A stretch of DNA of 64,000 nucleotides, from contig CAVYIJ010000007.1 of the NCBI GenBank assembly GCA_963768575.1, forward strand, positions 45,945-109,944, in the 5' to 3' direction. Made by a program: the position numbers and the translations under genes. Every line of letters begins with the position of its first letter. The stretch's first letter is position 1. Source of the stretch: an uncultured Halobacteria archaeon (GTDB taxonomy: Bacteria; Pseudomonadota; Gammaproteobacteria; UBA9214). The notes beneath the pieces were generated by a model. That model was not told the DNA's origin. It saw nothing but the letters and a program-made list of their open reading frames with translations, and searched no databases. Positions 1 through 64,000 of this stretch are shown here, piece by piece.

Positions 1-29
1 CCCATAACCAGCAGATCGTCTGCCTGCAC
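1..29 (-). CDS. rimM: 16S rRNA processing protein RimM, 5' end only (runs off window)
   Basis: GTG start after AGGGGA; reads VQADDLLVMG, resembling the RimM N-terminus; directly downstream of rpsP as in the conserved rpsP-rimM-trmD-rplS operon. Confidence 0.65.
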
Positions 30-70
30 GCGGCTTCCCCTGCCGGACAACACCTGCTGCCGGGCAGGCG

Positions 71-316
71 TTATTGTGCCCGCTGTTCCTTCAGCAGTTT
101 TGCAACGCGGACTGACAGCTGCGCGCCTTGCTGCGTCCAGTGGTCTGCGCGTGCGGTATCGATACGCAGGCGCTCTTCCCCACCCTTGGCAATCGGGTTG
201 AAGAAACCGATGCGTTCTATGCATCGCCCGTCGCGGCTGTTGCGACTGTCCGTCACCACGATGTGATAGAACGGCCGTTTCTTCGCGCCACCACGCGACA
301 TTCTGATCGTCACCAT
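71..316 (-). CDS. rpsP: 30S ribosomal protein S16
   Basis: [41 protein letters not shown]; start trimmed to ATG at 316. Confidence 0.98.
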
Positions 317-876
317 AAAACTCGTATCCTCAGGTAATGAATGGGCGCAACCGCATGTGCCGCGCATGACATCCGTTGAAAGCCGGGCAATTTTACGCGA
401 ATCGCAAGAAAAGTGAAGCCTTGCAGGCAATTAAGTGCCCTGAGCCGGGACGGGCCTCAGTGGCAGGTGACTGTCGAATAACGTTACAGCTGGGCTGACA
501 CCTCGCCAGCTCCGCAGGGAATTTTATATCTTATTGTTTTATATGTTTTATATTTGCCTGTCATGTACGGAGTGGTCAGGGTGACGGCTGTCGGCATTCC
601 TTACTCAGGGCGCCGCCTCCCCCTCCACCGTAGCACCAGCATCTTCCTAACTCGCTCTGCCATATACGTTTTTCCTGCTTGGCACAGCAATTGCTCTATT
701 ACTCCCTGAGCAGAGAAGAAGCAGAAATTTTCGGGGGAGGGGTCTCCTTAACCAAGAACAAGAGCTCATTGCACACAATGCAAGCAAAATTGCGTGGTGA
801 TATTTGCAGCCAACAAGGATAAGAAGCAGTAGCAATAACAAGAAAAAATCTCAAATATCCAATTTTACGCAGCTAT

Positions 877-904
877 AACGGTGGCTTTTGCCACCGTTTT
901 TTTT
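877..904. terminator. Intrinsic terminator-like hairpin after ffh
   Basis: aacggtggc-tttt-gccaccgtt with adjacent T/A run, 6 nt past the ffh stop. Confidence 0.7.
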
Positions 905-909
905 GCCGG

Positions 910-2262
910 CTAAAACGGCAGGCCCGCGGGACCCTTGTTTTTCATGGCGCGCAGCATCTTCCCCATGCCGCCTTTTGACATTTTCTTCATCATTTTCTGC
1001 ATCTGCAGGTGTTGTTTCAGCAGGCGATTGACATCCTGCACCTGGGTACCTGATCCGGCCGCGATGCGCCGCCGGCGCGAACCTTTAATGATTGCCGGGT
1101 GGGCGCGCTCCTTCATCGTCATGGAATTGATGATGGCTTTCATGCGATGGACCTGCCGGTCATCCGGTACGCCGTTCTTCTGCAATTGCGCGGCTCCCGG
1201 CAGTTTGTCTACCAGGCCGGCAAGACCGCCCATGTTGATCATCTGGTCGAGCTGATCACGAAAATCATCCATGTCGAAGCCTTTGCCTTTCGACAGCTTC
1301 TTCGCCAGCCGCGCAGCCGCTTCACCATCAACCTTTTGCTCGGCCTCCTCGACCAGGCTGAGCACATCCCCCATGCCGAGTATGCGCGATGCAATACGGT
1401 CAGGGTAAAACGGCTCCAGTGCAGCGGTTTTTTCGCCAACGCCGATAAACTTGATCGGCTTGCCGGTAATGGCACGTATCGACAGGGCCGCGCCGCCACG
1501 CGCATCACCGTCCGTTTTTGTCAGGATGACACCGGTCAGCGGCAGCACTTCATTGAAAGTGCGCGCCGTGTTGGCCGCATCCTGACCGGTCATGCTGTCA
1601 ACGACGAACAAGGTCTCCACCGGGTTGACTGCCGCGTGCAATCGCTGAATCTCGTTCATCATGTCATCGTCGATATGCAGGCGGCCGGCAGTATCGACGA
1701 TGACGACATCGATGTGTTGCTTGCGCGCATGCGCAATGGCATTTTTTGCGATGTCTACCGGGTCCTGGTCAGCACTGCTCGGAAAGAAGCCGGCATTGAC
1801 TTCACCTGCCAGCGTCTCCAGCTGGTCAATTGCCGCCGGCCTGTAAATGTCGCAACTCGCCAGCAATACCGATTTTTTCTCCCGCTCCATGAGCATGCGC
1901 GCAAGTTTTGCGCTACTGGTGGTCTTGCCCGAGCCCTGCAGGCCCGCCAACAGGATGACCGCCGGGGGCTGCACATTCAGGTTGAGCGCGTCGTTGGCAT
2001 CGCCCATGACATGAACGAGTTCATCATTGACGACCTTGACCAGGGCCTGCCCGGGAGTGAGGCTCTTGACAACCTCCTTGCCCGTGGCTTTTTCGCGCAC
2101 GCGTTCGATGAAGTCCTTGACCACCGGTAAAGCGGTGTCGGCCTCGAGCAATGCCATCCTCACATCGCGCAGTGCATCCTTGATATTGTCATCCGTCAGG
2201 CGGCCCTGGCCGCGCAGGTTTTTGATAGTCCTGGAAAGACGGTCACTCAAATTGTCGAACAT
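910..2262 (-). CDS. ffh: Signal recognition particle protein Ffh
   Basis: MFDNLSDRL start, GLQGSGKTT P-loop, DTAGR, TKTDGDARGG, Met-rich M domain. Confidence 0.98.
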   Translation of the reverse strand: MFDNLSDRLSRTIKNLRGQGRLTDDNIKDALRDVRMALLEADTALPVVKDFIERVREKATGKEVVKSLTPGQALVKVVNDELVHVMGDANDALNLNVQPPAVILLAGLQGSGKTTSSAKLARMLMEREKKSVLLASCDIYRPAAIDQLETLAGEVNAGFFPSSADQDPVDIAKNAIAHARKQHIDVVIVDTAGRLHIDDDMMNEIQRLHAAVNPVETLFVVDSMTGQDAANTARTFNEVLPLTGVILTKTDGDARGGAALSIRAITGKPIKFIGVGEKTAALEPFYPDRIASRILGMGDVLSLVEEAEQKVDGEAAARLAKKLSKGKGFDMDDFRDQLDQMINMGGLAGLVDKLPGAAQLQKNGVPDDRQVHRMKAIINSMTMKERAHPAIIKGSRRRRIAAGSGTQVQDVNRLLKQHLQMQKMMKKMSKGGMGKMLRAMKNKGPAGLPF

Positions 2263-2386
2263 TTTCTTTATGTATCCCCGATTATGAGCAAATTCACCAA
2301 ATGGCAAGTATAACGGTATTCAGACGGATACCGGCATACTCGCCGGGACACTTCTCTGTACGCCACAGTTATGCGATGATTCCGCC

Positions 2387-3196
2387 ATGAATTCAGTGAC
2401 GCTGGGCCTGCTTTCGATTGCTCTCTATTTGCTGGCCAGCGGCCTGCTGCTCATGCGGCTGGCGCAGGGCGCCACGGCAGCCGGTGGTCGACAACTTGAC
2501 CACCCGGTACTGATCGCACAGGCCGCGGTCCTGGCGCACGCGATACTCCTGTACCCGGCAATCATCACACCGGTCGGCCTGAACCTTGGAATAGTTCATG
2601 CCGCATCGCTCGTCGCATTGACCAGTGCAATACTGCTGACGATCTCTGCTTTTTTTCAGCCGGTGGGCAATCTCGGCATAGCGGTTTTCCCGGCGGCCGC
2701 CGTGACTATCGGGTTGTTGTTAAGTCATCCGAGCAGGCATCTTCTCGCCGGTTCATCCTGGCAGCTGGACACGCACATTCTTGCCTCGCTGCTGGCCTAC
2801 AGCATTCTCGGACTGGCCGTGTTGCAGGCAATTTTACTGTCTATTCAGGACCACCAGTTGCGCAACCGCAAACCCGGCGGTTTTATCCGTGCACTGCCTC
2901 CGCTGGCAGTCATGGAATCGCTGTTATACCAGATGATCGCTACCGGTTTTGCGTTGCTGACACTCGCACTGGTCACCGGGTTCCTGTTTCTTGAGGATAT
3001 TTTTGCGCAACATCTCGTTCATAAAACCACCCTTTCGATTATCGCCTGGATCGTATTCGGCATACTGCTGTGGGGACGCTGGCGATTTGGCTGGCGCGGC
3101 CGTACCGCGCTGCGCTGGACTATTGGCGGTTTCGTCTTCCTGATGCTCGCCTATTTCGGCAGCAAATTCGTGCTGGAACTGCTGCTGCAAAAGTAA
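2387..3196 (+). CDS. ypjD: Cytochrome c assembly family inner membrane protein (YpjD/CcsA-like)
   Basis: Multiple TM helices, HLVHKTTLSIIAW and RWRFGWRG motifs; conserved position divergent from ffh. Confidence 0.85.
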   Translation: MNSVTLGLLSIALYLLASGLLLMRLAQGATAAGGRQLDHPVLIAQAAVLAHAILLYPAIITPVGLNLGIVHAASLVALTSAILLTISAFFQPVGNLGIAVFPAAAVTIGLLLSHPSRHLLAGSSWQLDTHILASLLAYSILGLAVLQAILLSIQDHQLRNRKPGGFIRALPPLAVMESLLYQMIATGFALLTLALVTGFLFLEDIFAQHLVHKTTLSIIAWIVFGILLWGRWRFGWRGRTALRWTIGGFVFLMLAYFGSKFVLELLLQK

Positions 3197-3269
3197 AGGG
3201 TCCGCCCTGACATCGGCGCCTGATTTGCGTACACTAGCAGCTGGTTAACACACAAGAGGCTGTCCCCGT

Positions 3270-4568
3270 TTGGACGACATCCCGATAAGCGTGCTGCTGT
3301 CAGCACTGTTTCTCCTGATCCTGCTTTCCGCATTCTTTTCCGGCTCAGAGACCGGTCTGATGACAATCAATCGTTATCGATTGAGAAACATGGCCGACAA
3401 CAAGCACCCCGGCGCAATGCGCACCCAGCGATTGCTGCAGCGTCAGGACCGCCTGATCGGCCTGATACTGCTCGGCAACAACGTGGTCAATGTATTTGCC
3501 TCGATCCTGATGACCCTGATTGCTCTGCGAATCAACAGCGATGCCGGTTTTATATTTGCTGCCGGCATCGTGCTGACAATCGTTATCCTCCTGTTTGCCG
3601 AAGTCACGCCAAAAACCCTGGCCGCGATGCACCCGGAACGTTTTGCGTTTCCGGCTGCCTACGTCTACGTACCATTGCTGCGCCTGCTCTACCCGGTCGT
3701 ATGGGTCGTCAACGCATTTGCCAATGGCCTGTTGAAGTTGCTGAGGGTCTCTCCGGAAGGCAGGAGTACGCATGCACTGACACAGGAGGAACTGCGTACG
3801 GTTGTAATCGAAGCCGGTGCGCTGATTCCGGAACGTCACCAATCCATGCTGCTCAACCTCATCGATCTGGAAAAGGTGACGGTGGAGGACATTATGGTGC
3901 CGCGTAACGAGGTGGCCGGTATCGATATCGACGATGACTGGGACACCGTCACCCGCGCACTTACGGACAGCCAGTACACGCGCATGCCACTGTATCGCGA
4001 AAGCATCGACAATGTTATCGGGGTACTGCACATGCGCGATGTACTGCCGCACCTGTACCACGGGGAACTGGACCATAAATCCCTGCAGGGCATTGCGCGA
4101 GAGGCCTACTTCATACCGGAGAATACTTCACTGAACCGGCAGTTGCTTAATTTCCAGCGGGAGCGCCGGCGCATTGGTTTTGTCGTCGACGAGTACGGGG
4201 AGATCCAGGGGCTGGTAACGCTGGAGGACCTTCTCGAGGAGATCGTAGGGGAATTCACCTCGGCGCCATGGGCACTGTTCGAGGATATCCAGCAGCAGGA
4301 GGACGGCACCTGGCTGGTCGACGGTTCCGTGAATATCCGCAACCTGAATAACGCGCTGGGCATGTCACTGTCGATCGATGGCCCCAAGACACTGAACGGT
4401 TATATAACCGAGGTGCTGGAAATGATTCCTGTCGTCGATACCAGCCTGTTGCTCGACAATCACCCGGTGGATATTCTGCTGATCAAGGAAAACATGGTGA
4501 AGACCGTGCGCATACACCCCGCCCTGCAGGACCGGGCAGCAGCAGACGAACCGGGCGCCCGGCAATGA
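3270..4568 (+). CDS. HlyC/CorC (CNNM/DUF21-CBS-CorC) family transporter
   Basis: SAFFSGSETG, LLGNN, FAEVTPK, CBS pair (VVDEYGEIQGLVTLEDLLEEIVG), CorC C-terminal domain. Confidence 0.92.
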   Translation: MDDIPISVLLSALFLLILLSAFFSGSETGLMTINRYRLRNMADNKHPGAMRTQRLLQRQDRLIGLILLGNNVVNVFASILMTLIALRINSDAGFIFAAGIVLTIVILLFAEVTPKTLAAMHPERFAFPAAYVYVPLLRLLYPVVWVVNAFANGLLKLLRVSPEGRSTHALTQEELRTVVIEAGALIPERHQSMLLNLIDLEKVTVEDIMVPRNEVAGIDIDDDWDTVTRALTDSQYTRMPLYRESIDNVIGVLHMRDVLPHLYHGELDHKSLQGIAREAYFIPENTSLNRQLLNFQRERRRIGFVVDEYGEIQGLVTLEDLLEEIVGEFTSAPWALFEDIQQQEDGTWLVDGSVNIRNLNNALGMSLSIDGPKTLNGYITEVLEMIPVVDTSLLLDNHPVDILLIKENMVKTVRIHPALQDRAAADEPGARQ

Positions 4569-4828
4569 AACTGCTTTTCAATCTTGAAGTCGTAGAAGAC
4601 AATCGAATCAGGGCCCGGCCCAGCGAATACCTGCAATCGTTGCCCGCCGACCAGCAACTTGCAGCGGTCAGAGAATTTCTCGAGTGGGCAGAGACAGAGG
4701 CACGCGACAACCCGGACCCGCGGGCACGTGCGGAGGCCGGGATCGGTGCTGCAACCGCGCAGGAATTCCTTGAAAAACTGCAGCCACGCATTTATACGGG
4801 TTCGGACAAGGGGCAACAACGTGAGTGA
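4565..4828 (+). CDS. Hypothetical protein (87 aa)
   Basis: ATGA overlap with upstream stop and overlap with msrB start suggest translational coupling; no family recognised. Confidence 0.6.
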
Positions 4829-5219
4829 CGGCAAAGACAAAACCGATGAAGAGTGGCGTGCAAAACTGACGCCGGAACAATTCGAGGTCACCCGCCACAA
4901 GGGTACCGAGCGACCGTTCACCGGCGAGTACCTGGACTGCAAGGATGACGGCACCTACACCTGCATCTGCTGTGGCGCAGAATTGTTCAGTTCACGCGAC
5001 AAGTTCGATTCCGGCAGCGGCTGGCCGAGTTTCGTGCGTGCGGGCAACAGTGAAAACATCAAAACGGAAACGGATACCAGTCATGGCATGACCCGCGTCG
5101 AGGTCACGTGCGCGCAGTGTGGTGCACACCTCGGACATGTATTCGAGGACGGGCCCGCACCGACCGGCCAGCGCTATTGCATCAATTCGCTGTCACTGGA
5201 TTTCGATAAGAAGCGGTAA
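4821..5219 (+). CDS. msrB: Peptide-methionine (R)-S-oxide reductase MsrB
   Basis: [13 protein letters not shown] Zn motif, [25 protein letters not shown]; GTG start at 4821. Confidence 0.96.
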
Positions 5220-5617
5220 GGACAGCCATACCCGTCCAACGTGTTCCGCGCCCGGCCCGCGTGCAGGATTTTGCAGCGCCGTTGACCGGTTCTTTCACTC
5301 GAACTCCTTCAAATGACCATGTAACGACGGTCTGTCAATTTATTTAACACACATTTTAAAGCGGCTATAAGCTCATATCCCTCTGTTTTAAATAGATAAT
5401 ATCTGGCAAACGGCTAATTCGCACACTGATTGTCGGCACTCCCCGGGATTGTAATGACTGTATTTTTTACAGCCGCCCCGCTCCTTCTTTGACGCGTACG
5501 CCAGAAAAACAGCTAACTCACTCAATTGTAAACTTTATTTCCGTTGAGCATGGATATTGCATAAATTCACGATCAGGAGTCATACCCAGGGAAAAACAAC
5601 AGCTGGTGGCAATAACA

Positions 5618-6601
5618 ATGGATGATATGACAGCCGAAGCGGCTCGGGAAATACCAACCAGAGTAAACGGACACACCCTCATCGCCGCCAGCACATGCAT
5701 GCAGGGTGTGCTGCGCACCATCAACAAAATATCGAACAACGATGCCCCGGCAATCATTACCGGCGAAAGCGGCACCGGCAAGGAACTGGCCGCGCGCGCC
5801 ATACATGAACAATCCGCGCGCAGGGATGGCGCCTTCATTGCAGTCAATTGCGGGTCCCTGCCCGCCGGCCTGATCCAGTCTGAATTGTTCGGCCACATGA
5901 AGGGCGCGTTTACCGGCGCACACAGTGACCGGATCGGCAGGATCGAAGCGGCGGACAAGGGAACGATCTTTCTTGATGAAATCGGTGATCTGCCCGTCGA
6001 TCTGCAAGTCAACCTGCTGCGTTTCCTGCAGGAAGGCGTCATCGAGCGTGTCGGCAGCGCGGATTCGATACCGGTTGATGTGCGCGTACTGGCAGCCACA
6101 AACATCGACCTGGAGGATGCCATAAAGCAGGGACGGTTTCGGGAAGATCTTTACTACCGCCTGAATGTATTGCCGGTCGAGTTGCCGCCCTTGCGTGAGC
6201 GAGACAAGGATATCGAACAACTCGCCATGCATTTCTTTGCGGAATTCACCCGCAACAAAAAGACCAGGGCGCGTGGGTTCAGCACTTCAGCGCTTTCGGC
6301 AATGAATGCCTATCACTGGCCCGGCAACGTCCGTGAACTGATCAACCGCGTTCGCCGGGGCATTGTGATGTGCGACGGTCCGCAGATTACACAGGAAGAC
6401 CTTGAACTGAACGGCAACATCCACGAGCATCCCGCGAAGACCCTGGCCGAGGCGCGCCGCGAATCGGAGCGCAGCGCGATTAAGGAAGCGCTGATGTGCT
6501 GCCGCAACAACGTCTCCGAGGCAGCACGCCGGTTGAGAGTCTCGAGGGTTACCCTGTACCGCCTGATTGACAAACACGGCCTGAAAAGAAGCCTGGTATA
6601 A
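5618..6601 (+). CDS. Sigma54-dependent enhancer-binding protein (AAA+ and Fis HTH) with no N-terminal sensor domain
   Basis: GESGTGKE, ELFGHMKGAFTGA, FLDEIGDL, FREDLYYRL, WPGNVREL, C-terminal HTH; start could be 5489 (TTG) or 5618 (ATG). Confidence 0.93.
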   Translation: MDDMTAEAAREIPTRVNGHTLIAASTCMQGVLRTINKISNNDAPAIITGESGTGKELAARAIHEQSARRDGAFIAVNCGSLPAGLIQSELFGHMKGAFTGAHSDRIGRIEAADKGTIFLDEIGDLPVDLQVNLLRFLQEGVIERVGSADSIPVDVRVLAATNIDLEDAIKQGRFREDLYYRLNVLPVELPPLRERDKDIEQLAMHFFAEFTRNKKTRARGFSTSALSAMNAYHWPGNVRELINRVRRGIVMCDGPQITQEDLELNGNIHEHPAKTLAEARRESERSAIKEALMCCRNNVSEAARRLRVSRVTLYRLIDKHGLKRSLV

Positions 6602-6732
6602 ACCTCCTTACAGACCGAAGAATCGTTGGCCGATCAGTCATTTTATGCTAGTTTCCCGGGTCTGGCGTTAGCTGCACGACCACTGAATATATACCGCTGC
6701 TTGTATGGCGGCTTGGTGTTAATTGACAAAAG

Positions 6733-7985
6733 GTGAAAACGATGTCGAATCGAGTGATCAATAATTCTGTCCTGTTTGGCCTGTTACTGTGTTCCGGCCA
6801 GGTGCTCAGCGCCGACGGGGGCGTGGATACAAGACTGGATGCGCTTGAGAAAGTCATTACAGAACAGGCAGATACATTAGAGCAGCAGCGCCGGGAGATC
6901 CGCCGGCTGCGCCAGTCCATCGACGGGACGTCTGCTACCAACAGGCAGGCGAGCGGCGAGGAGCTGCCCGTGTCGGGACTTGAAGGGATGCGCGCGGGAG
7001 CGGCCCCCACACCGGTCGGCCAGGCGCCTGAAGAGAAACGCAAGGCCCCTTCCAGCCTGCTGTCATTGCCCGAGGATGTGGGCGGCGTGTTGACCGCGCA
7101 GGGCAAGCTGGTGGTGGAACCGAGCACCTCGTTCTCCACTTCCCAGCTCAACCGCTTCACCTTTCGCGGTATCGAGATCATCGATACCGTCCTGATCGGC
7201 ATCGTGGATGCAGAGGATGTCGACCGTGATATGTACACCGCGACGTTGACCGGCCGCTACGGCCTGACCAACCGCATCGAGCTGGAAGCGAAGCTGCCGT
7301 ACATCTGGCGTGACGACCGGCTGACCGCAACCATCCCGAATGTCGCAGGCACGGACGTCGATGTATACACGAGACCAGGAAGGCAACGGCATCGGCGACA
7401 TCGAACTGGCCGCCCATTACCAGATCAACCAGGGCGCCAATGGCTGGCCCTTCCTGATCGGCAACCTGCGTTACAAGTCGACCACGGGTGAAGGTCCGTT
7501 CGATGTCACGCGCGATGCAGGCGGCATTGAGACGGAACTGGCAACCGGCTCCGGCTTTCACTCCGTCGAAGGCCAGCCTCACCGTGCTGTATCCGACCGC
7601 ACCGGCGGTACTGTTTGGCAACGTCGGTTATCTCTTCACCAAACAGGACAGTATCAACAAGATGATCGGCACCAATTACGTGGGGAATGTCGACCCAGGC
7701 GATGCCGTGCGTACGAGCTTCGGTATGGCGTATTCCGTGAACGAGCGCCTGTCCTTTACCCTCGGTTACAAGCATGATTTTATCTTTCAAACCGATACAG
7801 TTATTGGTAGCAGTCCGGCCAGTGCCGTGACAGTGCATCAGGCCGACCTCGACGTGGGCTCCTTTCTGTTCGGCTATGGTTTCCAGTTGACCCCGAAGCT
7901 GGGCATCAATCTAAACGTGGAAATAGGCGCTACGGACGATGCGCCCGATGCAGCGGTGACGGTGCGTCTCCCCTACAGCATCTAG
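6733..7985 (+). CDS. fapF: FapF-like outer-membrane beta-barrel exporter, interrupted by two apparent +1 frameshifts (~7365, ~7571)
   Basis: Signal peptide, coiled coil LDALEKVITEQADTLEQQRREIRRL, TLTGRYGLTNR, GIGD, ELATGSG, PAVLFGN, C-terminal IGATDDAPD..TVRLPYSI, matching FapF motifs; spread over ORFs 6733-7491, 7340-7777 and 7488-7985. Confidence 0.8.
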
Positions 7986-8014
7986 GCGGTTATCCCGCAC
8001 AGTTAAAACATGGC

Positions 8015-8046
8015 TACGGGAGCGGGCTTTATAGCCCGCTCCTGTA
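8015..8046. terminator. REP-like hairpin, probable terminator downstream of fapF in the gap facing the fapE-like gene
   Basis: tacgggagcgggct-ttat-agcccgctcctgta, 14-bp stem with one G-U pair. Confidence 0.65.
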
Positions 8047-8427
8047 ACACGCCCTGGTGCTGGAATATGTTGTTCAGCTCTGCCTGGAATTCGAATTAAA
8101 CGGCTGGTAGTCGCCGTCAATTTACCCGCAGTGGGGCTTTCGCGGCGCCCCCTGAACGAACCAGGCAGATACTTCGCTGCAGAAACGCCTGCCGCTGCAT
8201 CAACGATCACTCACTATATTGACAGTAAATCAATAGCACCGCTGCGGTTGGCGTGAACGAGCCCCTATATCGCCCGATGCATCTTCCTGGTGGGCCAGCA
8301 GTCACTCGGGCCGTTCTTCCCGGTTCAGTTGCGCATGCAACCACTAGACGTTACGAAAGGTAAACTGTGCATTCTTGCTGCACATCATTACGCGGGATCG
8401 AGGAATGCCTGCGAGAGCAGACCGGTA

Positions 8428-9111
8428 TTAGCGTGGTGTTGACGCAGCGCGGACTGAGCGACCCAGCGTCCCGGCGAACACCGAGTTGCGAGCAGCTTCG
8501 ACATACTCGGTGAAATTCCTTATGGTGATATCCACTTCGAGTTGATTGCTGAGATTCTGGTCGTTGCTGTTTGTGACCAGGGCGCTGACAATACTGTTCT
8601 GCGTCAGCTTTTCAAGCACCGCCGTAAAACCGTCCGAATTACCGATGATAATGCCACCTGTGGCATCCGCCAATCCGGCAAGGTCAACGCCAGGCAGCAG
8701 GTTACCGAGGGTTGTACCCGCCGTACCGCCAACCAGGTGAACCGGGGCGGCAATACCGGGATCGGTGGTAAGTACATTGCTGGTCTGGTCAAATCCACCG
8801 GACGTGTTCAGGGAGTAGACCGCTTCACGGATATAACCGTTTCCGGTAGTGCGCAGGTTCACGCCAAAGCTGACGTCCAGCCCTGCGACCCTGAGGCCAC
8901 CACGCATGTTTTCCATTTCGCCCTCTTCGAGTGCGCCGAACTGCTCCATCGCCGCGCCCGGATCGGCAAACCGGTCACCGTCCAGCCGGGTGGCGGACGC
9001 CGGCAGTGCGCTGCTGCTCGTCACAACCGGGAACAGCGCCGCAAGTAGCAGTAATCCCGTTAAACAAGCCCGGCTTTTGCACACGGTTGATGTGTATCGG
9101 TCGCGCGGCAT
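8428..9111 (-). CDS. FapE-like secreted accessory protein
   Basis: Signal-like N-terminus, LEEGEMENMRGG motif, Asn/Gln-rich C-terminal strand motif (ALVTNSNDQNLSNQLEVDITIRN); last gene after C39 peptidase. Confidence 0.6.
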   Translation of the reverse strand: MPRDRYTSTVCKSRACLTGLLLLAALFPVVTSSSALPASATRLDGDRFADPGAAMEQFGALEEGEMENMRGGLRVAGLDVSFGVNLRTTGNGYIREAVYSLNTSGGFDQTSNVLTTDPGIAAPVHLVGGTAGTTLGNLLPGVDLAGLADATGGIIIGNSDGFTAVLEKLTQNSIVSALVTNSNDQNLSNQLEVDITIRNFTEYVEAARNSVFAGTLGRSVRAASTPR

Positions 9112-9112
9112 A

Positions 9113-9898
9113 TTAACGACCCTGCTCGTTTCTGCCCGGCAGTGACAGGGTGAAGGAGCTAATACTTGATCGATCGACGCCCTCGGCGAGGGGGGAATCA
9201 GGCCAGCTGCGCCAGTCTTCTATCGCATTGAAATTCGCGCGCGCGACCTCGATATTGTTTTTTGCCGCCAGGATAGCGCCGTTCCACATGCCTTCGAAGA
9301 CTTCCCGGCTGACAACCGCCGTTCCGGCCGCCGGGTCGCCGACAAGTACGCGCTCACCCTCGATACCCTTGATGACGACGAAATGCTTGTAGCCCTTGGT
9401 ATTGATAACGGTGATGCCGGGAACCCCGATTTTCATGAACTGGTCCAGGGTCATTCGAAAACCGCCGGCATTCAGGCCGCGGCTGTCGAGGTAATGCTTC
9501 ATGTCGAGCATGGAAAAACCCTGGCTCTTTATCTTTTTCTTGTTACCCACCTTGAACATCGCCTCGAACACCTTTGCTTCGGGTGTCGGCATGTCGTAGT
9601 GGTAAGTCAGCAGGGTGGCCAGTGCCGCGGAACCACAGCTGTAGTCGTACTGTTGTTGTATGACCGTGTCCCAGCGTGCTTCCTTCTTGCTTTCCACCTT
9701 GAGCTTGAAATCACCCCCGCCAAAGCCGGGAATGGCCAGCGCGCCGGCATGCGCAGGAAAACAGCCCAGCTGGATGACTGCGAATATTGCCGGCAACAGA
9801 AATAACGAAGGCCTGGCAAGTGCCAGGCCGAATAGTCCAGTAATGGCAGACTTATTGCTGCCCTGTTTTTGTGTGAAAATGTTTTGCACAGCAAACAT
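9113..9898 (-). CDS. fapD: Stand-alone C39 family peptidase (FapD-like)
   Basis: QQYDYSCGSAALATLL (Cys), YKHFVV (His), VGDPAAG (Asp); hydrophobic signal; no fused ABC transporter. Confidence 0.88.
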   Translation of the reverse strand: MFAVQNIFTQKQGSNKSAITGLFGLALARPSLFLLPAIFAVIQLGCFPAHAGALAIPGFGGGDFKLKVESKKEARWDTVIQQQYDYSCGSAALATLLTYHYDMPTPEAKVFEAMFKVGNKKKIKSQGFSMLDMKHYLDSRGLNAGGFRMTLDQFMKIGVPGITVINTKGYKHFVVIKGIEGERVLVGDPAAGTAVVSREVFEGMWNGAILAAKNNIEVARANFNAIEDWRSWPDSPLAEGVDRSSISSFTLSLPGRNEQGR

Positions 9899-9920
9899 AC
9901 ACTAATTGTGATAACCAGTC

Positions 9921-10298
9921 TTATTGCAAGTTAATAGTGACGCCAATTGCATTGTTGACGGCGTTGTTGTTGCCTGTGACCACGTTGAACAGGCCGACAC
10001 CGCTGAACTCACCCAACGCACCTTCCGCGAAGCTGGCATTGCCGCTCGTCATCGTGCCGACATTGAAACTGCTGCCTGTGATGCTGGCACCCAGGTCCTG
10101 GTTGCTCTGCACGGTGATTGTGGTGCTGCCTTCACGTCCCCGCACGCCACCGAGATCATCACCCTCGATACTGGTGAAGTTGCCGAATGCCTCTGCAGTG
10201 GCCGGTTCCCCGGCGTATAACGGCCCGGCCGTGATCAGTACCATACTGCTGATGGCGGCCAGTACTACCTTCGAGATCGAACTGATTTTGTCCATCAT
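9921..10298 (-). CDS. Small secreted Fap-repeat protein (FapB-like candidate nucleator/minor subunit)
   Basis: Sec signal (PLYA), DDLGGVRG motif, C-terminal GNASFAEGALGEFSGVGLFNVVTGNNNAVNNAIGVTINL resembling the Fap repeat. Confidence 0.7.
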   Translation of the reverse strand: MMDKISSISKVVLAAISSMVLITAGPLYAGEPATAEAFGNFTSIEGDDLGGVRGREGSTTITVQSNQDLGASITGSSFNVGTMTSGNASFAEGALGEFSGVGLFNVVTGNNNAVNNAIGVTINLQ

Positions 10299-10367
10299 AT
10301 CAACCTTCCTGAATTCGAGTTGTTTTCTTCGCTACTTTTATGAATTCGGTTTCAACCCCTGCAAACC

Positions 10368-10395
10368 GGGGCCGGCAGACACTGCCGCCGGCCCC
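10368..10395 (-). promoter_or_regulatory. GC-rich intercistronic stem-loop after the two Gly-rich genes
   Basis: GGGGCCGGCGG-CAGTGT-CTGCCGGCCCC on the minus strand, 20 nt after the stop at 10416, no strong U-tract. Confidence 0.55.
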
Positions 10396-10415
10396 TTCTT
10401 GCTGCAGTGTTGCTG

Positions 10416-11900
10416 TTACAGACCGCCGTTGGTGGACACACCGCCGAATGAACCGATGTTCACTCCGCTGGCTGCACCGATCGACACGCCACCCAGGGTC
10501 CCGTTGTAGAGACCGGCTGATGCGTTGATGTTGGCGATACCACCGAGTACACCACCTGCGGTGCTAACGGTAGCCGTATCGGTGGCCAACTGGCCGCCGG
10601 AAGCAAGACCGCCATTACCACCGGATGCACCGCCACCGGCGTTGCCGCCGAAGCCGCCGAATCCGCCGGCGCCGCCGTCTGCACCATCAGCAGTGTTGGT
10701 GCCATTGTTGGTTTCACCACCAACTCCACCGTCACCACCGATCGCACCATTGGCATTGTTGTTGCCGTTGCTGGTGCCGCCACCATTGCCGCCGGCTCCC
10801 GCATTGGCCATGTTGCCGCCGTTGCTGGTGCCGCCACCGTTGGCGCCGTCACCGGCATCACCACCATTGGCATTGTTGCCGCCGTTGCTGGGTCCGCCGC
10901 CGTCACCGCCGTCACCGCCGTCGGCCGTTACAACGATATCACCACCGTCGCCGCCGCCGTCGCCGCCGCCGTCACCGCCACCCAGGTTGCTGCCGCCGTT
11001 ACCGCCGTTGGCATCACCTGAACCAGCTGCAACAGAGCCGCCGTAACCGCCTGCACCACCTTCACCACCGTCAGCATCGCCGTCGGTCGTGGTGATCATG
11101 CCGCCGTCACCGCCCTCGCTGCCGTAGGCATTACCGTAGCCTTTGGCTTTTCCACCTTCACCGCCATCGCCACCGTGACCGCCGTTGGCATCGCCGTAGG
11201 TGTCGATGTCACCACCATCGCCACCTTCATAGCCGTCACCGCCGTCAGCAAGACCGCCGTCACCGCCGTCACCGCCCGAATAACCGTCACCGCCATAGGC
11301 AGCACCGATATCGATGATGGACTCACCGGTTACAGTCGCATCCAGCGTCTGGTAGGAAATGACTTCCTTGATGGTGTTGAATGCCTCACTGTTGGCCTCG
11401 GCAGTTCCACCTAGACCACCCTCCGAGTGACCACCGAAACCACCATCGCCGCTATCGCTGCTCTGGGTGCTATCTGCAGTGCTGCCCTGGTCAGTGGTGT
11501 TGTCGTTGGTCTGAGTCGACCCGGTGTCTGCCAGATCACCACCATCACCACCTTCATCGCCACCACCGTTGCCCGATACAGCGTCATCGTTGGTCTGGAC
11601 TGAGGTGTTGTTATTGTTGCTGCTGGAGGTGCTATCGCCCGTGGCGTCGCCGCCATCGGCGCTTCCGCCGCTACCGCCCTCACCACCATCGGCGTTGGCT
11701 GTTGCAGTGGAATTGACGGTGTTGGACTGCCCACCGGACATCCCCACGTAACCGTTTAAAGTTTCAGCCGCTTGAGGTGCTTCATAGACCTGGCCACCGT
11801 TAGACAAATTGAACGAATTAACGGGGTTAGCCTGTGCACCTGTCGCTGTGAACATGCACATCGACACGGCTGAACTCACAAGTAGAGTTTTGAATTTCAT
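10416..11900 (-). CDS. Secreted Gly-rich (GGxGGx) putative fibre subunit B with Fap-like C-terminal repeat
   Basis: Sec signal AQA|NPVN; long GGD/GGN/GGA tracts; C-terminus GGIANINASAGLYNGTLGGVSI; RBS AGGAG. Confidence 0.85.
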   Translation of the reverse strand: MKFKTLLVSSAVSMCMFTATGAQANPVNSFNLSNGGQVYEAPQAAETLNGYVGMSGGQSNTVNSTATANADGGEGGSGGSADGGDATGDSTSSSNNNNTSVQTNDDAVSGNGGGDEGGDGGDLADTGSTQTNDNTTDQGSTADSTQSSDSGDGGFGGHSEGGLGGTAEANSEAFNTIKEVISYQTLDATVTGESIIDIGAAYGGDGYSGGDGGDGGLADGGDGYEGGDGGDIDTYGDANGGHGGDGGEGGKAKGYGNAYGSEGGDGGMITTTDGDADGGEGGAGGYGGSVAAGSGDANGGNGGSNLGGGDGGGDGGGDGGDIVVTADGGDGGDGGGPSNGGNNANGGDAGDGANGGGTSNGGNMANAGAGGNGGGTSNGNNNANGAIGGDGGVGGETNNGTNTADGADGGAGGFGGFGGNAGGGASGGNGGLASGGQLATDTATVSTAGGVLGGIANINASAGLYNGTLGGVSIGAASGVNIGSFGGVSTNGGL

Positions 11901-11920
11901 GACCTCTTCTCCTGTTCAGC

Positions 11921-13198
11921 TTAATTGCCGATGTTGACGTTGGAATGAGCGGAAATGGATACGCCACCCAGCGTCGCGTTGTACAGCCCGGAAGAAACGT
12001 TGATGTTGGCAATACCGCCGAACGTACCGGCAGCCGTAGTCACGTCAACCGCACCGGTTGTCAGCACACCACCGGTTGCGTCACCGCCGTTACCACCAGC
12101 ACCGCCGCCACCGCCTGCACCTGCTGTACCACCGTCACCACCGGCACCACCGGCACCCGCATTGGCGATGTTGCCGCCATTGTTGGTCGTACCGCCGCCA
12201 GCACCGTTACCGCCTGCAGCACCATCGGCAGTGTTACCGCCGTTGTCGGTCGTACCACCGGCACCGCCGTCTGCGCCATCAGCAACATTCGTGCCGTTAC
12301 CGCTTGTACCACCGGCACCGCCAGCGCCACCGTTACCGCCATCCGCAGCGTTGGTGCCGTTGTTCGGCGTACCGCCGTTACCGCCATTGCCGCCGTTACC
12401 GGCCACTGAATCACCGCCGTAGCCGCCATTGGCACTACCGTCGCCGGTGGCCGAACCGCCGGAGCCGCCCGAGCTGCCTTCACCGCCATCGGCATCGCCG
12501 CCGCTGACACTGATGGTGCCGCCGCTGCCGCCGTAACCGGCGTCTGCGTCACCCTTGCCCTTGGCATAACCGCCAGCACCGCCTTCACCGCCGTCGCCAC
12601 CGTTGGCATCGCCGTTGGTCGTGATGGTGCCGCCGTCACCGCCGTGGTCTCCGTCACCGCCATCGGCATCACCGCCGTGACCGCCATGGCCACCGGATGC
12701 ACCGTTACCGCCGGTTGCACCACCAATCGTGATGCTGGCACCGGTAATCTGGGCTTCCAGGGTCTGGTAGGAAATGACTTCCACGATATCGTTGAACGAC
12801 TCACTGTTGGCTGTTGCCGTGCCGCCAGCGCCGCCCGTGGAGTTGCCGCCTGTACCACCGGCACCGGCCGTGCTGGTCTGATTACTCGTGGCCGAATCGG
12901 TCTGGGTCGTGCCATTGGTGTTTGCCTGATCGGACTCAGCAGCACTGCTGTTGGCCTGATCACTGCTGTTGCTATTGCCGCTTGTGGCATTGCTAGAACC
13001 GCTTGCCTCACCACCGTCAGCATCTCCACCATCACTCGCGCTGCCGCCATAGGCATTCGCTGTGGCTGTTGAAGTTACGTCGTTGTGTTGACTACCTCCG
13101 AAATTGAACTTGTTAGTCGGGTTGGCAGATACGCCGCAGGCGTAACTGATGCCAATTGCCAGTGCTGACACCGTCAGCAGTTTCGTTTGCTTTTTCAT
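11921..13198 (-). CDS. Secreted Gly-rich (GGxGGx) putative fibre subunit A, paralog of 10416-11900
   Basis: Sec signal VSA|NPTN; shares STATANA, ANSE.FN.I.EVISYQTL.A..TG.SI and GGIANIN.S.GLYN.TLGGVSI blocks with the neighbour; RBS GAGGAG. Confidence 0.85.
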   Translation of the reverse strand: MKKQTKLLTVSALAIGISYACGVSANPTNKFNFGGSQHNDVTSTATANAYGGSASDGGDADGGEASGSSNATSGNSNSSDQANSSAAESDQANTNGTTQTDSATSNQTSTAGAGGTGGNSTGGAGGTATANSESFNDIVEVISYQTLEAQITGASITIGGATGGNGASGGHGGHGGDADGGDGDHGGDGGTITTNGDANGGDGGEGGAGGYAKGKGDADAGYGGSGGTISVSGGDADGGEGSSGGSGGSATGDGSANGGYGGDSVAGNGGNGGNGGTPNNGTNAADGGNGGAGGAGGTSGNGTNVADGADGGAGGTTDNGGNTADGAAGGNGAGGGTTNNGGNIANAGAGGAGGDGGTAGAGGGGGAGGNGGDATGGVLTTGAVDVTTAAGTFGGIANINVSSGLYNATLGGVSISAHSNVNIGN

Positions 13199-13404
13199 TT
13201 TTTCTCCTCAGTCCACTCAAACAAAAACGTTTTTACTCAATGGAATTAAAAACCTCAGTAATGCAGTGACGACGTAGAACCCGACTGTTATGCCAGGTCT
13301 GCACGGAGATATGCGTTATTGAAGCGAAGCCACTAAATAGGGTTTGCAGGGCGTGCTTCGATAACACCATCCATTGTCATGCCTTAATCAGGTACCGTAA
13401 TACC

Positions 13405-13421
13405 AGCAAGGAATGTACCAA
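13405..13421 (-). promoter_or_regulatory. Sigma54 (-24/-12) promoter for the Gly-rich/Fap operon
   Basis: Minus strand TTGGTACATTCCTTGCT: GG-N10-GC spacing with TTGC at -12; about 200 nt upstream of the first gene; sigma54 EBP in the locus. Confidence 0.75.
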
Positions 13422-13622
13422 CAGAAATATTCAATAAACAAAACAATAAGATATCTACCAGAGTGTCGTGTTTTCTGGCGCTATCCATGAATAACCTGCA
13501 AAAAGTGATTAGCGCGCTTTACACTCTTTCGCCGGGCAAAGCTCCAGACACGCGCAATTTGATGAATCAAAGACACCCGCAGCCAGGGGCCAGAATGGTT
13601 ATTTTGTATCTATATTCATATA

Positions 13623-13635
13623 TTTCAATAGCTTG
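13623..13635 (+). promoter_or_regulatory. IHF-like site
   Basis: TTTCAATAGCTTG, one mismatch to WATCAANNNNTTR; a weaker site AAACAATAAGATA at 13441-13453. Confidence 0.4.
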
Positions 13636-14207
13636 CAGTACATATTTGTGATGTCGATTGCGTACACGAACGACCTGGAACGGGTCAAATGACATTGTTT
13701 CAACATTGTTACACCTGACAATATTGAAACTACGGCGACCACGTTTTCGGGACGAATCCGGCCACCATTACCCTGCACGCCTGACGAACTGGACGGGAAT
13801 GTGCACCAGTGTTGTTACACATTCCCTTTTATTTACTCCGAAAATGAGCGGATCGGGCTTAAATTCCTGCCTGTTAAGAATCCTGACGCAGGCCGCCTGT
13901 GGGCACCCCGATACCTGGTAACGGTTGCGGCAATGAAACGCAGCCCACTACGCGGGCATCCGGTTCGACGCCTGTCAAAGGCAATAATTGCTCGATGGCT
14001 GGAAGTTATAAAAGATGTCGCATAGTATGGTTGAATGATGTACGGCAAGTACAACAACAGCCTGCTAGTGGCGAAAACACCGCCGCACGGCTGAAATCTT
14101 GCCACAGTACTCAAGGCAATGTTGTCAGGCTGCCTGAGGAACCGATTGGGATTATTTTGATGCGAAGTCACTACTGTTGTTTTGTAATGGATCGTGGTGC
14201 GAGTTGG

Positions 14208-17200
14208 ATGCACACGGAAAAACGGGCTGTTTCCTGTACCTCACTGTGGCAAGCCTTTTTCTCATTACTGCAAAATAATAATTTTTTCCGGTCAGTAATC
14301 ATGCCTGCACTGTTGCTGGCAGGCCTGCATGGGTGCGCTACCCAGATGCAGATGGGCGATCAAAATACGCTCGTCACGGCAGCCACCGTTGGCGACAACA
14401 CCAAGGTAGCAAAACTGCTCGGCCAGGGAGTCGATGCAAATATCCAGCTGAATGATGGCACCACGGCATTGTTCATGGCAGCACAGCAAGGACACACAGA
14501 TACCGTCACGTTGCTGCTCAATGCCCAAGCCAACGTCAACGTGCTGGGTTATCGTGGCGCGACACCGTTACTCATTGCCGCTACGACCGGTCACACGGAC
14601 ATCGTCGACCTGCTCGTCAAGCGTGGCGCCACCGTGGATATTCCACGTGAAGATCAAGCCACGCCCCTGTTCATGGCGGCACAGGGCGGTTATGTGAACG
14701 TCGTGAACCTCCTTATAGATGCAGGCGCATATCCGGACAAGCTCGCATACAAGGGAGCAACTGCGTTGTTCATTGCAGCCCAGAACGGACATCACCCGGT
14801 TGTCCAGGCACTTGCAGTCAAAGGCGCAGATGTAAACCTGGGCCTGGAGGACGGCACGACACCGCTCCTCGCAGCAGCGCTGAAAGGACACATGAGTGTC
14901 AGCAGGGTTCTGCTGGAGCATGGCGCCAGGCCGGATACTGCAAATAACCGCGGCATGACACCAATGCTGGCTGCTCGTCAGGAAGGTCACCCGGAATTGT
15001 CGGCATTACTCGGCAGGGCACTGGCATCGCCCGCGCTGGCAGGCACCAAAACCGGCCCGGCACCGGAAATCCAGTCCGCCCCGGTTGTTGAGGAAACGAC
15101 CGGTGCAGTTGCTGCAATGTCATCCGGTCAGCCCGTGCCTGCTGAAAGCGCCGAAACGCGAGTCGTGGCCGAGGTAAGACAAATACCGGGTACAAACACT
15201 GATGCCGCGTCAACGGCAACAACTGCTTCTGCCGCGTCAACGGCAACAACCGCTTCTGCCGTGTCAACGGCAACAACCGCTTCTGCCTCGACAAGCGGCA
15301 CGACACCGCATGAAGCGGCCGTAAAAACGGAAGAATCACCTGCCGGCACAGACCAACCGTCATCCGGCCCAATGCAGGCAGCAACAGTGACGACCGTAAG
15401 CGGCGTGCCTGCTTCAAAGGATAACGACAATACCGCGCCGGTACCGGCACCTGTCACAGAACGGGTAACCGACAGCACTGCGGGCACCGACAAACAAGTT
15501 GCACCGTCCACCGCCGCCTCATGGCGACCTGAAACACCGGCGTCGCAGGTAGCCGGTGACACTGCACCAAAAGACAGCCAGCCCACCGTCAAGCCGTCCG
15601 CTCCGGAACCAACAACTGTCGCGCAGCAGGCGGCCGCCCGGAAAGCCGGTGACGGACCGCAAGCTGCACCGGCAACCGCCGCAACCTGGCAGCCTGAAAC
15701 ACCGGCGTCGCAGGTAGCCGGTGACACTGCACCAAAAGACAGCCAGCCCACCGTCAAGCCGTCCGCTCCGGAACCAACAACTGTCGCGCAGCAGGCGGCC
15801 GCCCGGAAAGCCGGTGACGGACCGCAAGCTGCACCGGCAACCGCCGCAACCTGGCAGCCTGAAACGCCGGCGTCACAGGTAGCGGCCGACGCCGTTCCAG
15901 AAGTCAAACAGGCCGCCGGCAAGCCGGCCGCTCCGGAACCGACCGCGGTCGCGCAGCAGGCGGCCGTCGTGAAAAGCGGTGATGGACCAACAACTGCACC
16001 GGCAACCGTCGCCACGCAACCGGCTGAAAAGCCGGTGCAGCAGGCATCCGGCAAAACCATGCCTGCAACTCCGCAACCGGCACCGAGTAAAATCACCGTA
16101 GCCGGCAAACCGGCTACTGACGAAAAGATTGTGTATATGAAGCCAACGCCGCCCGAGCCCGTGAAAACCGGCGAACGTACCGAACGAGAGGCAGCGACCG
16201 TTGGCGCTGCGCCTGCTGCCGCGAATAAACCAGTGCAAAAAAAGAGAGACGATGGACCCGCTACCATAACAAAACCGGCAATAAAAACTCCGCCGGTAGA
16301 ACTGGCACAGGAAAATTCCGCGAGTATGGAAAATACCATCGCGACAGCTGAACGTGCCGACGAGGACAACACCAGCCCGGTCAGCAGTGCCGTCAGCAAA
16401 AGGTCGACCGACTCACCGGTCGCTTCCAAAACAGAAACAATCGTTGCGAACGTAGACAAGAATAAGGATGAACCGCGCACCGAACCTGCGCAGGCACCGG
16501 ACCTTGCAACTACCGGAACCGCCAAAACCCGCCTGGCTGCAATCGAACTCGAGAGCGACGATCTACAGGTGCGCGCCACAACCAGCAGAAAAATTCTTCG
16601 CGAGGAAACAACTCCCGCAGAGACAGTTAAAAAAGTAATAAAGGGACTGGACGAGGACGAGGAATCCGGACTGGCGGATACCGGTGCCGCGACAATCCAG
16701 AAGCAGTTCACCCGTAAAAATTTCGATGCGAACAAGCATGTGAAGCCGATGCAGGGTAACTTCATCGTCATAAAACCAACGGATATCTATACATCACCTC
16801 AATGGCATGCCTCCAGGTTCAGGAGCCTTGCATCCGGACGTAAAGTAGAGGTCAACGGTTACGTGCAGGGCGGAAAATGGTTTCGTATCAAGTATGCCGG
16901 CGGGGATGGTTACGTCCCGGTACGGCGGCTGAGGGAGATCAGGGACGAAACAACCGGGGAACCGGCCTCCGCGGAGATAAGTGCTGAAACCCTGAAGCGG
17001 AAAATAAACGTTCTTCCGGAAGGTACTTCGGAGCAGCACTACAAATTTGCCATGAATATGTTCCAACTCGGTGAATACACAACGGCTACCCAGGCATTTT
17101 CGGAATTTGTTGAATTACATCCGCATGACTCGAAGGCGCCCAGCGCCATTTACTGGCAGGGCATGTCGTACTACGTCAAGCAAAACTATTCGCAGGCTGC

Positions 17201-17408
17201 TTCCAGTTTCATGCTTCTCTACAAGAGTTTCCCAAGGGACAATAAAGCCGCGGAGGGCCTGCTCAAGTTGAGTAATTCCCTGCACGCACTGGGCAAGCAG
17301 GAAGCCGCCTGTACAGCCCTGGAACAGTTGCGTAATGAATACCCGGGATCCTATCTACGCCTTAAACGTGAAATATATAACAGCGGGGCGGATGCGGGAT
17401 GCTCCTGA
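14208..17408 (+). CDS. Putative lipoprotein: 7 ankyrin repeats, long Ala/Pro/Thr linker, SH3-like domain, CpoB/YbgF-like TPR domain
   Basis: LLLAGLHGC lipobox-like (Cys codon 14334); TPL/TALF.AA..GH..VV.LL repeats; GKWFRIKYAGGDGYV; YWQGMSYY..QNYSQAA...KAAEGLLKL. Start uncertain (13899-14301). Confidence 0.8.
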   Translation: MHTEKRAVSCTSLWQAFFSLLQNNNFFRSVIMPALLLAGLHGCATQMQMGDQNTLVTAATVGDNTKVAKLLGQGVDANIQLNDGTTALFMAAQQGHTDTVTLLLNAQANVNVLGYRGATPLLIAATTGHTDIVDLLVKRGATVDIPREDQATPLFMAAQGGYVNVVNLLIDAGAYPDKLAYKGATALFIAAQNGHHPVVQALAVKGADVNLGLEDGTTPLLAAALKGHMSVSRVLLEHGARPDTANNRGMTPMLAARQEGHPELSALLGRALASPALAGTKTGPAPEIQSAPVVEETTGAVAAMSSGQPVPAESAETRVVAEVRQIPGTNTDAASTATTASAASTATTASAVSTATTASASTSGTTPHEAAVKTEESPAGTDQPSSGPMQAATVTTVSGVPASKDNDNTAPVPAPVTERVTDSTAGTDKQVAPSTAASWRPETPASQVAGDTAPKDSQPTVKPSAPEPTTVAQQAAARKAGDGPQAAPATAATWQPETPASQVAGDTAPKDSQPTVKPSAPEPTTVAQQAAARKAGDGPQAAPATAATWQPETPASQVAADAVPEVKQAAGKPAAPEPTAVAQQAAVVKSGDGPTTAPATVATQPAEKPVQQASGKTMPATPQPAPSKITVAGKPATDEKIVYMKPTPPEPVKTGERTEREAATVGAAPAAANKPVQKKRDDGPATITKPAIKTPPVELAQENSASMENTIATAERADEDNTSPVSSAVSKRSTDSPVASKTETIVANVDKNKDEPRTEPAQAPDLATTGTAKTRLAAIELESDDLQVRATTSRKILREETTPAETVKKVIKGLDEDEESGLADTGAATIQKQFTRKNFDANKHVKPMQGNFIVIKPTDIYTSPQWHASRFRSLASGRKVEVNGYVQGGKWFRIKYAGGDGYVPVRRLREIRDETTGEPASAEISAETLKRKINVLPEGTSEQHYKFAMNMFQLGEYTTATQAFSEFVELHPHDSKAPSAIYWQGMSYYVKQNYSQAASSFMLLYKSFPRDNKAAEGLLKLSNSLHALGKQEAACTALEQLRNEYPGSYLRLKREIYNSGADAGCS
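15207..15287 (+). repeat. 3 x 27-nt coding tandem repeat (ASTATTASA)
   Basis: gcgtcaacggcaacaacYgcttctgcc three times, the third starting gtg. Confidence 0.85.
15528..16022 (+). repeat. 165-nt (55-aa) coding tandem repeat, two identical copies plus one diverged
   Basis: cctgaaac.ccggcgtc starts at 15528, 15693 and 15858. Confidence 0.9.
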
Positions 17409-17542
17409 ATGCCGCAATAGCTGCCTGTCTTCCGCCCTCGTTACTTATTTCTGCAGCAGTTTAATTTCCGGCAACACACCGGCCTGGCCTTCGACAGGTC
17501 GAGGCGTCCGGCAGCGAGCCCGGCGCTGTAACCCGAAGGCCC

Positions 17543-18913
17543 CTAGAAATCTGCTGCAAGGGCCTCGATCACCTGTTGCAAATTGCTGACCGCTACCACA
17601 TGCATGCCCTGCACGGGCTTTTTCGGCTGGTTGGCAAGCGGGATAATTGCATGCCTGAAGCCGTGCTTGGCAGCTTCGTTGAGACGCTCCAGTCCGTTCG
17701 GTACCGGCCGCAGCTCGCCTGACAGGCCGATTTCACCGAATACAACCAGGTTTTCCGGCAGCGGAGTATCGCGAAAACTCGACACCACGGCCAGCAACAC
17801 CGCGAGATCGGCCGCTGTTTCACTGACCTTCACACCACCCACCACGTTGACGAAGACGTCATGGTCGGCAAGCAACAGCCCGCCGTGGCGATGCAGCACG
17901 GCGAGCAGCATGGAAAGACGGTTCTGCTCCAACCCCAGTGTTACCCTGCGCGGATTACCTGACTGGCCCTGGTCGACCAGCGCCTGCACCTCGACCAGCA
18001 TCGGCCGGGTACCCTCCCAGGCAACCATCACCACGCTGCCCGGCACCGCTGTTTCGTGCCTGGAGAGAAAGATAGCCGACGGATTACGCACTTCTTTCAA
18101 CCCGTTTCCGGTCATGGCGAACACACCCAGTTCATTGACGGCACCGAAACGGTTTTTGATCGCACGCAGAATCCGGTAACGATTTCCCGGGTCACCTTCA
18201 AAGTACAGGACGGTATCGACCATGTGCTCCAGTACACGCGGGCCTGCCAGCGTACCCTCCTTGGTGACATGTCCGACCAGGAACATTGCCACGCCCGAGC
18301 GCTTCGCAAAACGCACCAGTTGCGCCGCGCTTTCCCTGACCTGCGCAACCGAACCGGGCGCTGATTGCAGCAGCTCGGTAAAGAGTGTCTGTATCGAGTC
18401 CAGCACCATGACCTGCGGCTGCTCCCTGGCAGCCACGGCAAGAATGCGTTCAACCGAGGTTTCGGAGAGCAGACGGATGTGGCTGCCATCGATGTCCAGC
18501 CGATCTGCACGCAGTGAGATCTGCTCCAGGGATTCTTCACCGGTTACATACAGCGAGGCAAGCTTGTCAGACAGGGCGGCAAGTACCTGCAAGAGCAGTG
18601 TCGATTTTCCGATCCCCGGGTCGCCACCAATCAGGACGACAGAGCCTGAAACCAGCCCGCCGCCCAGCACCCGGTCGAGTTCCTGCAACCCGACCGAGTT
18701 ACGAATATGCGCATCGGAGTGGACGGCACTCAGGGGCGTGACCTGTGACCCGCTGCCACCGCTATAGGCCGTGAAGCGGCCGGGTGAAACCTTGGCCGCG
18801 GCCACAGCCTCGGACAGCGTGTTCCAGCCCCCGCATTCGCCGCATTGACCGGCCCATTGCGGGGCTTCAGCGCCACAGGCACTGCAGGTGAAAATAATTT
18901 TTGGCCTGGCCAA
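17543..18913 (-). CDS. radA: DNA repair protein RadA (Sms)
   Basis: CSACG..WAGQCGEC zinc finger, GGDPGIGKST, KNRFG motif. Confidence 0.97.
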   Translation of the reverse strand: MARPKIIFTCSACGAEAPQWAGQCGECGGWNTLSEAVAAAKVSPGRFTAYSGGSGSQVTPLSAVHSDAHIRNSVGLQELDRVLGGGLVSGSVVLIGGDPGIGKSTLLLQVLAALSDKLASLYVTGEESLEQISLRADRLDIDGSHIRLLSETSVERILAVAAREQPQVMVLDSIQTLFTELLQSAPGSVAQVRESAAQLVRFAKRSGVAMFLVGHVTKEGTLAGPRVLEHMVDTVLYFEGDPGNRYRILRAIKNRFGAVNELGVFAMTGNGLKEVRNPSAIFLSRHETAVPGSVVMVAWEGTRPMLVEVQALVDQGQSGNPRRVTLGLEQNRLSMLLAVLHRHGGLLLADHDVFVNVVGGVKVSETAADLAVLLAVVSSFRDTPLPENLVVFGEIGLSGELRPVPNGLERLNEAAKHGFRHAIIPLANQPKKPVQGMHVVAVSNLQQVIEALAADF

Positions 18914-19098
18914 GAGTTCCCGTCCGCGTCAGAAAAACGGCACGCGAAGCATTTGCTGTTGCGCCGCTATCTTGTTGTTTTCCTGATTCATTCCATTATC
19001 TCCCGAACGCTCATCGGCAAACGACTAAAGCTTTTCCGGCAATCGCCGCCTAACTGATAGATTGATAACGGAAAAGTCCTAAATCACAGGAATCGCAC

Positions 19099-21556
19099 TT
19101 GCGCCTTCAGAACAAGATTCTCTCATTACTGGTGCCGCTTATCGTTCTGCCTATCCTGGTGCTCGGCTGGACGGCCTATGCATTGTTAATGGACGACGCA
19201 CGTGACCGCACGCAGGACCAGGTCACGACCCTGCTGGAACAAATCCGTTTCCACAACGAGGCCCAGTTACAAACCGCGCGCGCGAATGCCAGTTTATTCG
19301 CCAGTACCGAGCTGGTAAAGAAGTATGTAACGACATATTCAGCGAAGAAACGCGCCCTGATCGAGCAGGATGTTCTCGACCTGCTGTTCAATTATCAGCT
19401 GGCTTACCCCGAATATTACGAAATCCGGATTATTTCACCGAATGGCCGGGAAATGCTGCGCTCGGTAATCGGTGATGTCGTCAACACCACAAACGATGAG
19501 TCAGCCAGCAGCTACTTTATCGAGGCAAGCAAATCAGACAGTGCAATTTACACCACCTTCATGAACAACCAGGACAACAACAAGCCGGCCCTGTTCACCA
19601 GCAAGCCGCTGATGTTCATCAGGGACAGTACTAGCGGCGAAGGTGATGAAAGGAAGCTGCATGGCTACCTGATGCTGACGATCGATCTCGACTTTCTGGA
19701 CAGGCAATCAAAGAACCTGAAAGTCGGCCAAAGCGGCAACGTCTTCATTACGGACTCCCGCGGCACCATCCTGTTTCATCCGAACAGATCGAGCCTGGGA
19801 GGCAATGTTGATCCTGAACTGTTCAGGAAACTGGACAAGTTCTGCAAATCACAATATCCAGGTAGATGCACTCTACAGGAACGAGGATGCACATTACCAG
19901 GCCATCAAGCTGGATGACTGGTTGTATGCCATTGCGGTGTACCCGGAAAATGAGCTGGCCGCGAAGAGTTTCACCCTTGGCAGATCGGTCACGGTGATCG
20001 CCTGCGTCGCGATATTGCTGACCATCGCGTTCCTGTTCGGCGTATTGAAGACACTATTGATCAAGCCCATCCAGAAGCTCAGCAAGGCGGCGAAAGAGAT
20101 GGGCCGCGGCCAGTTGCTGGTGCCGATCAACGTCAACACCCGGGATGAAATCGGCGACCTGGCCAATACGTTCAAGGAGATGGGCGAGAACCTGAATCAC
20201 TACCACGAACAGGTTCGCTATGTCGCTTACCACGACAGCCTCACCGGCTTGCCGAACCGCCTGATGTTCAAGGATTATCTGAAGCGAGCAACGGCCGAAG
20301 CACGGCGCAATTCGCAGGAACTTTCAATCCTGTTCCTTGACCTGGACAATTTCAAGCGTATCAACGATACCCTCGGTCATATTGTCGGCGACAAGCTGCT
20401 GGAAGGCTTCGCTGATCGCCTGTCAGCCTGTTTGCGGGAAACCGATGTCATTTCCCACTCCCTGGCGGACATGAATGACAGCGTTATGGCGCGCCTGGCG
20501 GGCGACGAGTTCACGATCCTGCTGCCACGCACCACGGGATCAGCGGATGCACAGAAAGTTGCCCGCCGCGTACTCGAACTGATGGCGGAACCATTCATCA
20601 TCAACAAGCAGGAACTGTATATCAGCACCAGTATCGGCATCGCACTCTTCCCGAACGACGGCATCAACGCAGACGACCTGATGAAAAATGCAGACATCGC
20701 GATGTACCATGCCAAGAAATCGGGGCGCAACAACTACAAGTACTTCTCCAGCAAACTGAACGAGGAATCGCTGTTCAAGCTGAAAATCGAAAGCAAACTG
20801 CGGCATGCGGTCGATAACAATGATCTCGAAGTGCATTACCAGCCGCAGGTATCGCTGGAGAGTGGACAGATCACCGGGGCCGAATGCCTGCTGCGCTGGA
20901 ACGATGAAGAACTCGGCATGGTGCCGCCCGATATATTTATTCCAATTGCCGAGGAATACGGTCTGATCATACCCATTACCGAGTGGCTGATACGCGATAT
21001 CTGTGTCAGGGCACATCAATGGATGAGAAAATATAACCAGCCTACGGTCATGGCCATCAACATCTCGGCGGTCCACTTTTGCGGTCACGACCTGGAAGGA
21101 CTCATCAACCGGACCATACATGCAACCGGCTATGACCCCAAGTACCTGGAAGTCGAACTGACTGAAACCAGTATCCTGCAAGACCCCGAGCTCGCCATCA
21201 ATACTTTGCAGAAAATCCAGTCGATGGGCCTGCAAACTTCACTGGATGATTTTGGCACCGGCTATTCATCACTGAACTACCTGATGCAACTACCGCTCAA
21301 TAAACTGAAAATCGACCGCAGTTTCGTTATAAATATGGACAAGGGCGAAAAAGGCACCGCTATTGTCTCCGCCATCATCGCCATGGCGCACAGCCTCGGC
21401 CTCGAGGTCATCGCCGAAGGCGTCGAGGATGGCACGCATATCAATCTGCTGCGCAAGATGAAATGCGACATCGTACAAGGCTATTACATCGCGCGCCCCA
21501 TGCCGGCTGCCGAATTCGAACAAATGATTGCCAGCAGCACCCGGCACATCGCGTAG
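19099..21556 (+). CDS. Membrane sensor (Cache-like)-HAMP-GGDEF-EAL c-di-GMP enzyme with apparent +1 frameshift near 19840
   Basis: TM, periplasmic domain, TM, HAMP, HDSLTGLPNR, RLAGDEF, ECLLRW, DDFGTGYSS; split over ORFs 19099-19917 and 19805-21556. Confidence 0.88.
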
Positions 21557-21613
21557 CCGCCACCCGTCAGGCAGGGCACTGACAAAATAATATAACCGCT
21601 GGAAACAAACCTG

Positions 21614-22690
21614 TCAGGCCGTGTAATCGAACGTCACCCGGCTGCTGATACCGCACAGGAGTTCGTAGGAAATAGAGCCGGCACCCGCGGCAATCTCCTC
21701 GACCGGAAGGCCTTCACCCCACAGCACCACCTCATCGCCGACAGCCGCATTCGGCTGACCGCGCAGATCAATACATATCATGTCCATCGATACGCGGCCA
21801 ATCAGCGCTGCCCGCCGGCCGTTGACCAGCAACGGCATGCCGTTTCCCGCATGGCGCGGATAGCCATCACCATAGCCGATGGCAGCAACGCCCACCGGCA
21901 TATCCTCGGGACATATCCAGTCCCGGCCGTAGCCGACGGCATCACCCCGGCGACAGGCCGTGGTCGCAATCAGGCGGGTAGTCAGGGTCATTACCGGCCG
22001 CAGGTCGAGTTCGGCCGCGCTCTTGCCGGCAAGCGGCGAGCCTCCATAAAGCATAATACCGGGACGCACCCAGTCACCGTGCGTGTCGGGCCAGGCGAGT
22101 ATGGCGGCCGAATTGGCCAGCGTTGTTTCGCCATCCAGTGTACCGAGTGCCGCGGTGAAACGTTGATACTGCAAACGCGTGGTTTCGTTTTCCGGATCGT
22201 CGGCACAGGCAAAATGGGTCATGTAACGAACGGTCGCCACATTGCCGATGGCTTGCAGACGGGCGACTATCTCTGCGGTATCGGCGGGATCAAAGCCAAG
22301 ACGGTGCATTCCGGTATCCAGCTTGACCCAGACATCGAGAGATCGCGTCAGGGTGCCCTGCTCCAGCATTTCGAGCTGGCTGGCATGGTGCACGACAATA
22401 TCAAGCCGGTAGCCGCTTATCAGGGCTATGTCATCCGCACCGAACAAGCCTTCCAGCAGGACAATGCGCTGGTCAAAACCTGCCTCGCGCAACGCAATTC
22501 CTTCATCCAGGTCGACAATTCCAAACGCCGCCGCCCCGGGTAGTGATTGAGCCACACGCAACAGCCCGTGCCCGTAGGCATTGGCCTTGAGGATAGCCAT
22601 AACCTGGCTGCCGGGTACTGCTTGCTGAACTCGCTGGAAATTATGCTTTAGCGACTGCAGGTCAATGCGCGCGCGTGCCGGTCGCGTCAT
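21614..22690 (-). CDS. alr: Alanine racemase
   Basis: AILKANAYGHG PLP motif, KLDTGMHRLG, GYGDGYPR, GRVSMD. Confidence 0.96.
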   Translation of the reverse strand: MTRPARARIDLQSLKHNFQRVQQAVPGSQVMAILKANAYGHGLLRVAQSLPGAAAFGIVDLDEGIALREAGFDQRIVLLEGLFGADDIALISGYRLDIVVHHASQLEMLEQGTLTRSLDVWVKLDTGMHRLGFDPADTAEIVARLQAIGNVATVRYMTHFACADDPENETTRLQYQRFTAALGTLDGETTLANSAAILAWPDTHGDWVRPGIMLYGGSPLAGKSAAELDLRPVMTLTTRLIATTACRRGDAVGYGRDWICPEDMPVGVAAIGYGDGYPRHAGNGMPLLVNGRRAALIGRVSMDMICIDLRGQPNAAVGDEVVLWGEGLPVEEIAAGAGSISYELLCGISSRVTFDYTA

Positions 22691-24087
22691 TCAAAATCAC
22701 TGCCTGCGTAGTAATTTTCAGTGGCGTAATTCTCGAAGCGGGTAAACTGTCCCCGGAAGGTCAGCAGGCACTTGCCGATCGGCCCGTTACGCTGTTTGCC
22801 GATGATTATTTCGGCGAGTCCCTTTTGCGGACTTTCCTCGTTATAGACCTCATCTCGATAGATAAACATGATGACATCGGCATCCTGCTCAATTGCGCCG
22901 GACTCGCGCAGGTCAGACATGACCGGCCGGCGGTCAGTACGTGACTCCAGGCTGCGGTTCAATTGCGACAGGGCAATAACCGGCACCTCGAGTTCTTTTG
23001 CCAGCGCCTTCAGGTTACGGGATATTTCGGATATCTCGGTGGCCCGGTTTTCCCGCGTATTGCTCACCTGCATGAGCTGCAGGTAATCGATTACGATTAG
23101 CCCGAGATTATGTTCGCGTTTCAGTCGTCGTGCCCGTGCACGCAGCTCCATCGGGTTCAGGGCCGGCGTATCGTCAATAAAAATCGGTGCGCTGTCGAGC
23201 AGGCTTACGGCAGAGGTCAGCCGTGGCCAGTCATCGTCTTCGAGCTTGCCGGTGCGGATCTTGTGCTGGTCGATGTGGCCCAGCGAGGACATCATGCGCA
23301 ACGCCAGATGCTCGCCGGGCATTTCCATACTGAAAATTCCAACCGGCACCTGGTGCTTGATGGCCGCATTTTCGGCAAAGTTTACCGCCAGCGTGGTTTT
23401 CCCCATGGAAGGCCTGCCTGCCACGATAATCAGGTCTGACGGCTGCAAACCGGCTGTCATGTTGTCCAGGTCGGTAAACCCGGTCGACACACCGGTGATC
23501 GCGTCATCCTGCTGGAACAGCATGTCGATGCGGTCAACAGCAGCGGCCAGCAAACCGCGGATATTCCTGAAACCACGCTTGCCGCGCTTGCCATGTTCTG
23601 CAATATCGAATACCAGTTTCTCGGCATTATCGAGCAGGGCACTGGAATCGCGGCCTTCCGTCTGGAAACCGCTGTTGGCGATCTGGTTACCAACGTCAAT
23701 GAGCTGACGCATAACCGATTTTTCACGGACGATATCGGCATAGGCCTTGATGTTCGCGGCACTGGGCGTATTTTGCGCAAGCGCACCCAGCGCGGACAAG
23801 CCGCCGACATCATCCAGCAAGCTGTTCTGGTCCAGCCACTCGGACAGGGTGACGGCATCCAGCGGATTATTCTGCTCTGCGAGCTGGGCAATGGCTCGAA
23901 AAATCAGGCGATGGTCACGCCGGTAGAAATCTTCCTCGTTGACAACATCGGCAATTGTATCCCATGCATTGTTATCCAGCATGAGGCCGCCCAGAACGGC
24001 CTGTTCAGCCTGCAGCGAATTCGGCGGCACCTTGAGTGCTTCCGTTTCTGCATGAATGACGTCTGCGGAACGAAGTGTTTCGGCCAT
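22687..24087 (-). CDS. dnaB: Replicative DNA helicase
   Basis: PPNSLQAEQAVLGG, AGRPSMGKT, DYLQLM, SQLNR, DLRESGAIEQDAD. Confidence 0.98.
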   Translation of the reverse strand: MAETLRSADVIHAETEALKVPPNSLQAEQAVLGGLMLDNNAWDTIADVVNEEDFYRRDHRLIFRAIAQLAEQNNPLDAVTLSEWLDQNSLLDDVGGLSALGALAQNTPSAANIKAYADIVREKSVMRQLIDVGNQIANSGFQTEGRDSSALLDNAEKLVFDIAEHGKRGKRGFRNIRGLLAAAVDRIDMLFQQDDAITGVSTGFTDLDNMTAGLQPSDLIIVAGRPSMGKTTLAVNFAENAAIKHQVPVGIFSMEMPGEHLALRMMSSLGHIDQHKIRTGKLEDDDWPRLTSAVSLLDSAPIFIDDTPALNPMELRARARRLKREHNLGLIVIDYLQLMQVSNTRENRATEISEISRNLKALAKELEVPVIALSQLNRSLESRTDRRPVMSDLRESGAIEQDADVIMFIYRDEVYNEESPQKGLAEIIIGKQRNGPIGKCLLTFRGQFTRFENYATENYYAGSDFE

Positions 24088-24205
24088 GTACTTTCAAGAT
24101 ACCGGAAGGAGAAAATTAACCATGCCTGCGATGCCCTATAAATATCACAAACACCAAACGATGACACTCTTGTTTTGCGGTGTCATTTATGCGTTCCGTG
24201 CAGAA

Positions 24206-24237
24206 ATGCAGCAGGCACTTTCAAGTGCCTGCTGCAT
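24206..24237. terminator. Hairpin downstream of rplI
   Basis: atgcagcaggcactt-tc-aagtgcctgctgcat inverted repeat. Confidence 0.6.
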
Positions 24238-24285
24238 ACTGATTCAGTTACAAGAGCTTGCGATGACTACCGATGTCAACCGTTA

Positions 24286-24732
24286 TCATTCAGCCGTAAT
24301 TGTTAACTTTATTGTTGCATTAACATCGGTGTGCAGGTGTACCAGTACTTCAAATTCACCCGCCTGGCGGAATGCGCCATCTGGCAGCCGAATTTCGTTT
24401 CGCTCGATTTCAACGCCGGACTCCTTGACCGCATCGGCAATGTCAGCGGTGCCGATCGAACCGAACAATTTGCCCTCTTCACCGGCCTTTGCGGTGATAT
24501 TGAATGCTTTACCTTCAAGCTGGTCACGACGCGACTCGGCAGCGGCCAGCCCCTCTGCGGCGGCCTTTTCAAGTTCGGCGCGACGCGCCTCGAACTCGGC
24601 AATATTTTCCGCGGTCGCAGGCTTCGCCTTGCCCTTCGGCACCAGGTAATTCCTGGCAAAACCGGGGTTGACTTTAACCTTGTCACCCATGGCGCCCAGG
24701 TTCTCGATTTTTTCAAGCAGGATGATTTCCAT
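24286..24732 (-). CDS. rplI: 50S ribosomal protein L9
   Basis: [33 protein letters not shown]. Confidence 0.98.
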
Positions 24733-24764
24733 TGTTACAACCTCTGTCTAATACTCGTTTATCG

Positions 24765-25691
24765 TCAGGTACTGTCCCCTTTCGCCGCCACAAGCCGGCG
24801 AAAATCGACCCATGTGTCCAGCAAGCCCCCGCCCGCCAGCAACAGCGTTGCTTGCGGCAACAGTGCCAGCAGGACATAGACCGTCGCCAACCAGGCAGTA
24901 CTGCGCCCGGTCTGCCGGACAATGCTGTGTATCACAGCGAGCCCGACCAACAGGTAGGGCACCAGCATAATCAGCGCAAGCTGCGCAACCAGCTCGCCGG
25001 CACTCCCGCTGACAAAGCGCGAAGCCAGCATGGCGCACAATGTGAGCAGTCCGGCGGCATGCCCCAGTCGCAGTCCACAAAATTCATCCCTGAAACCGCC
25101 CGGATGCACCAGTACCGACTGCCACCAGCGCGCCAGCAACAGGCTGCTGAGTACACCGATCAGCAACGATGCCAGCACCAGCCCGGTCAGCAGTGCCGCC
25201 ACATCCCGCAACAGCTTCTCATCCGACAGGTCCGTCATCGACAGCCCGGCGCGTTCCAGCAATACCTTTATGGTCTGCAGCCGCTCGACCCACCAGGGCA
25301 CCGGATCGCCGAATACCCCGTACACCGCCAGTAACAGAATGGCGCCGAACAGGACCGCCGCCTTGAGTACGTTCCCGAGCTGCCGGGTCTGCTGCAGAAC
25401 GGCGGCCAGCGCCCAGCACGGCAGCCATAGCAGCACGATCATGATGGCAACGACCGCAGACTGCATGCCAAACAGCTGATAAAACAGCACGCTGATTGCA
25501 GCGGCTATAAACAGCACCTGCAACCCCTGCAGCTTGCCAATATGCAACGTGACCAGCGCCACGGTCGCGGCCGCCAGGTAATTCAGCACGGTGCTGAATG
25601 GCGGCAGCATGAATGACATCGAGCCGCTCAGGGCGGCAACCAGTACCGCCTGCCAGCGACCCCTGACGATGTATTCAGCCAGCGCCTTCAT
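24765..25691 (-). CDS. DUF2232/YybS-like membrane protein
   Basis: MKALAEYIVRGRWQA start, many TM helices, GLLDTWVDFR end; conserved site between rpsR and rplI. Confidence 0.8.
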   Translation of the reverse strand: MKALAEYIVRGRWQAVLVAALSGSMSFMLPPFSTVLNYLAAATVALVTLHIGKLQGLQVLFIAAAISVLFYQLFGMQSAVVAIMIVLLWLPCWALAAVLQQTRQLGNVLKAAVLFGAILLLAVYGVFGDPVPWWVERLQTIKVLLERAGLSMTDLSDEKLLRDVAALLTGLVLASLLIGVLSSLLLARWWQSVLVHPGGFRDEFCGLRLGHAAGLLTLCAMLASRFVSGSAGELVAQLALIMLVPYLLVGLAVIHSIVRQTGRSTAWLATVYVLLALLPQATLLLAGGGLLDTWVDFRRLVAAKGDST

Positions 25692-25743
25692 GGCACCGGT
25701 TCACAGGCGGTTTCCAACAGGTTCCAGCTACAAATGCAGCGGC

Positions 25744-25968
25744 CTAGTGTGAATCACAGTACGGCAGCAGCGACAGGTAACGCGCACGCTTGATCGCGGT
25801 GGACAGCTGCCGCTGATATTTTGCCTTGGTGCCGGTAATGCGGCTTGGCACGATCTTGCCGGTCTCGGAAACATACTGTTTCAGGACGGCCAGGTCCTTG
25901 TAATCGATTTCCTTGGTACCTTCCGCAGTAAAGCGGCAAAACTTGCGTCGACGGTAATAGCGGGCCAT
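25744..25968 (-). CDS. rpsR: 30S ribosomal protein S18
   Basis: [33 protein letters not shown]. Confidence 0.98.
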
Positions 25969-25999
25969 GGTAATTCCTCTGTGTATCGATATCCGTTGA

Positions 26000-26503
26000 T
26001 TATTCTGCGGCTGGTGCAGGCTCTGCGGCTGGTGCCGGCTCTGCGGCTGGTGCAGGCTCTGCGGCTGGAGCCGGCTCTGCGGCCGGGGCAGCGTCAGTCG
26101 CTGCAGCTTTCGCGGCCTCTTGCGGCACGCTGTCAGCGGTATCGTCAGCCGGTGTTGCCGACGGCTCGCGTTCGCGTCTCTCTTCCGGCTTCTTCACCAG
26201 CAGCGACGGTTCCGTAACGGCTTCCTTGCGGCTGACCACCATGTTGCGAATAACCGCGTCATTAAAGCGGAATGAACTGTTGAGTTCTTCCAGCACGGCC
26301 GTGCCGCACTCGATATTCATCAGCACATAATGCGCCTTGTGCAGTTTTTGAATCGGGTAGGCCAGTTGACGTCGGCCCCAGTCTTCCAGTCGGTGAATGG
26401 CGCCACCGTCTGCTTCGATCGCAGTACGATAGCGTTCAATCATGGCGGGTACCTGTTCGCTCTGGTCAGGGTGGACCAGAAACACTATTTCATAATGTCT
26501 CAT
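26000..26503 (-). CDS. rpsF: 30S ribosomal protein S6 with long Ala/Pro/Glu tail
   Basis: [30 protein letters not shown]; tail with AAEPAP x4. Confidence 0.97.
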
Positions 26504-26617
26504 CAAAGACCCCTCGTGGATTGGCAGCCTGCTGTCTATGCAACAGGCAAGGAGTTAATAATCAAATTGTTAGAGCTGGCGCATTCTACGTGAGGGCCGC
26601 TGCGGATGCAATATTCG

Positions 26618-26648
26618 CTGCAGGAGCGCCTGCCAGGCGCTCCTGCAG
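26618..26648. repeat. REP-like hairpin (GCAGGAGCG family) after rlmB
   Basis: ctgcaggagcgcct-gcc-aggcgctcctgcag perfect 14-bp stem. Confidence 0.65.
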
Positions 26649-26669
26649 GTTATTGTTTAGATGGATTAT

Positions 26670-27425
26670 TTAGTCCTGATCAGCCTGTAGCCGCTGGCGG
26701 CAGGCCTCGAACAACAGCACCCCTGCGGCGACCGAGACATTGAGGCTTTCGACTACCCCGGCCATCGGGATAGCCACCCGGTAGTCGCATAATTCCGCAG
26801 TCAGCCGGCGTAACCCGCTCCCCTCGCCGCCCAGCACCATCGCCAGCGGCCCGCTCAGGTCAGTCGTGTAAACGTCCTGCGGCGCCTGGTCGCTGGCGCC
26901 GTACAGCCAGATACCCGCCTCCTTCAGCATGCGCAGCGTCCGCGCCAGGTTGGTGACCGTAAACACCGGCACTGTCTGGACCGCGCCGCAGGCCACCTTG
27001 TGCACCACCGGGGTAATACCGGCCGAGCGGTCGCGCGGGATGATTACGGCCTGCACGCCGGCGGCGTCCGCGGTACGCAGGCAGGCCCCCAGGTTATGCG
27101 GGTCCTGCACACCATCCAGCACCAGCAGGAATGCCGGCGCTTGCAAACCTTCCAGGAACCCGGGCAGTTGCTTGTCCGTCAGCGTTTGCGCAGCCGTGCG
27201 CAATACCGCAATCACACCCTGGTGCGTGACATCCGGGTACAAGCGGTCCAGTTCCCTGCGCGGCATTCTGTCCACCCGGATACCGGCCGCTTCGGCAACC
27301 GCCAGCAGGCCTGTCGCACGCCGGTCATTGCCCGCCGCAAGCAACAGGGCCGTGACATTACCGGGATTGCGCTCCAGCAACTTGCTGACCGGGTGCCAGC
27401 CATAGATTACCTGCTTGTCAGTCAT
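26670..27425 (-). CDS. rlmB: 23S rRNA (G2251-2'-O)-methyltransferase RlmB
   Basis: LDGVQDPHNLGACLRTADAAG, GGEGSG, ESLNVSVA; follows rnr. Confidence 0.95.
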   Translation of the reverse strand: MTDKQVIYGWHPVSKLLERNPGNVTALLLAAGNDRRATGLLAVAEAAGIRVDRMPRRELDRLYPDVTHQGVIAVLRTAAQTLTDKQLPGFLEGLQAPAFLLVLDGVQDPHNLGACLRTADAAGVQAVIIPRDRSAGITPVVHKVACGAVQTVPVFTVTNLARTLRMLKEAGIWLYGASDQAPQDVYTTDLSGPLAMVLGGEGSGLRRLTAELCDYRVAIPMAGVVESLNVSVAAGVLLFEACRQRLQADQD

Positions 27426-29770
27426 CAGGCGGCCGTGTCTACACCGCTATCCGCGTGACTTGCGCCTGATTGCGGACTTGCGGCCGCGCTTTTGTTGTTT
27501 CTTGCCCTTGCCCGTTTCTTCCCCCGGCTCGCTGCGGACTTGCCCGCACGCTTGTGTTGTTTCTTGCCCTTGCCCGTCTTCTTTTCATTCAGCTCGAAGT
27601 CGATCTTGCGCTCGTCAAGGTTGACCTGCACCACCTTGATGCTAACCGGATCGCCCAGTCGGAAGATCCGGTTGGTGCGTTCACCCATCAACCAGTGACG
27701 GGTCGGGTCGAAATGATAATAGTCATTGCCGAGCGCCGTGACATGCACCAGGCCTTCCACGTAAATGTCCTGCAACTCGACAAAGATACCGAATGATGTG
27801 GTGCCGGTGATAATCCCGGCATAGGTCTCGCCTACCTTGTCCAGCATGTACTCGCATTTCAGCCAGTCGATGGCATCGCGCGTGGCATCATCCGCACGTC
27901 GCTCCGTGGTGGAAGAGTGCTCGCCGAATCCCAGCATATCGGCATGGCCGTAAGTGAAGCTGTCGGCGTGCTGACCGGCCAGCAGGTGGCGGATTGCCCG
28001 GTGCACCAGCAAGTCCGGGTAACGCCTGATGGGCGAGGTAAAGTGTGCATAGTCCTCGTGCGCCAGGCCGAAGTGACCGATATTGTCCGGGCTGTATTCC
28101 GCGCGCGGCATGGAGCGCAGCAACACGGTATTGATCAGGTGCTCATCCGGCCGCCCCGCCGCCTGTTCCAGCACGGCCGCATAATGGCGCGCAGCAGGCT
28201 TGCTGCCGCCGCGCAGGCCGAGGCCCAGTTCGTTTAAAAATTCCTGCAGGTCCGTCACCTTGTCGCCCGCCGGCGTAGCATGCACGCGGTACAATGTCGG
28301 CATCTTGTGTCGCTGCAGGTATCGCGCAGCGGCCACATTCGCAGCAATCATGCATTCTTCTATCAGTTTGTGCGCATCGTTACGCACCACTGGCAGGATA
28401 CGTTCGATTTTGCGGTCCGCGCCGAACACGATGCGGGTTTCCCGGCTATCGAAGTCGATTGCCCCGCGCTTGCTACGGCAGCGACGCAGCGCCTGGTACA
28501 GGCTGTACAACTCCTCCAGGTGCGGCACCAGGGCAGCGCGCCGTTTACGGGCCTTGTCATCACGCTCGACCAGGATGGCAGCCACTTCGTTATAGGTCAG
28601 GCGTGCATGTGAACGCATCAGCCCGTTAAAGAAGCGTGACCGGACCATGCTGCCGTCACGCTTGAAAATGATTTCACACACCATGCACAAACGGTCTACG
28701 TCGGGGTTCAGCGAACACAATCCGTTGGACAGCACCTCCGGCAACATGGGGATTACACGCTCGGGGAAATACACCGAGTTGCCGCGCTCGAACGCCTCGC
28801 CATCCAGCGCGGTGCCCGGTTTAACGTAATGCGACACATCGGCAATCGCCACCAGCAGGCGCCAGCCGCCCTCTGTCCTTTCACAGTAAACGGCATCGTC
28901 GAAATCCCGCGCATCCGCGCCATCGATGGTAACCAGCGGTATATCCCGCAGGTCCTCGCGATCGCGCTTTGCCTGTTCCGGGACTGCTTCATCGAGGCCG
29001 CTGATCTCCTGTTCCACGGCGGACGGCCAGGCCTGCGGCACATCATGGCTGCGTATCGCGATATCGATTTCCATACCCGGCGCCATGTGGTCGCCAAGCA
29101 CCTCGACCACGCGGCCCACCGGCGGCGAGCGCCGCGAGGGTTGCTCGATGATTTCGACCGATACGATCTGGCCATGCGCGGCGTTGTTCTCCTCGCCGGT
29201 CGGGATCGCAATATCGAGCGGCAGGCGCTTGTTGTCGGGACTGACGAACTGTACGCCACGCTCGTTGAAGAAGCGCCCGACCACGCTGTGCGTATTGCGT
29301 TTAAGCACTTCGACAACGTCGCCTTCACGCCGCCCGCGCCGGTCGAGGCCGGTAATGCGCACCATGACCCGATCATCGTGAAACAGGCCGCGCATCTGCC
29401 GCGCGGACAGGTAGACGTCATCACTGGCGTCATCCGGCACCAGGAAACCGAAGCCGTCCTGGTGTCCGATCACCCTGCCCTGCACCAGGTCAAACCGGTC
29501 CGCCAGTGCATAGCAGTTGCGCCGGTTGCGGACCAGCTGGCCATCGCGCGTCATGGCTTTGAGCCTGCGGCGCAGGGCCTCGACGTCGTCGTCACCCGCG
29601 ATACCCAGCATCGCGCCCAGCTCGTCCTGCTTCAGCGGGCGGTCCGCCTCGGTGATCACCTCGAGTATCAATTCGCGGCTGGCGATGGGCTTGTCATACC
29701 GATGGGCCTCGCGTTGCGCATGCGGATCAGGCTTGCGGCGGCTGGCGGATACTTTTTTCTTTTTAGACAT
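27425..29770 (-). CDS. rnr: Ribonuclease R
   Basis: HTH and CSD N-terminus, TIDGADARDFDDA, AHFTSPIRRYPDL, S1 domain, basic tail. Confidence 0.97.
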   Translation of the reverse strand: MSKKKKVSASRRKPDPHAQREAHRYDKPIASRELILEVITEADRPLKQDELGAMLGIAGDDDVEALRRRLKAMTRDGQLVRNRRNCYALADRFDLVQGRVIGHQDGFGFLVPDDASDDVYLSARQMRGLFHDDRVMVRITGLDRRGRREGDVVEVLKRNTHSVVGRFFNERGVQFVSPDNKRLPLDIAIPTGEENNAAHGQIVSVEIIEQPSRRSPPVGRVVEVLGDHMAPGMEIDIAIRSHDVPQAWPSAVEQEISGLDEAVPEQAKRDREDLRDIPLVTIDGADARDFDDAVYCERTEGGWRLLVAIADVSHYVKPGTALDGEAFERGNSVYFPERVIPMLPEVLSNGLCSLNPDVDRLCMVCEIIFKRDGSMVRSRFFNGLMRSHARLTYNEVAAILVERDDKARKRRAALVPHLEELYSLYQALRRCRSKRGAIDFDSRETRIVFGADRKIERILPVVRNDAHKLIEECMIAANVAAARYLQRHKMPTLYRVHATPAGDKVTDLQEFLNELGLGLRGGSKPAARHYAAVLEQAAGRPDEHLINTVLLRSMPRAEYSPDNIGHFGLAHEDYAHFTSPIRRYPDLLVHRAIRHLLAGQHADSFTYGHADMLGFGEHSSTTERRADDATRDAIDWLKCEYMLDKVGETYAGIITGTTSFGIFVELQDIYVEGLVHVTALGNDYYHFDPTRHWLMGERTNRIFRLGDPVSIKVVQVNLDERKIDFELNEKKTGKGKKQHKRAGKSAASRGKKRARARNNKSAAASPQSGASHADSGVDTAA

Positions 29771-29893
29771 AGTGTTTGATTGATGTGGCTACAGGTACGT
29801 TATAGTGCAATTCGAACGGGCAAATTGACAAGTTAAATATCAGGCGGTAGAGTTCGCGGCTCTCCAGGCAGCTTCACGCTGTACCACGTCACG

Positions 29894-29980
29894 GCCGAGG
29901 TGGTGAAATTGGTAGACACGCTAGCTTCAGGTGCTAGTGGGGGTAACCCCGTGGAGGTTCAAGTCCTCTCCTCGGCACCA
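29894..29980 (+). tRNA. tRNA-Leu (anticodon CAG)
   Basis: GCCGAGG acceptor stem, GGTAGAC D-loop, CTAGC-TTCAGGT-GCTAG anticodon arm, long variable arm, GGTTCAAGTCC, CCA end. Confidence 0.96.
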
Positions 29981-30025
29981 TTTTCCCTGCCGGTTATTCC
30001 CGGCAACCCGCAACACGACCGCCAA

Positions 30026-32694
<2,669 letters not shown>

Positions 32695-32799
32695 AATTCC
32701 GAATAAATAAACCCAATGGTTAATCGCAGACGCCACCCCGGCGGCCAAATGTCTGCGGGCAAAGCCCGTTCCTGCAAATCAGGGAAATTCCGCTGTCTC

Positions 32800-32883
32800 G
32801 TCATTGCGAGGAACAAGGTAACGAAGCATTTTCCAGGCAACAGCTTACAAACCGTCAGATCGCCTTGCCAGACTCGCAATGAC
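32800..32883. repeat. GTCATTGCGAG...CTCGCAATGAC palindromic element, degenerate copy
   Basis: 11-bp terminal inverted repeats, same ends as the element at 40009-40094. Confidence 0.8.
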
Positions 32884-32953
32884 AGGCGTTATCCGGTCGC
32901 AGCTTTCACCGATTTCTGAAAATCCTGCCGGTGTACACGTCACTATTCAGTAC

Positions 32954-33148
32954 CTAGCGCACGATATACAGCATGACCAGGCCCAGTATCATGCTCACCA
33001 GCCCGGCGATCCGCAACGAGCGGTCATCGAGTTGCGAAACGGTAGCCAGCATGCGGCGCAACGAACCCGGGTTGACAAAAGGAATAATGCCCTCGATTAC
33101 CAGCACCAGTGCCAGCGCCGCCAGGAAATCCCCCCAGATCACAACCAT
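32954..33148 (-). CDS. DUF2065 (YjeT-like) small membrane protein
   Basis: ALALVLVIEGIIPF.NP, LRIAGL; between hflC and hisZ. Confidence 0.88.
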   Translation of the reverse strand: MVVIWGDFLAALALVLVIEGIIPFVNPGSLRRMLATVSQLDDRSLRIAGLVSMILGLVMLYIVR

Positions 33149-33155
33149 TAACCGC

Positions 33156-33183
33156 AAAAAACCCCGGGTACAGTACCCGGGGT
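33156..33183 (-). terminator. Intrinsic terminator after hflC
   Basis: accccgggta-loop-tacccggggt stem followed by a T-run on the minus strand. Confidence 0.7.
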
Positions 33184-33217
33184 ATAACCAGTCAACCGAT
33201 CGCGAAAACCGGCGTAA

Positions 33218-34084
33218 TTATTTACCGACATCACTGCCGAAGTATTTAAAGAAATCCGAGTCCGGCTCCAGCACCATCACATCATTCTGGCCGGAAAACG
33301 CAGTCCGGTAGGCATTCATACTCCGGTAAAATTCGTAGAATTCCTCGTTCTGGCCGTAGGCTTCGCCGTAAATCTGCGTCGAGCGCGCATCCCCCTCGCC
33401 ACGCGTGGTCTCTGCATCACGATCGGCCTCGGCAAGAATGACAGTACGGTCGCGATCGGCGATGGCGCGCAGCTGTTTTGCAACCTGCTGGCCCTCGGCA
33501 CGGTGCTCCTTGGCAATACGCTCGCGTTCGGCACGCATGCGCTGGTACACCGAATTCCGTACATCCGCGGGCAACTCGATCTGCTTGATCCGGACGTCCA
33601 TTATCTCGACGCCGAACTGCGACATTTCATTATTACCCTGCACGGTCAGGTCTTCCATCATCTGGGCGCGCTCGCCCGACACCACCTGCCTGATGGTACG
33701 TTTATCGAACTCGAGCTGCAGGCCGTTCTTGATGATCTGCAACAGGCGCAGACCGGCCTGGCGTTCGTCACCCATGAACGATGTGTAAAATATTTCCGGT
33801 TGCTTGATGCGCCATTTGACGAAAAAGTCCACCGAAACGTTTTTCTTTTCACCGGTGAGAAACCGCTCGGGCCGTGTGTCCAGCGTCAGGATGCGCTTGT
33901 CGAACTTGGCCACGTTGTTGATCGGCCAGGGCGCCTTGAAGTGGAGGCCAGGCGTATATTCCGAGCGTACGATCTCACCGAGCTGGAACTTGATAGCCAG
34001 CTCGCGCTCGTCCACGATGAAAATACAACTGAGGCCGATGAGCAGGCCCACTACGATCAGGGATATGAATAATTTCGAGGCCAT
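33218..34084 (-). CDS. hflC: Protease modulator HflC
   Basis: SPFH domain, RMRAERERIA, EFYEFYRSM.AY, LEPDSDFFKYF. Confidence 0.95.
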   Translation of the reverse strand: MASKLFISLIVVGLLIGLSCIFIVDERELAIKFQLGEIVRSEYTPGLHFKAPWPINNVAKFDKRILTLDTRPERFLTGEKKNVSVDFFVKWRIKQPEIFYTSFMGDERQAGLRLLQIIKNGLQLEFDKRTIRQVVSGERAQMMEDLTVQGNNEMSQFGVEIMDVRIKQIELPADVRNSVYQRMRAERERIAKEHRAEGQQVAKQLRAIADRDRTVILAEADRDAETTRGEGDARSTQIYGEAYGQNEEFYEFYRSMNAYRTAFSGQNDVMVLEPDSDFFKYFGSDVGK

Positions 34085-35232
34085 CAGCGTGCCCCTCCTT
34101 CGCGCGAACTGCTGCGCAGCCGTGGCGAATCCCTGCCTGTCGTTTCCGGGGCCATATCGATCTGGCTGCTGTCATCCGGCGCCTGGCGGACAGCGGCCTT
34201 GCCTTCCATCAGCCTGTCGAGCGGTATATACATCAGGTTGTTGCCGTCCTTTACTGTCATGAGCACCTTGTTGTTATTGGCCAGCACATGCTCCATGGTC
34301 TCCAGGTAAAGGCGCTTGCGGGTGATCCCCGGCGCCTTCTCGTACTCCTTCAGTGTTTGCAGGAAACGACTGCTATCGCCTTGCGCCTTCGCAATTACCT
34401 GCTCGCGATAACCATTGGCGGCTTCACGCATACTCTCGGCATCACCACGCGCCTTGGGCAGGATGTCCAGCGCATAGGCCTCCGCCTGGTTCTTGTAACG
34501 CACTTCGTCTTCCTGCGCCTTGATGGCGTCCTCAAATGCACCCTGCACCTCTTCCGGCGGCTGCGGGTCCTGCAGGTTGACACTGGTGAGGATCAGGCCG
34601 GTCACGTAGCGGTCGAGAATTTGCTGGGTCAGCTCTTCGGTCTGCCGCACGATCTCGCCACGGCCACCACTGAGAAAATTATCCATCGTAATGCTGCCGA
34701 CCACCTCGCGCAGCGCACTTTCCGTCGCTTCCTGCAGGGTATAATCGGGTTCCCGCACCTTGAACAGGTAGTTCTGTGCGTCCCTCACCTGGTATTGCAC
34801 CGCAAGTTCGACCTGGATGATGTTTTCATCCTTGGTCAGCATCTTTGCCTTGTGCGTTATGGTACGCACGTTGTCGACATCGACCTTGTCCACGCGCTCG
34901 ATACCACGCAGGTACCAATGCGGCCCGGGGCCGGTGATTTTGGAAAACTTGCCCAGCCGCAGCACGACGCCGCGCTCGGCCGGCTCGATGATATAGATAC
35001 CGGACAGCACCCAGGCAACGATCGCGAGTACCGCAATCAGGCCGATATTCAGGGGATTCTTGCCAACCCAGTTGCCGCCCTTGCCGCCCTTGCCGCCCTT
35101 GCCGCCGCCGAAGAGACTGTTCATGCGGTCGCGCATTTTGCGCGCCACCTCGTCCAGATCAGGTGGGCCGTCATTACCGCCCTTGCCGCCCCATGGGTCG
35201 CGGTTGTCTCCACCCGGTTCATTCCAAGCCAT
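34084..35232 (-). CDS. hflK: Protease modulator HflK
   Basis: MAWNEPG..RDPWG, GPPDLDE, MLTKDENI, PPEEVQGAFEDAIKA. Confidence 0.96.
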   Translation of the reverse strand: MAWNEPGGDNRDPWGGKGGNDGPPDLDEVARKMRDRMNSLFGGGKGGKGGKGGNWVGKNPLNIGLIAVLAIVAWVLSGIYIIEPAERGVVLRLGKFSKITGPGPHWYLRGIERVDKVDVDNVRTITHKAKMLTKDENIIQVELAVQYQVRDAQNYLFKVREPDYTLQEATESALREVVGSITMDNFLSGGRGEIVRQTEELTQQILDRYVTGLILTSVNLQDPQPPEEVQGAFEDAIKAQEDEVRYKNQAEAYALDILPKARGDAESMREAANGYREQVIAKAQGDSSRFLQTLKEYEKAPGITRKRLYLETMEHVLANNNKVLMTVKDGNNLMYIPLDRLMEGKAAVRQAPDDSSQIDMAPETTGRDSPRLRSSSREGGAR

Positions 35233-35304
35233 ACATTAACTCCAGTCAGACCTGCCTGTTGGCGTGTAACTCCATCACACGCACACAATTACGAAAGGGC
35301 AAGT

Positions 35305-36624
35305 TTAGAAAGCTTGCGCAGCTTCCGCAACAAAATCATCCCCATCTGACAAGTGAAAGCGACAATCACCCGTTGATTCACGGACCAGTCGATCGATATT
35401 TCGCTGTGCCATGCAGATTTCCAGCCACCAGCTGCCATCCTCGTCAACGCGCTCGGACAGGACATGGCCGATATTGTACAAGGCGGAGCGCGTAGCGCCG
35501 CCCGATGGTGACAAATGCAACCAGCCATGGACCTGGCTGCCCCCGAAGTGTTCGGTCAACGCTTCGGCCAGTTTATCGAGTCCGGCACCGGTCATGGCGG
35601 ACACCCACACCCGGGTGACCTGGCCATCCGCATCGAATTCAATGCGTGGCGCGTCGCCGGTGAGATCGATCTTGTTGAAAACCCGAATCTGCGGGACGCG
35701 GTCCGCACCGATCTCTAGCAATACCTCGTTTACCTGGTCCATGTGCGCATGCCGCTCCTCGTCATTTGCATCCACCACGTGTAACAGCAAATCCGCCTTG
35801 CGCGTTTCCTCCAGGGTCGCCCGAAAAGCCGCCACCAGGTCATGCGGCAAGTGCCGGATAAAACCGACCGTGTCCGCCAGCACCAGCGGGCCAACGCCCT
35901 GCACCTTGACGCGACGCAGGGTCGGATCGAGTGTCGCGAACAACTGGTCAGCCGTGTATGCGTGCGCGCCGCTGAGGGCGTTGAACAACGTAGACTTGCC
36001 GGCATTCGTATAGCCGACCAGCGATACCGTCGGCACCTCGGCGCGTTGCCGTGAACGACGGCCCTGGTCACGCTGTCGCTCCACTTTTTCCAGCCGGCGA
36101 TTGATGACCTTGATCCGCGCATTCAGCATGCGGCGATCAGACTCCAGCTGCGTTTCACCCGGACCGCGCAGGCCAATACCGCCCTTTTGCCGTTCAAGGT
36201 GGGTCCAGCCGCGTATCAGGCGGGTCGACAGATGACGTAATTGCGCCAGCTCGACTTGCAGCTTGCCTTCAAACGAACGCGCGCGCTGGGCAAAAATGTC
36301 CAGGATCAACCCGGTGCGGGCAAGCACGCGACAGGAAAACAGTCGTTCGAGGTTACGTTCCTGGCTGGGACTCAATGCATGATTGAAAATCACCAGGTCT
36401 GCATCATGCCGGCGTACAGCGGCATGAATTTCTTCGGCCTTGCCTTGCCCGACGAACAACCGCGGCTCCGGCTTGTATCGCGTGCCGGTGATGGTTGCCA
36501 CGGGCACGGCGCCGGCGGAATTTACCAGTTCGGTAAACTCCTGCAGGTCTTCCTCATCGGCAGCGTCGGGAAAATTGATATGGACCAGGACGGCCCGCTC
36601 ACCGCTCTCAGGTCGTTCGAACAA
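35305..36624 (-). CDS. hflX: GTPase HflX
   Basis: MFERPESGERAVLV, GPGETQLE, GYTNAGKS, FATLDPT, DTVGFI. Confidence 0.97.
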   Translation of the reverse strand: MFERPESGERAVLVHINFPDAADEEDLQEFTELVNSAGAVPVATITGTRYKPEPRLFVGQGKAEEIHAAVRRHDADLVIFNHALSPSQERNLERLFSCRVLARTGLILDIFAQRARSFEGKLQVELAQLRHLSTRLIRGWTHLERQKGGIGLRGPGETQLESDRRMLNARIKVINRRLEKVERQRDQGRRSRQRAEVPTVSLVGYTNAGKSTLFNALSGAHAYTADQLFATLDPTLRRVKVQGVGPLVLADTVGFIRHLPHDLVAAFRATLEETRKADLLLHVVDANDEERHAHMDQVNEVLLEIGADRVPQIRVFNKIDLTGDAPRIEFDADGQVTRVWVSAMTGAGLDKLAEALTEHFGGSQVHGWLHLSPSGGATRSALYNIGHVLSERVDEDGSWWLEICMAQRNIDRLVRESTGDCRFHLSDGDDFVAEAAQAF

Positions 36625-36652
36625 ACAACCACCTATTCACACGTATCCACCA

Positions 36653-36907
36653 TCAAGCATTGCCGGGATCTGCCTCAACCTGGTCGTCAGCACCCGGCAT
36701 ACGTACATTGCGTGCCGGCACCACCGTGGAAATCGCGTGTTTATAAACCATTTGACTGACAGCATTTTTCAGCAAAACGACGAACTGGTCAAACGACTCA
36801 ATCTGCCCCTGCAGCTTGATTCCATTGACCAGGTAAATTGATACCGGGACTCGTTCTTTGCGCAGCGCATTCAGAAATGGATCCTGCAAAGATTGTCCTC
36901 TATTCAT
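36653..36907 (-). CDS. hfq: RNA chaperone Hfq
   Basis: [39 protein letters not shown]. Confidence 0.98.
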
Positions 36908-37027
36908 CTGTCTTTTCTCCTTTTTCTTGTCCTGCGGGAATTTCAGAATCCCCGTGACGGCATGGTTATCCATGATACAACAATACGTCAGCGCTGATAA
37001 TACTAAAATTCTAGCACAATCACAGGC

Positions 37028-37987
37028 TTATTTTTTGATCGGGTTCAATTCAAGCCATTCGGCCAGACGCCGGATCAAGCGCTCGATGACCGCGTTGTCG
37101 TCGCACTCAAAATACTCAACGCCGGCCTCGCCACGTAACCAGGTCAACTGGCGGCGCGCATACTGGCGGGTTGCCACCAGGATGCGTTCCGGCACCGCGG
37201 CAGGGTTGTCGGTCCCGGCCAGTGCCGCCCACATCTGCCGGTAACCGACCGCACGCAGCGCGGGAAGTTCGGCGTGCAGATCGCCACGTGCCTGCAAGGC
37301 CCTGACTTCTTCCTCGAATCCAGCGTCCAGCATCGCCGCCAGCCGCTGCTCGATACGCGCGTGCAGAACAGACCGGTCAGCCGGCACCAGCGCCAGTTTC
37401 AACAGCCGCCAGGGCAACGGTTCGCCACGCCCCGCCGCCTGCAGCACACTGATGGGCTGCCCGGTCAGGGCATGGACTTCGAGGGCGCGCAACACACGCT
37501 GCGGATCATTTGCATGGATGCGCGCGGCGGCCTGCGGGTCGACCGCCTGCAAACGCCGGTACAGCGCCGGCAGTCCATTCGCCCGCAATTCTTCATCGAG
37601 CTGCGCACGCACCGCCGGGTCGGCCGCCGGCATACTGGACAAGCCTTGCTCCAGCGCCCGGAAATACAGGAAAGTGCCGCCAACCAGCAACGGCACGCGC
37701 CCGCGCGTGCGGATAGCGTCCATCGCCGCCAGTGCGTCATGCCGGAATTCCGCCGCCGAGTAGGGTTCGGAAGGGTCGCGGATATCGAGCAAATGATGGG
37801 GCGCCACGCGCAATATGTCCGCGCCGGGCTTTGCGCTCCCGATGTCCATACCGCGATACACCAGCGCGGAATCGACGCTGATAATTTCCAGCGGAAAGCG
37901 CTTCACCAGCTCGACGGCCAGCGCTGTCTTGCCGGACGCGGTCGGGCCCATCAGGAAGATGGCTGGTGGCAGTGAAGTATCCTGCAC
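37028..37987 (-). CDS. miaA: tRNA dimethylallyltransferase
   Basis: MGPTASGKT, VDSALVYRGMDIGSAKP, VGGTFLY, TRQYARRQLTW; GTG start inferred. Confidence 0.96.
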   Translation of the reverse strand: MQDTSLPPAIFLMGPTASGKTALAVELVKRFPLEIISVDSALVYRGMDIGSAKPGADILRVAPHHLLDIRDPSEPYSAAEFRHDALAAMDAIRTRGRVPLLVGGTFLYFRALEQGLSSMPAADPAVRAQLDEELRANGLPALYRRLQAVDPQAAARIHANDPQRVLRALEVHALTGQPISVLQAAGRGEPLPWRLLKLALVPADRSVLHARIEQRLAAMLDAGFEEEVRALQARGDLHAELPALRAVGYRQMWAALAGTDNPAAVPERILVATRQYARRQLTWLRGEAGVEYFECDDNAVIERLIRRLAEWLELNPIKK

Positions 37988-38001
37988 AGTCAAAAACCAG
38001 C

Positions 38002-38177
38002 CTCGCGCAAAGACGCCAAGGCGCAAAGAAAACAAAAAATAATTACTACTACTGCGTGAAAAGTTCTCGACGCGTGCACCATAAACCATTGGCGTGATTT
38101 TTCATTACTATTTTGCACAGCAAGAATTGATTTTTTGTAAATAATGTTTTCTTCGCGCCTTGGCGTCTTTGCGCGAG
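38002..38177. repeat. CGCAAAG-type 33-bp inverted repeat around an AT-rich spacer
   Basis: ctcgcgcaaagacgccaaggcgcaaagaaaaca vs reverse complement at 38145-38177, one mismatch. Confidence 0.88.
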
Positions 38178-38184
38178 ATATTCT

Positions 38185-39961
38185 TTAGCGACCGCGCAGG
38201 AACAGCTTGTCCAGTTCCGGCAGGCTGATCTGTATCCAGGTCGGTCGGCCATGGTTGCACTGCCCGCTGCGTTCGGTGATTTCCATCTCGCGCAGCAGTG
38301 CATTCATTTCGTTTATCGTCAGGTGCCGGTTGGCGCGTATCGAGCCGTGACAGGCCATGGTTGACAGCAGGTCATTGACAGCTTCGTTGATGCGGTCGCT
38401 GCTGCCGTGCTCCAGCAGGTCCGATAGCACATCACGCACCAGCGCGGCGATATCGGCGCCCTGCAGGAGCGCGGGAATCGCCCGTACCACCAGTTGCTCC
38501 CGCCCCTGGCGGTCGATTTCCAGGCCGAGTTCCCCGAACCACTGACGGTGCGTCTCGCACAGGTCGGCCTCCCTGGAACTGACATCCAGGCTTAATGGCA
38601 CCAGCAAGGGCTGGGCGCGAATACCGTCACCCTCGCGTGCAGACTTGAGATATTCATAAGTCACCCGCTCATGCGCGGCATGCATGTCGACCAGCACCAG
38701 CCCTGCACTGTTTTGCGCGAGGATGAATACGCCATGCAATTGCGCCAGCGCAAAGCCCAGCGGGAAATCCGCGCCTGCCTCCGGTTCAGTTGCCGCCGTC
38801 TGCACCGGTGCCGGCGGATGCAGGGCGGCATAGCGCATGAGCTGTTCCTGCACGCCCGTCTGCATGCCCGGCGCCCGCCGTTCCGGCGCAAATGCGCCCG
38901 CCGTCACTTGCAGCGTATCGAGCGCCTGCGCCGGACTGCGGCGGCGCCTGTGCCGTATCCGGCCGAACACCGGCCAGCGCCTCGTGCAGGGTGCGAAACA
39001 GGTAATCATGCACCAGGCGGCTGTCACGGAAGCGCACCTCGTGCTTGGCCGGATGTGCATTGACGTCCACGGTTTGCGGATCGATGCTCAGGAACAGGAC
39101 AAAGGCCGGGTGGCGCCCGTGGAACAGCACATCCTGGTAGGCCTGTCGTATAGCATGGGTGACCAGTTTGTCGCGCACCATGCGGTTGTTGACGTAAAAA
39201 TACTGCAGGTCCGGCTGGCTGCGCGAAAACGTCGGCTGTGCAATCCAGCCATGCAGCGCCAGGCCGGCTGCGGCATGTTCGATATGAATAGCCTGTTCCA
39301 TAAACGCATTGCCGCACAGATCGGCGACGCGCCGTTCCTGCTGGTGAATATCGGTGGCCGGCTTGAGATGAAACACCGGGCGCTGGTTGTGCATCAGCCT
39401 GACGGCGACGGGAAAGCTGCTGAGGGCGATACGCCGCACCACGTTTTCGATATGCCTGAATTCCGTCTTGTCCGCGCGCATGAACTTGCGCCGGGCCGGC
39501 GTATTGAAAAACAGGTCGCGGACATCGACCGTGGTGCCTGCCGGGTGTGCGACCGGTGCGGTGCTGATTTCCCGGTCCGAGCCGTCGCCCTGCACTGTCC
39601 AGCCGGCGGATGACGACCGGGCGCACGAACTCAGTTGCAGCCGCGATACCGAGGCAATGCTCGGCAGGGCCTCGCCACGAAAGCCGAGACTGCCGACCTG
39701 TTCCAGGTCTTCGAGTGAAGTGATCTTGCTGGTGGCGTGACGCGACAGCGCCAGCGGCAACTCGCCCCGTGGAATGCCGATCCCGTCATCCCGCACGCGT
39801 ATGCGTTGCTTGCCGCCCTGCTCGATATCGACCTCGATTACCCGGGCGCCGGCATCCAGGCTGTTCTCCAGCAATTCCTTGACCACCGAGGCCGGTCGCT
39901 CGATGACTTCACCGGCGGCAATCTGGTTGATTAGTTGATCAGGGAGCACCTGGATTGGCAT
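38185..39961 (-). CDS. mutL: DNA mismatch repair protein MutL with apparent +1 frameshift in the linker (~38890-38940)
   Basis: [30 protein letters not shown]; C-terminal [20 protein letters not shown] in a second frame. Confidence 0.93.
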
Positions 39962-40008
39962 TCGGGCATGATACCGCCCCGTCCCGCTTCAGAATAGTGT
40001 GCAATCGT

Positions 40009-40094
40009 GTCATTGCGAGGAACGTCAGTGACGAAGCAATCTCCTGAAACTGGCACCACTCGTTACGAGATTGCTTCGCTCCGCTCGCAATGAC
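40009..40094. repeat. GTCATTGCGAG...CTCGCAATGAC palindromic element, intact copy
   Basis: Outer 11-bp IR plus inner cgaagcaatctc/gagattgcttcg IR. Confidence 0.88.
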
Positions 40095-40110
40095 AGGAAC
40101 TTCGTTCCTG

Positions 40111-41403
40111 TCAACCGCCCCGGGTTGGCGGGATGCGCAGTTTGTCGCCGACCCGCAGGGTATCTGACTTCAGGCTGTTGTAACCGCGCAGAGTGCTCAG
40201 ACTGACCTGGTGGCGCTGGGCAATGTGACTGAGGGTATCGCCGCGCTTGACCACGTACTGGCGTGCAGGTTTGCGTGTCCCGGGCGGCGGGTGCTTGTCG
40301 AAATAATCCTTGATGCCGCTCAGCATGGCCCGTGCCAGTTTCTGCTGGTGTCCGCTCTCACGCAGCCTTCTCTCTTCATCCGGGTTGGTGATGAAAGCGG
40401 TCTCTACCAGGATTGACGGGATATCGGGCGACTTGAGTACCAGGAACCCGGCCCGCTGGACGCTTTTCTTGTGGGTCTTGCCGATGCGTTTCAGTTCGCC
40501 GAGCATGTTCCCCGCCATCTCGTGGCTGGCCTCGAGCGTGGCGGTCTGCGAGAGGTCGAGCAGCACCTCGCGCAACAACTCGTCCTTGTCATCCAGGCTC
40601 ACCCCGCCCGCCAGGTCGGCCGCGTTCTCCTTTGCGGCCAGTACCCGCGCCATTTCCGACGAGGCACCGCGGCGCGACAGCACATACACCGAGGAACCGC
40701 TGGCACGGCCATTTTTGAAGCCATCGGCATGGATGGAAATGAACAGGTCGGCATTGTGTTTGCGCGCCTTGTCGATGCGCTGGCGCAGGCCGATGTAATA
40801 GTCACCTTCACGGATCAGCACCGGTCGCATGCCGGGTTCCTGCCTGACCAGGTCAGCGAGACGTCTGGCAATTGCCAGCACAACGTCCTTTTCCCGTGTC
40901 TTGCGCCGGCCAATGGCCCCCGGGTCATCGCCACCATGACCGGCATCGATCGCAATAACGAGATCGCGCACCGCGGTCGGCTTGCTCGCCACCACCTTCT
41001 TGACCGGCGTTGCACTGTCCTGTTCGTACAGGTCAATCACCAGGCGATGACCGTAGCGGTCGTTGGGTTTGAGGATGAAGCTGCGTGGTTTTACCGCCTG
41101 CTTCAGATCCAGCACGATGCGCAGATTGTCCGGCGTATTGTTTGCCGTGCGAATGGCCTTGACCAGGCCGCCGGTTTTATTGGTCTTTAGCGAGGCTGCG
41201 ACCTGTGCCGACGGCACGTCGATCACGAGGCGCTCCGGATTCGACAGGGAAAACAGTTGATGTTCCAGCGGGCCACTGGTATCGAAAACGACGCGGGTAT
41301 GATCCGGGGCGGCCCACAGCCGCACGCCCTTAAATTCAGTCGCAGCCAGCGCCGCCGGACCGGCGACCAGCCAAACACACAAGCCTGTGATGAGTTTTTT
41401 CAC
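40111..41403 (-). CDS. amiB: N-acetylmuramoyl-L-alanine amidase (AMIN-Amidase_3-LysM)
   Basis: AMIN domain, IDAGHGGDDPGA, FISIHAD, ILVETAFITN, LysM; position between tsaE and mutL. Confidence 0.92.
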   Translation of the reverse strand: MKKLITGLCVWLVAGPAALAATEFKGVRLWAAPDHTRVVFDTSGPLEHQLFSLSNPERLVIDVPSAQVAASLKTNKTGGLVKAIRTANNTPDNLRIVLDLKQAVKPRSFILKPNDRYGHRLVIDLYEQDSATPVKKVVASKPTAVRDLVIAIDAGHGGDDPGAIGRRKTREKDVVLAIARRLADLVRQEPGMRPVLIREGDYYIGLRQRIDKARKHNADLFISIHADGFKNGRASGSSVYVLSRRGASSEMARVLAAKENAADLAGGVSLDDKDELLREVLLDLSQTATLEASHEMAGNMLGELKRIGKTHKKSVQRAGFLVLKSPDIPSILVETAFITNPDEERRLRESGHQQKLARAMLSGIKDYFDKHPPPGTRKPARQYVVKRGDTLSHIAQRHQVSLSTLRGYNSLKSDTLRVGDKLRIPPTRGG

Positions 41404-41540
41404 GCCGTTGGCTGCCCTGATACCCTTCTCGTTATGGGGATTCTATTCGCATCACCGGGGAGATTGCAACAAATAGTGTTTAATCTCTTTGGGATAGCGA
41501 TTCTATCTGTCGACACTCGAAGGTAACAAGGCTAACAGGT

Positions 41541-41996
41541 TCAATCAATTAGATTCAGCGGTTCCACCATGGCCTCGCCCAGCGGCGTTTCCGAGTACAG
41601 ATTCACCACTCGACCGGCATTCCGGACCTCGAAAACGATGCGCAGGTCCGCCGCCGGCAGGTAGCCGGCGCCCCGTTCCGGCCATTCCACCAACAGCAGC
41701 GCCGGCGCATCCAGCATGTCGCGCAGGCCCAGCCACTCCAGTTCTTCCGGGTCTGAAAGCCGGTATAAATCAAGGTGGTAGACCCTGTCATCGCCGATCC
41801 TGTAGGGTTCCACCAGGGTGTAGGTGGGGCTCTTTACCTTGCCCGAATAACCACGCCCTCTCAGGATTGCACGCGCGAGCGCCGTTTTGCCGGCACCCAG
41901 CTCGCCCTCCAGGTAAACAATGCCGCGCCGCATGCCTGCCGCCAGGCGCCGGCCGAGGTCTTCAGTGGCGGCCGCGTCCACTAATTGCAGCTGCAT
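41541..41996 (-). CDS. tsaE: tRNA threonylcarbamoyladenosine biosynthesis ATPase TsaE
   Basis: LEGELGAGKT, VKSPTYTLVEPY, HLDLYRL, VEWPE. Confidence 0.96.
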   Translation of the reverse strand: MQLQLVDAAATEDLGRRLAAGMRRGIVYLEGELGAGKTALARAILRGRGYSGKVKSPTYTLVEPYRIGDDRVYHLDLYRLSDPEELEWLGLRDMLDAPALLLVEWPERGAGYLPAADLRIVFEVRNAGRVVNLYSETPLGEAMVEPLNLID

Positions 41997-41999
41997 GAC

Positions 42000-43494
42000 T
42001 CAGTCCTCGAGCAGACCGGGCAGTTCGGCGATCAGGTCGCGCGCCAGGCGGCCACGTTCACCCCGGCGGGCCGCGTGATCGCCGGCCACCGCGTGCAGGC
42101 AGACCGCGGCACGCGCCGCCACCGGCAATGCCAGGCCCTGGGCCAGCAATGCACCGGTCACGCCGCTGAGTACATCACCCATGCCCGCGGCCGCCATGCA
42201 CGGATTGCCCGCCGCGCAGATCACCGGCAATTCCCCGCCATCGTCAATGAGGGTGCCTGCGCCCTTGAGGACCACCACGCCGCCCCAGCGTGTTTGCAGC
42301 GCCCGTGCCGCGCCCGGACGGTCCGACTGCACGGTCGCGATCGTGGTATCCAGCAGGCGCGCCGCCTCGCCCGGGTGCGGCGTCAATACCCAGTTGCCGC
42401 GCGCGACCGGTTCGCGTGCCAGCAGGTTCAACGCATCGGCATCCACCACCAGCGGTTTTGCGGACTCCAGCACCGTGGACAACAGGGACTGTGCCCAGGC
42501 GGACTGCCCCAGGCCCGGGCCGACCACCACCACGTCCACCCGCGCCAGCAAGTCCTTCAAACCGGCCGTGGACTCGATGCCGTGACACATCAGCTCCGGA
42601 CAGGCCGCGGCGATCAGGGCGGCGTGCGCGCTGCGGGTCGCCAGGCTGACGCGGCCGGCACCGCTGCGCAGCGCCGCTTCGCCGGCCAGGCGCGCGGCGC
42701 CCGGCATGCCGTGATCGCCGCCCACCACCAGTACATGACCGAAATCTCCCTTGTGTGCCGTGCGACTGCGCGCGGCATGAAACGGGTTGGGCCGTGACCC
42801 GGTATCGACACGCGCACAGGGCATCACCTGTTGATAGACATCCGCAGGCACCGCCAGGTCATCAAACACAATCTCGCCACAACAGGCCGCGCCCTCCCCG
42901 GTATACAGGCCCGGTTTGCGACCGATAAAGGTAACCGTCAGCGCCGCCCGAATGGCAACCCCGTCGACGTGACCGGTATCCGCAGACAGGCCACTGGGAA
43001 TGTCCAGTGCAACGACGGGCGCCGTGGCCGTGTTTGCAGCTTCGATCAACGCCCGCCACTCGGGCCGTAACGGCCCGGAAAAACCGGTGCCCAACAGCGC
43101 ATCGACGATCAGGTCCGCGCTTAACCCGCCGCCATCATCCGGCTGCTCTATCCGCCCGCCTGCCGCCAGCCAGTCTGCGCATGCTGTGGCGGCATCGCCC
43201 CCGGTCCTGGCGGGATCGCCCATGTGCAGGACACGCACTCGGCAGCCGGCCTGCAGTGCCAGGCGTGCCAGGACATAGCCGTCACCGCCGTTGTTGCCGC
43301 CGCCGCACAGCACCAGGATTTCACGCGCATTGGGCCAGCGCGACTGCTATGGCCTGCCATGCCGCACCCGCCGCACGCGTCATCAGGGTATAACCGGGAA
43401 TGCCGGCCACTCCGATGGCGATGCGGTCCAGTTCGCGCAGCTGCGCGGCGAGGTAGAGCGGAAAATCCGGTGGTATCTGTTCGCCGGGGTTCAT
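42000..43494 (-). CDS. nnr: Bifunctional NAD(P)HX epimerase/dehydratase with apparent +1 frameshift near 43345
   Basis: N-terminal QLRELDR..LMTRA, then CGGGNNGGDG, DIPSG, HKGDFG, VDADAL, TPHPGEAARL, GMGDVLSG. Confidence 0.9.
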
Positions 43495-43568
43495 GCCGGC
43501 GTACCGGCTATGCTGTAATGAGCAATCATCCCGGCAACATACCGTGAAGCACGCACGCAAATCCAGTC

Positions 43569-44633
<1,065 letters not shown>

Positions 44634-45069
44634 ACGCCCGGGATCGGCCAATAGTTGCCCCAAATAAATTGCAGGGTGCGCCGTGCGCACCGCAGCATTG
44701 GTGCGCACCCTGCAAACGATCGGGACGGGTCTGATGCGGTCATACGACTAAATGACTCAGGTATTCACCCTGGAACTTCCGAGTACGGCAAAATCGGACA
44801 TTCATCTGTCACAGAAACTTCTTTCTCGAAAAGCATTCGTAACCATACACAAATAGACGTTCGACCTGAGGAGGCGATCAGGTTGCTGACAAACCTTTCG
44901 TACGCTACGCGTCGACGTGCGGCGATTGTTCATCGAGATTGCCTGCGCATGAAACGCGTGGATGTATGGAGACCTGCATACGCGGGCAGCGACATCGCCG
45001 GCAAGCCCGCGGCTGGACTATACTTGGCTGAGTTGGCGACTGCCATTTCACAACGGATCAATAACAGTG

Positions 45070-45999
45070 ATGACCTTTCCTGAACGACTCTCCCGGCGCG
45101 AATTGATGAAAGCGCTTGCTGCGCTTTGTGCCAGTGCCCTCGTGCCCGCCACAAAGGCGGCCAGCCGGGTGAAGCTCATCAGCAAGCCGGTACCGTCCAG
45201 CGGCGAAGCCATGCCGGTAATCGGCCTCGGCAGCTCGCGCACCTTCAATGTCGGCGATGACATTGACGCGCGCGACACCTGCGCCGAGGTGATCCGGCAC
45301 TACCTCGATGCCGGTGGCCGCATGATCGACTCCTCGCCCATGTACGGCAGCTCGCAGCCGGTGATCGGTTACGCGCTGGATAAGCTCGGCAAGTCGGGCG
45401 AGGTTTTCTCCGCCGACAAGGTATGGATCTCGGCGCCGGGCAAGGGCCGCCAGCAGATGGAGGCCTCGCGCCGGTACTGGGGCGTGCCGGGCTTCGATCT
45501 CATGCAGGTGCACAACCTGGTATCGTGGCAGGAGCACCTCGAGACCCTGTACGAGATGAAGGAAGCCGGCAACATACGCTATGTCGGCATCACCACCTCG
45601 CACGGCCGCCGTCACGAAGAGTTCGAGGAAGTGATGAAAAGCCGCAAACTCGATTTCGTCCAGTTCAGCTACAACCTTGTCGACCGCGAGGCCGAGCGGC
45701 GCCTGCTGCCACTGGCGGCCGAACGCGGCATCGCGGTCATCGTCAACCGCCCGTTTCAGCGAGGCGACCTCATCCACCGCCTCGAGGGGCGCCCCTTGCC
45801 GGAATGGGCCGGCGAGACCGGCTGCGCCAACTGGCCGCAGTTCCTGCTCAAGTTCATCGTCTCGCACCCGGCGGTGACCTGCGCGATACCGGCGACCTCG
45901 CAGGTCGAGCACGTAAAGGAGAACATGGGCGCCTGCTACGGTGCGCTGCCCGATGCCGACATGCGAGCCCGCATGATCGCTTACGTCGAAAACCTGTGA
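45070..45999 (+). CDS. Aldo/keto reductase with twin-arginine-like signal
   Basis: SRRELMK, IGLGS, IDSSPMYG, DLMQVHN, YVGIT, AVTCAIPATS. Confidence 0.9.
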   Translation: MTFPERLSRRELMKALAALCASALVPATKAASRVKLISKPVPSSGEAMPVIGLGSSRTFNVGDDIDARDTCAEVIRHYLDAGGRMIDSSPMYGSSQPVIGYALDKLGKSGEVFSADKVWISAPGKGRQQMEASRRYWGVPGFDLMQVHNLVSWQEHLETLYEMKEAGNIRYVGITTSHGRRHEEFEEVMKSRKLDFVQFSYNLVDREAERRLLPLAAERGIAVIVNRPFQRGDLIHRLEGRPLPEWAGETGCANWPQFLLKFIVSHPAVTCAIPATSQVEHVKENMGACYGALPDADMRARMIAYVENL

Positions 46000-46670
46000 T
46001 AGATGAATGGTGGACGTACGGCATCGCCGACCTGGTGCTGTTCACGCCAGAAACCTACTTTCGCCTGTTCGAGTTCTACCACCGCGACTGGTGGCCCATG
46101 CAGCTGGCGTGCACGACCATGGCCGTGGTCATTTTGCTGTGCCTGTGGCTGAAACCCGCCTGGGGCGGCCGGGTGATCGCCATCCTGCTGGCCGGAAGCT
46201 GGGCCTGGGTGGGCTGGGCGTTCCTTCATCTTCGCTTCGCCCCCATCCACTGGGTCGCGGACTGGTACGCGGTCGCCTTCTTTCTCCAGGCGCTGTGGCT
46301 GTTCGTCTACGGGGTATCGCGTCGAGGGGTGGAATTTGAAACCGGAAATTCGGCGCGCGCGGGCATCGGCGTTTTCGTCCTGCTGGGCGCGCTGCTGGTA
46401 ATGCCGGCGACCGCTTACCTCACCGGGCGCGAGTGGATGCAGGCGGAGCTGTTTGCGATGACTCCCGACGCTACCGTGCTGGCCACACTCGGCCTGTTGC
46501 TGCTGACGAAAGGGCGCGTTGCCTTCCGGCTGGTGGTGATTCCTGTGGCCTGGTGCTTCGTAACCGGTGCTACGTTGTGGGTGCTGGAAGCACCCGAGGC
46601 AATGATACTGCCTGCTGGCGCCATGCTGACCATCGCGTTGATGTCAATGCCTGTACGCCGACGAGGATAA
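45996..46670 (+). CDS. DUF6064-like membrane protein
   Basis: DEWWTY..DLVLFTPETYFRLFEFYH, MTPDATVLATLG; GTG overlaps the AKR stop. Confidence 0.7.
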   Translation: MIDEWWTYGIADLVLFTPETYFRLFEFYHRDWWPMQLACTTMAVVILLCLWLKPAWGGRVIAILLAGSWAWVGWAFLHLRFAPIHWVADWYAVAFFLQALWLFVYGVSRRGVEFETGNSARAGIGVFVLLGALLVMPATAYLTGREWMQAELFAMTPDATVLATLGLLLLTKGRVAFRLVVIPVAWCFVTGATLWVLEAPEAMILPAGAMLTIALMSMPVRRRG

Positions 46671-47035
46671 TCCGCCTGATACTTGATCCTTTCGTGATAC
46701 CCACGGATCGTCTTCCGTCCGTTAGGGAAGACTTGTATTCCAATCAGGTCCCGAGTCGCATTCCGGCCAGATCAGGACGTCCAACAGACTGTAGTTTTCC
46801 TCTTGTGTATAGCCGAAAAATACATACAGGATCGACTTGATGAAGATCAGAAGATTTAACCGGGATGATAGAAATACTTTAAAGAAAGTGAAACACGGTG
46901 TCTCGATGGAGGAGGAACGGGTTTTCTTCAGCGCTCCTTTATTTGTTGCCGGAGGATGTCAAACACATCAGCCGGGAACGACGCTCCTGCAGCATGCGGA
47001 GAGCGCAATAACGTTAGTGTATTGCGTCATATGAT

Positions 47036-47242
47036 TTACTCCTCCTTCGCAGTCTCTTTCATGACAACTGACCGGTCTTCCGCACGCGCTTCGGCGCTGG
47101 GCTGATCAGAAGGTTGACAGGCCATTTTCTCTGCCTGCATCCGCTTGTGCAGGGCTTCGATCAATTCGCGGTTAACCTTCGCGAAATAGATATTCTCCGC
47201 CGCTCTTTCCGCAAGACTGAGCTGCTCGACAAAATCACTCAT
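47036..47242 (-). CDS. Small hypothetical protein with IF1-like helix motif
   Basis: GAGTGGAGGG RBS; ERAAENIYFAKVNRELIEAL helix. Confidence 0.65.
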   Translation of the reverse strand: MSDFVEQLSLAERAAENIYFAKVNRELIEALHKRMQAEKMACQPSDQPSAEARAEDRSVVMKETAKEE

Positions 47243-47483
47243 GGCTGCCCTCCACTCATGTATATAAGATAATTAGCATACACTAATAGTATATTAGGGC
47301 AACGGTATAAATATTTCATTAAAAAGTTGTGCGGCATAATGTCGCGTCTTTAGAAAAGTGGCGATCAAGCAAGACGCCATGAAGGTACATTTTGGGTGAT
47401 ATTTGTCGCTAAGCCGTTGTTTATACTAGAGACTGCTAAACGTTCGAGAAGGGTCGTTTCCGTCATTCAATGACTATTGTGAA

Positions 47484-48323
47484 TCAATCCTTGTTCTTCA
47501 ACTCCAGTCCGCAGTCATACAAAGTGTTTTTTGAAATTCCGGTGATTCTTGCCGCCAGGGCGGCTGCCTGTTTCAACGGTAATTCCTCCAGCAGGACTTG
47601 CAGCGTATGCCGCGCCTGTTCATCGAGCACGGCCGTCTCTACCTGCCTCCCGTGCACCAGCACCACGAACTCTCCTTTCTGCCGGTTTGCATTCGACGAC
47701 ACCCACTCGCACAGCTCTGCAAGCGTACCGTGCCTGGCGGTTTCGTGAATCTTGGTCAACTCGCGGGCAACCGTCGCCGTACGCTCATCACCCAGGCAAT
47801 CAGCCATGTCGGCAAGTGACTCTGAAATCCGGTGACTGGACTCGTAAAACACCAGTGTCACGGGCATTGACTGCAACGCTTGCAGACGCACCCGGCGCGC
47901 CGCCTGTTTCGCGGGCAGGAACCCCTCGAAATAAAAGCGGTCGGTCGGCAAGCCGGCAACCGACAATGCCGCAGTCAGTGCAGCCGGCCCGGGGACTGCC
48001 ACCACGTCGATGCCGGCCGCATGCGCGGACCTCACCAGCAGGTAACCGGGGTCGCTGATCAGGGGGGTACCCGCATCGGAGATCAGCGCCACGTCGTCGC
48101 CCTGCTCGAGCTGTTGAATGATCTTTCCCGCCATGTGCTTTTCATTATGCTCATGCAATGCCACCAGCCGCGTTCCTACACCATAATGCGCCAGCAGCTT
48201 CTTGCTATGGCGGGTATCCTCGGCTGCAATGACGGACACCGAGGACAGCACCTGCACGGCCCGCGACGAAATATCCTGCAGGTTGCCGATCGGCGTGGCG
48301 ACCACGTAGAGTTTTCCGGGCAT
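47484..48323 (-). CDS. rsmI: 16S rRNA (C1402-2'-O)-methyltransferase RsmI
   Basis: LYVVATPIGNLQDI, AAEDTRH, SDAGTPLISDPG, FYESSHR, ARELTK. Confidence 0.96.
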   Translation of the reverse strand: MPGKLYVVATPIGNLQDISSRAVQVLSSVSVIAAEDTRHSKKLLAHYGVGTRLVALHEHNEKHMAGKIIQQLEQGDDVALISDAGTPLISDPGYLLVRSAHAAGIDVVAVPGPAALTAALSVAGLPTDRFYFEGFLPAKQAARRVRLQALQSMPVTLVFYESSHRISESLADMADCLGDERTATVARELTKIHETARHGTLAELCEWVSSNANRQKGEFVVLVHGRQVETAVLDEQARHTLQVLLEELPLKQAAALAARITGISKNTLYDCGLELKNKD

Positions 48324-48443
48324 TTTTACATGGATATTCATGGCAACCGCATCCTAACAGGGATACCGTCAAATACATAAAAGGTGGACGAAGATGCCGC
48401 TTTTCAGTAGAGTCACCGCCACTACCATTCAAGCTTTATCCTG

Positions 48444-50342
48444 ATGCCAATTGCAAAATTTTTCACGGGCAGCGCATTGCTCGTCATCCTGCTGACCAGC
48501 CTGCTGTCCGGTTGCACGGTCAGCACAAAAATCCCTGCAAGCGCCACTGACAGGCTCCAGCAACGCGCCAATGCGCTTGAAGCGGGCGGTGATTACCAGG
48601 CAGCCGCACAACTTTACCTGTCGGCCGCCGGGCAGGCTACCGGACCCGAACAACACAGCTTGCAACTGATGGCGGCTGGCAGCCTGGTGCGCGGCGGTGA
48701 CTATCCGCAAGCCACAACGCTGCTGGAGTCGATACCACTCGAACAGTTGACGGAACCGAACCGTCAGCACTACACCCTGCTGAAGGCGGCCATTATCCTC
48801 GCCGAACAGCGCCCCGACCAGGTGCTTGCCCTGCTGCGGGATGTACCGGCCAGCGGGCCCTTCATCGCGGATTACCGTCGCTTGCGCGCGGAAGCCTGGC
48901 TGCAAAAGTCGCAATATTTTCGCAGCGCCGAAGAACGCGTGCTGCTGGACCCCTTGCTGACAGACCCGCAGGCACAACAGGATAACCGGCGCGCTATCTG
49001 GGAAGCCGTGAACAGCCTGACCGACGAGCAATTGCAGGGGAAGCGCAGCGCTCCGCCACCCGATACCTTGAGCGGCTGGATGGAACTGGTCGAGCTGACA
49101 CGCCTGTACCTGCAACAACCCGATGCGCTGGCCGACGTGACGCCGCACTGGCAACGTCGTTACCCGGGACACCCCGCAAGCGGAGTGTTCCTGGACGGTT
49201 TACTCGACACGATGCGTTCGGCCGGACAACCGCCCGCGCAGATCGGTATATTACTGCCGTTGAACGGCAATCTGTCCGGTGCGGCGGGCGCCATTCGCGA
49301 CGGCATCGCGGCCGCCTATTACGACACGCCTGAAAGCGGACTGCGGCCGGAACTCAGATTTTACGATTCCGGCGATACGCCCGATAGCGCGGTTATCGCC
49401 TACCACGATGCAGTGGCAAACGGTGCGCAGTTCGTTATCGGCCCCCTGCGCAAGGAGTCCGTCCAGGCGCTGACCACCCTGCAGCCGCTGCCGGTGCCGG
49501 TACTTGGCCTCAACCAGGTCAAGGACGAGTTACAGTACAATGCCGACCTGTATCAATTCGGCCTGGCACCGGAAGACGAGGCACGCGAAGTCGCACGACT
49601 GGCCTGGCGCAACGGCCATACGCGGGCCATTGCCCTGCTGCCGGAAACCGACTGGGGTGAGCGCGTATACAATGCATTTGCAACAGAGTGGCAATTGCTG
49701 GGCGGCCATATTGTCGATTCCCGGCGCTACGATCCAGGCAAGGCCGACCACGGGTCCGCTATCAAAGGCGTGCTCAATCTCGATGCCAGCAGGGCACGAA
49801 AGCTCGCGCTCAGCAGGAAGCTCGGCAGAAATCTGGAATTCGAGCCACGCAGACGCCGGGACATCGATTTCGTCTTTCTTGCAGCATCACCGCGCCAGGC
49901 ACGGCTGATCAAGCCTCAACTCAATTTCTACCGTGCATCCGACCTGCCGGTTTACGCCACCTCGCGCGTTTATACGGGCTACCCTGACAAGAGCAAGGAT
50001 GCCGACATGAACGATATTATATTCTGCGACACACCCTGGACGCTTGAACATCGTGCCAACTGGGACCACTTACAGCGAAGCATTACCGAGTTCTGGCCGG
50101 ACAATGCAGCACGCTACGCGAGATTGTATGCCCTTGGTATCGATGCGTACCGGATCATCCCGTACCTCGGTAAACTGGATGCGGGAATGTTCGGCGCCTA
50201 TCACGGGGTAACCGGCAACCTGTCACTTGACGGGAATGGCAAGATCAACCGGACATTGCGCTGCGCCACTTTCCGGCAGGGCCTGCCAACACTGCTGGAA
50301 GTCGTGACAGCGGACACACGCGCCGGGGCGACACTGCGCTGA
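48444..50342 (+). CDS. lpoA: Penicillin-binding protein activator LpoA (LppC family)
   Basis: LLSGC lipobox, IGILLPL.G, VIGPLRK, RLYALGIDAY, GVTGNL; divergent from rsmI. Confidence 0.92.
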   Translation: MPIAKFFTGSALLVILLTSLLSGCTVSTKIPASATDRLQQRANALEAGGDYQAAAQLYLSAAGQATGPEQHSLQLMAAGSLVRGGDYPQATTLLESIPLEQLTEPNRQHYTLLKAAIILAEQRPDQVLALLRDVPASGPFIADYRRLRAEAWLQKSQYFRSAEERVLLDPLLTDPQAQQDNRRAIWEAVNSLTDEQLQGKRSAPPPDTLSGWMELVELTRLYLQQPDALADVTPHWQRRYPGHPASGVFLDGLLDTMRSAGQPPAQIGILLPLNGNLSGAAGAIRDGIAAAYYDTPESGLRPELRFYDSGDTPDSAVIAYHDAVANGAQFVIGPLRKESVQALTTLQPLPVPVLGLNQVKDELQYNADLYQFGLAPEDEAREVARLAWRNGHTRAIALLPETDWGERVYNAFATEWQLLGGHIVDSRRYDPGKADHGSAIKGVLNLDASRARKLALSRKLGRNLEFEPRRRRDIDFVFLAASPRQARLIKPQLNFYRASDLPVYATSRVYTGYPDKSKDADMNDIIFCDTPWTLEHRANWDHLQRSITEFWPDNAARYARLYALGIDAYRIIPYLGKLDAGMFGAYHGVTGNLSLDGNGKINRTLRCATFRQGLPTLLEVVTADTRAGATLR

Positions 50343-50343
50343 T

Positions 50344-50703
50344 ATGGTCGCAGGCAACCGCGGAAGGGATGCCGAGGACCGCGCCTGTGATTACCTGCTG
50401 GGGAAAGGTCTCACCCTGCTGCGGCGAAATTACCGCAGCAGGCGTGGTGAAATCGATCTCGTTTTACGCGATACAGGCAGCCTGGTCTTCGTTGAGGTAC
50501 GATACCGCAGGCAAGCCGGCTTCGGCAGTGCGGCGGAAAGCGTCGACCGGCATAAACGAACTCGTTTGTCAGCCTGTGCAAAGCAGTACCTGCAAGATTT
50601 TCCGAATGTGGCCGGCCTGTCCTGCCGGTTCGACGTGGTTGCTATCGATGGACCCGATTACAGTATCGAATGGATCAGGGATGCCTTTGGCGTCGATGAA
50701 TAA
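50344..50703 (+). CDS. yraN: YraN family protein (UPF0102)
   Basis: RNYRSRRGEIDLV, VFVEVRYR, CRFDVV. Confidence 0.93.
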   Translation: MVAGNRGRDAEDRACDYLLGKGLTLLRRNYRSRRGEIDLVLRDTGSLVFVEVRYRRQAGFGSAAESVDRHKRTRLSACAKQYLQDFPNVAGLSCRFDVVAIDGPDYSIEWIRDAFGVDE

Positions 50704-50787
50704 ATCCCGTGCGACGGGAACAACATGCAGTCACCGTGGTCGCAATCCCGGTAGCCAATCAATACAAACCCGACAGGAGACACCGCA

Positions 50788-51372
50788 ATGAAGTTGCTCA
50801 TCCACCTGCTCTTAATCACACTTGCCGCGACCACATTCTACGGCTGCGCACCGGTTGTTATCGGCGGTGCCGCAACCAGTGGCGCAGCTTTGCACGATCG
50901 CCGGACCGTCGGCACCTTCGTCGACGACCAGGGAATCGAGCTCAAGTCCTCAATGGCTATCCTGGAAAACAGGGAATTGAGCCGGCAGACACACATCAAC
51001 ATCATCAGCCTCAATGGCGTCGTGCTGATGGTCGGCCAGGCGCCAGATGAAGCACTGCGGCAACAAGCCCAGGATATCGTCGCCGGGGTGGAGAAGGTTC
51101 GTCATATCCACAACGAGATTGCGATTGCCGCGCCCAATTCAATGATGACCCGCAGCAGCGACTCATTGATTACGGCCAAGGTCAAGACCAGCTTCTTCAG
51201 CATCAAGGGATTGCCGGACTTCGATCCGACCAGGACAAAGGTCGTGACAGAGGACGGCGTCGTTTACCTGATGGGCCTGCTCCACCGCAACGAAGCCGAT
51301 GCCGTCAGCGAACGCGCACGCCAGGTTTCCGGTGTAGAAAAAGTTGTCAGACTATTCGAATACCTCGACTGA
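50788..51372 (+). CDS. yraP: Dual BON-domain lipoprotein (YraP/DolP)
   Basis: FYGC lipobox-like, DRRTVGT, DSLITAKVK, TEDGVVYLMG. Confidence 0.9.
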   Translation: MKLLIHLLLITLAATTFYGCAPVVIGGAATSGAALHDRRTVGTFVDDQGIELKSSMAILENRELSRQTHINIISLNGVVLMVGQAPDEALRQQAQDIVAGVEKVRHIHNEIAIAAPNSMMTRSSDSLITAKVKTSFFSIKGLPDFDPTRTKVVTEDGVVYLMGLLHRNEADAVSERARQVSGVEKVVRLFEYLD

Positions 51373-51405
51373 TCTCGCGGCATTCCGTCATCAGGCCGAC
51401 CTGTT

Positions 51406-52413
51406 ATGTCCGGGATCGTAGTTTGCGCACTGTACCGGTTTGTTCGCCTGGACGATTACCGGGCATTGCGCACACCGCTGCTGGATATCCTCGAGAAAAA
51501 CGGGATTTACGGAACCCTGCTGCTGGCGGGCGAAGGCATCAACGGGACCGTCGCCGGCTCGCGCGCGGCTATCAACACCCTGCTCGACTGGTTCCGCCGC
51601 GACGCCCGGCTGGCAGACATTGACTGCAAGGAGTCGCTGACCGACACGCCGCCATTCAAGCACAGCAAGGTCAAGCTAAAACGTGAAATCGTGACCCTGG
51701 GCGTACCCGGCATAGACCCAAACCGGGTAGTCGGCACGTACGTGGAACCCGCCGACTGGAACGATCTGATCAGCGATCCTGAAGTCCTGCTGATCGATAC
51801 CAGGAATGATTACGAGGTCAGGGTCGGCACCTTCAGGAATGCCGCCAACCCGGCAACCGGTTCGTTTCGCGAGTTCCCGGAATATGTAAATGCAAAGCTC
51901 GATCCGGCCAAACACCGGAAGGTCGCGATGTTTTGCACCGGCGGCATTCGCTGTGAAAAAGCCACGGCATTCCTGAAACAGCAGGGCTTCGACGAGGTGT
52001 TTCACCTCAAGGGCGGCATTCTGAAATACCTGGAAGACACCTGCGAAAATGACAGTCTTTGGGAAGGCGAGTGTTTCGTTTTCGACGAACGCGTTACGGT
52101 CAATCACCGGCTGGAACGCGGGCAATATAACCAGTGCAATGCATGCCGCATGCCGGTCAGTGAGGCCGATATGGCCAGCGAATTCTATGAACAGGGGGTC
52201 AGCTGTCCGCATTGCCATGACAGGCTCACGGCAAAACAGAAAGCACGCTTTGCGGAACGTGAACGACAGATGCAACTTGCGCAGGATCGCAGCGAGTTGC
52301 ACATGGGTTCCGGCGTCAATGAAATCATGCACCAGCGACGCGCACGCAAACGTCAGGAGAAACAGCAGCAACGGACAACATCAAAACAACAGAACGACAC
52401 ACCGTCAACCTGA
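51406..52413 (+). CDS. trhO: Rhodanese-related tRNA uridine hydroxylase TrhO (YceA)
   Basis: [47 protein letters not shown]. Confidence 0.92.
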
Positions 52414-52449
52414 CCCGCTTGAATTAGCTCCCCCATCACCGGATAACCT

Positions 52450-52515
52450 GCAGGAGCGGGCTTGCCCGCGAATTTACAGCCGGGTGAAAATATTCGCGGG
52501 CAAGCCCGCTCCTAC
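52450..52515. repeat. REP doublet (GTAG/GCAG-GAGCGGGCTTGCCCGCGAA inverted pair)
   Basis: gcaggagcgggcttgcccgcgaat ... attcgcgggcaagcccgctcctac; each arm has its own hairpin. Confidence 0.85.
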
Positions 52516-53906
52516 TTCTTTTTTACATGCCGCATCATGCGGGTCTTGCGCTTCACCTGTCTCGGCGTCAGCCGGTTCTTCTTGTCCTTGTAGGGGTTGC
52601 TGCCGCTCCGGAATTCGATCCGCACCGGGGTGCCTGACAACTTCAGGGCTGCCCTGAAGAAGTTGACCAGGTAACGCCGGTAAGTGGCCGGTACCCGGTC
52701 GGTCTGGTTACCGTGTATGACAATGACCGGCGGATTGCGTCCACCCTGATGGGCATAGCGCAGCTTGATCCTGCGGCCGTTCACCAGGGGTGGTTGATGC
52801 TTCAGGATGGCTCGCCCCAGGAGCTCCGTAAGCGCCGGCGTCGACAGTTCCCGCGTGGCTGATGTGTATGCAGACACGATTTGCGGAAACAGGTCGCCCA
52901 CCCCGGTGCCGTGCAATGCTGAAATGTAAGCCGTCGCGGCAAAATCCAGGAAAGGCAGCCGCCTGTCCAGCTGCTCCCTGATCTGGCTACGTTCATGCGA
53001 GTCAAGTCCGTCCCATTTATTAACCGCAACAACCAGCGCCCGGCCCTTGTCGGCGATATAACCGGCCAGGCTTGCATCCTGATCACTGATTTCCTGCTGT
53101 GCGTCGAGCACCAGGATCACGACATGTGCCGCATCGATAGCCTGCAATGTCTTGATGACGCTGAACTTCTCGATAACTTCCCGCACACGCGCGCGGCGCC
53201 TGACACCGGCCGTATCAATCAGTGTATAGGCCGTATCATCCCGCTCGAATGGAATGAAAATACTGTCGCGCGTGGTGCCGGGCAAATCAAAGGAAAGTAC
53301 CCGCTTCTCACCCAGCATGCGATTAACAAGCGTTGACTTGCCAACGTTGGGACGCCCGACCACGGCCACTCGAATCCGGTCGCCATGCTGCTCAGCGGCG
53401 CCCTCATCCTGCGCGTCCGGCAGGAGCTGCATGGCCTGCTCTATCAATGCAGTGAATCCCCGCCCCTGTGTCGCCGAAAGCGGGCATGGATCACCCAGGC
53501 CAAGCGCATGAAAGTCGATCAGCGCAGTGTCGCTGTTGACGCCGTCGATCTTGTTGGCCACCAGCAGCACCGGCTTGCCGGTACGCCGCAAGGCAACGGC
53601 AACCGCTTCATCACTCGCGTTCAGGCCATCGTGCACATCAACCAGGAACATCACCAGGTCCGCCTCTTCGACCGCCTGCCAGGCCTGTTGCGCCATCAAA
53701 CCGTCGATGTCCTGCGCATTACCGCTCAACCCGCCGGTATCGACGACTATGTAGGGACGATCACCTGCTTTACCGTCACCGTAGTTGCGGTCTCTCGTCA
53801 GTCCCGGATAGTCAGCGACCAGCGCATTCCGCGTACCCGTCATGCGATTGAACAGTGTCGACTTGCCTACATTAGGGCGGCCGACGAGTGCGATAACCGG
53901 TAACAT
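52512..53906 (-). CDS. der: Ribosome biogenesis GTPase Der
   Basis: Two GRPNVGKS G domains, DTGG/DTAG, NKID/NKWD, KH-like end. Confidence 0.98.
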
Positions 53907-53954
53907 GATTCAGGGGTGCGTGCAGAGCCGGAAGTGAAACATCCCGGTAACGGC

Positions 53955-55121
53955 TTATTCCAGCGTAAACGCGGCCAGTTTGCCGGAATTTCCGTAGACG
54001 TAAAGCACATCATCGACGACCAGCGGCCTGGCCTTGATACCCTTCCCGTCTACTTTCACGCGTCCCGCAATATGCCCGTCTGTTCGCGACAGCAAGTGAA
54101 CATAGCCTTCGAAGTCAGCCACGGCAACATAGTCGATAAACGGCTCGGGCGCAGTCAACTGCCGGTTGGCAAGCTGATCGAGTTTCCACTCGGCCGCACC
54201 GGTACCGCGCGCCAGCGCCCATACATGGCTGTTCTCATCCGTCGCGTATACCTGTGAATAATCGACACCCAGCCCACCATAAGACGAGACATCGCGCTTC
54301 CAGCCAAGCCCCCCCGAACGCAAATCAACCTCTGCAATGCTGCCCTGGTAACTGCCCACATAAACGATACTCCCGACAATAACCGGGTCACCGTCTATAT
54401 CCACGATTCGCTCGATTTCCGACCGGCCCCGGGGTACGGCAATACTCGCCTCCCAGATGACCAGTCCCTTGTCGACACTGAGCGCCGACAGTTTACCGCT
54501 GGAAAATCCCGCAACCACCAGCCCCTGCTTTACCGCCGGCGTACCGGTACCGCGCAAGGTCAGCACCGGAACCGTGCGATCATAGATCCATAACTGTTGA
54601 CCATTGGATGCATCCAGCGCCGTCACGTTGCCGTCCGCAGTCTGGACAATGACCTTCTCGAAGTCTGTCTGCGGGACAGACAGGACTTCACTGCTCACAG
54701 CGGCCCGCCAGACTTCAGTGCCGTCTGCAATATCGAGGGCGATAACCTCCGCATTGCTGGTACCCAGCAACACCAGTCCTTCACCCGCACCGGGGCCGGC
54801 CGACACAGCCGCCCCTGTCTTGACGGTCCAGATTGCCTTGCCCGTTATCGCATCGATCGCCACGGTGCGGCCTTTGCGGTCAGCGACGAACAATTTACCG
54901 TCCATAACAACCGGGCGAAGATTAAGGGTGTAGTCGTCGAAGCCCACGCCGATATCCCTGCTCCAGCGCTTCGACAGTCTGACCGGAGATTCAATATCCT
55001 GCAGGGGGACAGGCGGCAGCGAATTGTCTTCACCTGCGAAGATACCGGGCATCCAGGAGGTCAGGGTGGAACAACCGCTCAATACGACCACCAGCATTGC
55101 TATAGCAGAGAGTCTGATCAC
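53955..55121 (-). CDS. bamB: Outer membrane protein assembly factor BamB
   Basis: LSGC lipobox, PQQ-type propeller repeats; between yfgM and der. Confidence 0.95.
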   Translation of the reverse strand: MIRLSAIAMLVVVLSGCSTLTSWMPGIFAGEDNSLPPVPLQDIESPVRLSKRWSRDIGVGFDDYTLNLRPVVMDGKLFVADRKGRTVAIDAITGKAIWTVKTGAAVSAGPGAGEGLVLLGTSNAEVIALDIADGTEVWRAAVSSEVLSVPQTDFEKVIVQTADGNVTALDASNGQQLWIYDRTVPVLTLRGTGTPAVKQGLVVAGFSSGKLSALSVDKGLVIWEASIAVPRGRSEIERIVDIDGDPVIVGSIVYVGSYQGSIAEVDLRSGGLGWKRDVSSYGGLGVDYSQVYATDENSHVWALARGTGAAEWKLDQLANRQLTAPEPFIDYVAVADFEGYVHLLSRTDGHIAGRVKVDGKGIKARPLVVDDVLYVYGNSGKLAAFTLE

Positions 55122-55774
55122 TGTGCTGTGTCCGCAGCCGGCGCCGCCAGCGCGGCAGCATGATCGTATTTGAGTTGCACCAGGTTGCGGCCGGGATTTC
55201 CCTGCGCCATCAGAGTCAAGGCAACCTGGTAAGCATCGACTGCTTGCTGTATCTCGCCGCGGACACTATGGATATCGCCACGCAGTTCCTCGATAACCGC
55301 ATCCTGACCTCTACCCGCCTCCAGTTGGTCAAGCTGGGCCATCGCCCCTTCATAATCCTTCTGACTTATCAGCACTCGCGCCAGCCGCAGTCGTCCGACA
55401 TTTACAAGTTCATCGCTGGCGCCGTTGTCCAGCACCCACTGTAATTGCGTTCGGGCGGCTTCCAGATCGCCGTCCCCGATACGGAAACTGGCAAGCGCCA
55501 TTGCCGCCAGCGACGCATAGGGCGTGCCACTGAAGTCGGCGATCAGCATGCCGGCATTATCACTCGCCGCCTTGTTGTTACCCTGTTCCATCTCGTTCAT
55601 CATGACAGCGTAGATGTCGGATGCCTGCGCCGCCTTGCGATCCTGCCACGCAAACCACGATTTGACGGCAAACACTACTGCAAGGCCGATTATGACGCCC
55701 GTAATAATCGAGCTGCCGCTCTGTTTCCACCATTTCTTGAGCTCTTCAACCTGTTGTTCTTCGGTTTCCATCAA
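55118..55774 (-). CDS. yfgM: YfgM family TPR membrane protein
   Basis: ETEEQQVEELKKWW, TPYA, RLRLARV, ELRGDI. Confidence 0.92.
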   Translation of the reverse strand: MMETEEQQVEELKKWWKQSGSSIITGVIIGLAVVFAVKSWFAWQDRKAAQASDIYAVMMNEMEQGNNKAASDNAGMLIADFSGTPYASLAAMALASFRIGDGDLEAARTQLQWVLDNGASDELVNVGRLRLARVLISQKDYEGAMAQLDQLEAGRGQDAVIEELRGDIHSVRGEIQQAVDAYQVALTLMAQGNPGRNLVQLKYDHAAALAAPAADTAQ

Positions 55775-55804
55775 CCACTCCTGTACCTGTTTTTTACACC
55801 ATGA

Positions 55805-57103
55805 TTACCGGTAAACGGGTCCGGCAAGCCCAGCCGCCAGCAAATTACCGATTCGGGCAGCTGCATCGGCCTGTGCCAGATTTTCCTGTTCAGCATCGCC
55901 ACGCAGCGACTTGATCGCCACGGTCTCCCGTTCAACCTCGCTATCCCCGATTATGAGGGCATAGTCGGCGCCGCTCCTGTCAGCGCGTTTGAACTGGCTC
56001 TTGAAACTGCCGCCACCGCAGTTGAACTGCAGGCGCAGGCCCGGGATTGCGTTACGCAACTCATCGGCGAATACCAGACCCCGTTGCACTGCCTTCTCGC
56101 CGGCCGCCACCATATATACATGCGGTCGATTATCGGGCAATTGTGCATCCCCGGACACCAGCAGCGCCAACAATCTTTCCAGCCCGAGCGCAAACCCGAA
56201 CGCCGGCGTAGCCCGGCCGCCCAGGTACTCGACCAGGCCATCATAACGTCCGCCGGCACAAATCGTGCCCTGCGCCCCGAGTCGGTCGGTCACCCATTCA
56301 AATACGGTCCGGGAATAATAATCCAGTCCGCGCACCAGCCTCGGGTTTATTGCATATTCAATTCCTGCCGCATCGAGCAACCCGCATAATTCGGAAAAAT
56401 GCTCGCTGGATTCCTCGTCCAGGTAATCCGGCAGCCGCGGTGCGGCAGCGATCAATGCCTGCATATCCGGATTTTTACTGTCCAGTATACGTAACGGATT
56501 ACTTTCAAGCCGCCGGGTGCTGTCTTCATCCAGTTCGTCCAGACGCGACTGCAGGTAAGTCACCAGTTGGTCACGGTAAGCCGCCCGCGCCGCAGGCGTG
56601 CCCAGCGAATTGATTTGCAGACTGGCGCCCTCGAGACCGAGTCGTTTCCACATGCGCGCCGTCATGAAAATCATTTCAGCATCGATATCAGGGCCGGGCA
56701 TGCCAAAGGCCTCGACACCGAGCTGGTGAAACTGGCGATAGCGACCCTTCTGCGGACGCTCGTGCCGGAACATCGGCCCGGCGTACCAGAGTCGTTGCAC
56801 CTGGTTATACAGCAGGCCGTGCTGCATGCAGGCCCTGACACAGCTTGCCGTTCCCTCCGGCCGCAGGGTGAGGCTGTCACCGTTGCGGTCTTCGAACGTA
56901 TACATCTCCTTCTCGACGATATCGGTGACCTCGCCGATCGAACGCTTGAAGAGCTCGGTTTTCTCGACCAGCGGCAACCTTATTTCGCTGTAACCGTAGG
57001 TTTGCACAACCTCGCGCAGCGTGTCTTCCAGGTACTGCCAGGCTGAAGACTCCGCCGGCAGTATGTCATTCATACCCCGAACGGCCTGTATTGTTTTGGC
57101 CAT
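55805..57103 (-). CDS. hisS: Histidine--tRNA ligase
   Basis: [43 protein letters not shown]. Confidence 0.98.
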
Positions 57104-57151
57104 ATATTCCGTCTTTTCCGTGAAAACCGGTTACGATGTTACATGCGAGCG

Positions 57152-57649
57152 TTATTCTTCTGCCGGTGGAATCGCCAGGTGGCCGGGTGACTGTTCATCT
57201 CCAGGCTGGCTGTCGCCTCCCAACATCTTGCTTAGAAAAGGGTATGCGAGCCAGAGCAGGATCACGACCAGCACCACCATCATTAATCTGCGCATCAAGC
57301 GCATCGATGGCAGCCTTAGAACCGGCTTGCCGGGTGACACGCGATTAACCGTCAGCGGCGGCGGTTCATCACGGTGACTGTTGTAATCGTTTACCAGCTC
57401 ATCTACCGGCAGGTTCAGCAAACGTGCATAACTGCGCAGGTAGCCCTGCACAAAAATAGGCGCCGGGAGATTACCGGCATCATCCTGTTCCAGCGCATTG
57501 ATGACCGACACGTCCAGTCTGAGCTGACGGGCCACGCTTTCCGGCGTCAGTTGCAGTTTCTCCCTGGCGGCGACCAGCCGGGCACCAATCGGGCCACTGT
57601 CCTCCGGCCGGGCCTGCGCGCCACAATCAGTTTCCTGATCGCCGCTCAT
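57152..57649 (-). CDS. rodZ: Short RodZ-like HTH membrane protein lacking the periplasmic domain
   Basis: GARL..ARE, ALE, FVQGYLRSYARLL, one TM, about 25-aa tail; after pilW. Confidence 0.8.
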   Translation of the reverse strand: MSGDQETDCGAQARPEDSGPIGARLVAAREKLQLTPESVARQLRLDVSVINALEQDDAGNLPAPIFVQGYLRSYARLLNLPVDELVNDYNSHRDEPPPLTVNRVSPGKPVLRLPSMRLMRRLMMVVLVVILLWLAYPFLSKMLGGDSQPGDEQSPGHLAIPPAEE

Positions 57650-58400
57650 TCTCCCACTCCTGCAGCAGCAAGGTTTGCTCGCTTTCCGGGAACCCGTTTC
57701 TCAGCTGCAATGCGTAGTTGCCCCAGGCCTGATGGTCCTTGAGTTCAAATTCCGCACGTATCGCGAGCCAAAGGCTTTCCGCACTATGATCGGCCACTTG
57801 CTGGTAGCGTTGAATGTAGGCGCGGGTAGCGAGGTAATTGCCCGCTGCAAAGCTGACCATACCCATCTTCAGCAAGGCAGGTGCGTATTCCGGTTGCTGC
57901 TTGAGCGCCAGGCGTAAATATTTCTCGGCCTTCTCGATATCGGGCACGCTGAAATAACAGGTGCCTGCATTGGTCAATGGTACCCAGGGTGACCGGTAGA
58001 ATGGATTATTCGCTGCCAGCTCGAACTCATGCTCGGCTTCATCGAAGCGTTTTGACTGGCACAGAAACTGACCGTAATTATTGTGCGAACTGGCATTATC
58101 CGGATCAAGACGCAGGCCCTTCAGATAATGCTTCTCGGCAAGCTCACGCTCACCAACACGCTCATAGAGGACCGCGATTGCGTCATGCGCGCCTGCATAA
58201 CCGGGCGCCTGGCGAATCGCCTTTTCCAGCCGTTTGCGTGACATGTCGTATTCGCCGGTACGCAGGTATTGAATTCCCAGCCGGGTATTGACCTCGGCCG
58301 CCCTCAGTGCGTGCGCATCATCAGGCGTCGATGGCGATCCGGCACAGGCTATCAACAGGGTGGCTGACATGATGCAGAGACTTACCTGCTTATAGAACAT
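57627..58400 (-). CDS. pilW: Type IV pilus biogenesis/stability lipoprotein PilW (PilF)
   Basis: LIAC lipobox, [27 protein letters not shown]. Confidence 0.93.
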
Positions 58401-59499
58401 GTTCCTGCACCTGTATGGTTGTCAGATTCCGTTCACGGCGGCGCGTCCTGTCATGGAAACGCCCGGCCAACTGGCCGCAGGCCGCATCGATGTCATCGCC
58501 ACGCGTGCGGCGCGTGATCGTGACGATTCCGGCGTTGTTCAGGATGGTAAAAAACCGGTCAATGCGTTCCGGTGTGCTGCGCCGGTAACGCGTTTCCGGA
58601 AACGGATTAAACGGTATCAGGTTTACCTTTGCCGGGACCCCCTGCAGACATTTAACCAGTTCGCGCGCATGCTTGTCCGAGTCGTTCACCCCGTCCAGCA
58701 TGACATACTCGAAGGTTACACGACGGCGGCCTTCACCGACGTAGGCCTTGCAGCTATCCAGCAATTCCCGAATGGGATATTTCCTGTTGAGCGGTACGAG
58801 CTCGTTGCGCAGCGCATCATTTGTCGCATGCAATGACACGGCAAGACTGACATCGCAATCCTCGCGCAATTGCCTGATGGCGGGAATCACCCCGGCGGTA
58901 CTGAGTGTCACGCGCCGTTTGGACAATCCGAATCCGAAGTCATCCAGCATGATTCGCATCGAGCGAACGACATTATCATAGTTCAGCAATGGCTCACCCA
59001 TGCCCATCATGACGACGTTGGAAACCAGCCTTGGCCCGCCCGGCTGCTGGCCCAGCAAATTCGTCGCCATCCAGAGCTGTGAAATTATTTCACCCGTTGA
59101 CAGGTTACGGTTAAATCCCTGCGTTGCCGTGGAACAGAAACTGCAGTTAAGCATGCAGCCTACTTGCGACGAGATACACAGGGTACCCCTTTCCGCCTCC
59201 GGTATATACACGGTCTCGATACAGTTTCCGTCTGCCAGGCGGAACAGCCATTTTCGCGAACCATCATCGGAAACATTATCCGCCGCGACCTCCGGTAACC
59301 GGATAATGGCAGACGCACTCAACCCGGCGCGCAGGGTCTTGCTGATATTCGTCATGGCGGAGAAGTCGGTGACGCCCATGCCGTAAATCCATTTCATCAT
59401 CTGGGTCGCACGAAACGGCTTTTCACCGCGCGCGGTGAAATAAGCCTCGAGACCGGCACGGTCGAGGTCCAGCAGACTGGTTGTCGTGTTCGTCGTCAT
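58390..59499 (-). CDS. rlmN: Dual-specificity RNA methyltransferase RlmN
   Basis: [17 protein letters not shown] radical-SAM motif, [16 protein letters not shown]. Confidence 0.97.
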
Positions 59500-59521
59500 G
59501 CCATGGCAGCCACAGGCCGTG

Positions 59522-59950
59522 TCAGCGCGTCCTCGGGCAAAGCCCCTCGCTGAAGAAATATTCGATTTCCTGTGCGGCGGTTTCGGGCGCATCCGAACCA
59601 TGCACGGCATTCTCGTCGACCGTTTTCGCGAAGTCCGCACGAATAGTCCCGGGCGCCGCTTCAGCCGGGTTGGTTGCACCCATCAGCTCACGATTCCCGA
59701 GGATGGCGTTCTCACCTTCCAGGACCTGCACCACGACCGGGCCCGAGGTCATGAATTCGACGAGGTCCTTGTAGAACGGGCGCTCCCTGTGCACGGCATA
59801 GAAGCCCTCGGCCTGCTCCCGGGTGAGGTGCACCATTTTCATTGCGATGACACGCAAGCCGTTCTTCTCGAATCGACTGACGATCTCGCCAATCACGTTT
59901 TTGGCGACGGCATCCGGCTTGATGATGGAAAAGGTGCGTTCAATGGCCAT
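59522..59950 (-). CDS. ndk: Nucleoside diphosphate kinase
   Basis: [25 protein letters not shown]. Confidence 0.98.
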
Positions 59951-60121
59951 GCAAAAAACTCCATGCTATTAATGAGTAACTGGAAACCCGCCGTAAAACG
60001 GGAGCTTAGTGAATAATTTCAACGGGGTAGTTTAAGCTGAAGCCGCCTGACAGGCAATGACATCAGAAGACTTTTCAGAAAAACACGACCAGCCAGGGAA
60101 CTGATTCAGGACGAATTTCCG

Positions 60122-60196
60122 CCGCAGAGCTCACAGAGTACACAGAGATTTCAAGCATATTGGCAGCATTTTTATATTCTCTGTGTTCTCTGTGGC
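60122..60196. repeat. CACAGAG inverted-repeat element, copy 2 (short)
   Basis: ccgcagagctcacagagtacacagaga ... tctctgtgttctctgtggc. Confidence 0.8.
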
Positions 60197-60214
60197 GCTT
60201 TTTAATCAATATGG

Positions 60215-61084
60215 TCAGGAAAACACCCGGTGGGCGGTTGCGCCGATCAGTGCCGGGTTGCGAACGACGTGCACGCCGAGTTCCTCCATGCTGTCCATCT
60301 TGGCATTGGCGGTATCCGACTCACCGGAGATAATCGCGCCGGCATGCCCCATGCGCCGTCCCGGGGGTGCGGAAACGCCGGCCACGAAACCGACCAGCGG
60401 CTTGCTCATATTGTCTTTTGCCCAGCGCGCGGCATCGACTTCCTGCGGCCCACCGATTTCACCGATCATGATAACGGCATCGGTATTCGGGTCTTCCTCG
60501 AAAGCACGCAATACGGTCACGAAGTCGGTCCCGTTGACCGGGTCGCCACCGATACCCACCGAGGTCGACTGGCCCAAACCCAGCTCGGACATCTGCTGGA
60601 CTGCCTCGTAGTTGAGCGTGCCGGAACGCGACACCACGCCGATGCGGCCGGGTGAGTAGATATGCGATGGCATGATACCGACCTTGCAGGCGCCCGGCGT
60701 AATAATGCCCGGTGTGTTCGGTCCGATGATGATGGCATTGCGGTCAGCGGCATAGCGCTTGACCTGGACCATATCCTGCACCGGGACGCCATCGGCGATA
60801 ACAACCACCACGCTGATACCGGCTTCCAGCGCCTCCATGATCGCATCGGCGGCAAATGGCGGCGGCACGAAAATGCCGCTGACGTCAGCGCCTGTCGCTA
60901 CCACCGCCTGTTGCACGGTATCGAATACCGGCAGGCCAAGGTGGGTAAGCCCGCCCTTGCCCGGCGTGACGCCGCCGACAACGGTGGTGCCGTTCTTCAT
61001 GGCCTCCTCGGCATGGAACGTGGCATGTTGCCCGGTAAAGCCCTGGATAATGACCCGGGAATGCTTGTGCACAAAGACGCTCAT
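60215..61084 (-). CDS. mtkB: Malate--CoA ligase alpha subunit (SucD family)
   Basis: GGVTPGKGG, GIMPSHIY, SRSGTL, GEIGGPQE, RMGHAGAI; follows mtkA and mcl. Confidence 0.78.
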   Translation of the reverse strand: MSVFVHKHSRVIIQGFTGQHATFHAEEAMKNGTTVVGGVTPGKGGLTHLGLPVFDTVQQAVVATGADVSGIFVPPPFAADAIMEALEAGISVVVVIADGVPVQDMVQVKRYAADRNAIIIGPNTPGIITPGACKVGIMPSHIYSPGRIGVVSRSGTLNYEAVQQMSELGLGQSTSVGIGGDPVNGTDFVTVLRAFEEDPNTDAVIMIGEIGGPQEVDAARWAKDNMSKPLVGFVAGVSAPPGRRMGHAGAIISGESDTANAKMDSMEELGVHVVRNPALIGATAHRVFS

Positions 61085-62250
61085 GATTGTGCCTCCAGTG
61101 TAGCCATTACCCTGGTGGCCGCATCATCCAGGTTGTTGGCCATGATGAACGGGAAGCCGGATTTTTCGAGTATCGGTCTGCCAAGTTCCACGTTGGTCCC
61201 GGCCAAACGCACCACGATCGGCACCTTTATCTCCAGCTCGCGCATGGCCTGCACCAGGCCTTCGGCGATCCAGTCACACCGATTAATGCCCGCGAAGATA
61301 TTTACCAGGATGATCTTTACGTTCGGGTCCTGCAGCACGATCCGGAATGCATTGCCCACCTTCTCCGGCGAGGCGCCGCCACCCACATCGAGGAAATTGG
61401 CCGGCTTGCCGCCGTGGAAACTGATTGCATCCATGGTCGCCATGGCCAGACCGGCGCCGTTGACGATACAACCGACATTGCCATCGAGTGCGATGTAATT
61501 CAGCCCGTGACCGGTTGCCTCGACCTCCTTCGGGTCTTCCTCGTCGAAATCACGCAATTCGGTGATTTGCGGACGGCGGTACAGCGCATTGCCGTCGAAT
61601 GACATTTTGGCATCCACCGCCATCAGTGAACCGCCATTCACCTCTGCCAGCGGGTTGATCTCGGCCAGCAGCGCGTCCTTGTCGCGGAATGCCCGGTACA
61701 GCGCCTGCATCAGCTTGGCGGCCTCGCCGATCTGCTTGCCCTGCAGGCCGATCTTCGCGGCGATCTTGCGGCACTGGAAACTCATCAGGCCCACCGCGGG
61801 ATCGACCACCTCGCGGATGACCTTGCCCGGATCGGTCTTCGCCACTTCTTCGATATCCATGCCGCCCGAGGCTGAAGCTATGACAGTAATACGTTGCGTT
61901 GCGCGGTCAATGACCAGCGCGAGATAGTATTCCTTCTTGATGTCGCAGGCCTGCTCGATGAGTACACGCTGCACCAGGCGCCCTTCCGCCCCGGTCTGCG
62001 GTGTCACCAGGTGACTGCCGAGCATCTCGTCGGTCAGCATGCGGACATCCTCTATGGACTCCGCCAGCTTTACGCCACCGCCCTTGCCGCGGCCACCGGC
62101 ATGTATCTGCGCCTTTACAATCCAGCGCTCGCCGCCAAGGTGTTCCGCGACGGCCGCCGCATTGTCAACATTATGTGCCACGCGTCCGGCAGGCACCGGA
62201 ACACCGTAACCTTTCAACAATTCCTTGGTTTGATACTCGTGAATATTCAA
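61081..62250 (-). CDS. mtkA: Malate--CoA ligase beta subunit (SucC family)
   Basis: KAQIHAGGRGK, NGAGLAMATMD, NIFAGINRCDWIA (MtkA-type rather than SucC GGIVRCD). Confidence 0.8.
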   Translation of the reverse strand: MNIHEYQTKELLKGYGVPVPAGRVAHNVDNAAAVAEHLGGERWIVKAQIHAGGRGKGGGVKLAESIEDVRMLTDEMLGSHLVTPQTGAEGRLVQRVLIEQACDIKKEYYLALVIDRATQRITVIASASGGMDIEEVAKTDPGKVIREVVDPAVGLMSFQCRKIAAKIGLQGKQIGEAAKLMQALYRAFRDKDALLAEINPLAEVNGGSLMAVDAKMSFDGNALYRRPQITELRDFDEEDPKEVEATGHGLNYIALDGNVGCIVNGAGLAMATMDAISFHGGKPANFLDVGGGASPEKVGNAFRIVLQDPNVKIILVNIFAGINRCDWIAEGLVQAMRELEIKVPIVVRLAGTNVELGRPILEKSGFPFIMANNLDDAATRVMATLEAQS

Positions 62251-62271
62251 TGCAGTTCTCCGTTAAAAACG

Positions 62272-63246
62272 TTACTGGCGTGCGGCAAGTGATTTTTCAA
62301 TCTGCGCTGCCTTGTCGACCATGACCTGTGCCTGTCGAATGGATGCAGCGTCGATCAGTCGGCCATCCAGCGACACTGCGCCGCGTCCTTCCTTTGCGGC
62401 CTGTTCCATGGCCACCAGGATCCGGCGGGCGCGGTCGATTTCGGTATCGGCCGGGGTAAACACCTCATTGGCGAGTTCGATCTGGGACGGATGAATGGCC
62501 CATTTACCTTCGACACCCAGCGCCGCGACACTGCGCGAGACCGCACGGAAACCATCGGGATCCGAAATATCACCAAACGGCCCGTCGATCGGGCGCAAAC
62601 CGTAGGCACGGCAGGCGACCACCATGCGGGAGATCGCAAAGTGCCACTGGTCACCCCAGTGTCGTTCGCGCGCACCTTCGTTGTCCGGGTGCGTCAGCGT
62701 GTAGTAATCCGGATTGGCGCCGCCCATGTTGGTGGTACGCGCCTGGGTCGAAGCGGCATAATCGGCAACACCGAACACCATGGCCTCGAGACGTTCGGGA
62801 CATGTCTGTGCGATCTGCTCCACGTTGGCCATGCCCATGGCCGTTTCGATCAGTATGTGCAGGTTGATCTGCTTGATCTTTTTTGCCGCCTCGATTTGCT
62901 CCAGCAGGGTCGATACGAACAGGATGTCTGACGGCGTGTTGACCTTGGGAATCAGGATAGTATCGAGGTGGCTACCGGCCTGCTCGACCACATCGACGAT
63001 GTCGCGATAGCAATAGTGCGTATCCAGGCCGTTGATACGGATCGAGACGGCGCAGTTCGACCAGTCCAGGTCATTGAGTGCCGCGATCACATTCTTGCGG
63101 GCCTGTTCCTTGTCATCCGGCGCCACCGCATCTTCGAGGTCCAGGAAGACCACGTCGGCGCCCGCGCCAGGCGCCTTCTCGAGCATGCGAATATTACTGC
63201 CGGGTACTGCCAGTTCACTGCGGTGCAGGCGATTTTTAACAGCCAT
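62272..63246 (-). CDS. mcl: L-malyl-CoA/beta-methylmalyl-CoA lyase
   Basis: RLHRSELAVPGSN, DLEDAVAPDDKEQARKN, RINGLDTHY, FGVADYAAS, HWGDQWH, PIDGPFGD, as in Methylorubrum MclA. Confidence 0.88.
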   Translation of the reverse strand: MAVKNRLHRSELAVPGSNIRMLEKAPGAGADVVFLDLEDAVAPDDKEQARKNVIAALNDLDWSNCAVSIRINGLDTHYCYRDIVDVVEQAGSHLDTILIPKVNTPSDILFVSTLLEQIEAAKKIKQINLHILIETAMGMANVEQIAQTCPERLEAMVFGVADYAASTQARTTNMGGANPDYYTLTHPDNEGARERHWGDQWHFAISRMVVACRAYGLRPIDGPFGDISDPDGFRAVSRSVAALGVEGKWAIHPSQIELANEVFTPADTEIDRARRILVAMEQAAKEGRGAVSLDGRLIDAASIRQAQVMVDKAAQIEKSLAARQ

Positions 63247-63526
63247 GAATACCTCAACCTTATTAATTGTCCGGAAAAGAAGATACCTGGCGCGGTCCGC
63301 AACCAGGCATGCAAACGCAGCACGTGCTGCCTGAACAAGGCCGCGTAATATACAAGGTTGGCGCGCTTAATGAAACGCGGGCGTGCCTGCCCGGTGTGTC
63401 AACGATCAGCTGGCGGCTGGCATGAAATGCCGCCGTTATCCTGATTTATAATTTATATTCAACAGGTTATTTGATTAATAACACGCGCCTGTTCGCCGCG
63501 GGCAAAAGGGGGCCGCAACCAAACCG

Positions 63527-63727
63527 TTACTCCCGTTCCTCGATCCATGCCATCTGGATCGCCTCGAGGATACGCTCACCGCTATGCTCGGGGTCATCAT
63601 CGAAATCGTCCAGCCCCATCACCAGCGCGTGCAACTCCACAAAATTGAGATGCAAGGGGTCGGTATCCGGGTATTTCTCGTCAAGCTCAATCGCTATATC
63701 CAGCGAGTCTGTCCATTTCAGTGCCAT
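63527..63727 (-). CDS. iscX: Fe-S cluster assembly protein IscX
   Basis: MALKWTDS.DIAIEL, GERILEAIQMAWIEE; follows fdx. Confidence 0.95.
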   Translation of the reverse strand: MALKWTDSLDIAIELDEKYPDTDPLHLNFVELHALVMGLDDFDDDPEHSGERILEAIQMAWIEERE

Positions 63728-63755
63728 GTGTAATTCCTTGTCATAAATTCAATTA

Positions 63756-63897
63756 GCCACAGAGGGCACAGAGTACACAGAGAATTCTATAGGTAATAAA
63801 TCCTTGTTGTTTCTGAAATTACGTATCCCGGCATCGTCGTTCGACGGCAAGATCGTAATTATTAATTTTTCTCTGTGTACTCTGTGCCCTCTGTGGC
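63756..63897. repeat. CACAGAG inverted-repeat element, copy 3 (perfect 29-bp arms)
   Basis: gccacagagggcacagagtacacagagaa and its exact reverse complement at 63869-63897. Confidence 0.9.
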
Positions 63898-63906
63898 AAT
63901 TAAATG

Positions 63907-64000
63907 TCAATGATTCTCCGAGACCATGTTGATGGTGTACTTCGGTATCTCGATCACGAGGTCGGCGTCAGCCACGACCGCCTGGCAACTCAAGCGCGAG
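63907..64000 (-). CDS. fdx: ISC 2Fe-2S ferredoxin, 3' end only
   Basis: SRLSCQAVVADADLVIEIPKYTINMVSENH-stop. Confidence 0.92.
   Translation of the reverse strand, partial: SRLSCQAVVADADLVIEIPKYTINMVSENH

Follow-up and report, generated by a model that had tools for sequence, protein, structure and literature searches.

In the stretch of DNA analysed here (64,000 nucleotides, hereafter the window), three co-directional ORFs of the minus strand stand between iscX and ndk, and the question that they raise is whether they encode a succinyl-CoA synthetase with a citrate lyase-like companion or a malyl-CoA lyase with a malate thiokinase and, in the latter case, what use a CO2-fixing sulfur oxidiser with RuBisCO would have for them. 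The ORFs fill positions 60215-63246 exactly, the same limits that the original prediction had given to a three-gene module. The first gene, mcl (62272..63246, minus strand), would encode an (S)-malyl-CoA lyase of 324 aa with the TIM barrel of the HpcH/HpaI (CitE-like) family. It is followed after 21 nt by mtkA (61081..62250, minus strand, TTG start), the putative beta subunit (389 aa) of a malate--CoA ligase, or malate thiokinase, whose predicted alpha subunit (289 aa) is the product of mtkB (60215..61084, minus strand), a gene whose first 4 nt are shared with the end of mtkA. Outside the module we find upstream iscX (63527..63727, minus strand; TIGR03412, E 6.4e-32), the last gene of the isc operon, and downstream ndk (59522..59950, minus strand; NF001908, E 8.1e-67), beyond which come rlmN, pilW and hisS. 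That the module breaks up a customary neighbourhood, as had been proposed, is confirmed by a class-wide gammaproteobacterial sample, where ndk comes directly after iscX in five of the nine other families with a detectable iscX and lies 1.2 kb from it in a sixth; the gap is here 3.6 kb, occupied by mcl-mtkA-mtkB. The gene order iscX-mcl-beta-alpha-ndk is kept in the closest relatives (loci L005-L013).

With regard to the lyase, the protein matches PF03328 (E 5.9e-42), and its best solved relative is the malyl-CoA/beta-methylmalyl-CoA lyase 5UGR of M. extorquens (E 1.7e-134, residues 5-314), followed by the Rhodobacter Mcl 4L9Y (E 8e-98), whereas CLYBL and CitE are far weaker (E about 1e-34/1e-35 or worse) and the score stays under the cut-off of every citE/RipC model. 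It is also 63% identical to the mcl product of a Paracoccus serine-cycle cluster. The enzyme belongs to the Mcl1 type of Methylorubrum and Rhodobacter, its similarity to characterised malyl-CoA lyases far exceeding that to CitE, RipC or CLYBL, in agreement with the Methylorubrum-type lyase anticipated earlier, and (S)-malyl-CoA lyase (EC 4.1.3.24) is supported as its predicted activity.

The ligase has the two-subunit architecture of SucCD, with ATP-grasp_2 (PF08442) and Ligase_CoA (PF00549) domains in MtkA and CoA_binding (PF02629) and Ligase_CoA (PF00549) domains in MtkB. It shares with E. coli SucCD (PDB 1JKJ/2SCU) the fold, the subunit organisation and the phosphohistidine mechanism, Glu197 being retained in MtkA and both the phosphohistidine (E. 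coli His246) and Glu208 in MtkB. Both subunits pass the NCBI SucC and SucD cut-offs, and the top model of MtkA, which is NF010647 (MtkA), gives 570.9 bits against a curated cut-off of 604. As had been foreseen, automatic naming goes to SucCD in such a situation, and relatives 86-92% identical are indeed called SucC by NCBI. The missed cut-off is an annotation threshold rather than a biochemical criterion, and it appears to be tuned to the alphaproteobacterial group, to whose MtkA the window protein is only 54-57% identical. One could nevertheless hold that the annotation is essentially right: the ligase would duplicate succinyl-CoA synthetase as a redundant paralogue, and a CitE-like lyase would act on citryl-, citramalyl- or itaconyl-CoA-derived acyl-CoA. 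In favour of this view, the SucC and SucD cut-offs are passed and the MtkA one is not, and the best solved-structure matches of the ligase are succinyl-CoA synthetases, with no malate thiokinase structure among the matches. We regard this reading as highly improbable in view of the phylogeny, of the residues fixed in the ligase, of its link to a lyase so much closer to Mcl than to CitE, and of the presence of an E. coli-type SucCD elsewhere in the genome.

In quick maximum-likelihood searches with E. coli as the root and without the protein of M. capsulatus among the sequences, the window MtkA falls in a clade of 51 rows together with the serine-cycle MtkA proteins, including those of Paracoccus, Aminobacter, Ruegeria and M. 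bullatum (SH-aLRT 97), and its own group within it is a 47-member clade with four Methylococcaceae orthologues. The alpha tree agrees, in that a single branch (SH-aLRT 98) sets apart every alpha subunit linked to mcl, and overall the separation of the MtkAB clade from SucC/SucD has a support of 97-99, so that a clustering with SucCD, which would have spoken for the annotation, is not what either tree gives. The motif NIFAGINRCDW is present in MtkA, and AGINRCDW occurs in 51/51 ligases of the MtkA clade (49 of them adjoining mcl) versus 0/37 SucC, where the counterpart of this loop is GGI(V/M)(R/K)CD. Seven beta positions, all in the C-terminal domain, are fixed differently from SucC (262 I/M, 295 P, 305 V/I, 320 A/G, 323 N/V or M, 327 W/aliphatic and 350 A/E), and the window protein has the clade-discriminating residue at each of the seven. 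The loop presumably lines the succinate site, as it reportedly does in the structure of pig SCS with succinate (Huang and Fraser 2016).

Gene linkage points in the same direction. Among loci with at least 65% identity, which span Gamma- and Betaproteobacteria, Actinomycetota and one planctomycete, mcl lies directly upstream in 45 of 46, in the same gene order, whereas it was found upstream of none of the 34 Bacilli SucCD loci. Moreover, the window pair is not the only ligase of this family in its genome, as two further SucCD-like pairs exist, one at C9:149461-151472 and another on C19. The former has GGIVRCDL in the loop and clusters with SucC of E. coli, so that the module pair is not the housekeeping enzyme; between this E. 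coli-type pair and the module ligase the identity is about 53% (beta) and 58% (alpha). The assignment as malate thiokinase is thus supported by the trees, by the signature residues, by the linkage to mcl and by the separate SucCD copies, and the three genes very probably form one operon for Mcl and for the MtkA beta and MtkB alpha subunits, with L-malate as the likely substrate of MtkAB judging from its sequence.

The enzymes are already known, and it is their physiological setting that is little described. A close precedent is Methylococcus capsulatus Bath, where the same kind of three genes is found and where malate thiokinase activity has been demonstrated for 'SucCD-2', which is of the same gammaproteobacterial type and adjacent to mcl (PMC5964204, PMC6966089); the Methylococcaceae orthologues in the 47-member clade are 70-72% identical to the window protein and also have mcl upstream. 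M. capsulatus, however, is a methanotroph in which the pair is read as a partial serine cycle, whereas the window host is a sulfur-oxidising autotroph with the CBB cycle, in whose genome no PQQ methanol dehydrogenase was found. The serine-cycle MtkAB/Mcl of Methylorubrum extorquens, Paracoccus alcaliphilus, Aminobacter and Ruegeria have an identical AGINRCDW and form a sister clade, but in these alphaproteobacterial clusters mtkAB-mcl have sga, hpr, gck, glyA and ppc around them, in contrast with the bare three-gene cassette among housekeeping genes seen here. The earlier observation that no sga, hpr, gck or ppc is adjacent holds, none being present at the window end or in the next 14 kb; it has to be corrected in that the genome does have sga (its product 70% identical to that of Paracoccus) and hpr at another place, both on C19. 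Together with ppc they are present but unlinked, and as neither a glycerate kinase of GlxK or DUF4147 type nor a methanol dehydrogenase was found in this genome, the gene set of the methylotrophs' serine cycle is not complete here. Most relatives of this bacterium have no serine cycle.

Three roles had been put forward for the module, namely a supply of acetyl-CoA without pyruvate dehydrogenase, an ATP-conserving salvage of glyoxylate or phosphoglycolate, and a partial 3-hydroxypropionate route. The first is rejected, as the genome holds a PDH-type E1/E2/E3 set and has no need of it. The second fits best: RuBisCO and two phosphoglycolate phosphatases (Gph) are present, glcDEF lies at C7:115635-119403, about 6.5 kb from the module and just across the isc operon, and malate synthase (including PF01274), isocitrate lyase and glyoxylate carboligase were not found in a genome that is 96.5% complete. 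Having no malate synthase, this lineage lacks a link from glyoxylate to malate, which the module probably supplies. The overall conversion, malate + ATP + CoA to malyl-CoA + ADP + Pi and on to acetyl-CoA + glyoxylate, would be reversible and near equilibrium, and in this host it would run mainly in the condensing direction. GlcDEF would deliver glyoxylate, its ultimate source being either the 2-phosphoglycolate that RuBisCO makes or glycolate taken up from outside, a coupling to the module that we infer from gene content and proximity; Mcl would join the glyoxylate to acetyl-CoA, and MtkAB would pass the malyl-CoA thioester to ADP, yielding malate and ATP. The malate could then enter the TCA cycle or be decarboxylated through malic enzyme, which the genome encodes, and the PDH-type complex. 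In the resulting 'malate cycle', the part of malate synthase would be played by Mcl and Mtk. Such a cycle for phosphoglycolate salvage has a precedent in Cupriavidus necator (PMC7486775), also a CBB chemolithoautotroph, with the same proposed net task of turning GlcDEF-derived glyoxylate and acetyl-CoA into malate. There it proceeds via malate synthase, an unrelated protein family, while the route proposed here would take two steps through free malyl-CoA and direct the thioester energy to ATP instead of losing it by hydrolysis. Taken as a whole, the combination of an Mcl-MtkAB operon with this condensing role is our preferred explanation, which we hold with moderate confidence; the direction as such is a finely balanced matter, for which we put the condensing sense slightly below an even chance.

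The energetics speak against condensation. Against the approximately 35-45 kJ/mol released by malate synthase stand some 45-50 that a cell has to spend on making ATP, so that condensation with a gain of ATP would need high glyoxylate and low malate. To our knowledge, the Mtk-Mcl pair runs towards cleavage in all characterised cases, both in the serine cycle and in engineered pathways. The same enzymes could work here in the opposite sense, with PEP carboxylase and malate dehydrogenase making malate, MtkAB activating it with ATP, and Mcl splitting the product into acetyl-CoA and glyoxylate, a scheme that resembles the serine cycle and the synthetic malyl-CoA-glycerate pathway and that would give C2 units without loss of CO2 as well as glyoxylate for glycine and serine. 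No direction other than cleavage has been demonstrated for MtkAB-Mcl (PMC5964204, PMC6966089), and at normal energy charge the thermodynamics favour it; ppc, sga and hpr are present in this genome, and orthologues in Actinomycetota sit in hpr-ppc-aminotransferase-mcl-mtkAB clusters with a serine-cycle-like look. Yet sga is found in just 5 of the 54 genomes of the order, against 51 with mcl, and with no GlxK- or DUF4147-type glycerate kinase and no glyoxylate carboligase found, the glyoxylate from cleavage would have no recognisable sink in most members; besides, acetyl-CoA already comes from the PDH-type complex and methanol dehydrogenase was not found. We therefore see net cleavage as unlikely, though a serious competitor. 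Far less probable still, indeed the least so of all the readings considered, is that Mcl acts on beta-methylmalyl-CoA in an ethylmalonyl-CoA, methylaspartate or partial 3-hydroxypropionate route for acetate, propionate or other organic acids. An Mcl of this type is bifunctional, as the name of 5UGR itself indicates, but the 96.5% complete genome gave no crotonyl-CoA carboxylase/reductase (ccr; best score 62 bits versus a cut-off of 378), no match to the mesaconyl-CoA hydratase family and no isocitrate lyase. This gene content largely refutes the three routes, and with them the third of the proposed roles.

The salvage reading can also be looked at across the order, for which 54 genomes were surveyed. 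Besides mcl in 51, glcD was seen in 50, malate synthase in three and sga in five, and the five with sga include two of the three that lack mcl. These counts leave Mcl as the sole recognisable glyoxylate sink for most members. Of the 54 genomes, 17 keep mcl although no RuBisCO was seen in them, and the tie to a photorespiration-like salvage is consequently not a strict one; likewise, the proximity of mcl and glcDEF has been inherited within one order and counts as one observation only. A general complementarity between mcl-mtkAB and malate synthase was considered and rejected, as all ten operon-bearing genomes of Sedimenticolaceae also have malate synthase, and 45 of 61 Gallionellaceae genomes have neither the operon enzymes nor malate synthase. 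With these reservations, it is conceivable, if rather doubtful, that the whole order, an uncultured one of sulfur-oxidising Gammaproteobacteria, and perhaps also further CBB chemolithoautotrophs with the bare cassette, such as Nitrotoga, use reversed Mcl and MtkAB as an ATP-conserving substitute for malate synthase, a 'malyl-CoA shunt' that would gain one ATP per glyoxylate in the salvage of glycolate or 2-phosphoglycolate.

Many public genes named succinyl-CoA synthetase by the NCBI pipeline are marked as malate thiokinases by phylogeny, seven-residue signature and strict mcl linkage, in this order as well as in Nitrotoga, Thiodiazotropha, Sulfuricaulis, Methylococcaceae and some Actinomycetota, and metabolic reconstructions of these autotrophs consequently miss a glyoxylate/acetyl-CoA/malate node. 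In the open-access literature we found no paper linking malyl-CoA lyase with Thiodiazotropha, Nitrotoga, Sedimenticola, Sulfuricaulis or Gallionella, nor with phosphoglycolate salvage in chemolithoautotrophs, although other work may exist. Approximately one third of the RuBisCO-bearing non-cyanobacteria lack malate synthase (PMC7486775). For some of them the cassette offers a testable answer to how glyoxylate is disposed of. Current engineering of photorespiratory bypasses uses malate synthase, or Mtk and Mcl in the ATP-consuming direction; a condensing, ATP-yielding module, if true, would be of interest for this field.

Outside the order, the genomic context gives no hint of function, as the operon neighbours in other lineages are housekeeping genes such as glyQ, ettA, parA or resA; when the flanking ORFs of the 46 operon loci were clustered, only the three genes themselves were common to different lineages. 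With regard to regulation, neither the operon nor its flanking sequence matched anything in Rfam, and a scan for consensus promoters and terminators gave sites no more numerous than in shuffled sequence. A conserved promoter-like element, CCTTGTATATTACGCGGCCTTG (63336..63357, minus strand), itself covered by the Rfam scan, precedes the start codon of mcl by about 90 nt. No copy of it was found upstream of glcD in a genome-wide regulon search, or upstream of mcl in other clades, and the 22-mer occurs a single time in the genome at up to two mismatches. Its 18-nt core, GTATATTACGCGGCCTTG, is identical in seven related loci of the order, with slight variation in the flanking CCTT, and the whole 22-nt element may be a promoter or an operator of the module.

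The module proposed between iscX and ndk was recovered at 60215-63246 as three minus-strand ORFs: the malyl-CoA lyase gene mcl (62272-63246, 324 aa), the ligase beta gene mtkA (61081-62250, 389 aa, TTG start) and the ligase alpha gene mtkB (60215-61084, 289 aa), which shares 4 nt at its start with the end of mtkA. The gene iscX (63527-63727) lies 280 bp upstream of the module and ndk (59522-59950) 264 bp downstream, followed by rlmN, pilW and hisS. The nearest loci keep the iscX-mcl-mtkA-mtkB-ndk order, and no difference in G+C content was found between the module and its flanks. Of nine families with detectable iscX, sampled across the class, five have ndk as the very next gene, which indicates that the module was inserted long ago into a common gene arrangement. 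Upstream of mcl, a 22-mer on the minus strand (63336-63357), CCTTGTATATTACGCGGCCTTG, occurs only once in the genome, and its 18-nt core is identical across seven related loci of the UBA9214 order. The element is absent from the regions upstream of mcl in other clades, and probably serves the mcl operon as a promoter or operator peculiar to this order.

Both ligase subunits have the architecture of succinyl-CoA synthetase (SucCD), and the catalytic phosphohistidine and two glutamates are kept. The top NCBIfam model for the beta subunit is MtkA (NF010647), at 570.9 bits and thus under its cut-off of 604, whereas the SucC model gives 558.5 bits and passes its cut-off of 370, so that the NCBI pipeline names the protein SucC. 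The mis-annotation anticipated in the original prediction is indeed widespread, as relatives 86-92% identical to the beta subunit are named SucC by NCBI; the name given by JGI is an ambiguous double one.

Four lines of evidence support the reading of the ligase as, judging from sequence, very probably a malate thiokinase (MtkAB). The genome holds two more SucCD-like pairs, one of which, on contig C9, has GGIVRCDL as in E. coli and clusters with the SucC of that species, so a separate sucCD does exist. Moreover, in a set of 80 related reference-genome loci, mcl lies directly upstream of the beta-alpha genes in 45 of the 46 with at least 65% identity (the exception, a Gaiellaceae locus, has no mcl within 2.6 kb upstream) and in none of the 34 Bacilli SucCD loci. 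In a maximum-likelihood tree, the mcl-linked beta subunits form one clade (SH-aLRT 97) with MtkA of alphaproteobacterial serine-cycle clusters, which in Aminobacter, Paracoccus alcaliphilus and Ruegeria are ordered sga-mcl-mtkA-mtkB-hpr-gck; the alpha-subunit tree agrees (support 98). Finally, AGINRCDW is present in all 51 members of the MtkA clade and in none of 37 SucC sequences. Seven positions discriminate the two groups (E. coli 262, 295, 305, 320, 323, 327 and 350), every one of them in the beta subunit's C-terminal domain, and no position of the alpha subunit separates them. The 320-323 loop presumably lines the dicarboxylate site, as in the pig SCS-succinate structure. The window protein's clade includes four Methylococcaceae orthologues, and the gammaproteobacterial type has experimental backing through 'SucCD-2' of M. 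capsulatus, which two engineering studies (PMC5964204, PMC6966089) showed to be the malate thiokinase with the highest activity.

The 324-aa lyase (Mcl) is an HpcH/HpaI (CitE-like) enzyme. Its best solved relative is the malyl-CoA/beta-methylmalyl-CoA lyase 5UGR (E 1.7e-134), which we take to be the M. extorquens enzyme, followed by Rhodobacter Mcl (E 8e-98), with citrate-lyase-like proteins at 1e-35 or worse. It falls under every NCBIfam cut-off for the citE, RipC and haloarchaeal models, so its automatic name would be a generic 'CoA ester lyase', the same that true serine-cycle mcl genes carry in plasmid records.

The draft genome (3.39 Mb, 21 contigs, 96.5% complete; the window is C7:45945-109944) encodes a form I RuBisCO, two phosphoglycolate phosphatases, Ppc, citrate synthase, SdhA, 2-oxoglutarate dehydrogenase, malic enzyme and a PDH-type E1 alpha/E2/E3 set. 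Malate synthase A or G, isocitrate lyase, glyoxylate carboligase, ccr, mesaconyl-CoA hydratase, PQQ methanol dehydrogenase and glycerate kinases of GlxK or DUF4147 type were not found in it. The glcDEF genes (C7:115635-119403) are separated from mcl by about 6.5 kb, with the isc operon in between, and most genomes of the order show a mcl-glcD spacing of 7-8 kb on one contig. Just past the window end (locus L003, 10621-15218; C7:115620-120218), glcD-glcE-glcF precede a rhodanese-like sulfurtransferase gene; a DUF1249 gene and the iscRSUA-hscBA-fdx-iscX operon are transcribed divergently from these. In another genome of the genus (G088:C7:44555-45550), the glcD match starts at model position 81 and has one in-frame TGA, which may mean that the gene is broken or was misread in sequencing.

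A single family, represented by 54 metagenome-derived genomes at species level, makes up the order; mcl occurs in 51 of these, glcD in 50, RuBisCO in 37, sga in five and malate synthase in three of a single genus. Outside the order, the bare cassette is found among the Gallionellaceae, Nitrotoga included, in Thiodiazotropha and Sedimenticolaceae, in Sulfuricaulis and Acidiferrobacteraceae, and in Methylococcaceae, with no neighbour genes common to these lineages. In Actinomycetota, the cassette sits within hpr-ppc-aminotransferase clusters. Five such MAG loci (L042, L045-L048, about 100-8050) read hpr-ppc-class V aminotransferase-mcl-mtkA-mtkB in genomes without a RuBisCO match, and look like serine-cycle operons of uncultured actinobacteria. 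The enzymes are of a known kind, with one close type validated experimentally; what is new is their order-wide conservation in non-methylotrophic sulfur oxidisers without malate synthase, the systematic mis-naming of these ligases and a testable salvage hypothesis.

If the assigned identity is correct, the chemistry would not be in doubt: malate + ATP + CoA <-> malyl-CoA <-> acetyl-CoA + glyoxylate. With respect to its direction, glyoxylate consumption is favoured by gene content, because GlcDEF is a conserved source, because for most of the order's genomes Mcl is the sole sink that can be recognised, and because two of the three mcl-less genomes are among the five with sga. GlcDEF would supply glyoxylate to Mcl as its sink, and a malate cycle of the kind described for Cupriavidus necator (PMC7486775) could be completed by malic enzyme together with the PDH-type complex. 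Against condensation, malate synthase is kept in all ten operon-bearing Sedimenticolaceae genomes, most Gallionellaceae have neither Mcl nor malate synthase, and mcl and glcD persist in the third of the order that shows no RuBisCO, a pattern that points to glycolate import no less than to the RuBisCO oxygenase product. Moreover, the overall reaction lies close to equilibrium, with a tilt towards cleavage at normal energy charge, and every Mcl/MtkAB pair characterised to our knowledge runs towards cleavage. In view of these points, our high confidence in the identity does not extend to the direction: condensation to malate is the leading but tentative reading, at somewhat under an even chance, cleavage of malate to acetyl-CoA and glyoxylate is less likely, and the remaining probability goes to use in both directions depending on conditions.

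A glyoxylate/oxalate-type accessory island is present on contig C19 (locus L002, C19:103000-122000, about 2559-18990), with genes for a formyl-CoA transferase (frc), a GntR regulator, a TctABC-like (tricarboxylate-type) transporter, an alpha/beta hydrolase, a hydroxypyruvate reductase (hpr), a serine-glyoxylate aminotransferase (sga, 70% identical to Paracoccus Sga), a PIG3-type oxidoreductase and an aldehyde dehydrogenase. The third SucCD-like pair maps to this island, with the motif GGGIMRCDT and an apparent frameshift in the beta gene, whose first 55 codons are in another frame. A similar frc-linked arrangement is found on an Azospirillum ramasamyi plasmid (L089; NZ_CP029830.1, 796476-803669), where oxc-frc-sucC-sucD form one cluster that places a SucCD-like ligase beside oxalate-degradation genes, a parallel that suggests a further specialised SucCD subgroup.
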